DNA of 59,659 nucleotides from an uncultured Parcubacteria group bacterium (GTDB lineage Bacteria > Patescibacteriota > Minisyncoccia > UBA6257 > 2-01-FULL-56-20): NCBI GenBank assembly GCA_903911245.1, contig CAIWCR010000010.1, positions 1-59,659 of the forward strand, written 5' to 3'. Position 1 is the first letter of the stretch. Every line of letters begins with the position of its first letter. The position numbers and the translations under genes are program-made. Below are positions 1-59,659 of the stretch, in pieces. The notes under the pieces are model-generated. The model ran no database searches and had not been told where the DNA came from. It saw only the letters and a program-made list of their open reading frames with translations.

Positions 1-159
1 GGTATTCATATCAGAGAGTCTATTCGTGTCTCTGCTTTGTTTGAGGAGTTCTGAGGGATTCAGAGTGATGATGACGGTTACCATGAGGATGGCGAGGATG
101 GCGATGACAATGAGGAGTTCTATGAGGGTGAAACCTCTTTTCTTATTAGAAAGAATCAT
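1..159 (-). CDS. type IV pilin-like protein, N-terminal fragment (the 3' end runs off the window)
   Basis: Minus-strand translation from the ATG at 157-159 gives MILSNKKRGFTLIELLIVIAILAILMVTVIITLNPSELLKQSRDTNRLSDMNT. It shows the prepilin cleavage/methylation motif (KRGFTLIELLIV) followed by a hydrophobic helix. It is too short to appear in the ORF track. Confidence 0.75.
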   Translation of the reverse strand, partial: MILSNKKRGFTLIELLIVIAILAILMVTVIITLNPSELLKQSRDTNRLSDMNT

Positions 160-230
160 GATGAAACTATTATAGCATATTGATGAATGCTTTTTATTGA
201 AAAAAGAGAGAAGAAATAAAAAGGAAAGCG

Positions 231-304
231 TAGCGCCAACCGGATTCGAACCGGTGTTACATGGATGAGAACCATGCGTCCTGACCAGACTAGACGATGG
301 CGCC
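231..304 (-). tRNA. tRNA-Glu (anticodon CUC)
   Basis: The reverse complement GGCGCCATCGTCTAGTCTGGTCAGGACGCATGGTTCTCATCCATGTAACACCGGTTCGAATCCGGTTGGCGCTA folds as a cloverleaf. Acceptor is GGCGCCA/TGGCGCT, anticodon stem CATGG/CCATG, loop TTCTCAT, T-arm ACCGG-TTCGAAT-CCGGT. Confidence 0.85.
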
Positions 305-344
305 ATGAGAGGATTATAAAGAGAAATCTTCCTCGAAGCAACTG

Positions 345-1640
345 TTATTCCTTTATCTCTTCTACTATTTTTTCAAGCGCCATTAAACGAGATCCTTTTA
401 CAAGAATAAGATCTCCCTTTTGTATTAAATTTTGCACCGATTTCCGAGCATCGTCGGCGGTATCAAACGAAAGAATGGGTTTCTTTTTCATTCTTCCCGA
501 CTTCGCCGCATCAGCAATAAATTTTGCCCGAGCACCAACCGTTACCAGAACATCTAAAAATTCAGCCGCACAATCGCCTATATATTCATGTGCTTCGGGA
601 GTATATTTTCCAATTTCCAACATGTCACCTAAAATTGCAACTTTTCTTTTTGCTTGTAGCTCTTGCAATGTATCAAGCGCGGCACGCATAGAAAGCGGAT
701 TTGCATTATAACAATCGTCAATAATATACGAACCTTTAATACCAGGCACAAGCCGCATTCGCGATTTCGCTGGAATATAATCTCCTAAGGCCTCTGAAAT
801 AGTAACGAGATTCATGCCGAAAATAATACCGATAGCGCCCGCTGCTGCTGCGGCATATGCTTGTCCCATCCCCAAAGAACCTTTTATGCGCACTGGAACA
901 AATGCGCGCTGGTGTTCAAGCTTGAATGAAACGCCAACAGGAATATCATTTTCCACCGTATTTTCAAATCGAGTAACTCTTATATCGTTTTCCTTCAAAA
1001 AACCAAACGTCATAACCCGAGCTCGCGTGCGACTTTTCAAACGCATTACCGAATCATCGTCACCATTCAAAATAGAATATCCTGCAACGGAAAGACACTC
1101 AATTAATCTCCCCTTCTCCCGCGCAAATTCCTCCGGTCCGGCAAAAAATTCTGCATGGACCGGGAGATCGCCAATTGCGGTGATGATACTTATTTCGGGA
1201 CGTGCAATTTTTAATAAATTTTTAATATTGCCAGGATGATTTGTTCCATATTCCAAAATCAATACATTCGGATAGTGTTCGTCTTTTTTTATGATACGCC
1301 ACGCCGACCCCATCATTACTTTGAACCAAAGCATTGCCCTCTGAAATCGTATAAAATTATCCAATCCGTCATAACGCATAAGGGCACGCTCTTCCGTGCT
1401 TCGATCACCAAGAATGGAAAGCAAAAAACAAAGCTCATTATCAAGATCGCCCGAAAAATATCCAACTTTATAATTTTTTGCCAGCACCGCCGCAATGGCA
1501 AGTTTCGTTGATGTTTTTCCGACGCTTCCGGTAATGCCAATAATTCTCGGCTCATAACGCCAGATTGTTAAACGAGCAAGATTCCTCATTTTGAAATAAA
1601 ACACTTTTATAAAAAATTCTTTTATGTTTCGGTATTCCAT
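345..1640 (-). CDS. murF: Mur ligase, most likely UDP-MurNAc-tripeptide--D-Ala-D-Ala ligase (MurF), with a short N-terminus
   Basis: P-loop GITGSVGKTSTK, and a C-terminal DDCYNANPLSMRAALDTL block typical of MurF. It lies 4 nt downstream of ftsI in the dcw operon. Confidence 0.7.
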   Translation of the reverse strand: MEYRNIKEFFIKVFYFKMRNLARLTIWRYEPRIIGITGSVGKTSTKLAIAAVLAKNYKVGYFSGDLDNELCFLLSILGDRSTEERALMRYDGLDNFIRFQRAMLWFKVMMGSAWRIIKKDEHYPNVLILEYGTNHPGNIKNLLKIARPEISIITAIGDLPVHAEFFAGPEEFAREKGRLIECLSVAGYSILNGDDDSVMRLKSRTRARVMTFGFLKENDIRVTRFENTVENDIPVGVSFKLEHQRAFVPVRIKGSLGMGQAYAAAAAGAIGIIFGMNLVTISEALGDYIPAKSRMRLVPGIKGSYIIDDCYNANPLSMRAALDTLQELQAKRKVAILGDMLEIGKYTPEAHEYIGDCAAEFLDVLVTVGARAKFIADAAKSGRMKKKPILSFDTADDARKSVQNLIQKGDLILVKGSRLMALEKIVEEIKE

Positions 1641-1644
1641 GTTC

Positions 1645-3282
1645 TTATTTGTTATTCCCTATTCTGTCCGGCGGGATATTGTAATAATTGATAATATACT
1701 GAGAAAGATCTCTGAAGGCGGGGACAACTGAAAGTGCAGCAATCGCACTCTCCGGCAGGGTATCAATTCGTATCATAGCAACAAACTTCGGATTTGATGT
1801 CGGACCAAAGCCAATATACGAATCGATCAATTTATTGGTATAGCCGCCATGAGCGAGATCGGGAATAAAGGCAGATCCAGTCTTTCCCGCGAGGGAATAT
1901 TTATCAATATTCGCAATCCCGGCCCTATCAACTGCCGATATCATCATCGCTGTTACTTGTTCTGCTGTAGAAGTACTTATGACGCGACGTATAACCTGTG
2001 GACTTTGCGCCGCATTTATATATGGACGCATCAACGTGCCACCGTTTGCGATTGCGGCAAATGCATTGATAATCTCAAGTGGCGTAACCGCAACTCCTTG
2101 ACCATACGAAGCAGTTGAAAAAGCAACCTGAGGAGATTTCGAATTCAACGCGCGTAAATTGCCCGCGACTTCGCCAGGAAGATCAACTCCCGTCCTTTCA
2201 CCAAGACCAAATCTCTTCATGTAGCTTGTAAAAATATCATTGCCCGTCTGCTCCTCCACAAACACCGCGCCAGTATTGATAGAGTGTTCAATAATATTCG
2301 TCATCGTTGTGCCAGGACCATATGCTCCGTGCGTCAAAAAATCATAATTTGTAATCCTTGCCTTATTAACAATAATCGTTCCTTTATCGTTGTACGTCGT
2401 CTGTGATGTAATTTTCCCGGAATCAATACCGGCGGCCATAGTAAGTACTTTAAAAACCGATCCAGGTTCATACACCTTTTGAACCGTAGAATTCAAAAAA
2501 CTAGCAACCGAAGACGAGCTGTAATTATTTGGATCAAAGTCAGGAGCGCTTCCCATTGCAAGAATTTTTCCCGTCTGAGGATCTTCTATAATAATACTTC
2601 CTCCAGTAGCATTGTTCTTCGCAATAAGATCGTCGAGTACTTTCTCTGCCTCAATTTGGATATTTGGATCGATAGTAAGATTGATATCAACTCCCTGACT
2701 GATTCCTTTTGTGCCAGAAGCGACTCCTTCGAGAGTATTATTATAAAATTCTTCAACGCCATAATGACCACTTTCACTATTATTATTAGCATTTGGCCCA
2801 ACGAATCCAAGATCCTGCGACGCAAGCGATCCCATAGGATAAAAACGCTCCGTGGCAACATGAGTATATATTCCTTTTATATCTAAATTTTCAATTTGGC
2901 TCGCAACGGCAGAGTCCGCTTTTTTTGAAAGAAGTTCATACGAATCGTTCCGCTTTGAAAAAAGAGTAAGCAATGAACTCACTGGCATATTTAAAATTGG
3001 CGCTAGCGTATTTGCGGTCTCCTGCGGGTCTTGAATGTCCTTTGGTACCGCATAAATAATAGGAAAATCTCTATTGATAGCCGCTGGCAATGTATTCCCG
3101 TTTTCATCCGTAAAATAAATAGCGCCCCGATGAGTATTTAAATCCTCGGACGCCAATGTTTCTGACTCCGCCCGCGCGGTATAATAATCCCCCTTGACCA
3201 ACTCTAGGTTATAAAGACGAAAAAGTAAGAAAGAATAGGCTGAAAAAAGAACTAAGATTAATATTGCGAAGCGAGAAGCCAT
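1645..3282 (-). CDS. ftsI: penicillin-binding protein / peptidoglycan D,D-transpeptidase (FtsI-like)
   Basis: N-terminal TM helix. Transpeptidase motifs SxxK (GSVFKV), SxN (HSINTG) and KTG (GKTGSA). dcw cluster position. Confidence 0.85.
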   Translation of the reverse strand: MASRFAILILVLFSAYSFLLFRLYNLELVKGDYYTARAESETLASEDLNTHRGAIYFTDENGNTLPAAINRDFPIIYAVPKDIQDPQETANTLAPILNMPVSSLLTLFSKRNDSYELLSKKADSAVASQIENLDIKGIYTHVATERFYPMGSLASQDLGFVGPNANNNSESGHYGVEEFYNNTLEGVASGTKGISQGVDINLTIDPNIQIEAEKVLDDLIAKNNATGGSIIIEDPQTGKILAMGSAPDFDPNNYSSSSVASFLNSTVQKVYEPGSVFKVLTMAAGIDSGKITSQTTYNDKGTIIVNKARITNYDFLTHGAYGPGTTMTNIIEHSINTGAVFVEEQTGNDIFTSYMKRFGLGERTGVDLPGEVAGNLRALNSKSPQVAFSTASYGQGVAVTPLEIINAFAAIANGGTLMRPYINAAQSPQVIRRVISTSTAEQVTAMMISAVDRAGIANIDKYSLAGKTGSAFIPDLAHGGYTNKLIDSYIGFGPTSNPKFVAMIRIDTLPESAIAALSVVPAFRDLSQYIINYYNIPPDRIGNNK

Positions 3283-3575
3283 TTTGAGTCAACGATAAAA
3301 TATTGTGGTTTTTTGTCTTCTATTAAATTATTTGTTCCGGCAAGCGTAGCAACTTTATCACTCCCCAAAGCAGCAATGATAGCATTGTTTAAGTTGGTAT
3401 TCTGAACGCTCACGTCATCGATTCCCGCCTTAGCAACAGCAATATTATGATTGAGATTCACAACGTTGTTATAAAGCGCAACAAGAATAAACACACCGCA
3501 TAATGTTACTATGCCCAAGCTGACAAGTATAGTATTTAAAAGCTTATCGTTTTTGTTTGGCTGAATAAATGTCAT
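3258..3575 (-). CDS. small bitopic membrane protein, FtsL-like by position
   Basis: 105 aa with a single TM helix (ILVSLGIVTLCGVFILVALY) and a helical tail. It lies between rsmH and ftsI and overlaps ftsI by 25 nt. There is no sequence motif, so the call is positional. Confidence 0.45.
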   Translation of the reverse strand: MTFIQPNKNDKLLNTILVSLGIVTLCGVFILVALYNNVVNLNHNIAVAKAGIDDVSVQNTNLNNAIIAALGSDKVATLAGTNNLIEDKKPQYFIVDSKWLLASQY

Positions 3576-3591
3576 AAGATTATAAAATTTT

Positions 3592-4482
3592 TTAGAACTT
3601 CGAAATAGTAAGTGCTCTTAGTTTGGCGGATCGACTTCGTGGATTTTCTTTTATTTCTTCATACTGCGCGGTAATCGGTTTTTTCGTAAGAATGACTGCC
3701 TTTTTTTCTTTTCCAAGTTTTTGAAACGATTGTTTTACGAGCCTATCTTCGAGTGAGTGGAAGCTTATAATAGCTACTCGTCCACCCGGCTTTAGTATTT
3801 TTTCCAAATTATCCAAAACCCGTTTCAAATTCCCAAGCTCATCATTTGCATAAATCCGAAACGCCTGAAATGTTCGCGTTGCTGGATCAATTCTCCCTCG
3901 TTCATAGCTCCGCGATAACGCTCCACGTACGATATTTGCAAACTCGCCCGCAAGCATTATTGGCTTTCTCCTTCCATAATCAATAATCGCCTTTGCAATT
4001 CTCCTCGAAAACCGCTCACCTCCAAATTCAAAAATAATGTCTGCAATTTCTTTTTCCGAAAGCGTTCTGAGGATTTCTCGCACTGCCGGTCGCGCGTCAT
4101 CATAAGTCATAAGAAGCGGCTCTTCCGCAGCAGATTCAAGAAAACTAAATCCCCTTCCAGACTTCATAAGCTGCTCAGAAGAAAATCCAAGATCAAGCAA
4201 TAACCCATCTGCTTTTCCCCAATTATGTTCCTCAATGATTTGCGGAAGATCAGCATAATTACCATTGATAAGAAAAATATTCTTCCCTGTACCTATGCGC
4301 GTCTTGCAATCCGCAAGCATTCCACTATCCCAATCCAATCCAAGAAAGGTTCCGTGAGGCATAATCTCGGAAATAATTTTTTCCGCATGCCCGCCACCGT
4401 CAACGGTGCCGTCAATAATAAAATCTCCTTTCTTTAGATTGAGAACTTCGAGAACTTCTTTTAAAAGAACTGGTGTATGCAT
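3592..4482 (-). CDS. rsmH: 16S rRNA (cytosine1402-N4)-methyltransferase RsmH/MraW
   Basis: MHTPVLLKEVLE start, DGTVDGGGH SAM motif, LLDLGFSS, FHSLEDR and NPRSRSAKLR blocks. It follows mraZ. Confidence 0.92.
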   Translation of the reverse strand: MHTPVLLKEVLEVLNLKKGDFIIDGTVDGGGHAEKIISEIMPHGTFLGLDWDSGMLADCKTRIGTGKNIFLINGNYADLPQIIEEHNWGKADGLLLDLGFSSEQLMKSGRGFSFLESAAEEPLLMTYDDARPAVREILRTLSEKEIADIIFEFGGERFSRRIAKAIIDYGRRKPIMLAGEFANIVRGALSRSYERGRIDPATRTFQAFRIYANDELGNLKRVLDNLEKILKPGGRVAIISFHSLEDRLVKQSFQKLGKEKKAVILTKKPITAQYEEIKENPRSRSAKLRALTISKF

Positions 4483-4492
4483 GAGTTGATAT

Positions 4493-4924
4493 CTAAATAC
4501 CTAACTCACCTAATTTTTCTGCAATGGCCTCAGAAGAACTTTCTGTTTTTGCTTTGTATGCACTCCATGTCTCTTCGTCCCAAATTTCGATGCGATTGTA
4601 CAATCCCGCAACGGTAACTCCTTTTTTGAGACCGGCATATTTCCTCAAGTAATCAGGAATAAGTATTCTTCCCTGGTTATCGAGCATGACGTCAGTAGCG
4701 CCGGCAAGCATAAGCCGGGAAAACGCACGCGAATTCGCTTGTGCAAGCGGAAGTGCAATGAGCTTCTTTGCGAGTATATCCCAATCGGCATTCGTAAAAA
4801 CAAAAAGGCAATTATCAATTCCGCGAGTGATAATGGCGCCAGCAAGTAATGCATCGCGGAATTTTGCCGGAACTGCCATTCGACCTTTTGTGTCTAAATT
4901 ATGTCTGTATTCTCCAAGAAGCAT
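4493..4924 (-). CDS. mraZ: transcriptional regulator MraZ
   Basis: Starts MLLGEY.H.LD.KGR...P.KFR and contains a second DxQGR repeat (LDNQGRILIP). First gene of the dcw operon. Confidence 0.92.
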   Translation of the reverse strand: MLLGEYRHNLDTKGRMAVPAKFRDALLAGAIITRGIDNCLFVFTNADWDILAKKLIALPLAQANSRAFSRLMLAGATDVMLDNQGRILIPDYLRKYAGLKKGVTVAGLYNRIEIWDEETWSAYKAKTESSSEAIAEKLGELGI

Positions 4925-5000
4925 GATAATTAATAGTTATAAAGCAATTAGTGTCTTAAATAAGTTCTGCACAGAAAGGGGGGTTTATCCCCAGAATTAT

Positions 5001-5062
5001 CCACAACCCACCACTTTCCTACCACTTTCATCTAATAATATACCACTTTCACTTTATGTCAA
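5001..5062 (-). promoter_or_regulatory. dcw/mraZ promoter (TTGACA-16 nt-TATTAT) overlapped by a direct-repeat MraZ operator (AAAGTG[G] boxes)
   Basis: On the minus strand the -35 TTGACA is at 5062-5057 and the -10 TATTAT at 5040-5035. GAAAGTGG boxes lie at 5050-5043, 5029-5022 and 5018-5011, plus an AAAGTG core at 5055-5050. One box sits in the spacer and two lie downstream of the -10. Confidence 0.55.
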
Positions 5063-5212
5063 AAACACTCTATAGAATCATTTCTATAGCCTACAAGTAT
5101 TGATTTTCCTACGTTTTTTTAAAATTGGAGTTCAAAAAAGAGCTAGATATGCACAGCCTATCAAAAAATGCGAAACAGCATCTTCCCCACTCGCTCCTTT
5201 TGTATACAAACC

Positions 5213-5245
5213 ATCCAAATAAAAATCTCCGCTTATTGCGGAGAT
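5213..5245 (-). terminator. Rho-independent terminator after the ATP-grasp gene
   Basis: The minus strand reads ATCTCCGC-aataa-GCGGAGAT followed by TTTTTATTTGG. It starts 9 nt after the stop at 5254. Confidence 0.65.
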
Positions 5246-5253
5246 CCTCTAGA

Positions 5254-6630
5254 TTACAATATTCCCCACGTATGAAGCTCGTCGCTTTCTTCAGGCCATT
5301 TCGCGCCGATATCCGTACGATAAAACATATTTTGTAAAAAGATATTTTCAATCCTCCGATACGCCTGTTTGCGTGCATCCTCAACCGTAGAATTAGAACC
5401 GGTTACCACAAGCACCCAGCCGGTCTTTCCCGCAAGCTTCCAATCATTATCAACTAATTTTACATCTCCGAGATGAATCCCTTCAATGTTTGGTTTTTTA
5501 AAAAGAATGGATGAGTCCTTATAAACCTGAAGCATCTTTTCGTCATGATACGGGAACGGCGGCGTTGCAATCACGACACCAACTTGAAACCCCTTCTGAG
5601 TTTTAAGCGGATACTGTTCTCCATTTGCAATAGCATATAAAAATTCCCCCATCGGACTCATAATCCCTTCCATCTGAATACTGATGGTCGGATATCCAAA
5701 ACGCGAAGTAAATTCCAATGGATAAATACCTTTCCCGTTTACGATACAGTTGATATCGATATAACCGACATACTTACTATTTCGAAGCTTCTCAAGCATT
5801 TTCCCAAGCGTTGCATTGAAAAAATAATTCGGCTCCGTCCAAAACATAAGCGTTCCCATCTCCCCCGTATAAGGACCAATATCACCTGGAAAAAGTTTTT
5901 TATGTTCAAAGTTAATATTGATCGGCGTGATAAAGTCGTTTCCATTAAAAAATCCACCAACGGCAATCTCAACTCCCGATGCGAATTTTTGAAGTTGAAA
6001 TCGTTTTATCTTGCGCGACCAACTTTTTTTATTGTGCTCCAAAACCTCGAGAAGATCTTTTCCGTCTTCTTCTTTTCCGATGAAAAGAAGGCTTTTCATC
6101 TGTGAATCGAGATCTCCCTCGGATGGTTTAAAAATATATCTTCCCGGTGTCGTCTTTAAAAACTCAATCGCTTCAGTAAAGTTATCAAAATCCCAATGCG
6201 GCAACGTAAGCATGCCGACCGATTTCATTTCCTCTTGTCCAAACTCACGATCTATCTCAAGGCGATCGGTATAAGTACTCCCTCCAACTACCAGCTTTCC
6301 TTTTGCTCGCAAGTTGTCGGCTTCTTTCCCAAAACCATTCGATCCCGAAATAACATCGTCAAAAACAACAACGTCAGCCCATTCAACGGAGGCACGCCAA
6401 TCATCAGATTTATCAATGAAGCCATCGCCAACGTCCTGGTACTCTTCTTTGGCAATATACATTTTTACCTCATTCCCCTCCTGTCTCACCTTCCACGCCA
6501 AATCAGTACCATCGCCCTCAACAGAAATAAAAAGGAATTTTTTGCAAAACTTTTCTTGCGCTGAAGGCAAAGCTTGAACAGGCGGCTCTATCGGCGCCGC
6601 CAATGAATCTGTTTTTATTTCTTTTTCCAT
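5254..6630 (-). CDS. ATP-grasp ligase resembling phosphoribosylamine-glycine ligase (PurD-like)
   Basis: The block FEHKKLFPGDIGPYTGEMGT resembles the PurD QDHKR..GD.GPNTGGMG motif. The layout is ATP-grasp like. No other purine-pathway genes are nearby. Confidence 0.55.
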   Translation of the reverse strand: MEKEIKTDSLAAPIEPPVQALPSAQEKFCKKFLFISVEGDGTDLAWKVRQEGNEVKMYIAKEEYQDVGDGFIDKSDDWRASVEWADVVVFDDVISGSNGFGKEADNLRAKGKLVVGGSTYTDRLEIDREFGQEEMKSVGMLTLPHWDFDNFTEAIEFLKTTPGRYIFKPSEGDLDSQMKSLLFIGKEEDGKDLLEVLEHNKKSWSRKIKRFQLQKFASGVEIAVGGFFNGNDFITPININFEHKKLFPGDIGPYTGEMGTLMFWTEPNYFFNATLGKMLEKLRNSKYVGYIDINCIVNGKGIYPLEFTSRFGYPTISIQMEGIMSPMGEFLYAIANGEQYPLKTQKGFQVGVVIATPPFPYHDEKMLQVYKDSSILFKKPNIEGIHLGDVKLVDNDWKLAGKTGWVLVVTGSNSTVEDARKQAYRRIENIFLQNMFYRTDIGAKWPEESDELHTWGIL

Positions 6631-6710
6631 AATCGCTCTTTTACCTATTTACCTCATTCTAATCATTATAATAAGCATTGCAAGAGCAAAATCACCAAAT
6701 TTTTGTCGCA

Positions 6711-7625
6711 TTATTCGGGACGCTTCACCGAAAAAAGATGAAGCTTATAGGACGATTCGGGCAAGAATTTATTTTTGAATGCGGTAAGTGATTTTTCGCC
6801 TCCGCCCATATCAGCCTCGCGATAACCTTTATTTTTAAGCCACAGCAAATCTTCTAAATACAACATCGTCCCAAGATCATCGACAGAATAATTATGAATG
6901 CCGACCGCAGCATAAAAACGATCGATGTTAGGAATTTTCCATCCAGCATTGAAACCACTTGCCTTGCCGTCAACAACGAACACGCGCGCTTCATCCATTC
7001 CTTCAAAGCTACCATCTATCATCTTGTGGTAAACCCCTGTCATTCCCCTTTCGTTGTTAGGACGCTTCTTTTTCCAATCATCAACAATATCATGCAATCC
7101 TTTCTTGTCCTCATAAGTTCTTGCATCACACAAGACCACCTGGTGCTCGCGGTAAAATTTATGCATCTCCTTTCGTAGTGTTTTATAATGACCTCCCGGA
7201 AGTTCAGTGTCGAATTTCTCGAGATTCATAATCGGGCACGTTAATGTGTAATAGATACGACAAAGATGGGGAGGATACGCAGCCGTACGCAAAAATTCTT
7301 TACGATTTGATTGGTCAAGCTGAAACCATACTTTTTTTACCGGAGTATTCGAAAAAATCCACTCTATGTATTCATTAACAAGCCGAATACGATCCTTCGA
7401 TAAGGCAAGAGGATCAAAAACGACAAAATATTCCTTTGCATGCTCATCATAGGTTCCCAAAAGCGCGCCATAATCCGTGGTGGCAAAAATATTTCGATGA
7501 GGCGGATTGTAATAATCTTGATAATATTGGTAATACCAAAAATTATGCTCGGAAGCATAGCCGTACTTCCGAATCATCTCCTCAATTAATGACTGAGCCG
7601 CAATAGTGTCTTCAAAAAATTGCAT
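6711..7625 (-). CDS. hypothetical protein, possibly DUF2156 / MprF C-terminal-like (GNAT-fold aminoacyl/acyl transferase)
   Basis: The C-terminal block DMGGGEKSLTAFKNKFLPES resembles the ..G....L..FK.KF.P signature of DUF2156. This is recalled from memory and the support is weak. It starts 3 nt after the SET gene stop. Confidence 0.35.
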   Translation of the reverse strand: MQFFEDTIAAQSLIEEMIRKYGYASEHNFWYYQYYQDYYNPPHRNIFATTDYGALLGTYDEHAKEYFVVFDPLALSKDRIRLVNEYIEWIFSNTPVKKVWFQLDQSNRKEFLRTAAYPPHLCRIYYTLTCPIMNLEKFDTELPGGHYKTLRKEMHKFYREHQVVLCDARTYEDKKGLHDIVDDWKKKRPNNERGMTGVYHKMIDGSFEGMDEARVFVVDGKASGFNAGWKIPNIDRFYAAVGIHNYSVDDLGTMLYLEDLLWLKNKGYREADMGGGEKSLTAFKNKFLPESSYKLHLFSVKRPE

Positions 7626-7628
7626 AAA

Positions 7629-8087
7629 TTATTGATTCTGCGGCATTGCGCCTCTTTCCTTCGTATTTTCCGAATACGTTCCATAATCAACAAATAATTC
7701 TTCTCCTTTTTTAATATCACGCGCTGCAACAAAATATTCTCCTTCGGCCTCGGCTATCATATTCGGATTATCCGAAGAATTGATGAAAAAGCCTATATCA
7801 AGCGCATTCATGCCGCCTTCCCAGAGGTTAAGCTTCCCGTCGGCGATAACATACATATCATGCACAAGATCTTTTACCTCGGGACTAATCTTTTCGTTTT
7901 CAAACACCAATTTCTCATCCACTTCAATATAATTATATTTCAAAAAATTTTTGAGCGGATTAATACCCATAGGAATATCGCGGATCGCAAAAATGCCGAC
8001 GCCTGCAACGCTTGACGAGCGCAAGCGGCAATAAACATTTTCTTCAAGGTCTTTTATAAGTTCATCTACATTTTGATTATCATTCAT
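7629..8087 (-). CDS. divergent SET-domain protein (putative protein-lysine methyltransferase)
   Basis: GVGIFAIRDIPMG, a degenerate NHSxxPN block (FFINSSDNPNM) and GEELFVDYG. Confidence 0.6.
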   Translation of the reverse strand: MNDNQNVDELIKDLEENVYCRLRSSSVAGVGIFAIRDIPMGINPLKNFLKYNYIEVDEKLVFENEKISPEVKDLVHDMYVIADGKLNLWEGGMNALDIGFFINSSDNPNMIAEAEGEYFVAARDIKKGEELFVDYGTYSENTKERGAMPQNQ

Positions 8088-8180
8088 TTAAAAAATATAT
8101 CATTTTGAATTCCGAAACGCAATCAACGCGACCTCATGTCTCAATTTTCACAAGAAAGGGGTGCTTTTGCAAAAAAAATT

Positions 8181-8189
8181 TGATATACT
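8181..8189 (+). promoter_or_regulatory. extended -10 promoter (TGaTATACT) 6 nt upstream of the ATG; leaderless geometry
   Basis: TG at 8181-8182, TATACT at 8184-8189, 6-nt spacer, ATG at 8196. Confidence 0.4.
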
Positions 8190-8195
8190 CTTTAC

Positions 8196-8951
8196 ATGTT
8201 TCTCATTCCCGATTTATGGTACACGATTAAAACGACAAGAAAAAAGGGTCGCGGCGTTTTTGCGGCGCATGATATTGAAGCAGGCACTATCATCGGAGAT
8301 TATCTCGGCACTATCATTCGCTGCAACAAAAGCGATGAAAAGAAGAATGGTCTCTATGATATGGCGGGAGGATTGAAATATGATATTCTCGCAGATCCTC
8401 AAAAAAAAGGCATTCAGCTTATCAACCATTCCTGCGCAAATAATTGCGGCATATATCCTCATCAAGGACACATGCTCTATTTTGCGCTTCGCAAAATATT
8501 CAAAAACGAGGAAGTAACCGTTGATTATGGCCTTTTCGCACCCGACGATACCACCATCACCTGCAATCTCCGCGTCTGCCATTGTGGAAGTGAAATATGT
8601 ACCGGGACCATGCATAGTGCCACCAGGAATTTTGACTCATGGGAAAGGCTGGTAAAAAAAGAATTCGGCCGCTGGTATAAAAAGGTTCCAGGGAAATACG
8701 GGAGCGAACTTATGCCACTTCAGGAATATCCATCTTCTATTCAACAGGATAGAGTAAAAATATATGAGTACGATCTTTTCGGCTCAGAAATAAAAATAGC
8801 TGAGAAGTATAACGATCGGACGCTTCCAACAATGTTTGAGTTGCGCCGGAGAATCAGAAAAACCGGAAGACAGCTTTCCCTGCCAAGAATCCAAATGATT
8901 ATCTATGGAATTCGAGGAGAGATGCTTTTAGTGAAAAGAATAAATTCATAA
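8196..8951 (+). CDS. SET-domain methyltransferase with a post-SET Cys cluster
   Basis: GRGVFAAHDIEAGTIIGDYLG, canonical LINHSCANNC, EEVTVDYG and post-SET CNLRVCHCGSEIC. An uncharacterised C-terminal extension of about 100 aa follows. Confidence 0.8.
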   Translation: MFLIPDLWYTIKTTRKKGRGVFAAHDIEAGTIIGDYLGTIIRCNKSDEKKNGLYDMAGGLKYDILADPQKKGIQLINHSCANNCGIYPHQGHMLYFALRKIFKNEEVTVDYGLFAPDDTTITCNLRVCHCGSEICTGTMHSATRNFDSWERLVKKEFGRWYKKVPGKYGSELMPLQEYPSSIQQDRVKIYEYDLFGSEIKIAEKYNDRTLPTMFELRRRIRKTGRQLSLPRIQMIIYGIRGEMLLVKRINS

Positions 8952-8980
8952 AAATTTTTATAGTTTATTCGTCTTAGGAT

Positions 8981-9014
8981 AAATAAAAAGCCGCCTTCAT
9001 TTAAGAAAGCGGCT
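8981..9014 (-). terminator. terminator hairpin between the convergent SET and GNAT genes
   Basis: Stem AGCCGC (8989-8994) / GCGGCT (9009-9014). An A-run at 8981-8988 gives a U-run on the minus strand. Confidence 0.45.
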
Positions 9015-9026
9015 GGCTAAAATCTT

Positions 9027-9524
9027 TTACAATTTCAGCCGAAAAACAAGACAGTCTTCGTCGTCGGGTTCATGCCAGTAGTTTTTTATTATCTTATATA
9101 ATTCAAAGTCGGCGCTTCTGAACAAGTTGGACGATGCAATGTTGGTAGCGTGGACATTCGCAATGATGCAAGAAAACATATTTGCTTTTGCAGTCTCAAT
9201 AATCCATTCCACTGCAGCGGTCCCGGCGCCATTTTGACGATAATCCGGAAGAATTGCAATGCTGCCAACATAGAGACATCCATCACATTTAACAGGTGTC
9301 TCCGTATTGCCCCACCTCAAATTTGCTCCAAGATGAATCGAACCAATCGTCTCTCCATCTCCGTCAACGACAAAGAAAAAATCAAACAGTTTTGAAAATT
9401 TTTTCCATTCGTCAGGATAATCGAACTGTTCCGATGGTAGATACCCCGCCTTCACATCAATATCCGCAAGCTCTGTAAGAATTGCAGGATCTTTTTTGCT
9501 TGCCCAGACTATCCGAACACCCAT
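9027..9524 (-). CDS. GNAT family N-acetyltransferase
   Basis: Acetyl-CoA binding block VGSIAILPDYRQNGAGTAAVEWII. Size 165 aa. Confidence 0.75.
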   Translation of the reverse strand: MGVRIVWASKKDPAILTELADIDVKAGYLPSEQFDYPDEWKKFSKLFDFFFVVDGDGETIGSIHLGANLRWGNTETPVKCDGCLYVGSIAILPDYRQNGAGTAAVEWIIETAKANMFSCIIANVHATNIASSNLFRSADFELYKIIKNYWHEPDDEDCLVFRLKL

Positions 9525-9628
9525 TTGAAAACCACTCCTCTTTTATTAACGTTCTAAACAAATAAATATCATATAAATCAATAAAAGTCAACAATCAAAA
9601 AATAATTGGTTATTACTTTTTTGTAGTG

Positions 9629-9700
9629 TGGGCGTTGCAGGGATCGAACCTGCGACCTCTCCGATGTGAACGGAACGCTCTACCACTGAGCTAAACGCCC
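9629..9700 (-). tRNA. tRNA-Val (anticodon CAC)
   Basis: The reverse complement is GGGCGTTTAGCTCAGTGGTAGAGCGTTCCGTTCACATCGGAGAGGTCGCAGGTTCGATCCCTGCAACGCCCA. It forms a cloverleaf with anticodon loop TTCACAT. Confidence 0.85.
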
Positions 9701-9726
9701 GACGAAGTCATGATAAATCAATTCAA

Positions 9727-9756
9727 TAAAAAATGCCACGATTTTTGTCGTGGCAT
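9727..9756 (-). terminator. Rho-independent terminator after rplL
   Basis: ATGCCACGA (9733-9741) / TCGTGGCAT (9748-9756), flanked by A/T runs on both sides. Confidence 0.6.
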
Positions 9757-9838
9757 TTTTTATTGTGGATCCTGGCTCATTACTCCTCGAAGACGAGTCG
9801 TGTGGCCGGGATGACAATTATAAGGAATGAAAGCTATA

Positions 9839-10207
9839 TTACTGAAGTTCAACGGTTGCTCCCGCTTCTTCAAGCTTCTTTTTCATCTCTTCGGCTTCCT
9901 CTTTCTTCAGGCCTTCCTTTATTACTTTCGGAGCGGCATCAACCAAATCTTTCGCTTCCTTGAGACCAAGTGCCGTCACTTCACGAACAACCTTAATGAC
10001 GCTCAACTTACTTTCGCCACTTGATTTCAAAAGAACATTAAAGCTCGATTTTTCTTCCGCTGCCTCGCCTGCTCCAGCGCCTGCTGCTGCAACCGGTGCC
10101 GCTGCCGAAATACCAAACTTCTCTTCAAGCTTATGTACGAGCTCCGCGAGCTCCACGGCGCTCAAAGTCTCTATCTTTGAAATAATATCTTCTAAATGAT
10201 TTGCCAT
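9839..10207 (-). CDS. rplL: 50S ribosomal protein L7/L12
   Basis: Ala-rich hinge [19 protein letters not shown], and C-terminal [19 protein letters not shown]...[10 protein letters not shown]. Confidence 0.95.
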
Positions 10208-10219
10208 TTGAATAATAAA

Positions 10220-10753
10220 TTATGCTTGCGTTAGCTCGACCTTTTTACTTTTTTCATCTAACACGTACAGTAACGATCTGATGGGACCAGCGAGCGCTCC
10301 CAAAAGCTGGGATAGCAACACTTCGCGTGGCGGAAGCTTTCCGATAAAAACAATCTGCGCAGCATCAAGAGTGCTTTCTTTTGCCATATCATATCCTCCC
10401 AAAAGATGCTTTACCCATGTATCTCTCGGCATTCCTTCCGGAATCTCAAGAGAAGAAAAGAACTTAAATGTCGGCGCAACCGCCTTTTCAATATCATTTT
10501 CAGAAAAAACAGTTCCAACGGAAGTCTTCAGGCTCGCAAGATCAACATCAATCCCCTTTTCTTTTAAAGCAATCGATAAGAGACGCTTCTTAATAACAAG
10601 AAACTGCGCGTCATTCTTTTTAAGCTCTCTGCGCAATTTTCTTACATCTTCCGCGGGAATCTTTGTAAAATCAGTAAACACCAAAGCATGACTTTTTTTC
10701 AAAAGCTCTTTTGCGCGTGTAAGCTCCTCTGTTTTTTGTATTTTTGTTTTCAT
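10220..10753 (-). CDS. rplJ: 50S ribosomal protein L10
   Basis: 177 aa, directly upstream of rplL. L10-like N-terminus (K...V.EL......HALVFTDFTKI.AEDVRKLRRELK). Confidence 0.9.
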   Translation of the reverse strand: MKTKIQKTEELTRAKELLKKSHALVFTDFTKIPAEDVRKLRRELKKNDAQFLVIKKRLLSIALKEKGIDVDLASLKTSVGTVFSENDIEKAVAPTFKFFSSLEIPEGMPRDTWVKHLLGGYDMAKESTLDAAQIVFIGKLPPREVLLSQLLGALAGPIRSLLYVLDEKSKKVELTQA

Positions 10754-10767
10754 TGTATTAATAAATT

Positions 10768-10789
10768 AAAAACGGCCCCTCCAAAGGCC
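10768..10789 (-). promoter_or_regulatory. possible attenuator hairpin in the rplJ leader
   Basis: The minus strand reads GGCCTT-TGGA-GGGGCC followed by GTTTTT, ending about 15 nt before the rplJ ATG. A second hairpin (ATAAACAAAagaTTTTGTTTAT) lies just upstream. Both are weak stems. Confidence 0.3.
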
Positions 10790-10999
10790 ATCGAAATAAA
10801 CAAAATCTTTTGTTTATCCTCGGCAGGATTTACGCGCCTCTCGAAAAAGCCTCAAGGCAAAACCTACTGTCTTTGGAATGGGTTCATTATACATGAACAT
10901 AGCCCACTGTCAATAAGTTGCCATTACCGTAGGGCGTCTCTTGTGTCATTATCCCTTTTCCCTTACAATGAGACCAAAGAAAAAGAAGCGGCATAATTC

Positions 11000-11005
11000 T
11001 ATAAC
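11000..11005 (+). promoter_or_regulatory. possible -10 box (TATAAC) 6 nt upstream of the proposed infC AUA start
   Basis: This has the same -10/N6/start geometry as the other leaderless candidates. The hexamer is a weak match. Confidence 0.25.
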
Positions 11006-11011
11006 ACTCCC

Positions 11012-11518
11012 ATACTTAAGCCACGAATCAACAATCAAATAATCGCTCCCGAGCTCCGCGTCATTGACGAGAAAGGAGAAAATCTTGGCGTCTTGAAACG
11101 TGAAGATGCCCTTCTTCTCGCAAAACCAGAAGAAGGAATTGATCTTATTGAAATCTCAGCAAACGCCGTACCGCCCGTCGCGCGACTCATGAATTACGAC
11201 AAGTATCGCTACGAAGAAGAGAAGCGTGAAAAGAAAGAACGACTCGCCCAAAAAGGCGCTCTGGCAAAACAAGTTCAGATAAGCGTGCGCGCGGCAAAGA
11301 ACGATCTCCTTATGAAAGCAAAACAAGCAGAAAAATTCCTTAACGAAGGACGTAATGTGGAAATTGCTATCCGTCTCCGTGGACGTGAAAAATACAACCA
11401 ACCATGGGTCTATCAGAAGCTCGATGAATTCCTTGCCATGATTCCCGTTGAATACAAGCGAATCTCCGAACCGCGCTTTGGCGGCCGGGGAATGAGCATG
11501 CAGATCGTGAAAAAGTAG
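11012..11518 (+). CDS. infC: translation initiation factor IF-3; the true start is upstream of the tracked TTG, probably a non-AUG codon (ATA at 11012)
   Basis: The frame is open from 10997. Codons upstream of 11093 encode (M)LKPRINNQIIAPELRVIDEKGENLGVL, which is the conserved IF3 N-terminal domain. The C-terminal domain follows. There is no in-frame ATG. Confidence 0.85.
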   Translation: MLKPRINNQIIAPELRVIDEKGENLGVLKREDALLLAKPEEGIDLIEISANAVPPVARLMNYDKYRYEEEKREKKERLAQKGALAKQVQISVRAAKNDLLMKAKQAEKFLNEGRNVEIAIRLRGREKYNQPWVYQKLDEFLAMIPVEYKRISEPRFGGRGMSMQIVKK

Positions 11519-11872
11519 TCTTTGACTTTCGTTTCCAAATTTAATACCATCAGCGTATCTGCAGCAAGCTTGGCTATGCTTTCTGCTTCTTCAAGGGAAA
11601 TTGAGCTAGCTATTCAAAATCCTTGAAGTGACAAAGATTGGCTGCCGCGCATGATTCAGGGGACCTAGTAGCGACGAGTGAACGGTCGTGTACACACCGC
11701 CCTGGACATTCTTGTGACTCGTTTATTCCATAAAAAAATTACGAGAACGAGCAGGCAGGATCATGCAGGCCGCCGCAAGAAGAACGTTGGGAGTGTCGCG
11801 GAGGACGCGACGAGCGAATAACTTTTTATTCACGAACTACCCCAACGCCGCTCTTCTTGCGGCTTTTCTTTT
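11519..11872 (+). ncRNA. candidate structured non-coding RNA of unknown class
   Basis: This is 354 nt between convergent genes with no ORF of 60 aa or more, and it looks GC-richer than its flanks. A possible TTGACT-17-TACCAT promoter lies at 11522-11550. A helix of about 19 bp pairs 11772-11791 with 11841-11863, enclosing the hairpin GTCGCG-gagga-CGCGAC (11794-11810). It ends in a U-run. Confidence 0.3.
11847..11872 (+). terminator. Rho-independent terminator
   Basis: GCCGC-tcttctt-GCGGC followed by TTTTCTTTT. Confidence 0.6.
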
Positions 11873-11880
11873 CGAAAAAA

Positions 11881-12609
11881 TTAATTGTATTCTACCGGAA
11901 CGCTTTCGAATTTCATTTTCGCTATAACAATGTGATCAAGAAGACTGATGCCGAGAATCTTTCCCGCTTCAACAATTTGTTTTGTAATTACAATATCCGG
12001 CTCACTGGGACTTGCTATTCCTGACGGATGATTATGCGCAAGAATCACTGCCGTCGCAGAATATTCCAACGCTGGACGAAATACTTCACGCGGATGAATA
12101 ATATTCGACGTCAAAATCCCAATGGAAATCACTTCGTCATGAATAAGCTGATAATGGCTATCCAAATATAATCCGCGCAAATGTTCTTTTTGAAGGTCCT
12201 GCATATCTTTCAAATAATCGTATACCTGACTCGCCGTCCTTATCACGATTGGCGCACCGCCATTCGACATTTTAAAAAATCTCCTTCCTAATTCAAAACA
12301 CGCAACCACCTGGCACGCTTTCGCAATAGGAATCCCAAGAAGCTCGCTCACCTTTTTAGGATCCTCTTGATTTAAAATAACGCTATTGCCATATTCCTTG
12401 AGTAAGCGACGCGACATCGCAAGAACGTCCTCTTTCTTAGTACCGACATTCAAAATAACTACAAGGAGTTCGACAACAGAAAGACTAATCGAGCCATATT
12501 TAATCAGCTTCTCCCGGGGTCTCTCCTCGGCAGGTAAATCACGAAACTTCAGAACATATATCTTCTCAGGATTCTCCAAAATCATATCCCCTTCTCTTTG
12601 AATATACAT
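11881..12609 (-). CDS. radC: RadC-family JAB/MPN domain protein
   Basis: ERPREKL N-terminal motif, and JAMM motif HNHPSGIASPSEPD. Confidence 0.85.
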   Translation of the reverse strand: MYIQREGDMILENPEKIYVLKFRDLPAEERPREKLIKYGSISLSVVELLVVILNVGTKKEDVLAMSRRLLKEYGNSVILNQEDPKKVSELLGIPIAKACQVVACFELGRRFFKMSNGGAPIVIRTASQVYDYLKDMQDLQKEHLRGLYLDSHYQLIHDEVISIGILTSNIIHPREVFRPALEYSATAVILAHNHPSGIASPSEPDIVITKQIVEAGKILGISLLDHIVIAKMKFESVPVEYN

Positions 12610-12655
12610 TATTATTTTTTATAAACCGCAGCAGTTATTTAAACAGCGGTTTTAA

Positions 12656-14833
12656 TCATTGTAATCCTGGCATAATAAGTTTTTCCGGTTTATATACAAC
12701 ATGAATGGGTAAACGAATAATAAAACAGCTCCCCCTTTCCGCTTCGCTTTCTGCTGTTATTGTTCCATCATGTGCTTCGATAATCTGACGGCAGATATAA
12801 AGCCCAAGACCAGTTCCGCTCGATCCGTTACCATCAATCTTATAAAATCTCTCGAAAATATGCGGGAGATTTTTTCGAGAGATTCCCGATCCTGTATCTG
12901 TAACAGAAATCTCAACTTCATCACCGATCGTTTTCCCAGAAAGCAAAATAGTACCTCCTGGAGACGTATATTTCAAAGCATTGCTGATTAAATTTAAAAG
13001 AACCTCTCTTAGCTTATCTGTATTTCCAAAAACAAAACATTTCTCGCTTGAAAATGAAATAATAACTCCCTTCTCTTTTGTCAAAACAAAACAGTCGTCA
13101 TACGATTCCTCCAATAATTTTTCTACATCAATTCGCCGTTTTTCAAGATTCGCTTTAGAAGAATTTAATTGTGCAATATTAAGAACGCTGCCAACAAGAC
13201 GAGAAAGACGATCCAGGGTCATTCTTATGGTGTAAAACTCATTCTCTCCTTTTTTATTATATGTTTTTTCTAAGCACTCTATATTTCCTCTCAAAATAGA
13301 AAGTGGTGTTTGAAATTCATGAGAAACGTCGGCCAAAAACCTCGACTGTCCTTCGTGCATATTTTTTATCCTCTCAGTCTTTTTATATACTCGCTCTTCA
13401 AGCTCTTTCGCGTGTCGCTGTATAGCGTCATACAATATTGCATTTTCAATTGCTATACCCGCCTGATGCGAAACAATCCATAATAATTCCTTATCCTTTT
13501 TAGACAACGCCCACCCCGATTTTTTATTACCAAGCAATAAAATGACTCTCGCCCTTCCTTTCAGAAAAAACGGAATAATCGCAGCAATTCCTTCGTTTTT
13601 GGCCATTGAACAAAAAGATTGATACTGTTTTGCTCTTTTCTGTTGAGTGTCCCTTGCTCCAAGTTCTAATTCTTTAATAAAGACACTTTTCATAGAAAGC
13701 GATTCAAAAGCAGAAATAATTTCCTTATAATTATTTTCCGAATCAACCAATACCTCTTTTTGCGCACCAACATCAAAAAAATAACTCACGCCCCCATCGT
13801 CAAAAAAGAAAATTGCTTTTTCTAGCTTAATAGTCTGTATCAAAAAGCTGCCCACCGATCTAAAAAGTTCATTAAGATTTATCGTTGAATAGATGACCCC
13901 ACCAAGTTCACGAATAGCGCAAAAACAATCATAATCACCACGAAAGAAAAAAGGATTAGTCGCCTCATCAAATTCACGTCTAAGATAGGGAAAACCCCAA
14001 ATACATGCCGCTGTAGTAAGGACGCCACTCACGGGATAAGCAAGTCTGTCGTTTTCATAAAGAAACTCTTGAAGAAAAAAGTGAATATTTAAATATGCTA
14101 AGGCAATTATAAAAATAGCCACTACGTACATCGCACCTCTTCGAATAACGAACCGAATATCCATAAATTGATGGCATACAATTGAATAAGCGATGCTTCC
14201 AATAAATATAAGAGAAAAAAGAGAACTGATTAAAATAAGATGAACATCATAAAATACGAATAGAAAAAAATCACAAACCGTCACTACTGAAAGAAACAAT
14301 CCCGTGCCAACAACAAAAGGAAGAAGTCTAATTCTCACACACAAAGCAAGCTTAAAATATTTTTTTAAAAATTTGAAAAAACTCCACGCCACATACCATA
14401 TCATCACCATTGAACGAACCGGAAAAAGGACTCCCGTGATGGCGTCGAGATATCCGTCACCATCAATATCGAGAAAACGAATAATAAATCTCGAAAACGT
14501 AAAAAGGAAAACAACAAGCCATGGAATTAGAAAAAGTAGAAAATCATTTCTCTTCTTTTTGTCGATTTTTACATCATACGGAAAATACTCCGCAAGAAGA
14601 ACAAATCCTAAAACCATAATTTCCGTCCCACATAATGCGGGCCTGAAAAACATAAAACTTTTTCCCAAATAAGCACAATTAATACAAAACATCCACAGCA
14701 CGGCACCAAAAGTAAAAATAAAAAAGGATCTATTTAGTGCATTTCTAGGATTATCAACAAGAACAAGGAAAGCAACCGCCATATTAAGACAAATAACGAC
14801 ATATTGAAGAAGCAATCCGCTATCTATAAACAT
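12656..14833 (-). CDS. multi-TM sensor histidine kinase
   Basis: A hydrophobic region of about 300 aa comes first. H-box FLADVSHEFQTPL, N-box LLNLISNALKYT, G-boxes DTGSGI and GTGLGL. Confidence 0.85.
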   Translation of the reverse strand: MFIDSGLLLQYVVICLNMAVAFLVLVDNPRNALNRSFFIFTFGAVLWMFCINCAYLGKSFMFFRPALCGTEIMVLGFVLLAEYFPYDVKIDKKKRNDFLLFLIPWLVVFLFTFSRFIIRFLDIDGDGYLDAITGVLFPVRSMVMIWYVAWSFFKFLKKYFKLALCVRIRLLPFVVGTGLFLSVVTVCDFFLFVFYDVHLILISSLFSLIFIGSIAYSIVCHQFMDIRFVIRRGAMYVVAIFIIALAYLNIHFFLQEFLYENDRLAYPVSGVLTTAACIWGFPYLRREFDEATNPFFFRGDYDCFCAIRELGGVIYSTINLNELFRSVGSFLIQTIKLEKAIFFFDDGGVSYFFDVGAQKEVLVDSENNYKEIISAFESLSMKSVFIKELELGARDTQQKRAKQYQSFCSMAKNEGIAAIIPFFLKGRARVILLLGNKKSGWALSKKDKELLWIVSHQAGIAIENAILYDAIQRHAKELEERVYKKTERIKNMHEGQSRFLADVSHEFQTPLSILRGNIECLEKTYNKKGENEFYTIRMTLDRLSRLVGSVLNIAQLNSSKANLEKRRIDVEKLLEESYDDCFVLTKEKGVIISFSSEKCFVFGNTDKLREVLLNLISNALKYTSPGGTILLSGKTIGDEVEISVTDTGSGISRKNLPHIFERFYKIDGNGSSGTGLGLYICRQIIEAHDGTITAESEAERGSCFIIRLPIHVVYKPEKLIMPGLQ

Positions 14834-14836
14834 CGC

Positions 14837-15508
14837 TTATTCTTCTAGTTTATATCCGTATCCATGAACTGTTTTCAACAGCTTTTTTTCACGACCGTCA
14901 TCAATTTTCTCTCTTAAAAATCGTATGTGGACATCTACTGTGTTAGTAAACGGATCAGCATTCATATCCCACACATGATCCAATATCATGTTTCGAGTAA
15001 GTACTATTCCAGGATTTCTCATAAAATATTCGAGTAAGGCGAATTCTTTACGATTCAGAACAATAGGCCTACCAAGACGAGTAGCGACATGTGTTCGCGT
15101 ATCCAAAGAAAGGTCGCCAACAATAAGAATCTGCTCCGTTATCTTCTTTTCTCTCCTCAAAAGCGCACGGATACGCGCAGTAAGTTCCGCCATAGAAAAT
15201 GGTTTTGTTAAATAGTCATCAGCACCAAGATTGAGTGCATCAATCTTGGTTTGCGCGTCACTCGTCACTGAAAGTATAATAACGGGGAAAATCTTTCCTT
15301 TGGCACGGACTTCTTTAAGAATAGAAAGCCCATCTTGTCCCCCTGAAAGCCTTATATCAAAAATCCCTGCATCATAGGGATTAACTTTTGCCCAAAGAAG
15401 TCCTTTCTCGGCAGTGTTTGCCCAATCAACCGCAAAACGCTCGGACTGTAAGCCCTTTAAAACAAAATCTGCTATTCCTTTTTCATCCTCGATGAGCAAT
15501 ATGCGCAT
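14837..15508 (-). CDS. OmpR/PhoB-family response regulator
   Basis: MRILLIEDE start (the internal Met at codon 19 of the tracked ORF is the preferred start). Receiver domain plus a winged-helix C-terminus (TVHGYGYKL). It lies 3 nt upstream of the kinase gene. Confidence 0.9.
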   Translation of the reverse strand: MRILLIEDEKGIADFVLKGLQSERFAVDWANTAEKGLLWAKVNPYDAGIFDIRLSGGQDGLSILKEVRAKGKIFPVIILSVTSDAQTKIDALNLGADDYLTKPFSMAELTARIRALLRREKKITEQILIVGDLSLDTRTHVATRLGRPIVLNRKEFALLEYFMRNPGIVLTRNMILDHVWDMNADPFTNTVDVHIRFLREKIDDGREKKLLKTVHGYGYKLEE

Positions 15509-15648
15509 AAGTATGAAACCTTTATTTTTATAGATAATACGCCAATACCACAATGCCCGCAATAAACACCGTCTTATTCTCCCATATCAAACATTAAAAA
15601 AATCTAAAATCCCCAAGGCCCATAAATCAAGCCAATTTGAACAAAATA

Positions 15649-15657
15649 TGCTACTAT
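15649..15657 (+). promoter_or_regulatory. extended -10 promoter (TGcTACTAT) 6 nt upstream of the ATG; leaderless geometry
   Basis: TG at 15649-15650, TACTAT at 15652-15657, spacer aaaacc, ATG at 15664. Confidence 0.4.
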
Positions 15658-15663
15658 AAAACC

Positions 15664-16722
15664 ATGGATGACAAAAAAACAATTGCTATTATAAAAAAGG
15701 TAATGCCAGCGGTAGTTTCGATTGATATCGCAAAAAACGTTTCCGACATCGAGAAAGAATTTCCACAAGAATCATCGCCCGCCGTGTCGGAATCATCAAA
15801 TGGAAAACCAATAGAAAAGCTTGGAATTCCCGATTTCATGATTGATAAGCGCGGCATGGTAGAAGTCGGCGGCGGTTCGGGGTTTATTGTAAGTCAAAAC
15901 GGTATCGTTCTTACCAACAAGCACGTCATAAGCGACCCCAAAGCTGAATACACCGTAATTCTCAATGACGGACGGAAGTTTCCAGCAGTAATATTAAGCC
16001 GCGATCCTATCAATGATATCGCAATTCTCCAAATCCCTTCGGAAAAACTCCCCTATCTCAAACTTGGTGACGCCACAAAGCTTGAACTTGGACAAAGCCT
16101 TATTGCCATCGGCAACGCCCTTGGCATTTTCAAAAACACCGTTTCGGTTGGTATCGTTTCGGGGCTCTCGCGCTCGATTATGGCACAAGCCGATCCAAAT
16201 GCACCACCACAAGAAATGCGCGGACTCATCCAAACTGACGCCGCCATCAATCCCGGAAACTCAGGCGGTCCGCTTGTTGACGTAAATGGTCTCGTCATCG
16301 GTGTTAACGCCGCCATTGTTTCTGGCGCACAAAGCATCGGCTTTGCAATCCCCATCAACGCAGCAGAACGCGACCTTAATGATATGAAACGCTACGGCCG
16401 CATTCGTCGTCCCCTTCTCGGTCTTCGCTATATCATGATCAATGACACCTTGAAAGAAAAAATGAATTTGCCGATAAATTATGGCGCGCTCGTAACGAAA
16501 GAAAGCGAACATGATGGCGGTGTCGTACTGGGAAGTCCTGCTGAAAGGGCAGGCCTGAAAGAAAACGATATCATTCTTGCAATTGGCGACAAAAAACTCG
16601 ATTGCAATCACCCCATACAAGATTTTCTTGAAAACATGAACGTTGGGGATGTTATTGAACTTGCTGTTCTTCGTGACGGAAAACAAATTTCTGCGAAGAT
16701 TACGCTTTCGGAAAGAAAGTAA
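15664..16722 (+). CDS. htrA: HtrA/DegP-family serine protease with a PDZ domain
   Basis: Catalytic blocks TNKHV, DIAIL and GNSGGPL, plus a C-terminal PDZ domain. The start is set at the ATG at 15664 rather than the TTG at 15637. Confidence 0.85.
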   Translation: MDDKKTIAIIKKVMPAVVSIDIAKNVSDIEKEFPQESSPAVSESSNGKPIEKLGIPDFMIDKRGMVEVGGGSGFIVSQNGIVLTNKHVISDPKAEYTVILNDGRKFPAVILSRDPINDIAILQIPSEKLPYLKLGDATKLELGQSLIAIGNALGIFKNTVSVGIVSGLSRSIMAQADPNAPPQEMRGLIQTDAAINPGNSGGPLVDVNGLVIGVNAAIVSGAQSIGFAIPINAAERDLNDMKRYGRIRRPLLGLRYIMINDTLKEKMNLPINYGALVTKESEHDGGVVLGSPAERAGLKENDIILAIGDKKLDCNHPIQDFLENMNVGDVIELAVLRDGKQISAKITLSERK

Positions 16723-16780
16723 AGTTTTTATCCCCCTTCGCTAAAGCTTCGGAGGGATTCGATTCGCGATATCGCGAATC

Positions 16781-18079
16781 TCACATATGACTCAATGTAA
16801 AGAACATCGCAACTGCCGCGGTTCCCATAAGAACAAATGTTCCCCAGACAAAGAGATGTGAAAGTATTCCACTCTTATATTCACCCATAATTTTTTTATT
16901 TCGCGCGATCTTCGCAATAAGAAAAATGAGTGGTACCGCGACGACGCCGTTAAAAACGGCGGTAAAAACAAGTGCTTTCATCGGATCGATGCCTATAAAG
17001 TTGATAATAAGCCCGACAATGGTTGCGATCGTAATCACGCCATAAAATCCATGCGCCTGTTTGAATTTAAAATTCAAACTATCCTTCCAGTTAAACGCTT
17101 CTGAAACCGCATACGACGCCGACGCCGAAAGTACTGGTACGCCCAAAAAACCAAGACCTAAAACGCCAGTCGCAAAGATAAGTTTTGCAAGAAATCCCGC
17201 ATTGGGAAACGTATGGACAAGTGGCTCCAGTGCTTTTGCGGCGTCCGCCGCCGTTGCAATATTGGTCACGCCGTTTGCGTGCAATACGGTCGCGGCAACA
17301 ACAATAATGGACCACGTAGCAATTTCCGATGACAACATCCCAACAAACGTATCAATCCGCAAGAATTTTATAAAAGATTTCGAAACATGAACTTTTCCGT
17401 TTTTTATAAGTCCCTTCTCCCGTTCTTCTTCAACCTCCTCCGATGCTTGCCAGAAAAACATATACGGAGAAATTGTTGTTCCAAAAACACCAGTGATAAT
17501 AAAGAAAAACGCAAAACTGAATTCAATATGAGGAATAAATGTCGCTCTGAGTAATTCTCCCCATGGTTCATTTACAAGAAACACCGTCAAGAGATAGGCA
17601 AATAAAGAAAGCGTAAGCCATTTCAGAATTTTCGCATACGATTTATAGGATAAAAATATTTCAAGAAACAAAATAAGTGCCGTAAAAAGGAGAATAAGGA
17701 TAGGAACATCAATAGGAATTACCAAATGTGCTGCCGCGCCCATCGCACCAAGGTCAGCGCCGATATTAATTGTGTTCGCTATAACAACAAGAAAAACCAT
17801 CCCGTAAAGGATTTTTTTGCTATAGTGCTCTTTTACAACGCCGGCAATTCCCTTCCCTGTCACAGCCCCTATGCGAGCGCACGCTTCTTGAATTGCGGTC
17901 TGAAACGGTAACATCAATACCGCAGTCCACAACTGACCGTATCCGAATTGCGCACCGGTCTGAGAATACGTTGCTATTCCTGACGGATCGTCATCCGCAG
18001 CTCCCGTAATAATGCCAGGGCCAACAATATCGAAAATTTTTCTCCGGCCTTTCCGCTTCTTTTTTATTTCTTCTGCCAT
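16781..18079 (-). CDS. Nramp-family divalent metal transporter
   Basis: About 11 TM helices. N-terminal AADDDPSGIATYSQTGAQFGY block, typical of Nramp/MntH. Confidence 0.8.
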   Translation of the reverse strand: MAEEIKKKRKGRRKIFDIVGPGIITGAADDDPSGIATYSQTGAQFGYGQLWTAVLMLPFQTAIQEACARIGAVTGKGIAGVVKEHYSKKILYGMVFLVVIANTINIGADLGAMGAAAHLVIPIDVPILILLFTALILFLEIFLSYKSYAKILKWLTLSLFAYLLTVFLVNEPWGELLRATFIPHIEFSFAFFFIITGVFGTTISPYMFFWQASEEVEEEREKGLIKNGKVHVSKSFIKFLRIDTFVGMLSSEIATWSIIVVAATVLHANGVTNIATAADAAKALEPLVHTFPNAGFLAKLIFATGVLGLGFLGVPVLSASASYAVSEAFNWKDSLNFKFKQAHGFYGVITIATIVGLIINFIGIDPMKALVFTAVFNGVVAVPLIFLIAKIARNKKIMGEYKSGILSHLFVWGTFVLMGTAAVAMFFTLSHM

Positions 18080-18085
18080 ACATTC

Positions 18086-18094
18086 ATTATAACA
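18086..18094 (-). promoter_or_regulatory. extended -10 promoter (TGtTATAAT) 6 nt upstream of the ATG; leaderless geometry
   Basis: The minus strand reads TGTTATAAT-gaatgt-ATG, with the ATG at 18079-18077. Confidence 0.45.
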
Positions 18095-18132
18095 AAATTT
18101 TACACTCTGTCACCATTCTTTTCAGTAAAACA

Positions 18133-18167
18133 ATAAAAAAGTGGCCGCCCCTCTTCAGGGCAACCAC
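18133..18167 (-). terminator. Rho-independent terminator overlapping the stop of the upstream membrane gene
   Basis: The minus strand reads GTGGTTGCCC-tgaagag-GGGCGGCCAC followed by TTTTTT. The stop codon lies in the loop. Confidence 0.6.
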
Positions 18168-18883
18168 AAAGTACAAAGAGAACAGTTATTCAGCGTTACC
18201 AAAATTCTTGTTGGTAGATGTAGATTCCCCAATCTCAGCAAATAAGAAAGCGCAATATCGACACCAACAAGAAAAAAGAAAAGAAATGCAGCAACAAAAA
18301 TAATTGTCATTGCTTCGATTGCCAATGCAATAAAAGCAATAATCAATCCGAGGCCAAGCGACACCGACATTCCAATAAGAAGCCCCGTACCCAACACCGT
18401 CCCCACGGTAGTACTTAGTCCAGGGAAAAACCCCTTATCCCAAAACGTCCATAGTGCCGCAATCGCCCCCGAAGATAGTGCACACAAGACGGAAAGGCCA
18501 AGGGTCCCGCCATGAATCGTCACCCTTATTCCCACCCCGATGCAAAAAGCGATAAAAAAACCTGAAACAAGACTATTTTTCGAATCAGCATCATCAAAGA
18601 TCCAGCCAGTAGAAACCCAAATAAGAGCGCCTGTCCAAAACGAAGAAAATAAAACGTTTGTCCACCATGGGAAAGAGAGGTAAAGCGGCAGTTGAATCAC
18701 CCAGTCTTTTTCCCAACGGATACTTGTAACTGTTGGTGGTATTGAACCGGCTTTTAGACATAGAATTGCGCCCATTATCAACGCAGCGATAACCATTGTC
18801 CAAAGTGACCACTCGACTACTAAAGACCATCTTTTTCTTTTTTCCACAATTACCCTCCCCTTTCTTTCGTGCTTTTTGCACAA
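18155..18883 (-). CDS. polytopic membrane protein, function unknown (start uncertain)
   Basis: Five or more hydrophobic helices, and a terminator at the 3' end. An internal Met (MVIAALIMG, about 18796) is a plausible alternative start. Confidence 0.5.
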   Translation of the reverse strand: MCKKHERKGRVIVEKRKRWSLVVEWSLWTMVIAALIMGAILCLKAGSIPPTVTSIRWEKDWVIQLPLYLSFPWWTNVLFSSFWTGALIWVSTGWIFDDADSKNSLVSGFFIAFCIGVGIRVTIHGGTLGLSVLCALSSGAIAALWTFWDKGFFPGLSTTVGTVLGTGLLIGMSVSLGLGLIIAFIALAIEAMTIIFVAAFLFFFLVGVDIALSYLLRLGNLHLPTRILVTLNNCSLCTLWLP

Positions 18884-19009
18884 ATTTCTTTCCTAAAAAA
18901 ATTATAAAAGAGCCATTCTGCTGACTATTTTATACACCACATGCGATCTTACGTCAAGAAACGACGTCAAGCCTATTGATGTCTTGAAATTAATTGACGC
19001 AATGATACA

Positions 19010-19738
19010 ATGAGCACAATATTAATTATGAAAGCATCAATCGTTATTCCTGCTTTTAATGAGGAAAAAAATATTTCTTCGGCGATTAAAGCTGCCTTGG
19101 CACAAGATTATTCCGATTTCGAAGTCATCGTCGTCAATAACGCAAGCACCGACAATACCGCAAAAATTGCTTCTCAGTTTCCGGTTACCCTCGTCTCCGA
19201 ATCACGCAAAGGACTGCTTTATGCCCGCGAAAAAGGCCGTCAAACCGCTACGGGCGATATTATTGCAAATATAGACGCCGACTGCCTACCATCTCCTCAT
19301 TGGCTTTCAACGGGCATCCCATTATTCAAAAATCAAAACGTGGTTGCCGTTTCGGGACCATATGATTATTACGATGGAGGAAAAGTTTTTAGAGCCATCT
19401 CGCTTGCTTTGCAGAAAACTGTTTTCACACTCGTCAATAAGCTTTTTGTTTCGCTTCGACGCGGCGGAACAATTATCGGAGGTAATACCCTTCTTCGTGC
19501 TGCAGCCCTCGAAAAAGCAGGAGGATACGATACCTCAATTCTTTTTTACGGCGAAGATACTGATACCGCACAACGCGTTTCTAAATATGGAAAAATAATT
19601 TTCAATCCTCGCTTAACAATGCCCACCTCGGCTCGTCGATTCAAAGCCGAAGGCACCCTTAAAATAACCCTTTTATACTTCCTCTATTTTTTCAGGATAA
19701 CGTTTTTACATCTTTTTCCTAAAAAAAAGAAATCATAG
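19010..19738 (+). CDS. family 2 glycosyltransferase
   Basis: SIVIPAFNEE, VVNNASTDNT and DADC (DxD-like) motifs. The start may be the ATG at 19028. Confidence 0.8.
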   Translation: MSTILIMKASIVIPAFNEEKNISSAIKAALAQDYSDFEVIVVNNASTDNTAKIASQFPVTLVSESRKGLLYAREKGRQTATGDIIANIDADCLPSPHWLSTGIPLFKNQNVVAVSGPYDYYDGGKVFRAISLALQKTVFTLVNKLFVSLRRGGTIIGGNTLLRAAALEKAGGYDTSILFYGEDTDTAQRVSKYGKIIFNPRLTMPTSARRFKAEGTLKITLLYFLYFFRITFLHLFPKKKKS

Positions 19739-20548
19739 TGCTTTCCCCGCTAAAAAATTTTTTATAATTTCTATCGTCTTTTGAGGACGATTCAAAACAA
19801 TAATGTGGTCAATGTCATGCATAATGACGAGGTTTGAGTTCTTTATTTTTTCCGCCATCGCTTTTCCATATTTAACAGGGAAAATAGTATCTTTTGCACC
19901 ATGAATAATAAGCGTTGGAATTTTTATTTTTTCTAAAATTTTCTCGCCCGCAAAATTACACGTATGCGCCACTGCATAACAATAAATCCAAAATCCGGTA
20001 TTTGTTATATCCGCAACAGTTCTTTGCACGTTCCAATCTCCTGTATTCAAATACTTTGAATAATCTATATGTCCTCCCTTGTTCTTGGATAAAAATGTCG
20101 GCTTTCTCTTTATTATAAAAGCGAGAAACGGTTTTATAATACGCATCGGCCACATTTTATTAACCGCAAAATGAGGACCTATGAAAATTGCCGAAGAAAC
20201 CATTTTTTGATATTTCCCAATAAAATCAATCGCAACCAGTGCTCCAAAAGAATTGCTTATAATGATGCATTTTGAAACGCCACAATATTTCAGAAGCTCG
20301 CGGAGATCGTCAGAAAATTTTTCAATCCTATAATCTTCATATCTATTAAATTTAATCGATTTGCCGTGGCCACGAAGATCAAGTGAAATAACATTATATT
20401 TTTTTTCAAAGGCGCGCTCATATACATGCCACGCAGAAGAACTACCCGAAACGCCATGCACAAAAAAAAGTGTTTCTTTTTGTGGATTAAAAGTATTACA
20501 TCGATAATAAAGTCCGCGCTTCTCAAAAAAGAATTCACGCATGGTCAA
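19733..20548 (-). CDS. alpha/beta hydrolase
   Basis: HGVSGSS oxyanion region, nucleophile elbow SNSFGA, and a C-terminal HDIDH. Confidence 0.75.
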   Translation of the reverse strand: MTMREFFFEKRGLYYRCNTFNPQKETLFFVHGVSGSSSAWHVYERAFEKKYNVISLDLRGHGKSIKFNRYEDYRIEKFSDDLRELLKYCGVSKCIIISNSFGALVAIDFIGKYQKMVSSAIFIGPHFAVNKMWPMRIIKPFLAFIIKRKPTFLSKNKGGHIDYSKYLNTGDWNVQRTVADITNTGFWIYCYAVAHTCNFAGEKILEKIKIPTLIIHGAKDTIFPVKYGKAMAEKIKNSNLVIMHDIDHIIVLNRPQKTIEIIKNFLAGKAL

Positions 20549-20564
20549 TATAATTGAAACAGTT

Positions 20565-21764
20565 TTATCGTTTCCCTAAAACCGAATAATATAAATCTTC
20601 AAGACGAGATGCGCTTCGATCAATATCAAAGTTTTTGCTATTTTTTAGACTTTGCTGGCCAAGCGCCTTCAATTTCTTTTCGTCAGCCAATAATGAAATT
20701 GCCTTTTGAGCACAGTCATGAACATCTTCTGGCTTGAATAATAATCCGTTTTTATCTACAAAAAATTTTGAAGCGCTGTTGGGAGCGTCGGCAATAAGAA
20801 TCGGAGCACCGCATGCCATTGCTTCAAGAACCACCATTCCTTCAAGCTCCGCAAGTGACGGCAAACAGAAAATATCGCATGCGTTGTAGGCAATCACAAG
20901 ATCCTCTCCAGCAATCCTCCCAAGAAAGAGAATTTTTTCCTGAAGCCGCATTTTTTTCACCAATGCTTGAAGCTCTTCTTTTTGGTGACCATCCCCCACA
21001 ATAAGAACTATTGCATTCGGCTGTTTTTTTAATATTTCAGGAACTGCCTTTATAAGCGTGGTAATACTTTTTTCAGGATGCAAACGCCCCACAAATAAAA
21101 TATGTTTGTTTTTATGGGAAAGATTATATTTCTTGAAAAAAGATTCGGAATTTTCTGGCTTGAAAAATGAGATGTCAACGCCATTAGTTATCACTTCATA
21201 TTTCATACTTGCATCCATTTTAGGAGATTTTTCTCTTGCAAATTCCGTAGGATACACCAAGGCGTCGGCACTCTTATACATCCATGCAAGATAATCAGTA
21301 AAAAGAGCACTGAGCTCATCGCGCCCCAATATTTTCGGAACATGCAAAAAAACATTTTCAGCCTGAGTATGAGAATGCATCACCACTTTAATACCTAAAA
21401 GCTTTGCAGCTTTTACAAAAGAAAAATTCGCTCCGAATGGAATAATAATATGAACAATATCAATATGCTCCTTCTTGAGAACCTTTTTTGCTTCTTCGAT
21501 TGTCGGTAATGCAAGATAAAACTTTCCCTCAGTCTTTGGAACAAGCACTGATCTGAACCGATATGTTTTTATTCCATTTACATCCCCCGAGGCTTGCGGC
21601 GTTTTTGCGCCTATAAAAATCACCTTATGCCCCTTTGCCGATAATCGCTCAGCAAAACGCCACGTCGATACCACACTCCCCGCAGTATAATCGATAGGAT
21701 CGCACACCATCGCAATATTTAGTTTTTTTCTCGCCTCGGTTTTCTTTTTCATAAGTGTTTTCAT
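20565..21764 (-). CDS. GT4 (group 1) glycosyltransferase
   Basis: GT-B layout. The EGMVVLEAMACGAPI block is typical of the E-x7-E region. Confidence 0.8.
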   Translation of the reverse strand: MKTLMKKKTEARKKLNIAMVCDPIDYTAGSVVSTWRFAERLSAKGHKVIFIGAKTPQASGDVNGIKTYRFRSVLVPKTEGKFYLALPTIEEAKKVLKKEHIDIVHIIIPFGANFSFVKAAKLLGIKVVMHSHTQAENVFLHVPKILGRDELSALFTDYLAWMYKSADALVYPTEFAREKSPKMDASMKYEVITNGVDISFFKPENSESFFKKYNLSHKNKHILFVGRLHPEKSITTLIKAVPEILKKQPNAIVLIVGDGHQKEELQALVKKMRLQEKILFLGRIAGEDLVIAYNACDIFCLPSLAELEGMVVLEAMACGAPILIADAPNSASKFFVDKNGLLFKPEDVHDCAQKAISLLADEKKLKALGQQSLKNSKNFDIDRSASRLEDLYYSVLGKR

Positions 21765-21799
21765 TATAGCAAGAAAAGATATCCTCGTCTAAAACAGAG

Positions 21800-22435
21800 T
21801 TATCCTTGAAACTGTTCGTAGTCCTTTATTTTCTTTTCAATTTTCTTAACACCAGTACGCTTATAAAAAATAGTAATAATGATTGCAAGTACCGTAATAG
21901 CTAAAAATGCGGCAAAATAATTCAAATATTTCGCTATTGATACATAAGCACCGCCGAAGAAAATACCGATAACCAAAAAAAACATCGATTGAATAATGGT
22001 AATAAAGGTGCATGTTTGAAAATAATGCTTATAAGGAATCTTAAGCGAGCCAGCGGCAAGGAGTCCGGTAAAACCAACGCCATGAAAAAGCTTTGACAAA
22101 ACAACTGCCTTTCTATGATTTCCTTTGAAATAATCTTCGGCTTGGTCCATTTTTTCTCTCGTGACACCAAAACGAGATCCATATTTAAGAATATATCCTC
22201 CGCCCCAATAACCGGCAAAATATAGCATTGCGTCACCAATTATATCGCCTGCGACGACCACGGCATATACTATAAATGGATCCATCAACCCCAAACTTAC
22301 CAAAAAACCACCAACAACCGTGGCAATAGGACCTTCTATGACTGAAAAAGGAAGAAGGATAGGATACCGATATGCAAGAAGAAGCGCAAAAAATTCATTA
22401 AGAACCATAGACATCATAATAACATAAAACGACAA
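21800..22435 (-). CDS. DedA/SNARE-associated family membrane protein
   Basis: About 200 aa with 4-5 TM helices. The PFSVIEGPIATVVGGFL block resembles the DedA motif. Confidence 0.7.
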   Translation of the reverse strand: MSFYVIMMSMVLNEFFALLLAYRYPILLPFSVIEGPIATVVGGFLVSLGLMDPFIVYAVVVAGDIIGDAMLYFAGYWGGGYILKYGSRFGVTREKMDQAEDYFKGNHRKAVVLSKLFHGVGFTGLLAAGSLKIPYKHYFQTCTFITIIQSMFFLVIGIFFGGAYVSIAKYLNYFAAFLAITVLAIIITIFYKRTGVKKIEKKIKDYEQFQG

Positions 22436-22475
22436 AGAGAAAAGAGAGAATAAATGACAAAACAGGCCTGTTTCA

Positions 22476-22483
22476 TGTATACT
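22476..22483 (+). promoter_or_regulatory. -10 promoter (TG-TATACT) 7 nt upstream of the ATG; leaderless geometry
   Basis: TATACT at 22478-22483, spacer ctttcat, ATG at 22491. Confidence 0.35.
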
Positions 22484-22490
22484 CTTTCAT

Positions 22491-23384
22491 ATGGATTACT
22501 TAATAACAGAAACAACCCCGAGTAGCGGCTACGAGCTTCTGGATAGCGGCGACGGAGAAAAGCTTGAGCGATATGGCGATATTGTCATGTCACGACCCGA
22601 TCCACAGGCGCTTTGGGAAAAAAGACTATCCCAAGACGACTGGGATAGGGCAAAGGCGCAGTTTTCCCACGCAGCAAAAAGCGCACGATGGGAGCTATCC
22701 CCCGATGTTCCCCCAAAATGGAAAATTGATTTTGCTGATTTGTCGTTCATGATACGTCCAACCGCATTTAAGCATACTGGATTATTCCCCGAACACGCGC
22801 CAAACTGGCAATGGATAAGTGAAAAAATAAAGAATGCAAAACGGCCAATCTCAGTTATTAATCTTTTTGGCTACACCGGCGGAGCAACCATCGCCGCAGC
22901 AAAAGCAGGCGCAACTGTCTGTCATGTTGATGGTTCACGCGTCGCCGTTTCGTGGGCGCGGGAAAACGCTGAACTTTCGGGGCAGAAAGATGCGCCAATA
23001 CGATGGATTATTGATGACGCACGAACCTTTTTAAAACGAGAAATAAAACGAGGAAAACAATACGATGGCATCATTATTGATCCGCCAGCGTTCGGCCATG
23101 GACCAGATGGTGATCTCTGGAAAATCGAAAATGACTTTCTTCCGTTTCTCGATTTTTGTAAAAAAGCCATGAGTGCTGATCCCCTTTTCTTTTTAATCAA
23201 TGGCTACGCATCAGGATATTCCGCTATCGCTTATAAAAACAACCTTGAAACGCTCATGATGGATAAAAAAGGAACAATTGAAATAGGAGAGCTCACCATA
23301 CGAGAATCCGATATTAAAGAAGAGTCTTCCCGTAAAAAAGGTCGTCTTTTGCCATGTGGAATATTTTCTCGATGGAGCAACTAA
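22491..23384 (+). CDS. class I SAM-dependent methyltransferase (RlmI-like catalytic domain)
   Basis: LLDSGDGEKLERYG N-terminus, NLFGYTGGATIAAAKAGA (motif I) and IIIDPPAFG (motif IV). Confidence 0.65.
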   Translation: MDYLITETTPSSGYELLDSGDGEKLERYGDIVMSRPDPQALWEKRLSQDDWDRAKAQFSHAAKSARWELSPDVPPKWKIDFADLSFMIRPTAFKHTGLFPEHAPNWQWISEKIKNAKRPISVINLFGYTGGATIAAAKAGATVCHVDGSRVAVSWARENAELSGQKDAPIRWIIDDARTFLKREIKRGKQYDGIIIDPPAFGHGPDGDLWKIENDFLPFLDFCKKAMSADPLFFLINGYASGYSAIAYKNNLETLMMDKKGTIEIGELTIRESDIKEESSRKKGRLLPCGIFSRWSN

Positions 23385-24046
23385 AAGTTCTTTATGAAGA
23401 TAATCATCTTATTGCCGTTTGGAAAGACGCTGGCGTTTTGACGCAAAGCGATCGATCGGGTATTCAGTCACTTTTTGATAAAGTAAAAATATATCTCAAA
23501 GAAAAATATAAAAAACCGGGGAATATTTTTCTTGGACTCCTCCATCGCCTCGATCGACCAGTTGCTGGTATCATTCTTTTTGCAAAAACAAGCAAGGGGG
23601 CAAGTCGCCTTTCCGAACAATTTCGCGAAAGAACATTGTCAAAAAAATACTACGCCGTAGTCGAGGGATCGTTCTTTCAAAAAAACGGTGCACTTGTTCA
23701 TATGATAGAGAAAAGAGAAACAATGAACGGTGGCCAGCGAGCCAAAATAATGAAAAATAGAGGCGATCGCGCCGAGCTTTCCTACGAAACAATTCGCAGT
23801 TCAAAAGATCGCTCTCTTCTCAGAATCAATCTCAAAACAGGGAAATTCCATCAAATTCGCGCACAACTTTCCGCCGAAGGACATCCAATTATAAACGACA
23901 TCAAATATGGCGGACATCAGGCTCCTCAATTCCCAGAGGACGCCGTTGCACTTGCCGCATGCGAATTATCATTCACAACAGCAACTGATAATAAGTACAT
24001 TTCCCTAAGACGGCCCTATCCAAAAGAGTGGGACACGATAGTATAA
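23372..24046 (+). CDS. RluA-family pseudouridine synthase
   Basis: LYEDNHLIAVWKDAGV, catalytic HRLDRPVAG and GKFHQIRAQL. The start is set at the second Met. Confidence 0.8.
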   Translation: MEQLKVLYEDNHLIAVWKDAGVLTQSDRSGIQSLFDKVKIYLKEKYKKPGNIFLGLLHRLDRPVAGIILFAKTSKGASRLSEQFRERTLSKKYYAVVEGSFFQKNGALVHMIEKRETMNGGQRAKIMKNRGDRAELSYETIRSSKDRSLLRINLKTGKFHQIRAQLSAEGHPIINDIKYGGHQAPQFPEDAVALAACELSFTTATDNKYISLRRPYPKEWDTIV

Positions 24047-24048
24047 TG

Positions 24049-24672
24049 TTATCGATGAAATCCCAAATCAGCGGGATTGTGTGCGCCTGAAACCCTTTCT
24101 ATTACGCCTCCGTCTTTTTCAAAAACATCCCTCATCTCAGCAACCTCATGCGCAAGCTGAACCGTTTCTTCGGGTAATTCTTTACTCTTAATACGCCCCC
24201 GAGACCAATACTCAATTACAAGCTTACTATCGCCAAAAATGTTTTTGATCCCATCTTTCCTTGCAATCACCAGTGCATACCGCAACGCCAAAAGTTCGCC
24301 ATAATTATTGGTTGCTCCTGCGTTTCCCACCAAATGTTTACCGAAACGATTCAGTTCTTTCGAGGTAAGTGCCTTATGAAGTAGATTTTTTCCTTTTTCG
24401 TCGGTCACGCTTATTTCAACGCCATCACCCCTGCCGGTTCCTGCATCGAAATAAATACCCGACTCGAGCCTCTTTGCTGGAATTGCCGGCTTCGGATCAT
24501 AACGAGCGCCATCATCAAGCCATCGCTCCGCATCTTCCTTACTTAGGAATCCACGATAACGAGCACTCGCCTTTCCCGAAACAATTTTTTCACATTTTTT
24601 CCAATCGTCCGTCACTCCGGTCGCACCGCCGGGTATCGTGTAGGCATAATATTTTTTCTTTGCTTTTGTCAT
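24049..24672 (-). CDS. RNase H (type 1) with an N-terminal hybrid-binding (Cauli_VI-like) domain
   Basis: The N-terminus KKYYAYTIPGG.TGVTDDWKKCEKIVSGKASARYRGFLSKEDAERWL matches the RNase H1 N-terminal/viroplasmin domain. An RNase H fold follows (DAGTG...NNYGELLAL...GDSKLV). Confidence 0.7.
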   Translation of the reverse strand: MTKAKKKYYAYTIPGGATGVTDDWKKCEKIVSGKASARYRGFLSKEDAERWLDDGARYDPKPAIPAKRLESGIYFDAGTGRGDGVEISVTDEKGKNLLHKALTSKELNRFGKHLVGNAGATNNYGELLALRYALVIARKDGIKNIFGDSKLVIEYWSRGRIKSKELPEETVQLAHEVAEMRDVFEKDGGVIERVSGAHNPADLGFHR

Positions 24673-24675
24673 TGA

Positions 24676-25635
24676 TTACGCATTAAATTTTTTCACAATT
24701 TCCAAAGCGGCACACTCCGCTTCTTTTTTAGAATTAAATGTTCCACCGCCTACATTTTTATGCCCACCCGCACCAGGAAAATGCTTCTTCAAAAAATTTC
24801 CTATATGAATATTTTTTTCTTGATGATGCCATGGATTAACGCCAAAACTCAATATAAAAGAACCGTTTTTTCTTGTAATGCGCACAGCATATAAAAGATT
24901 GGGCCAAAGATAAAATGGGGCATAACGCAACAATTTAAATTTATTCTTAGGTAATGTAATAACGCCGATTACTCCATATATTTTTGAGTTACGCTTATAA
25001 TATGCCAAACCAGCTCTTACTTCTTGTTGATATTTTTGAATACACTTTTTGATCATTGAATCATTGGTAATCGATCGAAGCGATTGCTCGATGAGTGCGT
25101 TAATAAACCATATATCCCTTTTGGCAACGCGAGGATCTTCGGTATATATCTCTAATTGAAGAGCAGACTCTTTTTTTTCTATCGTCTGCTTTGCAGAATC
25201 GTAACGAGCGGCATCAATCACATCAAGCCATCGTGCAAGCTCCTCAATACGCACCGAAGGAGAATATCCACCTTCTTTTTTAAGCGCATCCATTACAAGG
25301 TGGCAACACGAAAAATAATTCGGTTTCCATTTTTGAAATTTTGATTGTCTAAATTTCTTTTTCCAATCTTCCTTTCTGAACGCCGTTGAATGATGATCGA
25401 ACCAAAATACCGCTTTCGGATGATACAAAAAATCAAGAACGATTACTGGATTTCGCTTTCCGCTAAAAAGCCTATGGGTTTGGAAAAAACGTTCTTTAAC
25501 CCATTCATTCTGAATGCTGAAATCAACCGGAGTATAATGTCCGACGTCATCACCACGCGAACGCAAAAAATCGAGCATCACCGCTGCTGATGCTCGCCCA
25601 TCAAAATCATCATGAAAATAAATATCGTAAAGCAT
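24676..25635 (-). CDS. DHH-family phosphoesterase
   Basis: HDDFDG, FDHHS (DHH motif) and GGHKNVGGG (DHHA1-like GGGH) motifs. Confidence 0.6.
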   Translation of the reverse strand: MLYDIYFHDDFDGRASAAVMLDFLRSRGDDVGHYTPVDFSIQNEWVKERFFQTHRLFSGKRNPVIVLDFLYHPKAVFWFDHHSTAFRKEDWKKKFRQSKFQKWKPNYFSCCHLVMDALKKEGGYSPSVRIEELARWLDVIDAARYDSAKQTIEKKESALQLEIYTEDPRVAKRDIWFINALIEQSLRSITNDSMIKKCIQKYQQEVRAGLAYYKRNSKIYGVIGVITLPKNKFKLLRYAPFYLWPNLLYAVRITRKNGSFILSFGVNPWHHQEKNIHIGNFLKKHFPGAGGHKNVGGGTFNSKKEAECAALEIVKKFNA

Positions 25636-25641
25636 TAAAAA

Positions 25642-26769
25642 TTATTTTTTCTTTAATGCTTCAATCCCAGGAAGTTTTTTTCCTGCCAAAAAATCAAGCA
25701 TTGCCCCGCCGCCAGTCGAAATAAAACTAAATTTTTTATCAAGGCCGTGCTTTTTGAGAAATGCTACCGTTTCCCCTCCTCCCACAATCGAAAACGCACT
25801 ACGATTTTTTATAATCGCACGAGCAACAGAAGCGCTGCCATGTTCATATGCCCTTTTTTCCGTCATCCCAACAGGGCCGCTCCAAATGATTGTTTTTGCA
25901 TCAGAAATAATAGTACTGAATTGTTGCGCCGTTTTCACGCCAATATCAAATATTGCATCCCCTTTCCAAACGCAATCCTGAGGAAGTATCACTTTTTTAT
26001 ATTTCGATATTTTTTTGAAATCCTTCTTATCGCCCGCATCATTATCGGCAATGGATTTTTGAATGTCATATCCACGAAGACGAAGCATGGTATTTGCCGA
26101 ACCACCGCCCAAAAGAAACCAATCAGCTTTGTTTTTAAAATATTGAATTATGCCAAGCTTGTCCGCAGCCTTTGCGCCACCAATAACAAAAATAAGAGGT
26201 CGATGCGGCGCTTTCATAACTTTCCCAAGAGATATGATTTCTTTTTCGAATTCGAGGCCGGCATAGCTTGGCAAGATTTTTGTAATCGCGACAATCGAAG
26301 TGTTCGCTCGATGAGAGACAGCAAAAGCATCATTCACATAAAAATCAGCGCATGTCGAAAGCTGGCGAGCAAGCGACGCATCATTCTTTTCTTCACCTTT
26401 TAAGAAACGAAGGTTTTCTAAAAGAAAAATCGATCCGCGCGGAGCAGTAGTAATAATTTTCTTTATTTCTACAAAACGAAAATGGGGAATAAAGATAATT
26501 TTCTTTCCCAAAAGGCGTGAAAGGCTTTCTGCATCCCTTTTTAAATTTAAAGATTTTTCAAAACCAACCGGTATACCATTCACGATTTTTCCGCCCTGTG
26601 GTCTTCCACGATGGCTTATAATGACGATCTTTTCGCTCGTTTTCAAAAGCAATTGTATCGTCGGAAGAACTGCTCTCATTCTCCAATCATCTTTTGTATT
26701 AAAATCAAGCCTCAAAAGAGCTGTTCCCCTAAACATCTTTGAATTTGTCGTTCGTAAAAAATGAATCAT
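25642..26769 (-). CDS. pgk: phosphoglycerate kinase
   Basis: RLDFN, AFAVSHRA, and C-terminal SFISTGGGAMLDFLAGKKLPGIEAL. Confidence 0.9.
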   Translation of the reverse strand: MIHFLRTTNSKMFRGTALLRLDFNTKDDWRMRAVLPTIQLLLKTSEKIVIISHRGRPQGGKIVNGIPVGFEKSLNLKRDAESLSRLLGKKIIFIPHFRFVEIKKIITTAPRGSIFLLENLRFLKGEEKNDASLARQLSTCADFYVNDAFAVSHRANTSIVAITKILPSYAGLEFEKEIISLGKVMKAPHRPLIFVIGGAKAADKLGIIQYFKNKADWFLLGGGSANTMLRLRGYDIQKSIADNDAGDKKDFKKISKYKKVILPQDCVWKGDAIFDIGVKTAQQFSTIISDAKTIIWSGPVGMTEKRAYEHGSASVARAIIKNRSAFSIVGGGETVAFLKKHGLDKKFSFISTGGGAMLDFLAGKKLPGIEALKKK

Positions 26770-26807
26770 ATTAATTCAATAATAATAGCATATCAGATTT
26801 CAAAATT

Positions 26808-29186
26808 TCATTCTCGCAATCTTCTGTGAATATCCTCTTCCACAACATTTCGATCAGCGCCATATTTTATACGCGAATATTCTTTTATTTTCGAAGCGAG
26901 ATTACGATCTCCGCCTCCCCATGATTTCGTGCCGATACGCATATTAAATGGATTTGAAGTTTGACCGTTAATAAGAAGTTTCACGTGAGCATTCGCATTA
27001 TCAATATTCATAAGATCGTTCTGATTAAATGTCGGCGTAAATTGTTTAACAAGAAATTCTGCATCATCGGCGCCAACACGGAAAATAATCTGCGAACCGA
27101 CATTGCCAAAAACAGAATCCTTAATCTTATCAATAAGCTGGGCAATAAACTGATGCGCGATGATAAGATTCAATCGATATTTTCGCGCTTCGGAAAGAAT
27201 TGTCGAAATCGAATCGGTCGCAAAATTCTGGAATTCATCAATATAAAGATTGAAGTCGCGGCGCTCATTCGTAGCTGCAACGTCGGCGCGAGAAAGCGCC
27301 GCCATCAAAATCTTTCCTGTAAAAATCATTCCCAAAAGCGAAGCGTTAATATCGCCAATGCGCCCCTTTGAAAGATTAATAAGTAAAATTTTTCCGCTAT
27401 CCATCGCTTCGCGGAAATTAAACGCCGACTTCTCCTGACCGATAATCGGCCTCATATAATCGTTCGAAATAAAATTATTGAACTTGGATGTGATATACGG
27501 CGTCATATTCGCAAGCGATGCTTCGCCACCAGCTTTTGCCGCTTCCTTCTGCCAAAAATCGATTACGACGGGATTGTGAATACGAGCGAGTTTCCGTGCA
27601 CGATACTCAGGATCAGTGAAAACGCGCGGAACTTCGGTAAACGTCGCTGGTTCATTTGGTAGGTCCTCCATAAGAAGAAGAAGCGCGTTTCGCATATATT
27701 GCTCGAACATCGGCCCCATTGTTTCCGGTGGAAAAAGCTTATTGAAAATACTTTGAATCTCATTCACGATGAAGGTCTTTTCCTCAGGGCGATCAAAATT
27801 ATAATCGAGCATATTAAGTCCCATGGGACGCTCAATATCTGCAGGATTGAAATAAATAACATCGTCCATGCGTTCTTTAGGTACAAACCCAAGCGCGTTT
27901 TCCACAAGATCACCGTGCGGATCGATTATCGCAAGCCCTTTCCCTGCCTGGATGTCTTCAATAATCATATTGCCAAGCAGCGTCGATTTTCCGGTACCGG
28001 TCTGTCCAAGAATATAAATATGGCGGCGGCGATCTTCGTCGCCCATATAAACTGATTTCAGTTGTCCACGAAAAACGCTTTCACCAAGAAGCAGGCCGTG
28101 GGTCGACAGATTCGATGGTGGTGGCGATTCTTTTGACTTCAACCACTTCACACGCGGAGTCTTTGTTGAAGATATTGGAAAATGATAAAAACTCGCAATT
28201 TCTTCCGCGGAAAGAACCATTATTTGAGAAGCATTGAATGAACGGAAAATAAAATCATCAATCAGCTTTTTTGAATTGCGGGGTTTTATGATTTTGAATT
28301 CATTTCGCTCCGGAGAACTAAATTGATTGAATCCCGCAGCAAGGCCATTCAAAATATCTTCCGCCTGAAATGACGAACCCGCCGACGCAACAAGGCGCAC
28401 ATTCACTTCAAAAAGAGGTTTTGCGATTTTGGATTGCAAGGCTTTCACTGCCTCTTCATCAACAATTCGCTCTTTCTTCTCTTCTGTCTCTTTTGAGGGA
28501 TTTATAACGTGCCATATTTCCGAAAATGAAAACGGAAATTCGTGTTGGAAAACGCGTTTCAGTGACTCCCCCTTTTTCAAGGCGGTGATATATCCATGAA
28601 GTCGTTTTTTTGCATCTTTCTTTGCCGGATGTACCACGACTTGAATGGCCGCTCCTTCTCCGATTTCATTAATCTTCGCAAGCGCACCAATAACCGACTC
28701 AAAAGAATCGGCTCCAAGATCAGCATATGTCTTCACCGGCAAAGCATAATTTTCCTTTTGGGAAAGATAGGCCGCTGCCACGGCTCCATGCGCATTGAAA
28801 ATAGTAAAATCATCCTGAACTAATGTTACACTCGCTCCGCTCCATAATCCTTGAATCTGTTTCATAGCAACTTCACTTGAAAGCTTTGGAACTGAAATAT
28901 AAAAATGAATCTCTTCGCCAACATGTGGCACCGCAATTTCAAATGCAAATGGTTTTTTAAAAGCAGAAAGTCCTGAAAGAAGCTGTTCGAAATGCACCAA
29001 TTCAAGCTTAAAATCCCCCCTTTCCGAACTGTCCGCTTTCTCATCGGTTCCTGTCCTCGGAATTTTAATAAGGAAAATTGACGACTGGAGTGAATCAAAA
29101 ACCCTCTTTCGCGAAGCGTGGCGAAACATAAAAAAGATCGCAACACCAGCAAAAACAAGAGTAATAAGAAAAAGAATGATGTACAT
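26808..29186 (-). CDS. membrane-anchored VirD4/TraG/TraD-like P-loop ATPase (T4SS coupling-protein-like)
   Basis: N-terminal TM helix, Walker A ILGQTGTGKST, and Walker B region LYIDEFQNF. Confidence 0.7.
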   Translation of the reverse strand: MYIILFLITLVFAGVAIFFMFRHASRKRVFDSLQSSIFLIKIPRTGTDEKADSSERGDFKLELVHFEQLLSGLSAFKKPFAFEIAVPHVGEEIHFYISVPKLSSEVAMKQIQGLWSGASVTLVQDDFTIFNAHGAVAAAYLSQKENYALPVKTYADLGADSFESVIGALAKINEIGEGAAIQVVVHPAKKDAKKRLHGYITALKKGESLKRVFQHEFPFSFSEIWHVINPSKETEEKKERIVDEEAVKALQSKIAKPLFEVNVRLVASAGSSFQAEDILNGLAAGFNQFSSPERNEFKIIKPRNSKKLIDDFIFRSFNASQIMVLSAEEIASFYHFPISSTKTPRVKWLKSKESPPPSNLSTHGLLLGESVFRGQLKSVYMGDEDRRRHIYILGQTGTGKSTLLGNMIIEDIQAGKGLAIIDPHGDLVENALGFVPKERMDDVIYFNPADIERPMGLNMLDYNFDRPEEKTFIVNEIQSIFNKLFPPETMGPMFEQYMRNALLLLMEDLPNEPATFTEVPRVFTDPEYRARKLARIHNPVVIDFWQKEAAKAGGEASLANMTPYITSKFNNFISNDYMRPIIGQEKSAFNFREAMDSGKILLINLSKGRIGDINASLLGMIFTGKILMAALSRADVAATNERRDFNLYIDEFQNFATDSISTILSEARKYRLNLIIAHQFIAQLIDKIKDSVFGNVGSQIIFRVGADDAEFLVKQFTPTFNQNDLMNIDNANAHVKLLINGQTSNPFNMRIGTKSWGGGDRNLASKIKEYSRIKYGADRNVVEEDIHRRLRE

Positions 29187-29212
29187 TAAAATAGGAATGA
29201 TCTAATGAATTA

Positions 29213-29629
29213 TCACTTAATAATCCCCCGCCTTTGTAGTTCGGGATAAAGCTTTCCCGCTAAAGCATCATGAAATACGTCCCGAACGAAAGCCGGCGAT
29301 TTATCTCCTTCGGAAAGCGCCTTTTCAAGTCCATGATGGAATACAAGATCAATAAGGTATTCTATTTCCAGTTTCACTTCCGGCGCCGCGTTCTCCGCAT
29401 AATTCGGCAATGGACTTTGCGCATTCGTTTGTGCCTGGGATTGAGAAGCCGATGCAGAAACGATATTGTGTTCAGGCCGCGGAAATGCACGAATCGCTTC
29501 TTTCAATAATTCTTTTTCAGAAGCATCTTTCATTTCTAATCGATCACGATGACTTTCAATTTCTGCCGCTAAGCGACGCATATCCGATTCTAGTGCTGTA
29601 TATTCAAATGAAGATTTCTGATTATCCAT
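29213..29629 (-). CDS. hypothetical protein
   Basis: 138-aa ORF lying 26 nt upstream of the ATPase gene on the same strand. No recognisable motif. Confidence 0.45.
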   Translation of the reverse strand: MDNQKSSFEYTALESDMRRLAAEIESHRDRLEMKDASEKELLKEAIRAFPRPEHNIVSASASQSQAQTNAQSPLPNYAENAAPEVKLEIEYLIDLVFHHGLEKALSEGDKSPAFVRDVFHDALAGKLYPELQRRGIIK

Positions 29630-29642
29630 AAAAATTCAAAGA

Positions 29643-29651
29643 TGTTATAAT
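29643..29651 (+). promoter_or_regulatory. extended -10 promoter (TGtTATAAT) 6 nt upstream of the ATG; leaderless geometry
   Basis: TG at 29643-29644, TATAAT at 29646-29651, spacer aaaaac, ATG at 29658. Confidence 0.45.
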
Positions 29652-29657
29652 AAAAAC

Positions 29658-31148
29658 ATGTCTAATACCAAAAAGTACGTGCTCTTGTTTTGTATTCTTA
29701 TTATAGCAACCTTTTTCAGATTCTACCATTTAACAACGATACCACCAGGACTTTATCCCGACGAAGCGATGAATGGTAACAACGCTTCAGAAGTTATTCA
29801 AACAGGGCAATTCAAAGTTTTCTATCCGGAAAACAATGGCCGCGAAGGTCTTTTTATCGGAATTCAAGCACTTGTTCTAAAAACGATCGGACTGCATGAA
29901 GCATGGGTACTCCGTCTGCCGTCAGCAGTTGTCGGAACTATCACGGTTCTTGGAATTTACTTTCTCGCCGCAGAACTTTTCGGAACCGAAATAGGACTTC
30001 TTGCGGCGTTTTTCATCGCAACAAGTTTTTGGCATATTAATTTTTCACGTATCGGTTTCCGCGCGATTATGGCGCCGTTCCTTTTGGTGTGGGGGGTTTA
30101 TTTTTTCATGAGAGCGCTCCGCGCGATTTCTTCCATGCGAGGAATGATATATGCAACGCTTGCAGGAATCATCTACGCACTCGGATTTTATACTTATATC
30201 TCCTATCGCGTCACGCCACTCCTTTTCCTACTCTTTCTTCCATTTTTTCAAAAGCATCCTGAATTCTGGAAGCGAACGATAATATTTATTTCGGTAACAT
30301 TCCTCGTCTGCCTTCCTATTGGATTATATTTCCTGGGACATCCTGGCGATTTCTTCGGAAGGACTTCTCAAATTTCGGTTTCGAGTTCGCAAAGTCCATT
30401 ACAAGATCTTGCATTGAATATCGCAAAAACAGCGCTCATGTTTAATGTCTCCGGTGATTATAATTGGCGGCAGAATATAAGCGGAGCTCCCGAACTTTTC
30501 TGGCCAGTAGGAATTCTTTTCCTTTTAGGAATTGTGATTGGGGTCCGCCAACTCTGGAAACAGTTTCGTGCAAAAGAAATCGTAAGCGGAGAAAACAATA
30601 TGTTTCCGAACTTTTCATTGCTTTTCATCTTTGTAATGTTTCTTCTTGCCGGACTTCCTGCGGTTATTTCAAACGAGGGCATTCCCCATGCTCTTCGCTC
30701 TATTATAATGATCCCCCCGGTCATGATGCTTGCAGCAATCGGTACACTATGGCTTTATCGATGGCTTATGGCAATGCCCCGCTATCAAAATTTCACGAAA
30801 ATTCTTTCATTGATTCTCCTTGCGTATATTGCCATTATCGGCGGCTATGCCAGCTACTTTATAACATGGGCACAGAATCCGAATGTACCTGAAGCATTCG
30901 CCGCAAACTATGTCGATATCGGAAATCAAATCAATGCACTACCAACCAATATTCCTAAATATGTCGTTGTAAATGCTGGCGGCGTTATGGCACGTGGACT
31001 TCCTATCCCAACAGAAACCGTCATCTTCATAACCGACTCATTCCTTCCCGATCAGGCTACCGCAAAAAATATTCATTATCTCCTTCCAAACGAAATCAGC
31101 GCGATTCCGGCTGGAACGTCGAGTAGTACAATCTTTTATATAAACTGA
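29658..31148 (+). CDS. GT-C glycosyltransferase (family 39 / ArnT-PMT-like)
   Basis: About 12 TM helices. First-loop motif PPGLYPDEAMNG, typical of ArnT/PMT_2 enzymes. Confidence 0.75.
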   Translation: MSNTKKYVLLFCILIIATFFRFYHLTTIPPGLYPDEAMNGNNASEVIQTGQFKVFYPENNGREGLFIGIQALVLKTIGLHEAWVLRLPSAVVGTITVLGIYFLAAELFGTEIGLLAAFFIATSFWHINFSRIGFRAIMAPFLLVWGVYFFMRALRAISSMRGMIYATLAGIIYALGFYTYISYRVTPLLFLLFLPFFQKHPEFWKRTIIFISVTFLVCLPIGLYFLGHPGDFFGRTSQISVSSSQSPLQDLALNIAKTALMFNVSGDYNWRQNISGAPELFWPVGILFLLGIVIGVRQLWKQFRAKEIVSGENNMFPNFSLLFIFVMFLLAGLPAVISNEGIPHALRSIIMIPPVMMLAAIGTLWLYRWLMAMPRYQNFTKILSLILLAYIAIIGGYASYFITWAQNPNVPEAFAANYVDIGNQINALPTNIPKYVVVNAGGVMARGLPIPTETVIFITDSFLPDQATAKNIHYLLPNEISAIPAGTSSSTIFYIN

Positions 31149-31172
31149 CATGAGACACTGCGTCATTAATAG

Positions 31173-31213
31173 TAAATAAAAAGAGCAATACAAAATATTG
31201 TTCTTTTTATTTT
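31173..31213. terminator. bidirectional terminator hairpin
   Basis: AAGAGCAATA (31181-31190) / TATTGTTCTT (31196-31205), with an A-run upstream and a T-run downstream. It lies between convergent genes. Confidence 0.55.
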
Positions 31214-31246
31214 GTTTCTTCTATTGTCGAACGAAACGATTGGATA

Positions 31247-31783
31247 CTATTCTATGCAACAATCCACAGCTTTCTTTACTAATTCGCCAAGTTTTCCCAT
31301 GAATCCTTTTTTCTCCGTATCATGCACATTCATCGCGTTGTCATCTATTTTTTTGATTCCTTCCGCAGAAACGAGCTTCATATTCAATCCCCAAAACAGC
31401 GAATAAAGGCTGTATGCTTTATCGAATAATTGGTAAGCCTTTTCCTTTTTTCCCATATCAAGCTGTTTTGTACCAACTTCCATAAGACGATAGCTCGCCG
31501 CAAGAAGATGTTTTGATATACACCACACCTCGCCTTCATATTCTTTTATGATTTCTTTGAGAAGCTCTTTTCGCATTTCGCGGACAGTCGTAATGAGATT
31601 ATAATATTCCGTTTTTCCGGTTTTTGCACCAGAGAAAAAAAGATGTTCTTCAATCCCAACAAGATTCATAATCGCAAGCGTCAAATCTTGATCAGATGAT
31701 AAATCCATCTTATCTTTCTTTTTCATCTGGTCGAACTTTTCTATAAGTTCGTTTACGCTCTTGATTGATTGCTCTTTATCCAT
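31247..31783 (-). CDS. hypothetical cytoplasmic protein (C-terminus ...VDCCIE)
   Basis: 178-aa ORF lying 14 nt downstream of the CxxC membrane gene. No recognisable domain. Confidence 0.45.
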   Translation of the reverse strand: MDKEQSIKSVNELIEKFDQMKKKDKMDLSSDQDLTLAIMNLVGIEEHLFFSGAKTGKTEYYNLITTVREMRKELLKEIIKEYEGEVWCISKHLLAASYRLMEVGTKQLDMGKKEKAYQLFDKAYSLYSLFWGLNMKLVSAEGIKKIDDNAMNVHDTEKKGFMGKLGELVKKAVDCCIE

Positions 31784-31797
31784 GTCATTATAATCCC

Positions 31798-32307
31798 TTA
31801 CCTAATAATAATATAAAAAATAAGACTTAAAAGGAGGAGTGAAACAACGGGCACAACAATTTTTTCAAACGGAAAATGAGCATGGCCACCATTTCGCTTT
31901 TTGAGAAGCTCATACCATTCCGTCCCAGCCCAAAACCCAAGACTTCCGACCACTATCCCAATAGTTAGTTTATCAACCCAAGCCCCATAAACCGCATTCG
32001 CCGAATTAGCGAGAAATCCCATGAAATAGAGCGGAATAACCACCACCGCATAATATGTAAGCGTGGTAACAATTCCAACACCCTTGAAATAGAAATTCTT
32101 TTTGTTGAACCAATTCAAGGTCCACATAATCATCGAAGCGGTGAGTCCTCCGATCCAAATCCCCGTTATCGAATCATCAACGCCAAGCCATCTTGAAAGA
32201 CCGATGCCCGCAGCGACCGCGATAGTACAAAACGGACACACTGCCTTGGTGATAAAAGGACTAAATAATCCAAAAACTAAAAATGGTAATGATAAAATTT
32301 TCTTCAT
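31798..32307 (-). CDS. polytopic membrane protein with a CPFC motif at the first helix
   Basis: The start is set at MKKILSLPFLVFG (codon 39 of the tracked ORF), 1 nt after the upstream stop. It has a signal-like N-terminus, then AVCPFCTIAVAAGIG and about 5 TM helices. Confidence 0.5.
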   Translation of the reverse strand: MKKILSLPFLVFGLFSPFITKAVCPFCTIAVAAGIGLSRWLGVDDSITGIWIGGLTASMIMWTLNWFNKKNFYFKGVGIVTTLTYYAVVVIPLYFMGFLANSANAVYGAWVDKLTIGIVVGSLGFWAGTEWYELLKKRNGGHAHFPFEKIVVPVVSLLLLSLIFYIIIR

Positions 32308-32308
32308 A

Positions 32309-32803
32309 TTATTGAATATTTGTTTTTTGTTTGAAAAAATTAATAACTGCTTCGTCTCCAATAACGCAATGTGAACCATCCCATAAAAACGGGACACCCA
32401 CTGAATCAGTGGCAACCCCACATGTTGTCGCTTTTTGAACTAATTCATTGGCATTCACGTCATCGCCAAAAACCTCTTTTTCCACAAATGAAACCTTGTT
32501 TTGAATATTATTATCTTTTATGAATTTTTCCACAAGAGCGCAATGCGAACAGCCATCACCATAGAAAAGAATGATTTTATCTTGGGCTTGGTTTTTTGCC
32601 GATGACGCGACAGAAGATGATGGCACGCCATTTTGAGAAATACTTGAAGATGAAATTTCAACGTCCGCGGAAAAAATCCCGGTCGGCGTTTGAATATTTT
32701 CTATTGCTTGTCGCGTTTTAGTTTTATCGGTAATAAGTAAAACAACCGAAAAACAAAATACCAAGAAAAATAGAATAGTTATGACAACGGTTTTTTTATT
32801 CAT
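32309..32803 (-). CDS. membrane-anchored thioredoxin/glutaredoxin-fold protein (CSHC active site)
   Basis: N-terminal TM anchor, ILFYGDGCSHCALVEKF (CxxC), and VPFLWDGSHCVIGD resembling the Grx cis-Pro region. Confidence 0.6.
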   Translation of the reverse strand: MNKKTVVITILFFLVFCFSVVLLITDKTKTRQAIENIQTPTGIFSADVEISSSSISQNGVPSSSVASSAKNQAQDKIILFYGDGCSHCALVEKFIKDNNIQNKVSFVEKEVFGDDVNANELVQKATTCGVATDSVGVPFLWDGSHCVIGDEAVINFFKQKTNIQ

Positions 32804-32882
32804 TGCAATATGAAAAGGTAATTAAAAAACAAAGGGAGACTTTTCCTTTTTTTAAAGAAGGGTTTTATAAAATCAAGGCTCC

Positions 32883-34232
32883 CTACTTCTTTCTTCTCCT
32901 CAAAAACGCAGGAATGTCCCAAGGATCGGTTTCGCTTTTTTCCTTCTCTTTCTCCTTATACTTATCCCTGTTCTTTTCATCTTTTGCCGGTTTTTCTTCT
33001 TTTGCAAAAAACGCTTCTGCCTTCATGGAGGCGGTCGATTGAGTCTCTTCGGCCATGCGAGGACGTTCCACTTCTTTTCGAACAACACGCGTATCATCAC
33101 GCGAAAACGTCTTTTTCTCGAAAATGCTTTCACTTTCTTGTGATACGCCATTTCCCAAAGATCCCGTCCGACCAAACATCGGCGGTCGCTCCCCTCCATA
33201 ATGAACTCCAAAAAGCGAATTCGGCTGGCTACTGCCATTAAAGCCGGTCGCGATAAGCGTTACTTTTACCTGATTTTGTTTCAAGTTTCTATCATAATAT
33301 GCTCCAAAAATAATACGCGCACCAGGATCGGCAGTCTGCGAAACAACTTTTGCGATATCATTCACTTCGTTCATTTTGAGATCACGACCACCGGAAATAC
33401 CAAGAAGGACTGCCTTTGCACCTTCCGGATTTGTTTCCAAAAGAGGCGAACGAAGCGCCATGTTAACAGCAGCAACAGCACGATCTGGTCCTGATGCAAT
33501 ACCAACGCCAACAATAGTAATACCGGCATCTTGTACGATATTTTTCACATCCGCAAAATCGACATTAATAATGCCAGGCTGCGCTACAATCTCCACAAGC
33601 CCATTCAGTGCATTGCGAAGCACTTCGTCAATTGCCTCGAATGCTTTCATTATTGGTGTATCTTTACTGATAATAGAAAAAATACGATCATTCGGAACAA
33701 CGATAAGCGCATCTACTTTATCTTTCAATTTCATAAGTCCTTCCTGAGCAATTCGTTCGCGCTGTGTTCCCTCAAAACTAAATGGCTTCGTGACGACGGC
33801 AATAGTAAGCGCGCCCGCCTGCTTTGCGACTTCTGCCAAAACTGGCATCACTCCAGTTCCTGTCCCACCACCAAGACCAGCCGTGAGAAAAACAAGATCA
33901 GTATCTTTTACAAGATCAATAAGTTCAGACTTATTTTCCTCCGCTGCCTGTCGTCCAAGATCGGGATTCATTCCCGTTCCAAGTCCACGCGTCAAATTTT
34001 TTCCGATATATAATTTTTTCTTTACATTACACTGATCAAGATCTTGATGATCGGTATTGATACCAATAAAATCAACACCACGAACAAAATCTTTTGCCAT
34101 GCGCGACACCGCATTGCATCCCCCGCCACCAACACCAATCACTTTCACGTTTGCGGAAAGCGGACGAAACTTTTCTTCTGTGTTCTTCTTATGAGTAGCC
34201 TTATGGATGATTTTCTTTTTCATTGTGTTCAT
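32883..34232 (-). CDS. ftsZ: cell division protein FtsZ
   Basis: IGVGGGGCNAV, GLGGGTGTG (tubulin signature) and NVDFADV. The real start may be the second ATG at 34223-34221 (see the promoter at 34231-34239). Confidence 0.95.
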   Translation of the reverse strand: MNTMKKKIIHKATHKKNTEEKFRPLSANVKVIGVGGGGCNAVSRMAKDFVRGVDFIGINTDHQDLDQCNVKKKLYIGKNLTRGLGTGMNPDLGRQAAEENKSELIDLVKDTDLVFLTAGLGGGTGTGVMPVLAEVAKQAGALTIAVVTKPFSFEGTQRERIAQEGLMKLKDKVDALIVVPNDRIFSIISKDTPIMKAFEAIDEVLRNALNGLVEIVAQPGIINVDFADVKNIVQDAGITIVGVGIASGPDRAVAAVNMALRSPLLETNPEGAKAVLLGISGGRDLKMNEVNDIAKVVSQTADPGARIIFGAYYDRNLKQNQVKVTLIATGFNGSSQPNSLFGVHYGGERPPMFGRTGSLGNGVSQESESIFEKKTFSRDDTRVVRKEVERPRMAEETQSTASMKAEAFFAKEEKPAKDEKNRDKYKEKEKEKSETDPWDIPAFLRRRKK

Positions 34233-34239
34233 TGTATCA
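34231..34239 (-). promoter_or_regulatory. extended -10 promoter (TGaTACAAT) 7 nt upstream of the second ftsZ ATG; leaderless geometry
   Basis: The minus strand reads TGATACAAT-gaacaca-ATG. The -10 overlaps the first tracked ATG. Confidence 0.35.
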
Positions 34240-34352
34240 AAATACTAGATTCGCGCAACATACAAAAAACCCTTGAGGAATATAGGATTTTGCCATTTTC
34301 CAAATTTCTTTCTTTCTGACTGCCCAAAAACAAGCGAATCACTGCTCTTTTT

Positions 34353-35612
34353 CTACGGTGTAAAATAACGGAGAAGCCTCTTTATCTCGTTCATTCCATT
34401 AAAACCAAACTGAGGCAATTCTGCTTGTGCCGATTTTTCTCCATAAATTCCCCATAACGCAAGACCAAATGCGCATACAAACTCTGGATCCTCAAGCGCC
34501 TCCTTAAGCTCCCCTCCTTCATTCTGCCATTCATCAGTCAAGCAACATCCTATCTGCGAAGACAACTTTACTTCTTGTCGCACTAAATCAACAAGTCCCG
34601 GCATTTTTGCACCACCACCAACAAGGACAACGCCTCCAGGTAAATTGCCATACTTCCCCGCGGTCCTTAATTCGTTGTTAACAAAATCAAAAATCTCTTC
34701 AAGTCGCGATTCTATAATTTCTGCAACAAAGCGAAGCGATACCGATCCCTTTGCTTCGGTCACAAACTTTTTCAATTCAATAGAGTCTTTTGCGCCAACT
34801 TCTTTCGCAAGTGCGCATCCGTAATGAAGCTTGATGCTTTCCGCAGCGTCCACTGGAATTTTCAAACCAACGGCGATGTCGCGAGAAACATGTTCTGCTC
34901 CAACTGGAAACTTTACCGCAAGCACAAGTTTATTTTCTTCATATACCGCAAGTCCCGTTGTCGCAAATCCGATATCAACAACTGCCGTTCCTAACTCTTT
35001 TTGCTTCCTACTCAATGCCGCACGCGCTGCAATAAGTGGAGAGAAAACAAGCCCGCCCACTTCGCCGCCGGCAAGCTCAACAGAATGGATTAATCCTTTT
35101 ACATGTGGCGAAAACGCATCAATGATAAGACTCTGCACTTCAAGACGACTTCCTGCAAGACCCATCGGATCAGCAATATCCCCCATCCCGTCCACCATAA
35201 ATTCTTTCGTGAGCGTGTGCACAATCATCCGATTCTGCGGCAGATTTACTGCTTGACTCGCACGCACCGCGCGATCAACATCCGCTTGATAAATTTGCGC
35301 ATCAGCACTTGAAACCGCAACAATGCCACGCGAAGATTGTGTCTTCGCTTCCGATGTTCCAATGCTTATAAAAATATTTTTAAGCGCCGACTTTGAAACT
35401 TTTTCTGCGCCAGTAAGCGTTCGTCGTATTGCCTGTGCCGCCTCTGGAAAATCAACAATTGCTCCTTTCCGCAAACCAGCCGATGGTTCTTTCGCAGCAT
35501 ACAAAAGCGTCGCACGCCCATTTTCTTTTCGGGCAACAACAATCTTTATCGAAGAGGTTCCGATATCAAGTCCTGTAATAATATCTCCATGAGCGTTGCC
35601 TTTGAACTTCAT
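34353..35612 (-). CDS. ftsA: cell division protein FtsA
   Basis: Actin-fold blocks GLDIGTSSIKIVV, VVDIGFATTGLAVY and VLVGGGAKMPGL. It lies upstream of ftsZ. Confidence 0.9.
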   Translation of the reverse strand: MKFKGNAHGDIITGLDIGTSSIKIVVARKENGRATLLYAAKEPSAGLRKGAIVDFPEAAQAIRRTLTGAEKVSKSALKNIFISIGTSEAKTQSSRGIVAVSSADAQIYQADVDRAVRASQAVNLPQNRMIVHTLTKEFMVDGMGDIADPMGLAGSRLEVQSLIIDAFSPHVKGLIHSVELAGGEVGGLVFSPLIAARAALSRKQKELGTAVVDIGFATTGLAVYEENKLVLAVKFPVGAEHVSRDIAVGLKIPVDAAESIKLHYGCALAKEVGAKDSIELKKFVTEAKGSVSLRFVAEIIESRLEEIFDFVNNELRTAGKYGNLPGGVVLVGGGAKMPGLVDLVRQEVKLSSQIGCCLTDEWQNEGGELKEALEDPEFVCAFGLALWGIYGEKSAQAELPQFGFNGMNEIKRLLRYFTP

Positions 35613-35618
35613 GAATGA

Positions 35619-35627
35619 ATTATATCA
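35619..35627 (-). promoter_or_regulatory. extended -10 promoter (TGaTATAAT) 6 nt upstream of the ftsA ATG; leaderless geometry
   Basis: The minus strand reads TGATATAAT-tcattc-ATG, with the ATG at 35612-35610. Confidence 0.45.
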
Positions 35628-35676
35628 AATAAAAAAGATTTTGAAAGTGCAAAATTATTCTACTCTGTCACCTCTC

Positions 35677-35717
35677 AAAATTAGAAAACAAATAGCCATC
35701 CAAGATAGATAGCTATT
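35677..35717 (-). terminator. terminator after ybeY
   Basis: The minus strand reads AATAGCTATC-tatcttg-GATGGCTATT followed by TGTTTTCTAATTTT. Confidence 0.5.
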
Positions 35718-35731
35718 GAGACAAAAGGACA

Positions 35732-36130
35732 TTAATTCTTTTTCCCCGAAGACAACTTATTAAGATTTTTCAAAACTTTTTTCTCAAGTCGTTCCATTTT
35801 TTCGGCAGAAACTTTTCTTCCATGAGAGTGGCCAAGAAGATGCAGAATACCATGCGTCAAGAGTGGCGCTATCCGCTCCGGCGACTTTTTTATGATATCT
35901 TCGTTTAAATAAATTTCACCGATGTATTTCTTTTTGGTTTCTGGATGCGGAAATGAATTCGGCTCCGGGAACGAAAGAATATTCGGTTCGGTTTTCTTTT
36001 TTATGAATTGTGCTTTCAGACGCGCGATGTCAGCGGTTTTGAGTAAAAAAATATCGAGGGTAGCCCCTCGAACACCAAGTATCGCTAATATCTTATCAGT
36101 AAGAAAAGAAAGACTATCTACGCCACACAT
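35732..36130 (-). CDS. ybeY: rRNA maturation endoribonuclease YbeY
   Basis: Zn-binding motif HGILHLLGHSH. Confidence 0.8.
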   Translation of the reverse strand: MCGVDSLSFLTDKILAILGVRGATLDIFLLKTADIARLKAQFIKKKTEPNILSFPEPNSFPHPETKKKYIGEIYLNEDIIKKSPERIAPLLTHGILHLLGHSHGRKVSAEKMERLEKKVLKNLNKLSSGKKN

Positions 36131-36139
36131 AAAATAATA

Positions 36140-36589
36140 TTATTGAGCAATCTTCTCCTTTATAATTTCGCCAACAATTTTTCCGTCGGCGCGGCCCGCA
36201 AGCGCCTTCATGGATTCGCGCATAAGAGAGCTGAAATCAGTAAACCCCTTTGCAATAGTTTCATCTACCACTTTCGCTATTGCTTCGCGAGAAAGCTCCT
36301 CGGGAAGATATGTCTGAATAATCGCGAGACCGGCGCCTTCTTTTATGACAAGATCGTCGCGATTCCCCTGCTTGAATAATTCGATTGATTCCTTCCTTTT
36401 CTTTGCCTCTTTTTGAAGCACGGAAATTGTTTCCGTATCAACCAATACGGCACCAGCTTCTTTCATTTCTTTTTCTTTCTGGGCAGCATTAAGACTAGAA
36501 AGAATAAAACGCAATGTTTCGAGGCGATCTTTTTCGCCCGACTTCATTGCCGACTTCATGTCTTCCCTGATTTGTTCGTAGAGAGTCAT
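36140..36589 (-). CDS. GatB/YqeY domain protein
   Basis: MTLYEQIREDMKSAMKSGEKDRLETLRFILS matches the YqeY N-terminus. The start is set at the second Met. Confidence 0.75.
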   Translation of the reverse strand: MTLYEQIREDMKSAMKSGEKDRLETLRFILSSLNAAQKEKEMKEAGAVLVDTETISVLQKEAKKRKESIELFKQGNRDDLVIKEGAGLAIIQTYLPEELSREAIAKVVDETIAKGFTDFSSLMRESMKALAGRADGKIVGEIIKEKIAQ

Positions 36590-36643
36590 TTTACTATCAT
36601 CGCTCCCCGACACCCTGGCCGGCGCAAGCAGAATCCTTTTAAA

Positions 36644-36859
36644 TTATAAAATTCCAAGCTTCTTCTGTCGCTCAACTTCCTTCTTCTTCTCGTCGCGATG
36701 AATCGCGGTAAGCTTTCTCTTTGCGCGACTCGTAACACGCGTATAAAATTTCCTTCGGCGCATTTCGCGCAAAATACCGCTCCTCTTCACCCTTTTCGTA
36801 AAACTGAAAAGTAAGGAGTTTCCCGATTCGTTTTCCTTTTTTCGTACTTCAATAGCCAT
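36644..36859 (-). CDS. rpsU: 30S ribosomal protein S21
   Basis: MAIEVRKKENE..., FTKRVKRSGILREMRRRKFY and SRAKRKL. The start is at codon 17 of the tracked ORF. Confidence 0.85.
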   Translation of the reverse strand: MAIEVRKKENESGNSLLFSFTKRVKRSGILREMRRRKFYTRVTSRAKRKLTAIHRDEKKKEVERQKKLGIL

Positions 36860-36866
36860 GGGAGAA

Positions 36867-36872
36867 AGTATA
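36867..36872 (-). promoter_or_regulatory. -10 promoter (TATACT) 7 nt upstream of the rpsU ATG; leaderless geometry
   Basis: The minus strand reads GGTATACT-ttctccc-ATG, with the ATG at 36859-36857. Confidence 0.35.
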
Positions 36873-36954
36873 CCGCAAAAAGGTTTTTTGTCCAGCGCAA
36901 TCTGCAATCTCCAAACATTGCCCCGAGACCAACGCTTCCGTCCCTCGTTTTTCT

Positions 36955-37003
36955 TTAAAAAATAAAAAGCTCCGCAAGCGCGAAGCCTTTTGTTTGCGGA
37001 GCT
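36955..37003 (-). terminator. Rho-independent terminator after the small membrane ORF
   Basis: The minus strand reads AGCTCCGCAA (37003-36994) ... TTGCGGAGCT (36977-36968) followed by TTTTTATTTTTT. Confidence 0.6.
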
Positions 37004-37012
37004 GGTGGTGTT

Positions 37013-37231
37013 TTAGGGGAAGATAATCATTCCTGTAAAGGTGATCGATGCAACGACAATTAGTCCCTGCATCAAGAAAATCGGCATGTACGTAAATTTC
37101 TTCGTCAATATTCTTTCTGTTAATAATGAAAGAATAAATACAACGAATGCCGTACATAAGCCAATGCTTACATAGCCTATTTTTACTGCTGGCAATGCAC
37201 TTAGTAGCGTAAGTAAGCAAATAATGACCAT
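37013..37231 (-). CDS. small (about 72 aa) two-TM membrane protein
   Basis: MVIICLLTLLSALPAVKIGYVSIGLCTAFVVFILSLL..., with its own terminator. No homology is recognisable. Confidence 0.4.
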   Translation of the reverse strand: MVIICLLTLLSALPAVKIGYVSIGLCTAFVVFILSLLTERILTKKFTYMPIFLMQGLIVVASITFTGMIIFP

Positions 37232-37497
37232 TCTATATTTTTTCACTATCCAAATCTCCTTCTCCCTAATGCCAAAATATTTTTTATTTGCGAAAGGGAA
37301 TATGGGTACCATTTCAAAAACACATTTTACAAAATCTGTTAGTTGTCTGTTTTTAAATGGATTCTACACTCAGTTACTCAAATGCCCATATTTCCTTTCA
37401 CAAACTACTTATGATGAACTTTCGATAATATAGCATGTTTATAATACTTTGTCAAGCGGCTGGCACTACTCAGAAACCATCAAAAATATCCCCCTCC

Positions 37498-37641
37498 GTC
37501 ATCCTGGTGACGACCAGGATCCGTGCACCTCGTCGAAGACTCCTGGCACTCCGATTTTGTAACGCGCTTCGCGCTAACAAAATCTAGTCGCTTCCAATCT
37601 TAAAAAAAGAAAGCGTGGATCCCGGCCTCCGCCGGGATGAC
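37498..37641. repeat. MITE/REP-like palindromic element (GTCATCC-hairpin-GGATCC ... GGATCC-hairpin-GGATGAC)
   Basis: Left end GTCATCCTGGTGACGACCAGGATCC (37498-37522). Right end GGATCCCGGCCTCCGCCGGGATGAC (37617-37641), which is an inverted copy. An internal hairpin lies at about 37553-37585. Related copies are at 40138-40159 and 57465-57575. Confidence 0.5.
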
Positions 37642-37749
37642 AAAATTGAGACAATTTTATCGAATGGGAAACACGAAATTTTAAGATAGAGATTAATCCT
37701 AGATAAATTGCGAAAACGTGATTTTCCAGAATAACCTACGAAGCGCAGG

Positions 37750-38775
37750 TCATTTCCAGCCCTGATTCAAAACTTTCATTCCAACCTGATCCTGAGGCAC
37801 CTGAATAATACCACCCGGAGTCTGTTGTGGAACGCTTACTTGCGTCTTACGATATTCAACGGCGATATCGAAAAAATTCGAAAGATCAGTACTTTCAATA
37901 TATGCCGCCTTGTAGTCATGTCGATTCTGCACCGCATTCGCGCCAAGCTCGTTTTCCGGATTCCATGTTTTTCCAAACTCAAGTTCTTTGTCATATTCCG
38001 CGTAAAGATCTTTCATTATCTTCGCAAGCGCCGCATCCGCATTCACCACCGTCGTAAGTCCCAGGTCCTCTCTCGCCTCTTTGCGACCGATAAAATATTG
38101 GTGAGAATATAATTTTTCTGTAAAATAATCGACAATAGAATCAATCTCCTCCTCTTTTAAAGAAGTCTTATGACTCTTCAATAAACGTTTCGCAAGCATC
38201 CTAATAAGATTATGAATACGATTCACATTACCAAGCGCCAACGGATGAATCTGCGGATTCGCATCGATAAGTTTCAAAAAAACATGTGAAAGTTCCTCAT
38301 CGTTTTTGATATTGAATTTGTTTTTTGCAAGATCGAAATATGCCATCACGTCTTCGACAGAAATCGGAATTCTGTTTTGTGGATTTGTTGGATCGGTCGG
38401 ATTGAAAATATTTGCGGTCGACGGATCAATCGGTGAAAGCTCAGAAAGATCACTCATCACGATTTCATCCGCACCGAGGGCAATCATCGTTGCCGCACTA
38501 TGTGCCTTATATGGCACGAGTACCGAAAACTTATCGCAGTACTCGCGAATCATCGAAACCAAACGCCATGGCACCATCGTGTCACCGCCCGTACTATATA
38601 AGAAGAAATCAATATTCTGCGTTTTTCCGATCGTCTGAAGCTGGTTGCTTATATAAGGAATAATATCCGGCGCAATACGCGCGCTAAACGGCCCTTGTCG
38701 ATCGCTTGTAAGGTATGTAATCACTCGCGAAGTCCTCGTTTTTTCGATTTGTTGAATGAGTTGTTTTTTATCCAT
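37750..38775 (-). CDS. SDH-family Clp-fold serine protease (SppA/ClpP-like)
   Basis: LYSTGGDTMVPWRLVSMIREYCDKFSVLVPYKAHSAATMIALGADEIVM...SPIDP matches the serine dehydrogenase proteinase (SDH_sah) family as I recall it. Confidence 0.6.
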   Translation of the reverse strand: MDKKQLIQQIEKTRTSRVITYLTSDRQGPFSARIAPDIIPYISNQLQTIGKTQNIDFFLYSTGGDTMVPWRLVSMIREYCDKFSVLVPYKAHSAATMIALGADEIVMSDLSELSPIDPSTANIFNPTDPTNPQNRIPISVEDVMAYFDLAKNKFNIKNDEELSHVFLKLIDANPQIHPLALGNVNRIHNLIRMLAKRLLKSHKTSLKEEEIDSIVDYFTEKLYSHQYFIGRKEAREDLGLTTVVNADAALAKIMKDLYAEYDKELEFGKTWNPENELGANAVQNRHDYKAAYIESTDLSNFFDIAVEYRKTQVSVPQQTPGGIIQVPQDQVGMKVLNQGWK

Positions 38776-38883
38776 AATCTATGTTTATCACAATTCTGAA
38801 AGATTTTAAAGCGGTGACGCTTATAGTGACCTCTCTCTTCGCTTGCCTATGGCGAGCCACGAAGGATTATTTTTTTATTTTAC

Positions 38884-38932
38884 AAAATAAAAAAATAAAA
38901 GGGGCCGTCCGTCCTAAAAGGACAAACGGCCC
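38884..38932 (-). terminator. strong Rho-independent terminator
   Basis: The minus strand reads GGGCCGTttGTCCTtttAGGACggACGGCCC followed by CTTTTATTTTTTTATTTTG. Confidence 0.7.
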
Positions 38933-38939
38933 AAATACT

Positions 38940-39338
38940 TTAATGTGGACAAAAGAAGGTCACTGATCCTAAGTTTGATTGAGCTCGATATATTTCTCCG
39001 GCTGTATACGCCATTTGATCACCATCCATACCAATGATCGAAGAAAGACTTTTACATTCCCGACTCAATTTGTCACCAGGAAGGTCACAATGGAGATAGC
39101 TCGATGATACAAACCGTTCGGGATGCGTAATACACATCGAAAGTGCCCCAACTGAATGCGCGCCAAATTCATTATAGCTAAAATCCAAACGCGTCTGTCG
39201 CACCGCATAACCCCGATACAACAAACCAAACTGGGCGCCGACAATAAGAATCTTGTTTCCGCCCTGCTTGATTGAAAGCTTTTCCAGTGCCTTCTCCGTT
39301 CGCGGATCAAGATGAAGACTGTCACACGTCTTACCCAA
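38940..39338 (-). CDS. hypothetical protein
   Basis: 132-aa ORF followed immediately by a strong terminator. No recognisable motif. Confidence 0.45.
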   Translation of the reverse strand: MGKTCDSLHLDPRTEKALEKLSIKQGGNKILIVGAQFGLLYRGYAVRQTRLDFSYNEFGAHSVGALSMCITHPERFVSSSYLHCDLPGDKLSRECKSLSSIIGMDGDQMAYTAGEIYRAQSNLGSVTFFCPH

Positions 39339-39396
39339 ACACTGTCTTGATTATGTGGTTTCCAACTTTTCATAATTTTGATAGAATAATACCATT

Positions 39397-40047
39397 ATGG
39401 ATCTTAAAAAAATACTTATCGTCTTTGCCAGCATCGCGGCGATTCTTGGTGTCGCAGCAATCTTCGTCGTTTTTTATAATCCGAACATCTCTGTAATTCC
39501 CGGCAACACCACATCGTCATCTCTTTTTTCAGTTATGAAAAATAATGTAAGTAGTACCATAAAAGGAATTGGCAATGCCTTTTCCGGAAATCAATCTTCA
39601 ACGACGGCCACGGAAAATCAATCAACTACCGCAGCCATCACGCAATTCTCAAATACCTATGCATGGCCCTATCCCCTACAATGGACCGAAGGAGAATCGA
39701 CGCTTGTGATTACCAGCGCCGCCATTCAAGAAAATAAACTTACGCTTGGAGTCGTAGTACATATCGGAAATACATCGGAATGCGTTCCGGCAAATATCGG
39801 TCTCGTAATCGATGAATCGGGCAATCTTGGAACTCCAACGCCATCGCAGTTTTCTTTCCCAGATACGAACAGCTGTAACGGAACTGCAAATATGACCTAT
39901 GATCCGCAAATCATTTCTTTTACACTGGATAATACCATTACTCCCCCGCTCCTTCTCACAACCGGTGGCGCATCAAATATTTTCTTTGAAATTGCAACAA
40001 CAACCAGTGGCGGCATAAATATTTCTCTGCCGGCAACAACCGACTAG
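39397..40047 (+). CDS. secreted or membrane-anchored hypothetical protein
   Basis: N-terminal TM/signal anchor (ILIVFASIAAILGVAAIFVVF), a Ser/Thr-rich linker, then a beta-rich-looking domain. Confidence 0.5.
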   Translation: MDLKKILIVFASIAAILGVAAIFVVFYNPNISVIPGNTTSSSLFSVMKNNVSSTIKGIGNAFSGNQSSTTATENQSTTAAITQFSNTYAWPYPLQWTEGESTLVITSAAIQENKLTLGVVVHIGNTSECVPANIGLVIDESGNLGTPTPSQFSFPDTNSCNGTANMTYDPQIISFTLDNTITPPLLLTTGGASNIFFEIATTTSGGINISLPATTD

Positions 40048-40137
40048 ATTTTCTTAACGACTGGGATTTCTTAGTGAGGCACGAGCTTAGAAATCCGAAA
40101 TGCCCGTGGTGCGACGAAAGAGCTTAGAAAATCAGTC

Positions 40138-40159
40138 GTCCCGGCGGAGGCCGGGATCC
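40138..40159. repeat. solo copy of the GTC(A/G)TCC-hairpin-GGATCC palindromic unit
   Basis: GTCGTCCCGGCGGAGGCCGGGATCC, about 100 nt upstream of tRNA-Asn. It is the same unit as the ends of the 37.5 kb and 57.5 kb elements. Confidence 0.45.
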
Positions 40160-40258
40160 ATACTTCCAGTCTTTGTATTCTCTTTTTCTGCCTCTTTCGC
40201 CTCTTTCGCCTCTTTCACACTTGCCGACAAAAAAAAGATGCGCTATCATTTCAAAGAT

Positions 40259-40333
40259 TCCGCGATAGCTCAATGGTAGAGCGGCGCCCTGTTAAGGCGA
40301 TGGTTCCTGGTTCGAGTCCAGGTCGCGGAGCCA
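40259..40333 (+). tRNA. tRNA-Asn (anticodon GUU), with encoded CCA
   Basis: TCCGCGA-TA-GCTC-AATGGTA-GAGC-G-GCGCC-CTGTTAA-GGCGA-TGGTT-CCTGG-TTCGAGT-CCAGG-TCGCGGA-G-CCA. There is one G:A mismatch at the top of the anticodon stem. Confidence 0.85.
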
Positions 40334-41926
40334 TATGGGATGAGCAGAGCCAAAAGCTCTGCTTTTCTCTTTATCTACGGGCTCTTTTGGCGGTTCGAAA
40401 GTATTTTTATCGGTGTTTTTCTCGGATAAGGCTTCATTTACGGTGCCGAGTATGAGATCAAAGGGTTTTTGGTATGAAATCTCGATATTCTTTCCGTTTA
40501 TCTTTGGGTTCGAAAATAAAAATGAGAATAGCATTCGTTTCTGTTCGACTGTTCGTCTTGGGTTCAAATAAATCTCCCTAGCTTGTTTTGCGATCTCAAG
40601 CACTGTTACGCCCATCTCAAAATATTTAAGGCTGGCGTTACGATGTTTATTCAAACTATCAAGTACGCAGTCCTGCTCTTTCTTGTATTGCTCGAGTTTT
40701 TTGTTGTAAAACTCGGCACTGATCCGGCAATCGATCTTATCGTCATAAAGTTTATCTATTCGTTGAGTCGCTATCTGATATTGTCGTTCGAGTTCGGCCG
40801 AGGACTTTTCTCTAAAAGCTATTTCATCGGCATGACCCTCTTTTAAAGCTTCCTGAAGCCACGAGAGCATGCGTTCTACCCGTTCGTCTTTATGAGTTAC
40901 AGCCATTATGGAGTCGGCTATTTGAATATCTATATTCTCTTGTTTAACCCAATCTCGTTGCGAGCAGTTCTTATAATGGTTGCAGTGGCCATACCAGTGA
41001 CCTTTTTGTATCTCCCACGTTATCGTGCCTCCGCATTCGCTACAGCGGAATACGCTTTTAAATAGCGAATTGTGTTTACGTGCTCTCGGTGCCCCATAGC
41101 TATGCAGTTTATCTTGCACTTGCTGGAATAGTTCTTTAGTTATAAGCGGTTCGTGATTGCCTTTGGTGATCTGATTTTTCCACCGGTTCATTCCGTAATA
41201 AAATGGATCGCCGATAAGCTGATGAATTCTGGCGTGGCTTACTTTGTGATCAGTTCGGGACCGGAGGCCTTTGTCGTACATCGTATTACAGAGGGTCTTG
41301 GTTGAATGTTGGCCTGAGGCATAAAGCTCAAACATCTTTTTTATAAGCGGTGCTTTTTCCTCATCCGGTACGTGAATTTTGTGTCCCTTGTCACCGATTG
41401 TTTTATATCCAAGCGGTGGCTTGGTCGGAAGCCAGCCTTGCGATAGCTTTTCTTTTTGTCCCTTCTTTACGTTTTCAGAAAGGAGTCGGATGTAGTATTC
41501 GGCCGTGGCTACTTTTACTCGCCACATAAACCATTCGTGTGATTTAGAGTCTTTATGAAGTGTACAGCTTTCTTTGACCAGATGAATGGTATGCCTTTCA
41601 TCGGCTAGTATCCATTCATCGATTACCGGCACGTCAGAAAAGTTACGGGTTAAACGGTCTGTAGTTTCCACGAAGACCGTATTGATTTTGGCCTTGGTCA
41701 CGTATTCCATCATTTCGTGGAATATTTTTCTTTGGATTTTTCCGGCCGCCGATTCTTGAATGGCAAAAACTTTTACAAGCTCATAGCCGTTTCGATCGGC
41801 GAAGTCCCGCAAAAGTTTCTCTTGAGCTGGCAGTGAGTAGCCAGTGTCCTCTTGATCTTTGGAGGAGACACGGGCATATCCTACGGCTCGCATCGATTCA
41901 TTTTCGTTTTGCATTGTCATAGTCAT
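40292..41926 (-). CDS. large serine recombinase (integrase)
   Basis: Resolvase catalytic N-terminus AVGYARVSSKDQ, a recombinase domain, a zinc ribbon (CSECGGT...HCNHYKNC) and a coiled coil. The last 14 codons are antisense to tRNA-Asn. Confidence 0.9.
   Translation of the reverse strand: MTMTMQNENESMRAVGYARVSSKDQEDTGYSLPAQEKLLRDFADRNGYELVKVFAIQESAAGKIQRKIFHEMMEYVTKAKINTVFVETTDRLTRNFSDVPVIDEWILADERHTIHLVKESCTLHKDSKSHEWFMWRVKVATAEYYIRLLSENVKKGQKEKLSQGWLPTKPPLGYKTIGDKGHKIHVPDEEKAPLIKKMFELYASGQHSTKTLCNTMYDKGLRSRTDHKVSHARIHQLIGDPFYYGMNRWKNQITKGNHEPLITKELFQQVQDKLHSYGAPRARKHNSLFKSVFRCSECGGTITWEIQKGHWYGHCNHYKNCSQRDWVKQENIDIQIADSIMAVTHKDERVERMLSWLQEALKEGHADEIAFREKSSAELERQYQIATQRIDKLYDDKIDCRISAEFYNKKLEQYKKEQDCVLDSLNKHRNASLKYFEMGVTVLEIAKQAREIYLNPRRTVEQKRMLFSFLFSNPKINGKNIEISYQKPFDLILGTVNEALSEKNTDKNTFEPPKEPVDKEKSRAFGSAHPIWLRDLDSNQEPSP
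40343..40372 (+). terminator. terminator hairpin after tRNA-Asn (antisense to the recombinase 3' end)
   Basis: AGCAGAGC-caaaa-GCTCTGCT followed by TTTCTCTTT. Confidence 0.5.
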
Positions 41927-41986
41927 ATTTATTGTTAATTTTTATAAGGTTCGAAATCGACTTTTGGTCTCAAGACACAACATACG

Positions 41987-42460
41987 CTAATTTTTCGAAC
42001 AAGCTAAGCTCGAGTTGCCCACAGTGGATTTCTGTTGTCTTTTCCTAGCACTTTCCAGTATTCTCGCAATACTGTCGCTATCTCGCCGATAATCGGCGTT
42101 ATCGTAAGGATCATCACTGCCCATGGTTCTTACTGGACCCAGTACATAATCCAAAATAGCTTTAACAGCTCTGAATTTCATGACATCGCTTTTGGCACCC
42201 ATAAGCGAGACCAGAATATTGGCCGCAATTACCGAATGTCTCGCCAGCACGGTATCAGTCTCTTTATCGCGTACACGGTTTCTTTCTTTTTCGTATTGGT
42301 CGTATTCCTCTTTGAGTAAACCGTCAGACCTAAACCACCGTTTTACACTGACATGCGACACTTTAAGCATTCGAGCGATCTCCAAATAAGTAAAATCGCT
42401 ATATTTTAAGCGGATTGCATTCTGATATTTTTCGTTTTTTATATCTACATTTTTAGCCAT
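41987..42460 (-). CDS. HTH DNA-binding protein (element regulator or terminase-small-like)
   Basis: FTYLEIARMLKVSHVSVKRWF helix-turn-helix near the N-terminus. Confidence 0.45.
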   Translation of the reverse strand: MAKNVDIKNEKYQNAIRLKYSDFTYLEIARMLKVSHVSVKRWFRSDGLLKEEYDQYEKERNRVRDKETDTVLARHSVIAANILVSLMGAKSDVMKFRAVKAILDYVLGPVRTMGSDDPYDNADYRRDSDSIARILESARKRQQKSTVGNSSLACSKN

Positions 42461-42547
42461 TTGGGTATCATTTAGTATCTTTTAACGCTTATTTATTTCC
42501 TGTTTTTTGCTCAATTCGTTGCCGTTTACTGCGGTTTCCCATATTTA

Positions 42548-43126
42548 TTAACGTCTTGAATTATCTTTAAGGGTCATCTTTGCAATCAGTCCGGCTTTCA
42601 TCTCGTTTAATTTCTTGATTTGGTTTTGGCCGTTAATTTCTTTATAATTTTCTTTAATTTCTTTTAAACCCTTAACTTCTATATCATCGCCGTCGTATGC
42701 GGTCTGCTTACCTTGCCGTCCGGCTTTTGATGTAGATTGGTTTCCGTTCTGCGTCAGATGTAGGACGGACAGCAAAGTGATCCCTCGGGGCTTGAACTTG
42801 GCGTCCTCGCCCCGGGTTTTAGTGATCGCTATAAATGTCCATTCTTCGAGCTTGTCCAAGCATTTTTTAATCGTCCGCCAATCTTTTAGGCCAGAGTAAA
42901 TCCGAAGCGTCTTATTGGATGCTTCTATGGTTTGACTGGCCTTGTTTGAGGCAATCTCAGTCAGGGCACAATACACATTTCTCAGATTGCGATATGCGTC
43001 ATCGCTCACATACTTATCAATCCATTGCTGTCGCATGTACCGCAAAGCCGGCTTATCTTGATAAGCGAACGGTGCTTCTCGGTAATCTCGGACCTTATGC
43101 TTTTTGTCGTTCTGGTTCATAGTCAT
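42548..43126 (-). CDS. hypothetical protein (possible wHTH replication/initiator-like)
   Basis: 192-aa ORF in the element's minus-strand gene string. No firm motif. Confidence 0.4.
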   Translation of the reverse strand: MTMNQNDKKHKVRDYREAPFAYQDKPALRYMRQQWIDKYVSDDAYRNLRNVYCALTEIASNKASQTIEASNKTLRIYSGLKDWRTIKKCLDKLEEWTFIAITKTRGEDAKFKPRGITLLSVLHLTQNGNQSTSKAGRQGKQTAYDGDDIEVKGLKEIKENYKEINGQNQIKKLNEMKAGLIAKMTLKDNSRR

Positions 43127-43304
43127 GTTGCACTATTGGCACTTCAGCTTTTTCGTTATCCTCGCAGTAGCACTGCAATAGCGTGTCGTAATAACCGAGA
43201 AGATTAAAAGCGACCTCATGTAATTCCTGATCGCTTACTTCTTGGCCAAAGTCCTCTTTAAGAATCACGCGGAGTTTCTCCAGCGTTTCTGGTTTTAATT
43301 TCAC
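43095..43304 (-). CDS. small hypothetical protein
   Basis: 69 aa. It overlaps the downstream ORF start by 32 nt and sits in the same gene string. Confidence 0.35.
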   Translation of the reverse strand: MKLKPETLEKLRVILKEDFGQEVSDQELHEVAFNLLGYYDTLLQCYCEDNEKAEVPIVQHDYEPERQKA

Positions 43305-43309
43305 AGGTC

Positions 43310-43552
43310 TTAGTTCTCGGCATAAATCCGTACTTTGACCTGTTTAATCTGATTGAAGAAGGCTTGGGGTTCGACTTGAAGTTCACGACTCCAATATCGC
43401 TTCACCAGAGAATCCAGTTCCGGGCTCTTGCCGAAGCAAAAGAGCACCTTGTACGGATTTCCTCGATCCACGACCTCAAGAGAATCAGGAATGAATAATA
43501 AAAGCACCGCAACCAATGCCAGGTCAGCGGTTTTATAAAATTGATTGTCCAT
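43310..43552 (-). CDS. small hypothetical protein
   Basis: 80 aa. Its stop lies 5 nt upstream of the next ORF start. Confidence 0.4.
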   Translation of the reverse strand: MDNQFYKTADLALVAVLLLFIPDSLEVVDRGNPYKVLFCFGKSPELDSLVKRYWSRELQVEPQAFFNQIKQVKVRIYAEN

Positions 43553-43652
43553 ATGTTGGCATTTTCATAATCATTAACTATTTCCTCTCACACATATTCA
43601 GTTTGCCAGTTGGTGTCTGTCTCTTGGAATAATGTTCGGGTGTAGTTAGACA

Positions 43653-43679
43653 ACAAAAAAGAGCCCTATTTCAGGCTCT
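43653..43679 (-). terminator. Rho-independent terminator
   Basis: The minus strand reads AGAGCC-tgaaatag-GGCTCT followed by TTTTTTG. It is nested inside the 10-bp inverted repeat GGTGTAGTTA/TAACTACACC. Confidence 0.55.
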
Positions 43680-43713
43680 CTTATCGAAGTTATTAACTAC
43701 ACCGACTATTACG

Positions 43714-44406
43714 CTACAGTATTTTTATTTTGTACTGCGGATTCAGCTTGTAGCCACTGCCATCTCGACCGCAAATCAAATCTGATATGCCGATTCGATC
43801 ATTGGTTTTCCTATTTATTTCCAATTTGGAATTTCTGATAGCTTGATTGGTGGTGCCGACCATTTCGGCCAGCTCGGCCGTCTTGATATAGCCCTTGGCC
43901 GAGCATAAAACTTTTATCAGTTTCTCTCGCATTTTCTCTTTACTCATCGGGTAACATTTTTTATTGTCTGAATCTAAATAAAGATCACCGTCCGGAGACA
44001 AACAGAGTAGCGTTTGTTTTGCTTTATTCACTTTCTGTTTGGACCGTATCTTTTGGCTTTGTTCGTAAAAACCTTTAGCCATTTCTCTGCCGATTTGAAC
44101 AAGATCTCGCTTGCTTAATTCTTGCAGTTCGTTTTTTAAACCAGCGATTGTCTTGTCGGTTTCTTTTTTGTAATTATCAAATTTAGCCTCGGTTTTGTTT
44201 AATCTATCTTTTAATTCGGTAAATTCGGCACTGTATTTATTTACAATCTCGTCCGGATTCTGAACGCCATTATTTTGTAGTGCTGTTCTTGCGGTGTCCT
44301 TTATGACACCCATTGAAAAATGGTAAACGGGACCGACTCCCACAGTCCGTTTTATGTTGAATTTATGTTTGGTGGCCAAAGAGGCCTTTTTCATTTTCAT
44401 AATCAT
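43714..44406 (-). CDS. coiled-coil protein with a C-terminal HTH
   Basis: A central K/E-rich coiled coil, then a C-terminal TAELAEMVGTTNQAIRNSKLEINRK helix-turn-helix. Confidence 0.45.
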   Translation of the reverse strand: MIMKMKKASLATKHKFNIKRTVGVGPVYHFSMGVIKDTARTALQNNGVQNPDEIVNKYSAEFTELKDRLNKTEAKFDNYKKETDKTIAGLKNELQELSKRDLVQIGREMAKGFYEQSQKIRSKQKVNKAKQTLLCLSPDGDLYLDSDNKKCYPMSKEKMREKLIKVLCSAKGYIKTAELAEMVGTTNQAIRNSKLEINRKTNDRIGISDLICGRDGSGYKLNPQYKIKIL

Positions 44407-44591
44407 ATTTTTTAGTGAATTGAACCCATTTTATGCCCTCCATTCACTAATCTTTGGATGCTTGCGGACATAATCGCATATAGTTGGTTATATCGATCAA
44501 TTGAGTCCACAAGTGTATTATGACAAAAGACGGCGATTTTGACAATGAAAAGCAGAAGGGGTAAAATGATACCAACGACTAATATAATTTT

Positions 44592-44786
44592 ATGAACGAA
44601 ATTGAAAAACTTTTCACGATAGAGGAAATTGCCAAAATTTTGAGAGTACATACTCGTACCGTTACCCGCTATATTGAGTCGGGCAGATTAAAAGCATCCA
44701 AGCTTGGTGTTTGGCGGATTAAGCAATCCGATCTCAATGCTTTTTTGGATGAAACGAGTAATGTAAAAAATAAAAAGAAGAATTAG
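44592..44786 (+). CDS. excisionase-family (MerR-like) HTH protein; possibly Xis and/or the R-M controller
   Basis: FTIEEIAKILRVHTRTVTRYIESGRLKASKLGVWRIKQSDLNAFL matches the excisionase-family DNA-binding domain. Its stop is 3 nt before the first methyltransferase gene. Confidence 0.7.
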   Translation: MNEIEKLFTIEEIAKILRVHTRTVTRYIESGRLKASKLGVWRIKQSDLNAFLDETSNVKNKKKN

Positions 44787-44789
44787 ATT

Positions 44790-46607
44790 ATGCCAAAAAT
44801 AAAAGATATTCCAAAAATAGATCGTCCTCGAGAGAGGTTCCTCAAAAAAGGATCAGAAGCACTTTCAAAGAGTGATCTTTTGGCGATTCTTTTAGGTAGT
44901 GGCATTAAAGGTAAAAATGTTAGACAACTATCAGAGCAGATTATTAAAAAGTTTGGCAAGAATTTTTTAAACATCAAAGTTGAAGACCTTTTGGAAGTCT
45001 CCGGTATTGGCCAAGCTAAAGCCCTGCAGATGGTTTCCGCTATTTCGTTAGTAAAAAGATTTTATGATGAAGAAAAGGGTGGTGACACAATCATCAAAAA
45101 TCAACAGGACGTTTTATCTTTAACATACGACCTACGAGACAAGAAAAAGGAATATTTGGTTTGTCTTTATCTTAACGCTAGAAATGGTTTGATAAAGAAA
45201 GAAATCGTAAGCGTAGGCTTGTTAGATAAAAGTTTAATACATCCGAGAGAAATTTTTCATCCGGCCGTAGAGCTTAACGCCGCCAGTATCATTTTAATTC
45301 ACAATCACCCCTCAGGAGACTCATCTCCCAGCGTAAAGGATATTGAGATAGTGAAAAAAATATCCCAAGCTGGAGAAATAATGGGTATTTCTGTAATTGA
45401 TTTTATTATTACGGCTGAAAACGGAAGCTGTAGTTTTTTTGAAAAATTAAGCAAGGATAAAAAGACCATTGATTATGTTGCCGACGGCATTCAAGGGACT
45501 TTATTCAATCTTTTAGAGCTTGAAAAGCCTGCGTATGAAATAAGTGCCGAGAAAGTTCAGGAAAATTACTTCTATATCCCACAGGTAAAAAAGAACTATC
45601 TGCAATTACAAAATCGCCGATATATTGGTAGCAAGCATAAGCTTATCGAATGGATATTTTCTGTAATCAATAAAGAATGTGAAAAAGGTAATTCCTTTGC
45701 CGATATATTTGCTGGGACCGGGGTGGTTTCGGCTGTCGCGGCTAGGCATTATGATGAGATTATACTCAACGACTTTTTGCATTCTAATTACGCTATTTAC
45801 CAAGCTTTTTTTGGCAATGGTGAATGGGATAAAAATAAGATCGAAAACATCATAAAGGATTACAACAATATTGACGGTAATGACTTAGAGAATAATTATT
45901 TTTCCACAAATTTTGGTGGTAAATATTTCAGCCACAACTCAGCTAAGATCATAGGATTTATTCGAGAGAATGTTGAGGAAAATAGAAATAATTTAACTGA
46001 TAAGGAATACTATATCCTTATTGCTTCCTTACTATATTCCATTGATAAGGTTGCTAATACCGTTGGTCATTATGATGCGTATTTTAAGAAGGAACATGTT
46101 GAGGATGGATTTTTTATGAGACCCATTGATCCGATCGAGGTAAAAAATGTCACAATTTTTAAAGAGGATACCAATCTTTTGGCCAAAAAAATCAAAGCCG
46201 ATATTGTTTATATTGATCCACCTTATAATTCAAGACAATATAGTCGTTTCTACCATGTCTTAGAAACTTTAACGAAATGGGATAAGCCAGAATTATTTGG
46301 TACCGCCCTTAAGCCACAAGAGGAAAATATGAGTGATTATTGTCGAGTTCAAGCAAAGGATAGACTTGCTGAGTTGGTTAATGATTTGAACGCCAAGTAT
46401 TTGGTTGTGTCTTATAACAATACTTACGACTCAAAAAGCAATTCATCCAAAAATAAAATCACCCTGCAAGAGATTAAAGATATTTTGTCGGCGAAAGGAA
46501 AAACTAAAGTGTTTGAAAAAGATTATAGACACTTTAATGCCGGTAATACCGATTTCAAAAATCACAAGGAGTATTTATTCGTAACCACCGTAAACCATGC
46601 AAAATAA
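44790..46607 (+). CDS. fusion protein: N-terminal RadC-like JAB/MPN domain plus C-terminal D12-class N6-adenine DNA methyltransferase
   Basis: Residues 1 to about 215 carry DRPRERF and an intact JAMM motif (HNHPSGDSSPSVKD). Residues from about 270 carry RRYIGSKHKLIEWI, FAGTGVVS (motif I) and IVYIDPPYNS (motif IV). Confidence 0.8.
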   Translation: MPKIKDIPKIDRPRERFLKKGSEALSKSDLLAILLGSGIKGKNVRQLSEQIIKKFGKNFLNIKVEDLLEVSGIGQAKALQMVSAISLVKRFYDEEKGGDTIIKNQQDVLSLTYDLRDKKKEYLVCLYLNARNGLIKKEIVSVGLLDKSLIHPREIFHPAVELNAASIILIHNHPSGDSSPSVKDIEIVKKISQAGEIMGISVIDFIITAENGSCSFFEKLSKDKKTIDYVADGIQGTLFNLLELEKPAYEISAEKVQENYFYIPQVKKNYLQLQNRRYIGSKHKLIEWIFSVINKECEKGNSFADIFAGTGVVSAVAARHYDEIILNDFLHSNYAIYQAFFGNGEWDKNKIENIIKDYNNIDGNDLENNYFSTNFGGKYFSHNSAKIIGFIRENVEENRNNLTDKEYYILIASLLYSIDKVANTVGHYDAYFKKEHVEDGFFMRPIDPIEVKNVTIFKEDTNLLAKKIKADIVYIDPPYNSRQYSRFYHVLETLTKWDKPELFGTALKPQEENMSDYCRVQAKDRLAELVNDLNAKYLVVSYNNTYDSKSNSSKNKITLQEIKDILSAKGKTKVFEKDYRHFNAGNTDFKNHKEYLFVTTVNHAK

Positions 46608-47502
46608 AATCAAAAGATCTCCGCTGTTTTACGTAGGAGATAAATACAAATTAATGAAGCAGTTGGTTGATTTATTTCCTCAGGAAGTAGATACCTTCTA
46701 CGAGCCATTTGTTGGTGGTGGCACGGTCTTTTTGAATATCAATGCAAATAAATATTATTTAAACGACAACGATAAAAATCTTATCGATATACATAAATTC
46801 CTTGTCGGCAGTTCGGGTAACCCAGATATATTTTTTAAGAATGTTGAAAAGATAATAAAGAAATATCACCTATCCCGATCGTACAAAGAGGATATAATTC
46901 CAGCTTCTCTAAAAAAGGAATGGAAGAAAACCTATTTTGCTAGATTCAATAAAGAGGGCTATGAAAAATTGAGAGTTTGTGTAAACAAGCACATAAAGAA
47001 TGATCCTCTGATTCTGTATATCTTACTTATTTATGGTTTCAATCGAATGTTGCGGTTTAATGGTGGTGGTAAATTTAATCTGCCGGTCGGTAATGTTGAT
47101 TTCAATAAAAATGTTGTTAACGCTCTGAATGGTTATTTTGATTTTGTGCAGGATAAAAAGATGACTTTAAGCTCAAAGGACTTTAGAGCTTATTTTGCTA
47201 ATCGGAAATATTCCAAGAACGATTTTGTTTATCTGGACCCACCCTATCTAATAACGGCAAGCGAATATAACAAGCGGTGGGATCAAAAAGCCGAAGCCGA
47301 CTTACTGAAGATGATTGATGATTTGGATAAGAAAGGCGTAAAGTTTGCCCTATCGAATGTAACCCACTATAACGGAAGCAAAAATGATTTACTGATTGAT
47401 TGGATGAAAAAATACAAGACGCATAAAATAGAGAGCAATTATATCAGCTATCACAATAACGGTAAGAAACAGATCAAGGAAGTGTTAATTACCAATTATT
47501 AA
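46597..47502 (+). CDS. D12-class (Dam/DpnA-like) N6-adenine DNA methyltransferase
   Basis: FYVGDKYKL, EPFVGGGTVFLN (motif I), FVYLDPPYL (motif IV) and FALSN. The start overlaps the upstream stop by 11 nt. Confidence 0.85.
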   Translation: MQNKIKRSPLFYVGDKYKLMKQLVDLFPQEVDTFYEPFVGGGTVFLNINANKYYLNDNDKNLIDIHKFLVGSSGNPDIFFKNVEKIIKKYHLSRSYKEDIIPASLKKEWKKTYFARFNKEGYEKLRVCVNKHIKNDPLILYILLIYGFNRMLRFNGGGKFNLPVGNVDFNKNVVNALNGYFDFVQDKKMTLSSKDFRAYFANRKYSKNDFVYLDPPYLITASEYNKRWDQKAEADLLKMIDDLDKKGVKFALSNVTHYNGSKNDLLIDWMKKYKTHKIESNYISYHNNGKKQIKEVLITNY

Positions 47503-47506
47503 ATAT

Positions 47507-49042
47507 ATGAAAACAAAAACAAGAGAATCAGAATATAAACCATTATTATTTACTACTACACTTAGAAACCCAGAAAGGCTTAAGTGGTTTTTGGGAGTAC
47601 TTAAAGATTACAACGGAAAAGTGCTTGACGATCAGTTAGCTGAGGAGATCTCCGGTGAAGTTATTCGGTTTGGATTATATAAGCCAACTAACATAAGTGC
47701 CGTTGTAAAGAATAAAATTGAAACAAAAGAGCCATTGTCCGATTCTGAAGTGAAAAAGGTTCTTGAGGATAATCCACAAAATCATAAAGAAGCCGGTTTC
47801 AGTAAGGGCTGGGCTTCTCGGTTTGATACTTGGTTTAAGATTGCCAAAGAGCTTGGTTTTGTTTATTACAAAAACGGAGAAAAGATAAGATTTTCTGATA
47901 TCGGATTAAAATTGGTTGATAACGAACATCCAGAATTTGAACAGCAAGCTTTTTTGAATGCCTTTGTAAAATATCAAAGTAACAGTCCATTTAGACGCGT
48001 ACTTAATGAAAACGCACCGCTGATTTTATTATTGAGCGTGATCAATAAAATAAATGCTGATAAGGATTTAAACGGGACCGGAATTTCAAAATTAGAATTA
48101 CCTTTGGTTATATTCTGGAAAGATAACGACGCAGAAAAACTATACAAACTTATAAAGAAAATTAGAAAAGAACACGGCTATACTCCGAGCTGGGAGGTTA
48201 TTGTTGATATTTGTGTTAATCAGATCATGGCCGGTGATTTCAAGAAGTTCAATCCGAAGTCAATAATGGTTGACTATCCCGATGAATTCATCAGAAAGAT
48301 GAGACTGACTGGATTGATCTCGCTAAGAGGTGCCGGACGTTTTATTGATATAAACAGAAACGAACAAACAAAGGTTGATTATGCTTTAGCCACTTATTCT
48401 GATTATAAAAAATACGCGACAGAAGAAGAATATTTTAAGTACATGTCGGCCGTGGATGAAAATCTCATCTCGTTTGTTGCCAAGCCAGTAAGTGTTGGCG
48501 AGAGGGATGCCTTTTTGGCCAAGTGGGTCGGTATTTATTCTTGGAATAAAATTAAGGACGAGATGCTGAATCTGGCCAAGAAAAGATTGACTAAGGATGA
48601 TGTTTTGAAATATCTATCAAATCCAGTCAGATTAGAGTTCCTTGTCTCTTTGGCAATTAAATCTAAGTTTCCAAATGTTAAGGTAATACCAAATTATCCT
48701 TATGATGACGAAGGGCTCCCAACATCAACAGCCGGAGGTGTTGGAGATAAAGGTGATATTGAATGCTTTGAGGATGTTAAGGGAATACTGGTCGAAGTCA
48801 CTATGTCAGAGGGTCGCATGCAAACCATGATGGAAGTTTGGCCGATCTCAAGACATTTAGGAGAATTCCAAAAAGGCACAAAAGATTCGATGTGCTATTT
48901 CGTGGCCCCTAGCATATTTAAGGACTCCGTAATGCAAATAAATTACGTTAAGGAAAAAGAGAATCTTTCGATCTTGCCAAAAACAATCGAGGAATTTTTG
49001 ACTCATATAGAAAGCAGAGATGTTTTGTACTCTGTGTCCTAA
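47507..49042 (+). CDS. type IIS restriction endonuclease, AlwI/BstNBI/MlyI/PleI-like
   Basis: It follows two adenine MTase genes. The N-terminal TTLRNPERL block and the putative PD-(D/E)xK block GDIECFEDVKGILVEVTMSEGRMQTMMEVWPISRH resemble the BstNBI family as I recall it. This needs HMM confirmation. Confidence 0.6.
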   Translation: MKTKTRESEYKPLLFTTTLRNPERLKWFLGVLKDYNGKVLDDQLAEEISGEVIRFGLYKPTNISAVVKNKIETKEPLSDSEVKKVLEDNPQNHKEAGFSKGWASRFDTWFKIAKELGFVYYKNGEKIRFSDIGLKLVDNEHPEFEQQAFLNAFVKYQSNSPFRRVLNENAPLILLLSVINKINADKDLNGTGISKLELPLVIFWKDNDAEKLYKLIKKIRKEHGYTPSWEVIVDICVNQIMAGDFKKFNPKSIMVDYPDEFIRKMRLTGLISLRGAGRFIDINRNEQTKVDYALATYSDYKKYATEEEYFKYMSAVDENLISFVAKPVSVGERDAFLAKWVGIYSWNKIKDEMLNLAKKRLTKDDVLKYLSNPVRLEFLVSLAIKSKFPNVKVIPNYPYDDEGLPTSTAGGVGDKGDIECFEDVKGILVEVTMSEGRMQTMMEVWPISRHLGEFQKGTKDSMCYFVAPSIFKDSVMQINYVKEKENLSILPKTIEEFLTHIESRDVLYSVS

Positions 49043-49068
49043 ACGGATTCGTGACCAATTAAAGTTAT

Positions 49069-52000
49069 ATGGGAATATTCAGATACAAAATTTTAACGGC
49101 GAAAATAAAAACTCTTTTTAAGAGGAAAGATCGATCGCTTATAGACGTAGCCAACAGAGAGAAGAAGGTCAATAAACAATTAAAACCGATCCTTATTAAA
49201 GGGCACGATCCTTTATGGATGCCTTCTGTTTTATCTTTCTTAAAAATATTTTTTACGATGTTATTCTTTTGGATAATATCGCATCCGGAATACTTTTATA
49301 GATACATCCTTTCACCGATAAATTCTTTTCTCTCAAAAATTTCTATTTATAGTCATGTTGTTTCTTATTTAGGCAGGTTTGTCCCTAGTATTTCCATACC
49401 AAATATAAGTGCTAATTTTGATCCAGTTGCTATTCATACCGGTATAGGCGCAGTTTTAATTGGATTGGCATTCTTTGTTGCACAAAGTTTAGCCGACAAA
49501 AATGATCCAGAAAAAGGCAGGGTTTTATTGTATAAGAGTTGGTTTTTCCCTTTGTTAATGGCAGAAGTGATGGCCTTCTTTTTCTTTATCGGCAACACAA
49601 ATATTTTAGGTTTTATTCCAGTGATTGCCATTGCCCTATGGACTATGTTTTCACTAGGTAGTGTGATCGATATTCTTGTAAGAGAGTACAAGATGGAAGA
49701 AGCGAAAAAGGAGGTGCTTCTAAGTGTCACTAAGAAAAATTTTATTCGAATCTTAGACAAAGAAATTACCCAGAGGATTGGTAATAATTTCCTCTATAAA
49801 AAATACGAAAACAGTGGAGTACTAAACGCTAACCCATTCGGATTTTGGGGTAATAAAAAAGAAGTCATTGCTATAAAATCGCAAAAGAGCGGAATAATAC
49901 TTGATATAAAAATTCACGATCTCGAAAAATTAGTAACGATGTTAAGCAGGGTGGTAAATGAGAATACTCCTGCCGAAAATGCTGACCATACCAGTATCGG
50001 AAGCACCAAAGCCAAACAGGAACCAATTTGTTATTTGAAGCCACTGCTCGGATACAAAATAGAAGCAGGAGAAGCACTGTTCGAAATAAAGAAAAGCGTT
50101 GCTGACCGTATAGATATTAAGAGGCTGGCAAAAATTGCTCGTGATGTGTTTGTAATCAAAAAAGATGACTCAGAAACTGAGGCGCGCATTGAAATTTCAA
50201 AATTGAAGGATAGGTGCATACTAGCCATTAACAATCAACAAACTGGAGACCTAGAAAAAATAATCAAGCTGTATGTAGATTTGGTCAAGGAATTTTTTAA
50301 ATATTTCAGCTTGTATCACGGTGGTTGTTTTTCATCAGAACAAGCCAAACAAGAGAGAGGATCATTTTTTGATAAATTGAAGCCATTAGATTGGTTGTCA
50401 AAAGATATCTGGGAAATTTTTGAGAGAGGGATAAATTCGGAAGATATAAATATTATTAGAGATGTTGCCTATCTGCCGATTTTATTAGTCCAACAGGCTA
50501 TTGAAAGTAAGGATCATCTAATTTTCCAAGAATTCATATACTTTTCGCGAGTTCTCTACGAGAGAGCCTATGAACTCTCAGAGAAAGGAAAAAAGAAGGA
50601 AGCGGATATAATGTTCGATCGAACATGGCGCTACTTAAAAGAACTCTCCACATATCATCTTGAGTCAAAGCTAAAAGAGGAAGATTATCCCGAACAAGAT
50701 TTTAAGGATTACTACATACAGATACTTAAGACATTTCAGGAATTATTAAAATCGTCTTTTGATAAAAAGGACTTACATAATTTTGAGAAATTCCTATCAG
50801 TTGTCTCGGATTTGTTTAATCGTCTAGATAGACCGTATTCCGGTTTTACGGATACAGAAAAACTCTATGATTTTCTCTCTGACAAAAGACTAGAGATGCT
50901 TTTTGGCCTCGCAAGTTGGATATTGTCGATACTTAAAAACACCAAAGACTCTGAGACTAAAAAGTTCTACGACGCTGTGCAGAGTAGATTGCCAACGAAA
51001 ATTGAGGAATTCACTGAAGTATTTTTACGCGCTCACGATTTTAAGACTGAAGATTACTGGGGATGGGACTGGTGGGAATCAAGGCCGGACGAGGGAGTTC
51101 ACACTATCAACGTGCTTGAAAAGCTTGAGCAGTTCTTTGTGATTAGGTTGCTTTCATTATTACGCTCAAGGAACGATGCTGATATAGAAAAAATAAACCT
51201 GCCTCATAACAGGGACTTAGCATTTCTTGCTGAAGGGACAAGAGATGCAATGAAAACTATTGATGACATAGAAAAAAATCCAGATAATTGGAAGTTTGCT
51301 TTAGACGACGAATCTATGAAAAAGTGCTCGTCATTGCGAGGGTTATTTAAAAGAGCTCACGAGCAACAAGAACAAGATGATCTAAAAAGAAAGCGAGAAG
51401 CAAGTATTTCGAAAGTTAAGGTTGAAAAATTTAAGGAATCTTTTATTGAAAATTATGAACAAAGTCATCCGATAAAAAAGCTATTCAAAAACTTGAATCT
51501 CTTTTCGGATAAGACGGCTAAAAAAGCCAAGCCAGAAATAAAAAAGATGGGGGTTAATACGATGTTTGATAAGGCCGCCTTTTTTGGCGAAGATGTGGCC
51601 TGGCATGTTCATTACGTAGGTATTGATGAGGCTTTTGGATTTGGCAGGAGCATGGCTTATGGTGAGAACGATCAGGTCTTGGAAGAAATCGCAAACAAGG
51701 CAACAGTAATAACAAAAGATAAATTTGAGAGTACGCTCGGCGAAATAAAAGTATCGAATATAGTCCTTATTGCTACGAATCATGCAATATGGAGATTCTT
51801 TGAGAGAGCGGATACCAATTGGATACCGAAATGGCACAGAGAATTTCCTAAGGAGTTTTCTGATCACATGATCGATGGAGTATATAAATTTAAAGACAAG
51901 CTAATACCCGTTTATCAGTTATTTACTCCGAAAGCTGAGCATTCGGATATTTTCATTCTTGATAAAGCTAAAATTGGAAAATTTATACAATATTCTGCTC

Positions 52001-52257
52001 TCGATGAGAATGACAAGCCAGACTTGGCCTACAAGGGGTTCCTGATAGATGTTCAGGAATTTATTCCAAATTCTGATTTGGTTAATGAATTTCTTGCAAA
52101 ACCGCCACAATGGCTAGCTGACGTTGGTACCAAAGACAAACAGATTGAGCACCTGCAAGAACGTGTGCTGATTCATGTTTTTGAAAAATACGAATTTCAG
52201 ATGAACGATACTTTCTATGGGTATTTACTCCACACTGACGACAAAGACGAGGAATAA
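49069..52257 (+). CDS. 1062-aa protein with a 4-TM N-terminus and an ~850-aa helical domain; function unknown
   Basis: Long uninterrupted ORF starting 26 nt after the REase stop. TM helices lie within the first ~205 aa. No catalytic motif is recognisable by eye, and there is no Walker A. Confidence 0.6.
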   Translation: MGIFRYKILTAKIKTLFKRKDRSLIDVANREKKVNKQLKPILIKGHDPLWMPSVLSFLKIFFTMLFFWIISHPEYFYRYILSPINSFLSKISIYSHVVSYLGRFVPSISIPNISANFDPVAIHTGIGAVLIGLAFFVAQSLADKNDPEKGRVLLYKSWFFPLLMAEVMAFFFFIGNTNILGFIPVIAIALWTMFSLGSVIDILVREYKMEEAKKEVLLSVTKKNFIRILDKEITQRIGNNFLYKKYENSGVLNANPFGFWGNKKEVIAIKSQKSGIILDIKIHDLEKLVTMLSRVVNENTPAENADHTSIGSTKAKQEPICYLKPLLGYKIEAGEALFEIKKSVADRIDIKRLAKIARDVFVIKKDDSETEARIEISKLKDRCILAINNQQTGDLEKIIKLYVDLVKEFFKYFSLYHGGCFSSEQAKQERGSFFDKLKPLDWLSKDIWEIFERGINSEDINIIRDVAYLPILLVQQAIESKDHLIFQEFIYFSRVLYERAYELSEKGKKKEADIMFDRTWRYLKELSTYHLESKLKEEDYPEQDFKDYYIQILKTFQELLKSSFDKKDLHNFEKFLSVVSDLFNRLDRPYSGFTDTEKLYDFLSDKRLEMLFGLASWILSILKNTKDSETKKFYDAVQSRLPTKIEEFTEVFLRAHDFKTEDYWGWDWWESRPDEGVHTINVLEKLEQFFVIRLLSLLRSRNDADIEKINLPHNRDLAFLAEGTRDAMKTIDDIEKNPDNWKFALDDESMKKCSSLRGLFKRAHEQQEQDDLKRKREASISKVKVEKFKESFIENYEQSHPIKKLFKNLNLFSDKTAKKAKPEIKKMGVNTMFDKAAFFGEDVAWHVHYVGIDEAFGFGRSMAYGENDQVLEEIANKATVITKDKFESTLGEIKVSNIVLIATNHAIWRFFERADTNWIPKWHREFPKEFSDHMIDGVYKFKDKLIPVYQLFTPKAEHSDIFILDKAKIGKFIQYSALDENDKPDLAYKGFLIDVQEFIPNSDLVNEFLAKPPQWLADVGTKDKQIEHLQERVLIHVFEKYEFQMNDTFYGYLLHTDDKDEE

Positions 52258-52263
52258 AATATT

Positions 52264-52761
52264 ATGAAAAATGATTGGTATAAAAAGGCTCTGCTAAAGA
52301 ACGCAAAGGAGATAGTAAGCTCTGGTACGACTTACGTGATCTTATCTTTGGTGCTTTTACTCTGGCATTTTGCTTTGGGAATCAAATTCCAATGGCAGAG
52401 TATCAGTCCATTATCTGCACCGAGTATATTTGTTCGGGTGTTTTATAGTGCTTTTACTTTTTGCACGCTCGGCTTAATTCTATACGTGATCAAATTTTAT
52501 AAAGTGCTCCACGATATCGTTGTTAAGGCATTTGGCATGTGGGAACTCTACAACTTAATAAAGGCGGTACTCTGGCTATTTCTGATGTGGATTTCATATG
52601 CCTATCTCGTGCCGTGGCTGTTCAATGTCTTAAATGCTGGCGTGTCTGTATTGTTTAATATTGCCAATCTCGTGTTGTATGCATTACCACCGGTCGGCAT
52701 TACATTAATTTTAAGCATCATCTATCTACTCTCTAGTAAAAAATTAAAACATGAACACTGA
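52264..52761 (+). CDS. 165-aa four-TM membrane protein; function unknown
   Basis: It starts 6 nt after the upstream stop and has four hydrophobic helices. Confidence 0.5.
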   Translation: MKNDWYKKALLKNAKEIVSSGTTYVILSLVLLLWHFALGIKFQWQSISPLSAPSIFVRVFYSAFTFCTLGLILYVIKFYKVLHDIVVKAFGMWELYNLIKAVLWLFLMWISYAYLVPWLFNVLNAGVSVLFNIANLVLYALPPVGITLILSIIYLLSSKKLKHEH

Positions 52762-52927
52762 CGATCCAATTAAAGACGAACCAGCCGAGGAAGCTCCCGA
52801 CGAGGAAGTTGTCGAGCTTATGGAAGCCCACGATCTCGATCAGGACACGGCCGAGCGTGTGCAGGAGATCATGGAAGATTTAGGTGTGGACGAGGACGAC
52901 GCTGTCGAGCTCGAGGAACTTCTGTAG
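52751..52927 (+). CDS. 58-aa hyperacidic peptide (below the ORF-track cutoff)
   Basis: The ATG at 52751 overlaps the upstream stop by 11 nt, and the TAG is at 52925-52927. The sequence is MNTDDPIKDEPAEEAPDEEVVELMEAHDLDQDTAERVQEIMEDLGVDEDDAVELEELL, with 25 of 58 residues D or E. It is GC-richer than the neighbouring genes. Confidence 0.4.
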   Translation: MNTDDPIKDEPAEEAPDEEVVELMEAHDLDQDTAERVQEIMEDLGVDEDDAVELEELL

Positions 52928-52981
52928 TTAAGCAAATATGACTCGTTGTAATTTGCTTAACATTGCTTAAGTTAAGCAAAT
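52928..52981. repeat. cluster of four TTAAGCAA(A)T motifs in the order direct, inverted, inverted, direct
   Basis: Copies at 52928-52937 (direct), 52951-52960 (inverted), 52962-52970 (inverted) and 52972-52981 (direct). They can form a 10-bp hairpin plus a near-perfect palindrome. The cluster starts immediately after the last operon stop codon. Confidence 0.5.
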
Positions 52982-53206
52982 CGCATTACGGTCGTAAAAA
53001 TGGTTTACATTCGGTTCTGGGTTTCTAATCGGTGCAAATCTCTAACTCCAGCTCAACCGCTCGCCACAGGGGCAAACAAGTGGCAAATTGGGGTTATCCC
53101 TCTTTGCATTCAGCCAGCAGTTGGTTCATTTGGGAGAGAACGACAGTCGGATACTTGTATTCATCCGCCCAGTCAAAAGTTCGAAACTTGCTGAGTAGGG
53201 CGAGCG

Positions 53207-53250
53207 ACTGAAAAACAACTCGCTTTATGCGGGTTGTTTTTGTATAAAAA
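53207..53250 (+). terminator. terminator hairpin, copy 1 of a ~44-nt repeated module
   Basis: ACTGAAAAACAACTCGCTTTATGCGGGTTGTTTTTGTATAAAAA. Stem AACAAC..GTTGTT plus a U-run. It is about 85 percent identical by eye to 54655-54700. Confidence 0.5.
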
Positions 53251-53366
53251 CTTAAATAGAGAGTTATCCAATAAGAACAATTTCGAGCTACAGAAAATAC
53301 CCCTAAAATATAGGGTTATTTTTTACTTCAAACGATGCTCGGCCCCGTGCCAATAATAATGTATTT

Positions 53367-53375
53367 TGATATAAT
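53367..53375 (+). promoter_or_regulatory. extended -10 promoter (TGaTATAAT) 6 nt upstream of the ATG; leaderless geometry
   Basis: TG at 53367-53368, TATAAT at 53370-53375, spacer tccagt, ATG at 53382. Confidence 0.45.
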
Positions 53376-53381
53376 TCCAGT

Positions 53382-53855
53382 ATGAAAATACTAATCGTTT
53401 ATTATTCAAGAACGGGAACAACAAAGAAGGTTGCTGAAAAAATAAGAGGGGGTCTTAATTGTGATATCGAAGAAATAATTCCAGTAAAGAACCACAAAGG
53501 GATACTGGGATTTTTTCTTTGCGGTAAGGAATCGACACAAAAAATACTTCCCACAATAAATCTAGCAATTAAAAATCCTGCCGATTATGATTTAATCATA
53601 TTAGGAACTCCTATTTGGGCTTTGAGTATATCAAGTCCCATGAGAGCATATTTGGAAAATAATAAAGAAAAGTTTAAAAAATTGGCATTCTTTTGCACAA
53701 TGGGCGGAACGGGAAATGAACAAGTGTGTGCTGAAATAGAAAAAATATGTGGCAAAAAAACGTTGACGCGCATGGCACTTCAAACAAAAGAAGCTCAATC
53801 GAAAGAATCTCTAGAAAAAATAGAGGGCTTTATAAAAAGCATAATTCGTATTTAA
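53382..53855 (+). CDS. flavodoxin-family protein
   Basis: The MKILIVYYSRTGTTKKVAEKI N-terminus matches the flavodoxin FMN-phosphate loop. Size 157 aa. Confidence 0.75.
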   Translation: MKILIVYYSRTGTTKKVAEKIRGGLNCDIEEIIPVKNHKGILGFFLCGKESTQKILPTINLAIKNPADYDLIILGTPIWALSISSPMRAYLENNKEKFKKLAFFCTMGGTGNEQVCAEIEKICGKKTLTRMALQTKEAQSKESLEKIEGFIKSIIRI

Positions 53856-53978
53856 CTATCCCTATCCCCCATTAAACAGGTTCTCACGTCATCTAATAGA
53901 GAGCGCAGTCAATGTTTAGGTTTTGTATTACGGTCTGCTATACTGTAATTAAATGTATATTTCAACGTCATCTTTTAT

Positions 53979-54584
53979 ATGAATACTAAAATCATAGCTA
54001 TTTTGGGCGGCGCAATCATTGTTCTTACTACGATTGGTCTTATTATTTTTGAATCGAATACTCACAAAGAAAAAGATAAGGGTCAAGTTTTGGCACAAGA
54101 CTATAAAAATGCGACCTACATAATTGAAGGGCAACCAATCACTCTTACTAATGGACTATCTGAAATGGAAGCGGCTCCCGGCTCGGCAACAAAAATCACT
54201 ACTCGTTATTTCGGCAACGAAGTTAAACACGATCTTAATAACGACGGCCGTGAGGATGTGGCATTTCTCCTAACTCAGGAGACGGGTGGTAGTGGTACCT
54301 TTTTCTATATTGTTGCCGCTTTAAATACTCCAACGGGCTATATCGGCTCACAAGCTTTTTTATTAGGTGACCGTATTGCACCGCAGACAACTGAAATAGA
54401 CGAGGGGAAAACAACCACGGGAACTAATAGAGAAAACGTTATTGTTGTTAATTACGCCGTTCGTTTACCTGGCGAACCATTTGCCACTCCGCCTTCACTA
54501 GGTAAGAGTTTATGGCTTAAGCTTGATCCGATTACCATGCAATTCGGTGAAGTAACACAAAATTTTGAAGGTGAATCAAAATAG
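53979..54584 (+). CDS. membrane-anchored or secreted hypothetical protein
   Basis: N-terminal anchor IIAILGGAIIVLTTIGLIIF followed by a soluble domain. A terminator follows. Confidence 0.5.
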   Translation: MNTKIIAILGGAIIVLTTIGLIIFESNTHKEKDKGQVLAQDYKNATYIIEGQPITLTNGLSEMEAAPGSATKITTRYFGNEVKHDLNNDGREDVAFLLTQETGGSGTFFYIVAALNTPTGYIGSQAFLLGDRIAPQTTEIDEGKTTTGTNRENVIVVNYAVRLPGEPFATPPSLGKSLWLKLDPITMQFGEVTQNFEGESK

Positions 54585-54654
54585 AAAATCTTTACAAAAA
54601 ATCTACCCCAACTACGCAGCCACTAAGCAAGTTCTCACCCCCAATACTAGAGCA

Positions 54655-54700
54655 ACTGAAAAATAACTCGTTTTTATGCAAGTTATTTTTGTATAAAAAA
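54655..54700 (+). terminator. terminator hairpin, copy 2 of the repeated module
   Basis: ACTGAAAAATAACTCGTTTTTATGCAAGTTATTTTTGTATAAAAAA. It lies between convergent genes. Confidence 0.5.
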
Positions 54701-54729
54701 TTTCAAACGATTTCAATTGAGGGAAACTT

Positions 54730-55911
54730 TTAGATTGGATAACGAATAATAACAATACCTGAGCCTCCAGCGCCGCCATACCTAGTTGCGCCAGCGCCGC
54801 CAGCAGCGCCGCCTCCGCCACCACTGCCGGAATTAGCTAAAGCATCGGTCGCATTCGATGAAGTACTTCCACCAGTGCCGCCGCCACTACTACCCAACCC
54901 TTTTTGAGTTATTAATTCTCCACCGCCGCCACCACCGCCTGCATAATACACCGAAGAACCTGAAATTGAATACGATAATCCGACTCCGCCATTGCCTCCA
55001 ATTGCACCTCCTGATCCACCCCCATAAGTACCACTTCCACTTGATCCAACAGTACCTGCGCCACCGCCGCCAGAACCGGGACCATTTGTTACATTGTATG
55101 CACCCCCATTAGAACCCTGACCGGTCGTAGGAGAGCCGCCAGTAGACGCAGAACCACCAGTGCCGCCACCAGAACCACCACTACCTCCATTACTTGAATA
55201 GCCACCACCATATCCTCCACCAATGGCAGTCAATGTACCAAAAATAGAATTGCTTCCCGGGTTTCCATTACTATTACTTCCAGTCTGATGCGCTGCCCCA
55301 CCAGCGCCAATCGTTACTGTAACTTGACCCGTACTAACTGCGTAAGAGGGATAATAAATTACACCACCGCCACCACCACCGCCGCCATGGCCCTCTCCTC
55401 CTCCACCACCGCCACCAACAACAAGAACTTCTACGTTACCGCTGCCAGTAACAGTGAATGTTCCGCTTGTAGTAAAAGTATGAATACGATATCCGCCAAT
55501 GTCAGTAACGGTTCCTCCCGTAGCAGATAAACTACTAATACCAAACCATGATGTCCCATTATAAAATTCAACCCTTGAGGTATCAGTATTGAATCGCATC
55601 ATACCCGTAGTGGGACTCGATGGACGTTGCGCAGTAGTACCAACCGGCATTTTCATACCGGTAGTACCACCCACGTCTAATGTTATAGCAGGATTTGATG
55701 TTCCTATTCCGACATTTCCCGCAGTGTAATACATACTCGTACCACTCAAAAGCCAGAATATCGGATTTCCGTTCGGTGGTTGATTGGATCCAGGACTTGA
55801 GAATGCAAAAACCGCAATCATACAAGCGCTTGAGCCTATGAGGATACTGAGGAAAAGGAGTTTGAAATTCTTGAGGATTTTCATATTTAAATTAATTAAT
55901 TGCAAGCACAA
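54730..55911 (-). CDS. secreted tail-fibre-like protein with a long glycine-rich C-terminal domain
   Basis: Signal peptide. The N-terminal cassette SPGSNQPPNGNPIFWLLSGTSMYYTAGNVGIGTSNP is shared with the upstream paralogue. A TAQRPSSPTTGMMRFNTDTSRVEFYNGTSW motif, recalled from phage fibre proteins, is present. G-runs follow, ending GGSGIVIIRYPI. Confidence 0.6.
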   Translation of the reverse strand: MCLQLINLNMKILKNFKLLFLSILIGSSACMIAVFAFSSPGSNQPPNGNPIFWLLSGTSMYYTAGNVGIGTSNPAITLDVGGTTGMKMPVGTTAQRPSSPTTGMMRFNTDTSRVEFYNGTSWFGISSLSATGGTVTDIGGYRIHTFTTSGTFTVTGSGNVEVLVVGGGGGGGEGHGGGGGGGGVIYYPSYAVSTGQVTVTIGAGGAAHQTGSNSNGNPGSNSIFGTLTAIGGGYGGGYSSNGGSGGSGGGTGGSASTGGSPTTGQGSNGGAYNVTNGPGSGGGGAGTVGSSGSGTYGGGSGGAIGGNGGVGLSYSISGSSVYYAGGGGGGGELITQKGLGSSGGGTGGSTSSNATDALANSGSGGGGGAAGGAGATRYGGAGGSGIVIIRYPI

Positions 55912-57395
55912 ACTCCAGAACTATCTACCGCAGTCGAACAATATCCTAGCGTTTTTCCATCAGGCTTCCAACATGTTATATGATTCGCAAAACCACCTGC
56001 ATCAATCATAACATTTCCGTTTATTTCAAGCGAGATATTCGAATCCATCGTTCCGATACCAATATTGCCAATATTGTTTATTTTCATGAACGGCGTTGAT
56101 GTATCGACTGTCGGGTCAATGGAGATGCCGCTATAGAGAGGATTTACTCTATTATTAAGATCTTGTAATCCCTCCACCAATAAAGGCGTTAGGCGACCGT
56201 AATCAACTGACCATGGGTTTTTCTTTGGATCGTCACCACCTACTGTAACTGCCTCGGGATAAATCTTGTAAAGATCCTGAGCGACAAAACCTTGTACTGT
56301 TTTCTTTTGAGGGTCGGCAATAAAATTGAAATCATTAACAGGAATAGACATAAGTGCGCCTAATCCCCGATTCGTTGATACTATATTTTCTTTGAGGCGA
56401 CGATCTGAGGAAGTATTGAAAGTGGTGTAGGTATTATAATTACAAATAGAACCCACATTAGTACCAGCTGCATTCCAAAAACCAGCGGCACATGCGCCAT
56501 CCCCTTCGGGAAGATAATCTATTGCATATTCAGTTCCACCACCATGATATCGTACGTCGATAGCGGTAGTCCATCCATCATTAGAATAAGTAGATCCGGT
56601 CACCTGGGGACCTTTCAAGACGATAAATCCATTTAAAACAGAAGTTCCTTTTACGCTTAGATTTGCCACCGGCGTTGTCGTACCAATACCAACATTGCCA
56701 CTAGGTTGGAGAATAAGATTACCCCATGCAGCGCCTCCTCCAGTAAGTGAGCCTATCATACTGTAAGTCGTGCCCGTCGGTGCACCAAATTCTTGTACAA
56801 GCATCGTACCCGCGCTAGTGGCAACATAGTCATTAGTTGCAGTCATAAAAGGCTGTACGCCACCTATAATAGAAAGCCTCCTTCCTGGACTTGTCGTTCC
56901 AATTCCGACATAGCCATTGTTTAATATTCTCATTTGCTCTGTCATTTGAGCAGGATCATAATAATTTCCACCTGATGTAAGAAAAGTTAAGATGCCACCA
57001 TTAACATCCTTGTTTCCGCTAATAGCTTGAATTCCAGCCGCTGCTTTCTCGCCCGCTCCTGAATCGCTAATCATAAAGGCCAACATGTTTGTTTTATTAG
57101 TAGCAGCTCCTGTTGTTCCTCCAAAAAGACGCATCGGAACAGCGGTGTCTGAATTTTGTCGTACTTCTAACGTTGATGTTGGACTATTCGTTCCTATCCC
57201 TACGTTTCCTCCTGAATAATACATAGAGGTTCCATTCAGAAGCCAGAAGGTTGGATTTCCATTGGGAGGTTGATTCGATCCAGGACTTGAAAATGCAAAG
57301 ATGCTTATGGCGCAAGCAAAAAGGCCTATGGCAATACTAAGGAATAAAACTTTGAGATTTGAAGAGATGAAAAATCTTGCTGATTTCAGATTCAT
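55896..57395 (-). CDS. secreted tail-fibre-like protein with a Peptidase_S74 intramolecular chaperone domain
   Basis: Signal peptide and the same N-terminal cassette. Repeated GNVGIGT(T/N)xP units. The SSDRRLKENI...VNDFNF...GFVAQDL block is typical of the endosialidase/tail-fibre autoproteolytic chaperone domain. Confidence 0.65.
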   Translation of the reverse strand: MNLKSARFFISSNLKVLFLSIAIGLFACAISIFAFSSPGSNQPPNGNPTFWLLNGTSMYYSGGNVGIGTNSPTSTLEVRQNSDTAVPMRLFGGTTGAATNKTNMLAFMISDSGAGEKAAAGIQAISGNKDVNGGILTFLTSGGNYYDPAQMTEQMRILNNGYVGIGTTSPGRRLSIIGGVQPFMTATNDYVATSAGTMLVQEFGAPTGTTYSMIGSLTGGGAAWGNLILQPSGNVGIGTTTPVANLSVKGTSVLNGFIVLKGPQVTGSTYSNDGWTTAIDVRYHGGGTEYAIDYLPEGDGACAAGFWNAAGTNVGSICNYNTYTTFNTSSDRRLKENIVSTNRGLGALMSIPVNDFNFIADPQKKTVQGFVAQDLYKIYPEAVTVGGDDPKKNPWSVDYGRLTPLLVEGLQDLNNRVNPLYSGISIDPTVDTSTPFMKINNIGNIGIGTMDSNISLEINGNVMIDAGGFANHITCWKPDGKTLGYCSTAVDSSGVCACN

Positions 57396-57464
57396 TACCT
57401 TCTATTATAACAGGAATGAGGAGGGGAAAGAAGAAAAGAAATGGGGATAAACATGAATCTGTCT

Positions 57465-57575
57465 GTCATCCTGACCCCGTATCGTGGCACGGGACAAGCT
57501 CCGGTCAGGATCCATGCTTTCTTCTTTTTCTTAATTAAGACTGGAAGCATGGATCCCGGCCTTCACCGGGATAAC
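57465..57575. repeat. MITE/REP-like palindromic element, same family as 37498-37641
   Basis: Left end GTCATCCTGACC...GGTCAGGATCC (57465-57513). Inner inverted repeat GGATCCATGCTT/AAGCATGGATCC. Right end GGATCCCGGCCTTCACCGGGATAAC (57551-57575). Confidence 0.5.
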
Positions 57576-57587
57576 AGAAAATAAGCT

Positions 57588-58679
57588 TTACAAAATTTTC
57601 CCAATAACGCTAAAAAGATTTTGATTCGCGGTAATAAATACACCAATAATCACAACAAGCGATAATCCATTTGCGATAAGAATAGGATGCTGAATCCGTA
57701 TTTTAATAAAAATATTCAATGCAAGCGCGAATAAAAGAATGGCACATAAAATCATAAGGATGTAATCAAAAAAAGTATGCGGTGTCGCAGCAATCGTCTG
57801 TATAATATTCACCTCAGGAGCGATTTGCTTAGGAAGAATAGAAGTTACTGCCGATTCTTGCGTTCCAGAAGCAATAGCAATAACCGAAGGTGCCGTGGAA
57901 GAGAGCGTATTCATTGAAGCACCTTTTACTTCAGCAAACGTCTCCGTTGAAGAAAGATTTGCAGCTACTATCACCGGCTTGATAGCTGGCTTAGAAGCGA
58001 TTGTTTTTGGATGTTTCGTTGATGTCGTTGGCTTAACAAGCGCGAGCGTTACCGCCGGCACTACCGCAGGCGTTCCAAATTCCTGCACTACAAAAACAAC
58101 CTGCGAGCCTTCGTATGTTCCCATTGCCGTCGCAACACCGATTTCGGTAAATTTATTACTCAAAATATTCGCACGATGTTCGGGAGAATTCATCCACGCA
58201 TCGATAACATCTTTGGAATCCGAAAAATTAACGGCGAGATTTTCTCCTGCGGATGAAAAATCATAGCCTGCTTTCATAAACCAATACCATGGCGTGAATC
58301 CAGCGGGACTCGTATGTGCAAAATAACTTTTTTGCGCCATGTCATTCGCCTTCTCCTGGGCCGCTTCTTGAAGTAAAGGATTTATAGTAAGCGAAGAAAG
58401 TCCATTAGTAACTCTGTTGCTGTTCGTAAAATCAACTACCGTCGCCGGGAAAATAACACCCATCATTTTCGATTTCGGAAAAACAACAAACGCTTGAAAT
58501 AAAACAAAAAATTCGGCGGCAAATATCCACACGAGAAGAATCATTACTGTCCGCGGACGAAGAAAACGGGGGCGGTAATCATTGCCCTCATGAGGAATAA
58601 AATAATTTTTGAAAATTTTCGCGATCCTCGACATGTTATTTAATGAATAAATTATACCATAAATCCAACAAAAACACAA
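57588..58679 (-). CDS. membrane-anchored CAP/SCP (YkwD-like) domain protein
   Basis: YFAHTSPAG...AGENLA...WMNSPEHRANIL CAP-domain blocks, with N-terminal and C-terminal TM helices. The start may be the internal Met at about 58634. Confidence 0.7.
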   Translation of the reverse strand: MCFCWIYGIIYSLNNMSRIAKIFKNYFIPHEGNDYRPRFLRPRTVMILLVWIFAAEFFVLFQAFVVFPKSKMMGVIFPATVVDFTNSNRVTNGLSSLTINPLLQEAAQEKANDMAQKSYFAHTSPAGFTPWYWFMKAGYDFSSAGENLAVNFSDSKDVIDAWMNSPEHRANILSNKFTEIGVATAMGTYEGSQVVFVVQEFGTPAVVPAVTLALVKPTTSTKHPKTIASKPAIKPVIVAANLSSTETFAEVKGASMNTLSSTAPSVIAIASGTQESAVTSILPKQIAPEVNIIQTIAATPHTFFDYILMILCAILLFALALNIFIKIRIQHPILIANGLSLVVIIGVFITANQNLFSVIGKIL

Positions 58680-58748
58680 ACACCCCTTTCGGGGTGTTTG
58701 TGTTTCCTAGGCTCCTTCGTTAGTGACGAAAGAGTTCTGGATTTACCG

Positions 58749-59659
58749 TTACGGTAATGCCGGCATTGGGAGATTGAGCTCTGAACACATAAGTTCATTG
58801 ATCCATCTCTTCGTCGTCTTATAGACATAGCCGGTAGGCGTTGAGGAATTCGGGAGTCCATACGGAACCCATGGCGAAAGCACCATAGTTCCATATTTCA
58901 CCTGAAATTCCTTTACCGCATTGTAGGTGTTTGAATCATAGAACCCAGTAATGGGAAGATTTTTCCCAAGATTCATATTCAAGAACACTTGAAGCTTCAT
59001 AACTTCGGTCACGTCATTCTGCGCACCCAATTTGATATAGCTGCGAAGGTAAAGACCGCACGTTGTTGAAGCACCCAAGACTTGTCCCTGAACAAGTTCT
59101 ATCGAAGCATTCACCGTTCCGAGAATACTTCCCGTAGTCGAGCGGTATTGCGCGTACACCGTTTTCCTTCCCGCACCTGGAGTAAGAGTCCAAGGCATGG
59201 TCGTTGCATACGGTATCCACGTGGAGCTTGCAAAGTCGGGCGTGTTAGAAATTTTCATCGTGTAAGCTCCCGTTCCGTAGAGCGAAAGCATAACACTCGT
59301 CGTTGCGGTTTTTGCCGCACCGCCATTGATGGCTATTTCATACGCCGAACCGCCGCCGCCACTCGTTATCGTAACTCCTCCACCGCCGCCGCCACAATTA
59401 CTTGTGCAAACAGGCGTTACAGGATTTGGAACAGTGAAGGAAACACTCGAACCGTTATTTCCGGTATTTGAGTCCGTCGATGAGGATGTCTCATTGACAG
59501 TCGCCGCATTGGTAACGGTTATTCCATTTCCTGCGTTCACGGTTGCCGTGATCACAAGCGTTGCGGTTGAGCTTGCACTCATATCACCAATCGTCCATGT
59601 TCCGGTCGTTGAAGCATAGGATCCCTTGGTTGACGTTGCACTTACGAAGGTAACGCCAA
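58749..59659 (-). CDS. secreted repeat protein with a C-terminal peptidoglycan-binding (PG_binding_1-like) domain; the 5' end lies beyond the window
   Basis: The frame stays open upstream of the tracked Met through to position 59659. It has a T/S/N-rich beta-repeat region and a GGGGGG linker. The C-terminal [38 protein letters not shown] matches the PG-binding repeat. Confidence 0.6.

What the first reader, a model, noticed from the sequence alone, without database searches (positions are those of the whole stretch)
44790..46607. RadC-like JAB/MPN domain fused to a D12 adenine methyltransferase as the first gene of the R-M operon
- The N-terminal ~215 aa form a complete RadC-type module. They carry DRPRERF and an intact H-x-H-x7-S-x2-D JAMM motif (HNHPSGDSSPSVKD).
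- The C-terminal ~340 aa form a D12-class MTase (RRYIGSKHKL, FAGTGVVS, DPPYNS).
- The genome also has a stand-alone radC at 11881-12609, so the fusion is not the housekeeping copy.
- RadC-like JAB domains are known to travel with mobile elements and anti-restriction functions.
- A covalent fusion to the modification enzyme of an R-M system is unusual. It suggests the JAB domain acts on DNA or on a protein substrate coupled to methylation.
Basis: partly seen in the sequence, partly recalled or inferred. Interest (0 to 1): 0.6.

Follow-up and report, generated by a model that had tools for sequence, protein, structure and literature searches.

The report
RadC-headed methyltransferase of mobile restriction cassette
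One real, strongly conserved gene joins a complete copy of RadC (a widespread bacterial protein whose function is still unknown) to the first DNA methyltransferase of a mobile restriction-modification system, and related cassettes carry a LexA head in the same position, which gives testable clues to what RadC does.

Summary
ORF 44790-46607 (605 aa) is a complete RadC (HhH + JAB, JAMM residues intact), then a disordered tether, then a D12 adenine methyltransferase. It is followed by a second Dam-like methyltransferase and an AlwI-family endonuclease. It is preceded by a small HTH_17 gene, so it is not the first gene of the operon. The cassette sits on a tRNA-Asn/serine-recombinase island in an 865-kb CPR-type genome.

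The fusion is not an artefact. Hundreds of independent assemblies from many phyla encode it, and both halves stay 70-85% identical although synonymous sites are saturated. It is common in databases but undescribed in the literature searched. This scan has met it before on other DNA (71 notes).

New here:
- The RadC head recombines between different R-M bodies: identical heads sit on methyltransferases 43% identical, with the breakpoint at the junction.
- The head is dispensable, since some cassettes have lost it.
- Orthologous cassettes carry a LexA (wHTH + S24 peptidase) head instead.
- A Q-x-x-L-F clamp-docking-like motif sits in the tether under both head types and survives head loss.

The function of the head remains inferred.

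The parts
44539..44567 (+). Promoter-like site TTGACA-17-TAAAAT upstream of the HTH_17 gene
   Evidence: 11 of 12 matches, the best in the region. It is a consensus match only; the total number of sites is not above the shuffled expectation.
44592..44786 (+). 64-aa HTH_17 / excisionase-type DNA-binding protein, the likely controller of the cassette
   Evidence: PF12728, 5.3e-16; TIGR01764. It is conserved at 96% in the closest relative L010. An HTH_17-like domain is fused directly to M1 in L087 (by eye). 13 of 61 related loci have an abutting small HTH gene.
44790..46607 (+). RadC-tether-D12 methyltransferase fusion gene (M1), 605 aa
44799..45023 (+). [quoted passage not shown]
   Evidence: 2.7e-22. 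Median identity to 120 homologues is 87%.
45096..45443 (+). RadC-type JAB/MPN domain, residues 103-218, with Glu154 (HPRE, 45240-45251) and the JAMM motif HNHPSGDSSPSVKD (45300-45341)
   Evidence: 5.9e-36. PDB 2QLC, 3.6e-23. TM 0.87, rmsd 2.1 A to 2QLC. E154, H171, H173 and D184 are invariant in 50 to 121 sequences.
45459..45542 (+). Disordered tether, residues 224-251, carrying the conserved peptide DYVADGIQGTLFNLLELEKP (45471-45530) with core QGTLF (45492-45506)
   Evidence: pLDDT below 50, with a short helix at 233-241. Y229, Q235 and F239 invariant, L238 at 90% or more; distribution of the motif; the recombination breakpoint lies at residues 233-250.
45621..46349 (+). D12-class (alpha-type) N6-adenine DNA methyltransferase domain, with motif I FAGTGVVS (45708-45731) and motif IV DPPYNS (46215-46232)
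   Evidence: 1.3e-35; fold match to E. coli Dam; coordinates.
46597..47502 (+). M2, Dam-family adenine methyltransferase, 301 aa; its start overlaps the end of M1 by 11 nt
   Evidence: 2.7e-28; TIGR00571, 138 bits against a cut-off of 115. Only 23% identical to M1.
47507..49042 (+). AlwI-family restriction endonuclease, 511 aa
   Evidence: PF09491, 4.2e-44; its C-terminal catalytic region matches the BspD6I large and small subunits.
49069..52761 (+). Variable cargo slot: a 1062-aa multi-pass membrane protein without a Pfam match, and a 165-aa protein
   Evidence: This segment is absent from the otherwise collinear relative L010, where a different 2.9 kb takes its place.
40259..41926 (.). Left end of the island: tRNA-Asn (40259-40333, +) and a large serine recombinase (40292-41926, -)
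   Evidence: and (Resolvase 5e-22, Recombinase 4.4e-18). G+C is about 0.35 in the cassette against 0.42-0.48 in the flanks. The island is collinear with L010 from 40309 to 49013 at 82% DNA identity.
11881..12609 (-). Stand-alone, housekeeping-type radC (HhH + JAB, 242 aa)
   Evidence: It has no Q-x-x-L-F motif.

Best explanation
The gene encodes M1, the first of two strand-specific adenine methyltransferases of an AlwI-family (type IIS-like) restriction-modification cassette. The cassette is carried on a tRNA-Asn/serine-recombinase island. The N-terminal 222 residues are a complete, catalytically intact RadC (HhH DNA-binding domain plus a JAB zinc hydrolase). This RadC behaves as a portable accessory 'head': it recombines as a unit between different R-M bodies, it is kept under strong purifying selection, and it is not needed for the basic M1+M2+R system. 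Head and methyltransferase are joined by a disordered tether whose conserved Q-x-x-L-F peptide most likely docks the enzyme on a partner protein. The best candidate partner is the beta sliding clamp, which would place M1 and its head on freshly replicated or repaired DNA. Shown here: the architecture, its conservation, its modularity, the dispensability of the head, and the distribution of the motif. Inferred: clamp docking, and that the head acts on DNA or on a DNA-bound protein at those sites.
For: - Architecture.
- Not an artefact: the 120 best hits all have the same four domains at 602-611 aa. One homologue is indexed in 127 blocks of the collection. 118 species genomes across CPR, Omnitrophota, Atribacterota, Proteobacteria, Planctomycetes, Nitrospirae and DPANN matched.
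- Selection: four-fold sites are saturated (0.25-0.45 identity) while both halves stay 66-89% identical. E154, H171, H173 and D184 are invariant.
- Portable head: the MTase tree splits families A and B at 100/100 support. In the RadC tree B is polyphyletic, with 0% of bootstrap trees giving monophyly. L018 and L067 have identical 220-aa heads on MTases 43% identical. Their DNA is about 98% identical up to residue ~233 and then collapses.
- Other bodies: RadC heads also sit on C5 and N6_N4 MTases.
- Dispensable: L080, L081 and L087 have M1+M2+R without RadC. L083 and L089 have lost only the JAB domain.
- Tether: pLDDT is below 50. Q235 and F239 are invariant. Q-x-x-L-F is present in families A and B, in P0122 and in C5 fusions. 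It is retained in the headless L078, L080 and L081 and in the JAB-less L083. It is absent from 28 stand-alone RadC proteins and from ordinary headless or HTH-headed MTases. It arises independently as QLPLF in 60 of 79 LexA-headed MTases, with unrelated flanks. One fragment carries QLSLF.
- The genome encodes dnaN.
Against: - No binding, methylation or hydrolase activity was or could be measured here.
- Q-x-x-L-F is short. By my own estimate a 600-aa protein has roughly an 8% chance of one such match, so only its positional conservation carries weight.
- Some fusions lack a strict match: L013 has QTTFF, and P0139 and P0204 have none.
- No bacterial R-M methyltransferase with a clamp-binding motif turned up in the literature searched.
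- Archaeal MAGs also carry the fusion, and archaea use PCNA, not the beta clamp.
- The recognition sequence is unknown. Neither GGATC nor GAGTC is avoided in the genome.
- What RadC itself does is still unknown (PMC13756078 and PMC11981726).
Confidence: 0.55

Rival explanations
1. The RadC head is a LexA-like regulatory or sensor module. It would be a DNA-binding domain plus a peptidase that processes itself or a partner in response to ssDNA or DNA damage, for instance self-restriction. That processing would adjust methyltransferase level, release or activity.
For: - Orthologous cassettes (D12 M, AlwI-type R of 605-611 aa, N6_N4 M) carry either a RadC head or a LexA head (wHTH + S24, with AAGEP, GDSM and LKR intact). 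The MTase domains are 59-61% identical, the REases 50-56%, and M2 64-66%.
- Other homologues of this MTase carry HTH_3 heads or an HTH_17-like head (L087).
- MTases that bind their own promoter are a known precedent, e.g. M.SsoII and M.EcoRII (references listed in PMC3874152).
Against: - HhH domains usually bind DNA without sequence specificity (my own knowledge).
- 13 of 61 RadC-headed cassettes, including this window, already have a separate abutting HTH controller gene.
- No operator-like palindrome was evident upstream.
- Peptidase activity has never been shown for RadC.
- According to PMC5512222, RadC-type JAB domains probably lack the groove that holds the ubiquitin tail.
Confidence: 0.2
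2. [quoted passage not shown] It would work alongside the R-M system, for example by trimming or repairing DNA ends or intermediates made by restriction or methylation.
For: - Iyer 2011 (PMC3239186) noted that RadC is positionally equivalent to a 3'-5' exonuclease on DinG helicases.
- RadC has an HhH DNA-binding domain.
- The head occurs on three chemically different MTase classes, so its role is tied to DNA and not to one methylation chemistry.
Against: - The structural neighbours of RadC-like domains are metallopeptidases (PMC11981726).
- A dedicated REase is already present in the cassette.
- The head is displaced by LexA, which is not a nuclease, in orthologous cassettes.
Confidence: 0.12
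3. RadC is an establishment or anti-restriction factor of the mobile cassette. It would help incoming, possibly single-stranded, DNA survive or be methylated before restriction, much as the ssDNA methylase DpnA does. On this view it is fused to M1 only for co-expression.
For: - RadC accompanies ArdB/ArdC anti-restriction genes on mobile elements (PMC3239186; PMC12458937).
- radC appears in papers on competence regulons.
- The cassettes are horizontally mobile and sit in defence or mobile islands.
Against: - Fusion through a conserved tether, maintained over saturated synonymous divergence, argues for physical coupling and not mere co-expression.
- No unfused 'RadC gene + M1 gene' arrangement was seen among the 80 loci. 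The one nearby RadC-like hit, in L080, is on the opposite strand.
Confidence: 0.1
4. The fusion is an assembly or frameshift artefact that joins two genes.
Against: The same open frame is found in hundreds of independent assemblies and many phyla. The frame is preserved although synonymous sites are saturated. The junction tether contains invariant residues.
Confidence: 0.01

Closest known systems
AlwI / BspD6I / N.BstNBI / MlyI / PleI family type IIS restriction-modification systems
   Same: An RE_AlwI endonuclease whose catalytic region resembles BspD6I. Two separate adenine methyltransferases, as expected for an asymmetric site. A compact co-directional operon.
   Different: M1 carries a complete RadC head and a motif-bearing tether. 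The recognition sequence and the cleavage geometry are unknown. REases of 26-96% identity are found behind M1/M2 pairs that stay at about 78% identity.
Stand-alone RadC / YicR (UPF0758; PF20582 + PF04002; NF000642; PDB 2QLC)
   Same: Full HhH + JAB architecture. The score is above the equivalog cut-off. The JAMM residues are intact. The fold matches 2QLC at TM 0.87.
   Different: It is covalently joined to a DNA methyltransferase and is only 42% identical to the genome's own radC. It travels with a mobile R-M cassette and recombines between cassettes.
LexA(wHTH+S24)-D12 methyltransferase fusions of CPR bacteria (found here; not described in the literature searched)
   Same: Same position in front of an orthologous D12 MTase, in the same three-gene cassette. 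The tether has a Q-x-x-L-F core. Both heads are a DNA-binding domain plus a predicted hydrolase or peptidase.
   Different: The head folds are unrelated (wHTH + serine peptidase against HhH + zinc JAB). The sequences flanking the tether motif are unrelated.
Methyltransferases with an N-terminal regulatory DNA-binding extension (M.SsoII, M.EcoRII, M.Ecl18kI, M.ScrFIA)
   Same: An N-terminal DNA-binding extension on the MTase of an R-M system. Homologues of this M1 carry HTH_3 heads.
   Different: Here the extension is an HhH domain plus a JAB enzyme, not an HTH. A separate HTH_17 controller gene is already present.
Eukaryotic DNMT1 recruited to PCNA through a PIP box (my own knowledge)
   Same: A maintenance-type DNA methyltransferase with a short clamp-docking peptide in a disordered N-terminal region. 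It is a functional analogy for the Q-x-x-L-F tether.
   Different: No homology. Clamp binding is not shown here. The bacterial clamp is DnaN.

Membership tests
RadC / YicR (UPF0758) | N-terminal HhH domain (PF20582) | tested here: met
   residues 4-78, 2.7e-22.
RadC / YicR (UPF0758) | RadC-type JAB domain with E...HxH...S..D metal and catalytic residues | tested here: met
   5.9e-36; 2QLC, 3.6e-23; TM 0.87. E154, H171, H173 and D184 are invariant.
RadC / YicR (UPF0758) | Score above the NCBIfam equivalog cut-off | tested here: met
   NF000642, 209.9 bits against a cut-off of 180.
RadC / YicR (UPF0758) | Stand-alone protein of about 220 aa | tested here: not met
   It is fused to a 380-aa tether plus MTase. 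The genome's stand-alone copy is at 11881-12609.
D12-class (alpha) N6-adenine DNA methyltransferase | PF02086 match, with motif I (FxGxG) before motif IV (DPPY) | tested here: met
   (1.3e-35). FAGTGVVS at 307-314 and DPPYNS at 476-481. Dam-like fold.
D12-class (alpha) N6-adenine DNA methyltransferase | m6A methylation of a defined site | not testable with these tools
   Needs a methylome or a biochemical assay. The site-avoidance test was uninformative.
AlwI-family type IIS R-M system | An RE_AlwI endonuclease in the same operon | tested here: met
   PF09491, 4.2e-44, at 47507-49042. BspD6I catalytic region.
AlwI-family type IIS R-M system | Two methyltransferase activities, one for each strand of an asymmetric site | tested here: met
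   M1 and M2 are both D12 class but only 23% identical. Strand assignment is inferred.
AlwI-family type IIS R-M system | Asymmetric recognition site with cleavage outside the site | not testable with these tools
   No REBASE and no assay available here.
Beta-clamp-binding motif (QL[SD]LF / QxxLF class) | Sequence match to the consensus | tested here: met
   QGTLF at 235-239. A relative's tether reads QLSLF. LexA-headed relatives read QLPLF. The consensus is taken from my own knowledge.
Beta-clamp-binding motif (QL[SD]LF / QxxLF class) | Lies in a disordered region and is conserved while the flanks vary | tested here: met
   pLDDT is below 50 for residues 224-251. Q235 and F239 are invariant. 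The motif is retained with diverged flanks in L080, L081 and L083.
Beta-clamp-binding motif (QL[SD]LF / QxxLF class) | Physical binding to the DnaN hydrophobic cleft | not testable with these tools
   Only single-chain prediction is offered. dnaN is present in the genome.
LexA-type self-cleaving repressor | wHTH DNA-binding domain plus an S24 Ser-Lys peptidase with an Ala-Gly cleavage site | tested here: not met
   This protein has HhH + JAB instead. The resemblance is positional only.
Polyvalent proteins of conjugative elements (Iyer 2017) | A multi-domain protein of a conjugative element or phage that is delivered with the DNA | tested here: inconclusive
   The island has a serine recombinase, but the Pfam scans of its ORFs found no conjugation or virion genes. 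The protein has only two functional modules.

The most novel reading that the evidence does not exclude
RadC is the functional counterpart of LexA: a DNA-bound, signal-responsive (ssDNA- or damage-responsive) metallopeptidase module. On R-M methyltransferases, either head, together with a clamp-docking tether, would couple protective methylation to replication or to self-inflicted DNA damage. This would assign a biochemical role to stand-alone RadC after some forty years of uncertainty. It would also reveal damage-coupled control of restriction-modification systems.
Probability: 0.18. Interest if true: 0.85.

Novelty: new variant of a known kind. Interest (0 to 1): 0.6.

Why it matters
RadC is found in most bacterial lineages. 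It was named for a repair phenotype that was later reassigned, and reviews in 2025-26 still describe its mechanism as elusive. Here a complete, catalytically conserved RadC is physically tied to restriction-system methyltransferases of three chemistries, is exchanged as a unit between cassettes, and is replaced by LexA in orthologous cassettes. That narrows the hypotheses to a DNA-bound, probably peptidase-type function linked to replication or damage. It also gives simple constructs for experiments: the fusion, a head-less version, JAMM mutants and tether mutants. For R-M biology, it points to an undescribed layer of coupling between modification enzymes and the replisome or the damage response, seen mostly in ultra-small uncultured bacteria.

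Tried and rejected
- Recognition site from oligonucleotide avoidance: GGATC has O/E 1.14 and GAGTC 1.02, so the test is uninformative.
- Recent transfer as the cause of the high protein identity: rejected. Four-fold sites are saturated for all homologues except L010. Only the L018/L067 head exchange is recent.
- The Q-x-x-L-F motif as an intrinsic part of RadC: rejected. It is absent from 28 stand-alone RadC representatives and from the genome's own radC.
- The motif as an intrinsic part of ordinary D12 MTases: rejected. Headless homologues start 7-30 residues before RRYIGSK and have no tether.
- The RadC head as a simple substitute for the C-protein controller: weakened. 13 of 61 cassettes, including this one, have a separate abutting HTH gene.
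- Operator-like palindromes upstream of the LexA-headed and RadC-headed genes: none evident by eye. Left as inconclusive.
- Literature searches for RadC-MTase fusions, LexA-MTase fusions and clamp-binding bacterial MTases: nothing relevant found.
Full report
**1. Observation**

The window holds a 605-aa ORF at 44790..46607 (+). Pfam finds UPF0758_N (HhH) at residues 4-78, the RadC JAB domain at 103-218 and MethyltransfD12 at 278-520, each with an E-value of 1e-22 or better. The NCBIfam RadC equivalog model scores above its cut-off, at 209.9 bits against 180. The stand-alone radC at 11881-12609 (-) is real, and it is the only other RadC match in the 865-kb, 98.8%-complete genome. It is 42% identical to the fused copy over the whole RadC length.

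An AlphaFold2 model built on 50 homologues gives a confident Dam-like C-terminal half and a RadC-like JAB domain. The JAB domain superposes on PDB 2QLC with TM 0.87 and rmsd 2.1 A.

**2. Context**

A 64-aa HTH_17/excisionase-type gene (44592-44786) ends 3 nt before the fusion. The best promoter-like site of the region lies just upstream of it, at 44539-44567. The fusion is therefore the second gene of the operon, not the first.

M2, a Dam-family MTase, overlaps the end of M1 by 11 nt. An RE_AlwI endonuclease follows 4 nt after M2. Its catalytic region resembles BspD6I.

The cassette lies on an island that begins at tRNA-Asn with a large serine recombinase and has a lower G+C content than its flanks. 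The closest public relative, a Candidatus Magasanikiibacteriota MAG (L010), is collinear from the recombinase to the end of the REase at 82% DNA identity. After the REase, the window's 1062-aa membrane protein and 165-aa protein are replaced in L010 by other DNA, so this stretch is a variable cargo slot.

**3. Not an artefact, and not rare**

The 120 best database hits all have the same four Pfam domains at 602-611 aa and 77-97% identity. A single homologue is indexed in 127 blocks of the contig collection. A scan of one genome per species found 118 relatives. They come from many CPR lineages, Omnitrophota, Atribacterota, Gamma- and Deltaproteobacteria, Planctomycetes, Nitrospirae, Spirochaetes, Campylobacterota and DPANN/Altiarchaeales MAGs. 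The three-gene core recurs in unrelated chromosomal neighbourhoods, often next to SIR2/HerA-like or AAA ATPase defence genes.

In an even sample of 300 genomes from the window's own phylum, about 5 carry the fusion, scattered over different families. That patchiness fits a mobile cassette.

Four-fold degenerate sites between the window's gene and most homologues are saturated (0.25-0.45 identity). Meanwhile the RadC half (66-84% identical) and the MTase half (68-89%) stay conserved. E154, H171, H173 and D184 of the JAMM site are invariant. The RadC head is therefore under strong purifying selection and probably active.

**4. The head is a portable module**

A second family of cassettes (B) has RadC heads 74-83% identical to this one. 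Their D12 MTase is only 41-45% identical, and they have a different AlwI-type REase and an N6_N4 second MTase.

In the MTase tree, A and B are separated by a long branch with 100/100 support. In the RadC tree, B is polyphyletic: starred branches force at least three changes, and no bootstrap tree recovers B as one group.

L018 (A) and L067 (B) have identical 220-aa heads. Their DNA is about 98% identical through the RadC codons and collapses at residues 233-250, exactly at the tether.

RadC heads 43-64% identical to this one also sit on C5-cytosine MTases (P0137, P0139, P0218, P0132) and on an N6_N4 MTase (P0204). The head's role therefore does not depend on methylation chemistry or on the target site.

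**5. The head is dispensable**

Within family A, L080, L081 and L087 keep M1, M2 and R without RadC. L078 is a headless orphan M1. L083 and L089 keep the HhH domain but have lost the JAB domain.

**6. The tether motif**

Earlier notes of this scan reported a Q-x-x-L-F peptide resembling a sliding-clamp docking site. I tested that lead here.

- In this protein the motif is QGTLF at residues 235-239. It lies inside a segment (224-251) with pLDDT below 50, and a short helix is predicted over the motif.
- Q235 and F239 are invariant, and L238 is conserved at 90% or more, in a 50-sequence alignment that spans families A and B.
- The motif is present in the 42%-identical D12 fusion P0122 and in three C5 fusions.
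- It is absent from 28 stand-alone RadC representatives, from the genome's own radC, from ordinary headless homologues of M1 (which have no tether at all) and from HTH_3-headed homologues.
- It survives loss of the head (L078 QGTLF, L080 QGALF, L081 QDKLF) and loss of the JAB domain in L083 (QEDLF), while the surrounding sequence has diverged. L089, the other JAB-less locus, has only a degenerate QTALPLF there.

This refines the earlier notes. The motif works without RadC, so it is unlikely to be merely a RadC substrate or part of the RadC fold.

**7. LexA displaces RadC**

Homologues of this MTase carry other N-terminal heads: HTH_3 in four of ten checked, an HTH_17-like domain in L087, and a complete LexA (LexA_DNA_bind + Peptidase_S24) in P0150.

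The LexA-MTase fusion is a recurrent CPR family, with about 85 clusters at 62% identity or more. The next-best hits to it are RadC-headed proteins whose MTase part is 61-67% identical.

Their cassettes are orthologous. Each consists of head-D12 M, an AlwI-type R of 605-611 aa and an N6_N4 M of about 256 aa. Between the two head types, the MTase domains are 59-61% identical, the REases 50-56% and M2 64-66%. The LexA head keeps the AAGEP cleavage site and the GDSM/LKR catalytic residues.

The LexA tether reads KPxQLPLFxxPQ. 60 of 79 sequences have QLP[LM]F, and the variants printed among the rest are QLPFF or QLPLY. The RadC-headed versions of the same body read Y[VI]SDGxQxSLFDLLE in 25 of 25 cases. 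The flanks are unrelated but the core is the same, which indicates a convergent short linear motif 20-40 residues before the MTase domain.

**8. Interpretation**

Securely established: this is the M1 of an AlwI-family R-M cassette, carrying a portable, selected, catalytically intact and non-essential RadC head.

The most likely role of the tether is partner docking. The beta clamp is the best candidate for these reasons:
- the motif matches the consensus;
- it lies in a disordered region;
- one relative reads QLSLF;
- dnaN is present in the genome.

Nothing comparable turned up in the literature searched, and binding is untested.

For the head itself, the displacement by LexA suggests a DNA-bound peptidase-type sensor. 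This differs from the nuclease reading that Iyer et al. derived from displacement on DinG helicases. It agrees with the structural neighbours reported for RadC-like domains, which are metallopeptidases.

Against a pure transcription-controller role, 13 of 61 RadC-headed cassettes, including this one, already have an abutting HTH gene. HhH domains are also usually not sequence-specific (my own knowledge).

**9. Novelty**

The papers that catalogue RadC fusions list HhH, ArdC, DnaG and DinG partners but no methyltransferase. Searches for RadC-MTase and LexA-MTase fusions found nothing relevant. The scan itself has recorded this fusion 71 times in at least 63 genomes.

I class it as a new variant of a known kind: an ordinary type IIS-like R-M system with an undescribed accessory head on its methyltransferase.

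Noticed in passing
window 49069-52257 (+): A 1062-aa protein with several predicted membrane helices near its N-terminus and no Pfam or NCBIfam match lies directly after the REase. It is absent from the collinear relative L010, so it is separate cargo in a variable slot.
   Followed up: partly
window 52264-52761 (+); L087:3527-3967 (-): The 165-aa protein after the membrane protein has no Pfam match. A 40%-identical relative lies about 2 kb upstream of another AlwI-type cassette, L087.
   Followed up: no
L008:4772-4897 and L009:2228-2353: Two Omnitrophota loci carry a 41-aa diverged RadC N-terminal fragment (...DDRPREKLLKKG...) about 180 nt upstream of the full RadC-MTase gene. It may be a relic of an earlier RadC-headed gene or of recombination at the head.
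   Followed up: partly
L010-L089: Within the main family, M1 and M2 stay at about 75-80% identity to the window while the adjacent AlwI-family REase falls into classes of about 95%, 75%, 58%, 50% and 26% identity. The endonuclease gene appears to be swapped behind a conserved methyltransferase pair.
   Followed up: no
L094:6001-10287; P0150, P0270-P0350: A recurrent CPR family of LexA (wHTH + S24 peptidase)-D12 methyltransferase fusions heads AlwI-type R-M cassettes. Databases annotate them as 'transcriptional repressor LexA' or 'Modification methylase StsI'. I found no description in the literature searched.
   Followed up: partly
L018:5823-5953 vs L067:13588-13719: A segment of about 130 bp upstream of the RadC-MTase gene in one locus is 77% identical to a segment downstream of the whole defence cassette in another locus. 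It could be a flanking repeat of a mobile unit.
   Followed up: no
L087:~5790-6021: An HTH_17/MerR-like domain is fused directly to the N-terminus of an M1 72% identical to the window's. It is the same kind of HTH that is a separate gene in the window (read by eye, no HMM run).
   Followed up: partly
L090:13246-16276; L092:13413-16293; L008:9764-11101: SIR2_2 and DUF87 (HerA-like) genes directly follow RadC-headed R-M cassettes in several genomes, so these are composite defence islands.
   Followed up: no
G139:C39:44602-46218: One relative in the same phylum matches residues 1-545 with two in-frame TGA codons. This could be an alternative genetic code (TGA read as an amino acid) or a broken copy.
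   Followed up: no
window 54730-55911 (-): A glycine-rich repeat protein (Gly_rich_2) whose gene contains many 9-nt-phased CCACCGCCG-type repeats.
   Followed up: no

Follow-up and report, generated by a model that had tools for sequence, protein, structure and literature searches.

A widespread membrane protein gene linked to restriction-modification operons and two small element-family genes share a Parcubacteria integrative element

Do three uncharacterised genes that trail a restriction-modification (R-M) operon form a defence system of their own, or do they only share an address? The question is raised by a locus in an uncultured Parcubacteria group bacterium, where genes for a 1062-aa membrane protein, a 165-aa four-TM protein and a 58-aa hyperacidic peptide lie behind R-M genes in the window analysed (the whole stretch of 59,659 nucleotides; Table 1). 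The first-pass annotation had read the three as one module on a mobile element, a candidate defence or abortive-infection system. Its sequence-level observations all hold, from the ORFs and their -11 to +26 nt spacing to the four TM helices and the 25 Asp/Glu among 58 residues, and the hydrophobic helices it listed for the 1062-aa protein are helices in the AlphaFold model. The module itself is not supported once other loci are compared, and the region is better read as two unrelated parts lying within one integrative element than as a single system.

Table 1. Coordinates of the operon, the domains of the 1062-aa protein and the integrative element in the window.
Feature	Position	Strand	Basis
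tRNA-Asn (GTT), integration target	40259..40333	+	
Large serine recombinase, 544 aa in integrated state	40292..41926	-	Resolvase + Recombinase + Zn_ribbon_recom
attL core GAGC (4 nt)	40328-40331		
Best promoter-like site, candidate operon promoter	44539..44567	+	TTGACA-17-TAAAAT, sigma-70-like
HTH_17 regulator + type IIS R-M system	44592..49042	+	Pfam, PADLOC, spacing
RadC/JAB-D12 MTase fusion (M1)	44790-46607	+	Pfam, PADLOC
Second D12 MTase	46597-47502	+	Pfam, PADLOC
AlwI-family REase	47507-49042	+	Pfam, PADLOC
1062-aa membrane protein ORF	49069..52257	+	ORF call
N-terminal four-TM membrane region, residues 53-204	49225..49680	+	AlphaFold helices
Juxtamembrane small alpha/beta domain, residues 247-367	49807..50169	+	AlphaFold, conservation
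All-alpha solenoid, residues 368-810	50170..51498	+	AlphaFold
C-terminal alpha/beta domain, residues 811-1058, predicted HK97-like fold	51499..52242	+	Domain model, Foldseek
165-aa four-TM protein ORF	52264..52761	+	ORF call
58-aa hyperacidic peptide ORF	52751..52927	+	ORF call
Element right end	52928..53205	-	blastn, junction alignment, recombinase reconstruction
attR core GAGC (4 nt)	53202-53205		

The HTH_17 and R-M genes stand directly 5' of the 1062-aa gene in the same operon, in which seven plus-strand ORFs (44592-52927) are separated by gaps of +3, -11, +4, +26, +6 and -11 nt. The best sigma-70-like site of the region, called from its consensus match only (11/12), sits just 5' of the first ORF, and no strong terminators were found between the operon's genes; the earlier claim that the three genes share an operon with a type IIS R-M system is borne out by this arrangement. 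Judged from their sequences, the upstream genes are an AlwI-family type IIS R-M system, with matches to RE_AlwI (E 4e-44) and PADLOC REase_II (E 2e-130) and two MethyltransfD12 proteins. Two methylases are the usual arrangement for an asymmetric site. The set resembles known AlwI-family systems in combining RE_AlwI with two D12 adenine methyltransferases, but here M1 carries an N-terminal RadC/JAB domain and the operon is extended by the 1062-aa, 165-aa and 58-aa genes.

The operon lies within an element of ~12.9 kb (about 40328-53205) of the serine-recombinase type, inserted at the 3' end of tRNA-Asn. The mobile element proposed at first pass is confirmed and can be given a large serine recombinase with its domain trio, a target and a shared GAGC att core, and its attP form is recoverable. 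The minus strand of the right end codes for a ~35-aa C-terminal recombinase tail that is regained when the ends join, and joining the window's element ends in silico restores a 568-aa recombinase; its tail and the L010 recombinase tail are homologous. An attP-like junction in L009 and L010 aligns as the window's right end plus its left end, joined via the GAGC core. By blastn, the right end is kept in sister elements, and the DNA similarity between these elements starts at the 5' end of the 165-aa gene (window 52258-52270).

This boundary is one of three reasons to call the region composite; the others are that only the closest relatives of the large gene are followed by the small genes and that elsewhere these trail different cargo. 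Both small genes are abundant. The 165-aa gene has more than 165 clusters, with ~67-91% identity among the 120 listed, and the 58-aa ORF is, on sequence conservation, a real gene, with 119 clusters in the database that are 54-60 aa long and 70-93% identical. As first described, it overlaps its neighbour by 11 nt, encodes 25 Asp/Glu and 2 Lys/Arg, and is GC-richer than the preceding genes; the GC contents are 0.54 and 0.34-0.38. Outside the large family, the two genes occur in a Patescibacteria family of serine-recombinase elements, at the integrase-distal end and behind unrelated cargo (KAP NTPase, EMARD_N, DUF2254, DUF2130). In sister elements the 165-aa gene trails EMARD_N, DUF2254-associated or KAP_NTPase cargo, and a 58-aa peptide identical at 54/58 positions occurs with KAP_NTPase as cargo in L016. 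Behind the large gene they are found only in the window, L005/6, L043 and, in part, L052, all of at least 78% identity. They are absent from ~50 other large-family loci, including L020 (67% identity), and from L045, where the large gene shares at least 90% identity with the L043 gene. The first-pass annotation had named failure of the three genes to co-occur as the outcome that would speak against its module, and when the check was run, non-co-occurrence was largely what it returned.

The 165-aa gene is a conserved gene at the 3' edge of a variable cargo slot in this element family rather than one that serves the large protein specifically, and the 58-aa gene is likewise conserved there, as the one that closes the cargo-strand transcription unit. 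Variable defence hotspots between conserved genes are familiar from the P2/P4 hotspots and from the cargo slots of ICEs and integrative islands. Here too, swappable R-M or defence cargo lies between two conserved flanks, one made up of recombinase and backbone and the other of the 165-aa and 58-aa genes; the differences are the Patescibacteria host, a large serine recombinase gene that spans attP, and flanking genes that encode an uncharacterised 4-TM protein and an acidic peptide. The 165-aa gene is coupled to its upstream cargo by a 4-nt or 11-nt overlap or a spacing of a few nt, and by this translational coupling its product may cooperate generically with differing membrane cargo proteins.

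For the small genes alone, we considered that the 165-aa protein may be a membrane toxin and the 58-aa peptide its acidic antitoxin, together stabilising the element, or that the peptide may be an anti-restriction DNA mimic aiding establishment. The overlap of the two genes at the element end, the extreme acidity of the peptide and the high conservation of both across elements with differing cargo are all consistent with such roles. Against them, neither protein matches known toxin-antitoxin, anti-restriction or other families in Pfam, PADLOC, NCBIfam or PHROGs. Each gene is also found alone, the 165-aa gene in L009-L015 and the 58-aa gene in L116-L123, which argues against an obligate pair, and a type II toxin-antitoxin assignment is not supported. 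A role in addiction or as a DNA mimic is possible but doubtful.

What, then, is the large protein? Its AlphaFold (AF2) model (pLDDT 84.9, pTM 0.69) predicts a conserved core of four TM helices, a juxtamembrane domain that varies between homologues, an alpha-solenoid and a C-terminal alpha/beta domain, in a predicted N-in/C-in topology that places ~850 aa in the cytoplasm. TM2-TM4 (residues 120-204) are its best-conserved part (mean pairwise identity 0.53), with the near-invariant polar residues H123, Q139, E166 and N178. TM1 and loop residues 72-119 are variable (0.25-0.28), and the juxtamembrane domain is the least conserved cytoplasmic part (0.26), with a hypervariable loop of low model confidence at residues 289-319. 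Whole-chain Foldseek gave only generic ARM, importin and designed-repeat matches (TM-score 0.1-0.3). Searches against Pfam, NCBIfam, PADLOC, PHROGs and PDB sequences found no match, Walker A, nuclease and protease families included, in agreement with the first-pass reading, which recognised no such motif in the ~850 aa after the TM helices; the protein matches no described family. PADLOC-DB v2 HMMs returned 0 matches at E<=1 to any of the three proteins, no P-loop NTPase family was matched in Pfam or NCBIfam, and a Pfam scan of 36 full-length family members (E<=1) gave no recurrent match. One of these members, P0071, carries NCBI's name DUF2214; the DUF2214 profile was not among the 25 listed of the 36 matching families. 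No enzymatic or nucleotide-binding motif that would point to a sensor is recognisable in the protein.

The family is large, with 1,525 representatives at E<=1e-3, almost all of them full-length among the 150 listed, and we collected 73 full-length homologues. It extends over CPR, Firmicutes, Spirochaetes, Proteobacteria, Cyanobacteria and other taxa, and this spread over distant phyla suggests horizontal transfer. Of 54 non-redundant loci, at least 35 have R-M components no more than three genes from the large gene; the 54 were gathered by pattern-seeded scans, are not phylogenetically independent and were annotated with simple longest-ORF calls. The R-M genes are upstream in all but one of the loci that have them and almost always on the same strand; the first gene upstream shares the strand of the large gene in 44/54 loci and is within 100 nt in 32/54, and no downstream partner recurs across loci. 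The types found are I, II, IIS, IIG/ISP, III and MTase+GmrSD: type IIS in the window and another AlwI system in L044, type I in L005, L007 and L045, ISP/IIG in L020, L085 and L099, N6_N4 MTase with ResIII in L003 and L021, a DpnII-like system in L034, C5 MTases in L025, L062 and L071, and an EcoRI-like MTase with GmrSD-HNH in L055, L065, L072 and L076. About a third of the loci have no recognisable R-M nearby (e.g. L001, L002, L022, L027, L035, L039 and L080). This is a widespread, unannotated family whose members are characteristically the terminal, co-transcribed gene of R-M operons, whatever the type. The original argument of guilt by association with defence is strong for the large protein, and does not extend to the three genes as one unit.

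That the gene so consistently follows R-M genes of whatever type in its operons would also be expected if the protein acted at the inner membrane to slow or expose incoming phage DNA for cutting by the co-encoded R-M system, much as superinfection-exclusion proteins or the membrane-bound SNIPE nuclease may be pictured. TM1 and the extracytoplasmic loop, both variable, might interact with phage ejection proteins, and SNIPE, as outlined in 10.1101/2025.11.03.685801, offers a precedent for membrane-localised defence at the injection site. We consider this unlikely, however: no nuclease or DNA-binding domain was detected in the large protein, about a third of loci lack adjacent R-M, and the large conserved cytoplasmic machinery would be left unexplained. 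Some loci have housekeeping surroundings, L002 adjoining MutS2 and DUF350 and L030 adjoining DnaE. Such settings, and the lack of a known defence domain, would fit a gene that is selfish or hitch-hiking cargo, for instance a post-segregational stabiliser of the R-M cassette, or for a membrane protein of some other cellular function whose gene just happens to sit on the same islands as R-M. The same-strand, short-gap position right behind R-M in most loci and many phyla, and a patchy taxonomic distribution typical of defence cargo, make this improbable in our view.

The predicted fold of the C-terminal domain (residues 811-1058) was missed at first pass. Modelled separately (pLDDT 86.2, pTM 0.80), the domain is predicted to adopt an HK97-like fold of the capsid and encapsulin kind, at fold level only. 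The top 50 Foldseek matches in the PDB are all HK97-fold capsid proteins or encapsulins (26 with E<1e-3), every named match among the top 50 in BFVD is a capsid protein (best E 2.5e-6, TM 0.51), and matches to the fold have a probability of ~1 and TM-scores of 0.35-0.51. The order of elements also fits: a beta-hairpin/loop, a long 'spine' helix, a central sheet with helices and long C-terminal strands. Conservation of the domain between phyla is moderate (mean pairwise identity 0.41), and G828, D834, K835, G859, G865 and E866 are near-invariant. In other respects it differs from capsids and encapsulins. PHROGs gave no consistent match to 21 sequences of the domain, and neither a PDB sequence-profile search nor the families listed from the Pfam scan of 36 members related it to either group. 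It follows a 4-TM region and a 440-aa solenoid in one chain, and its neighbours are R-M genes rather than portal, terminase, protease or cargo-enzyme genes. No relatives of the large protein were found in the GenBank phage collection or IMG/VR, and nothing is indicative of shell formation. Given the modest TM-scores, the reliance on AlphaFold models and the absence of a sequence signal, the likeness could be analogy rather than homology.

This fold raises the idea of a capsid decoy, in which the domain would bind or co-assemble with the major capsid protein or procapsids of an incoming phage, and membrane tethering would then poison capsid assembly or trigger the TM effector, by analogy with the capsid-redirecting MCP homologues of satellites. 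The structural matches do include capsid or procapsid assemblies of SaPIbov5 (with Ccm), SaPI1 and P4, and such a late-acting layer would complement early-acting R-M. Yet the domain resembles no phage capsid family (PHROGs) in sequence, and its conservation across phyla is unlike a surface co-evolving with diverse phage capsids, so we give the idea little credence. Least probable of all is a dedicated three-component defence or abortive-infection system with the 1062-aa protein as membrane effector and the small proteins as partners, which the tight packing and 11-nt overlap, the recurrence of the trio and the membrane nature of two of the three proteins had recommended, and which the distribution of the genes largely refutes, since ~50 large-family loci (L020 and L045 among them) do without both small genes and these are far more widespread behind unrelated cargo, either without the other.

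Our best reading from the neighbourhood is that the 1062-aa protein would back up restriction as a new defence accessory, encoded by a single gene, anchored in the membrane and expressed along with R-M. Second-line genes within or appended to R-M loci include the PrrC and RloC anticodon nucleases, Abi genes, RhuM and YgjP. The 1062-aa protein shares with these its place within or at the end of an R-M operon and a plausible back-up role if restriction fails, but it is not homologous to them, has no nuclease or NTPase domain and is membrane-anchored. Its association with all R-M types, rather than one, makes a specific physical partnership in the style of PrrC-EcoprrI unlikely. Its inner-membrane location and large cytoplasmic part recall the KAP NTPase 'tmn', Kiwa KwaA, Zorya ZorAB and SNIPE, and a KAP_NTPase gene takes its very slot in sister elements; it differs from all of these in having no PADLOC match, P-loop, MotAB-like stator or nuclease domain.

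Under this reading, the TM2-4 bundle with its buried polar residues would be the likely effector, as a channel or membrane-perturbing element, and the conserved solenoid and HK97-like domain a likely regulatory or oligomerisation platform. Proteins of the HK97 fold assemble naturally into capsomers of five or six subunits. Candidate surfaces for specificity and sensing are the extracytoplasmic loop and the juxtamembrane domain, both of which are poorly conserved. Infection by a phage that escapes restriction would cause the protein to oligomerise or open, and either event would abolish the membrane potential, as in abortive infection, or block a step associated with the membrane. The two small genes, at the integrase-distal end, flank the slot where defence cargo is swapped, and their role may be element-related, for example in addiction, establishment or anti-restriction, rather than that of effector partners. 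On balance, then, the locus is probably a composite, in which the large gene would be R-M-linked defence-accessory cargo and the small genes belong to the family of elements that carries it.

The three genes at the integrase-distal end of the element are real, but they do not form one module. The large gene encodes a 1062-aa membrane protein, and the two small genes behind it a 165-aa protein of four TM helices and a 58-aa hyperacidic peptide. The first-pass annotation had placed them in a tightly packed operon of seven plus-strand genes, and this arrangement was confirmed, with successive spacings of +3, -11, +4, +26, +6 and -11 nt. The region's best sigma-70-like site lies ahead of the first of these genes, and no convincing terminator was found between the seven. 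The type IIS R-M system claimed upstream was likewise recovered by Pfam and PADLOC, as an AlwI-family endonuclease with two D12 methyltransferases. The first methyltransferase carries an N-terminal UPF0758/RadC-like JAB domain (Pfam E 6e-36) with its D12 domain (1e-35), a fusion that is unusual for an R-M methylase.

Features of the window and of the large protein
Feature	Position	Strand	Basis or remark
tRNA-Asn gene	40259-40333		
Large serine recombinase (Resolvase, Recombinase, Zn ribbon)	40292-41926	-	reading frame enters tRNA-Asn
Recombinase tail, right end	53095-53205	-	other part of the gene spanning attP
Core GAGC, left end	40328-40331		common to junctions
Core GAGC, right end	53202-53205		common to junctions
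69-aa backbone ORF	43095-43304	-	
Sigma-70-like site TTGACA-17-TAAAAT	44539-44567		
HTH_17 protein	upstream of large gene	+	Pfam/PADLOC
RadC/JAB and D12 adenine-methyltransferase fusion	44790-46607	+	Pfam/PADLOC
Second D12 methyltransferase	upstream of large gene	+	Pfam/PADLOC
AlwI-family endonuclease	upstream of large gene	+	Pfam E 4e-44; PADLOC REase_II E 2e-130
Large gene (1062 aa)	49069-52257	+	
165-aa gene	52264-52761	+	
58-aa gene	52751-52927	+	
Two adjacent large proteins with Gly-rich repeats	54730-57395	-	secreted-looking
Second Gly-rich protein	55896-57395	-	
Large protein, basic N-tail	residues 1-52		AlphaFold model
Large protein, TM1	residues 53-71		AlphaFold model
Large protein, loop of ~50 aa	residues 72-119		AlphaFold model
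Large protein, TM2-TM4	residues 120-204		AlphaFold model
Large protein, long helix	residues 206-246		AlphaFold model
Large protein, small juxtamembrane alpha/beta domain	residues 247-367		AlphaFold model
Large protein, all-alpha solenoid	residues 368-810		AlphaFold model
Large protein, C-terminal alpha/beta domain	residues 811-1058		AlphaFold model

Scanned against Pfam, NCBIfam, PADLOC and PHROGs, the three proteins gave no significant match; an ANTAR match of the peptide (E 0.028) is noise. The peptide is as acidic as first described (25 Asp/Glu, 2 Lys/Arg), and its gene is indeed GC-richer than those before it (0.54 versus 0.34-0.38). That it is a genuine gene is borne out by 119 database clusters of 54-60 aa at 70-93% identity. 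More than 165 clusters contain the 165-aa protein; identity is ~67-91% among 120 that were listed, and the named matches among those 120 are all from Patescibacteria/Paceibacteria.

The proposal that the trio is a single module did not survive comparison with the fetched loci carrying homologues of the large or small genes (L-numbers). By tblastn over all of them, the only loci where the small genes come after the large gene are the window, L005/6, L043 and L052, each at no less than 78% identity. tblastn did not detect them in L020 (67% identity), nor in L045, 7 kb of downstream sequence included, where the large gene shares at least 90% identity with that of L043. Elsewhere the small genes follow unrelated cargo. 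In L009-11, type I R-M, YgjP, HNH_5 and EMARD_N genes precede a 170-aa homologue of the 165-aa gene; in L012-15, DUF2254 and two unknown genes precede a 166-aa homologue. In L016-19, type I R-M, YgjP, KAP_NTPase and a 195-aa gene are followed by the 170-aa gene and then by the peptide, with 54/58 residues identical to that of the window. The L116-123 loci have the peptide after DUF2130 and an unrelated 79-aa gene and lack a 165-aa gene; there the peptide adjoins the same recombinase and backbone family as in the window element. We rejected the L116 79-aa gene as a truncated 165-aa homologue, finding no similarity. DNA similarity between the window and its sister elements starts at the 5' end of the 165-aa gene (52258-52270). 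Thus, in this element family, the small genes are conserved and flank a cargo slot, and the large gene is one among several interchangeable cargo genes. Slot cargo differs by sister element across L009-L019 and L116-L123, with AbiEii as another example. The proposed defence linkage holds in part: it is supported for the large gene, which occurs with R-M at most loci, and the small genes belong to the element family.

For the small genes themselves, a role as an addiction pair, or an anti-restriction role with the peptide as a DNA mimic, is plausible. An obligate toxin-antitoxin pair is disfavored, as either gene can be found on its own. The peptide as a recombination directionality factor is weakened, as L009 and L010 keep the recombinase family without it. 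Viral contig scans for both families, large and small, were empty.

The first-pass annotation had also described the element as integrative. It has a serine recombinase, a tRNA-Asn target and the core GAGC at both ends, and its boundaries could be set by comparison with L009 and L010. In these ~950-kb contigs the window's right-end sequence (52951-53205) is fused directly to its left end (40328 onward), giving an attP-like junction, ...GAGTAGGGCGAGC/CATATGGG... (slash at the junction). Alignment with the two contigs yields ...GGTCGCGGAGC/CATATGGG... as attL and ...GAGTAGGGCGAGC/GACTGAAAAAC... as attR of the window, where no long direct repeats were found as att sites. When the window ends are joined in silico, the recombinase grows from 544 to 568 aa, and the tail gained, ALLSKFRTFDWADEYKYPTVVL..., is homologous to that of the 571-aa L010 enzyme. 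From these junctions and the restored tail, the element is ~12.9 kb long. Its cargo has a lower GC content (0.34-0.38) than the backbone (0.41-0.44) and the host flank (0.42-0.43). Rfam identified only tRNAs and an L10 leader in the window, and the conserved non-coding right end matched no known RNA; it is accounted for by the recombinase tail.

The recombinase gene spans attP, and integration swaps its last ~35 residues, encoded at the right end, for 11 residues read from tRNA-Asn, so integration state may change the enzyme. L009 and L010, seemingly two assemblies of one ~950-kb Paceibacteria genome, are identical until 72 nt beyond the attP-like junction (10712-10783 onward) and divergent after it, where L010 has the recombinase and backbone and L009 has BglII-like, LexA-MTase and Cap4-nuclease/NACHT proteins. 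Tandem or alternative elements would account for this, as would assembly via the excised form. The 69-aa backbone ORF of the window resembles the N-terminus of a 208-aa L016 protein (9677-10303) encoded directly downstream of that locus's 58-aa gene, and backbone gene order therefore differs between elements. The second of the Gly-rich proteins contains a '...SSDRRLKENI...' segment, which may resemble the self-cleaving chaperone domain of tail-fiber/endosialidase-like proteins.

We then considered the large gene apart from the small ones. Exact look-up and pattern-seeded scanning of genome and metagenome collections supplied its loci, which were cut to 54 whose large proteins are under 90% identical, a set that is not phylogenetically independent; ORFs were simple longest-ORF calls. 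The nearest upstream ORF is on the same strand in 44/54 loci and within 100 nt in 32/54. By Pfam, this gene is N6_Mtase (6), GmrSD_N (5), HNH (5), Eco57I (4), N6_N4_Mtase (3), ResIII (3), Type_ISP_C (2) or, once each, RE_HpaII, RE_AlwI, RE_TdeIII, EcoRI_methylase, YgjP and Methylase_S. The second and third upstream genes add N6_N4_Mtase (10), EcoRI_methylase (5), ResIII (4), Methylase_S (4), C5 DNA_methylase (3), HSDR_N (3), Eco57I (3), DpnII (2) and D12 (2). Iterated phmmer labeling places an R-M component at most three genes from the large gene in at least 33 loci, and direct scans add L044 (another AlwI enzyme) and L099 (type ISP), for a raw, uncorrected count of at least 35/54. R-M lies upstream in all positive loci but L038, and covers types I, II, IIS, IIG/ISP and III as well as MTase with GmrSD-HNH pairs. 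Recognizable R-M is lacking at about one third of the 54 loci (for example L001, L002, L022, L027, L035, L039 and L080), and all-against-all clustering of neighbors revealed no recurrent downstream partner. A two-gene combination, an EcoRI-like adenine methylase and then a GmrSD_N-HNH protein, is repeatedly found immediately ahead of large-protein genes (L055, L065 (=L028), L072, L076, L075 and L029) and, in L012, near the 165-aa gene; this pair looks like a distinct R-M-like module.

The large-protein family is widespread. A word-indexed search found 73 full-length homologues, and an exhaustive profile search 1,525 representatives at E<=1e-3 (722 at E<=1e-30), the ~1,500 clusters being defined at 50% identity; homologues are mostly ~1,000-1,200 aa among 150 listed. 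Hosts include CPR groups, Spirochaetes, Gamma- and Alphaproteobacteria, Verrucomicrobia, Fusobacteriales, Firmicutes (with Clostridium, Exiguobacterium and Jeotgalibaca also represented) and Cyanobacteria, and no member was found in GenBank phages or IMG/VR. On the Pseudanabaena galeata plasmid pPg_05 (L042, 116719-119784), a distant 1021-aa relative aligns by tblastn only in its C-terminal HK97-like part (29% identity) and adjoins PIN-domain proteins instead of R-M genes. The first-pass view of the protein as undescribed was upheld, as by sequence it matches neither a described defense system nor a Pfam family nor a solved structure. Since Pfam at E<=1 on 36 members gave no recurrent family, the NCBI label 'DUF2214' on one homologue is unsupported, and the sole PDB sequence-profile match, SipD (E ~0.006), is coiled-coil noise. 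Literature searches turned up nothing relevant on the homologues, on a protein of this architecture, on HK97-fold membrane defense proteins or on EMARD.

A full-length AlphaFold model (72-sequence alignment, pLDDT 84.9, pTM 0.69) reproduces the four TM helices first noted near the N-terminus. Charge distribution points to an N-in/C-in topology, which would leave the bulk of the protein cytoplasmic. Conservation peaks in TM2-4 (mean pairwise identity 0.53), where H123, Q139, E166 and N178 are nearly invariant. It is intermediate in the solenoid (0.44-0.46) and C-terminal domain (0.41) and lowest (0.25-0.28) in TM1, the loop and the juxtamembrane domain, with residues 289-319 hypervariable. Whole-chain Foldseek was uninformative, giving only generic helical-repeat proteins (TM 0.1-0.3). 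Residues 801-1062, modeled on their own (pLDDT 86.2, pTM 0.80), had as their top 50 PDB matches exclusively HK97-fold major capsid proteins or encapsulins, 26 of them with E<1e-3 and with TM-scores up to 0.48, including phages DEV, NF5, N4, T4, T5 and Bxb1, P4/SaPI procapsids and several encapsulins. All named proteins among the top 50 BFVD matches were capsid proteins (best E 2.5e-6, TM 0.51). A PHROG scan of 21 C-terminal domains detected no sequence-level capsid similarity. The modeled domain thus appears to resemble the HK97 fold, a claim of resemblance and not of homology.

From its operon position behind R-M of every kind, in DNA that is mobile or variable, we infer that the large protein is a defense accessory co-expressed with R-M. 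The conserved polar TM core would be the effector, acting via ion leak or membrane perturbation, and the variable extracytoplasmic and juxtamembrane parts would be candidate sensing surfaces. The HK97-like domain may drive capsomer-style homo-oligomerization or serve as a fixed regulatory platform. Alternatively, the protein could sit at the DNA entry site and aid restriction, or be non-immune, with a selfish or stabilizing role. Were it a capsid decoy, the capsid-like fold would be apt, but because the domain is conserved, oligomerization or a platform is more likely than a decoy tracking diverse phage capsids. We offer as a speculation, which we consider rather unlikely, that the family founds an unrecognized class of immune effector, combining an exapted HK97-fold domain, an alpha-solenoid and a conserved 4-TM module. 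Capsomer-like rings under the membrane would gate a pore, or phage capsid intermediates would be trapped, and the gene would have spread horizontally over many phyla as the standard 'tail gene' behind R-M of every type, a built-in second layer after restriction.

Accessory genes behind R-M and variable defense slots in mobile elements are already known concepts; what seems novel is the large-protein family, its capsid-like domain and its association with R-M of all types. Should it serve immunity, this gene would be a widespread example, with ~1,500 clusters missed by all current annotation resources, and, if the fold is true, it would be among the few cellular recruitments of HK97 other than encapsulins. 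Rigid placement behind every R-M type suggests a general layered-defense rule, restriction first and membrane effector second. Guilt-by-association screens should heed that close-packed operon neighbors can be element backbone and not parts of a system. Patescibacteria have tiny genomes and few known defenses. Our element comparison shows how they swap defense cargo, through a serine recombinase, a defined slot and, in the window, tRNA insertion, and the slots of the sister elements are a ready catalogue of candidate Patescibacteria defense genes.
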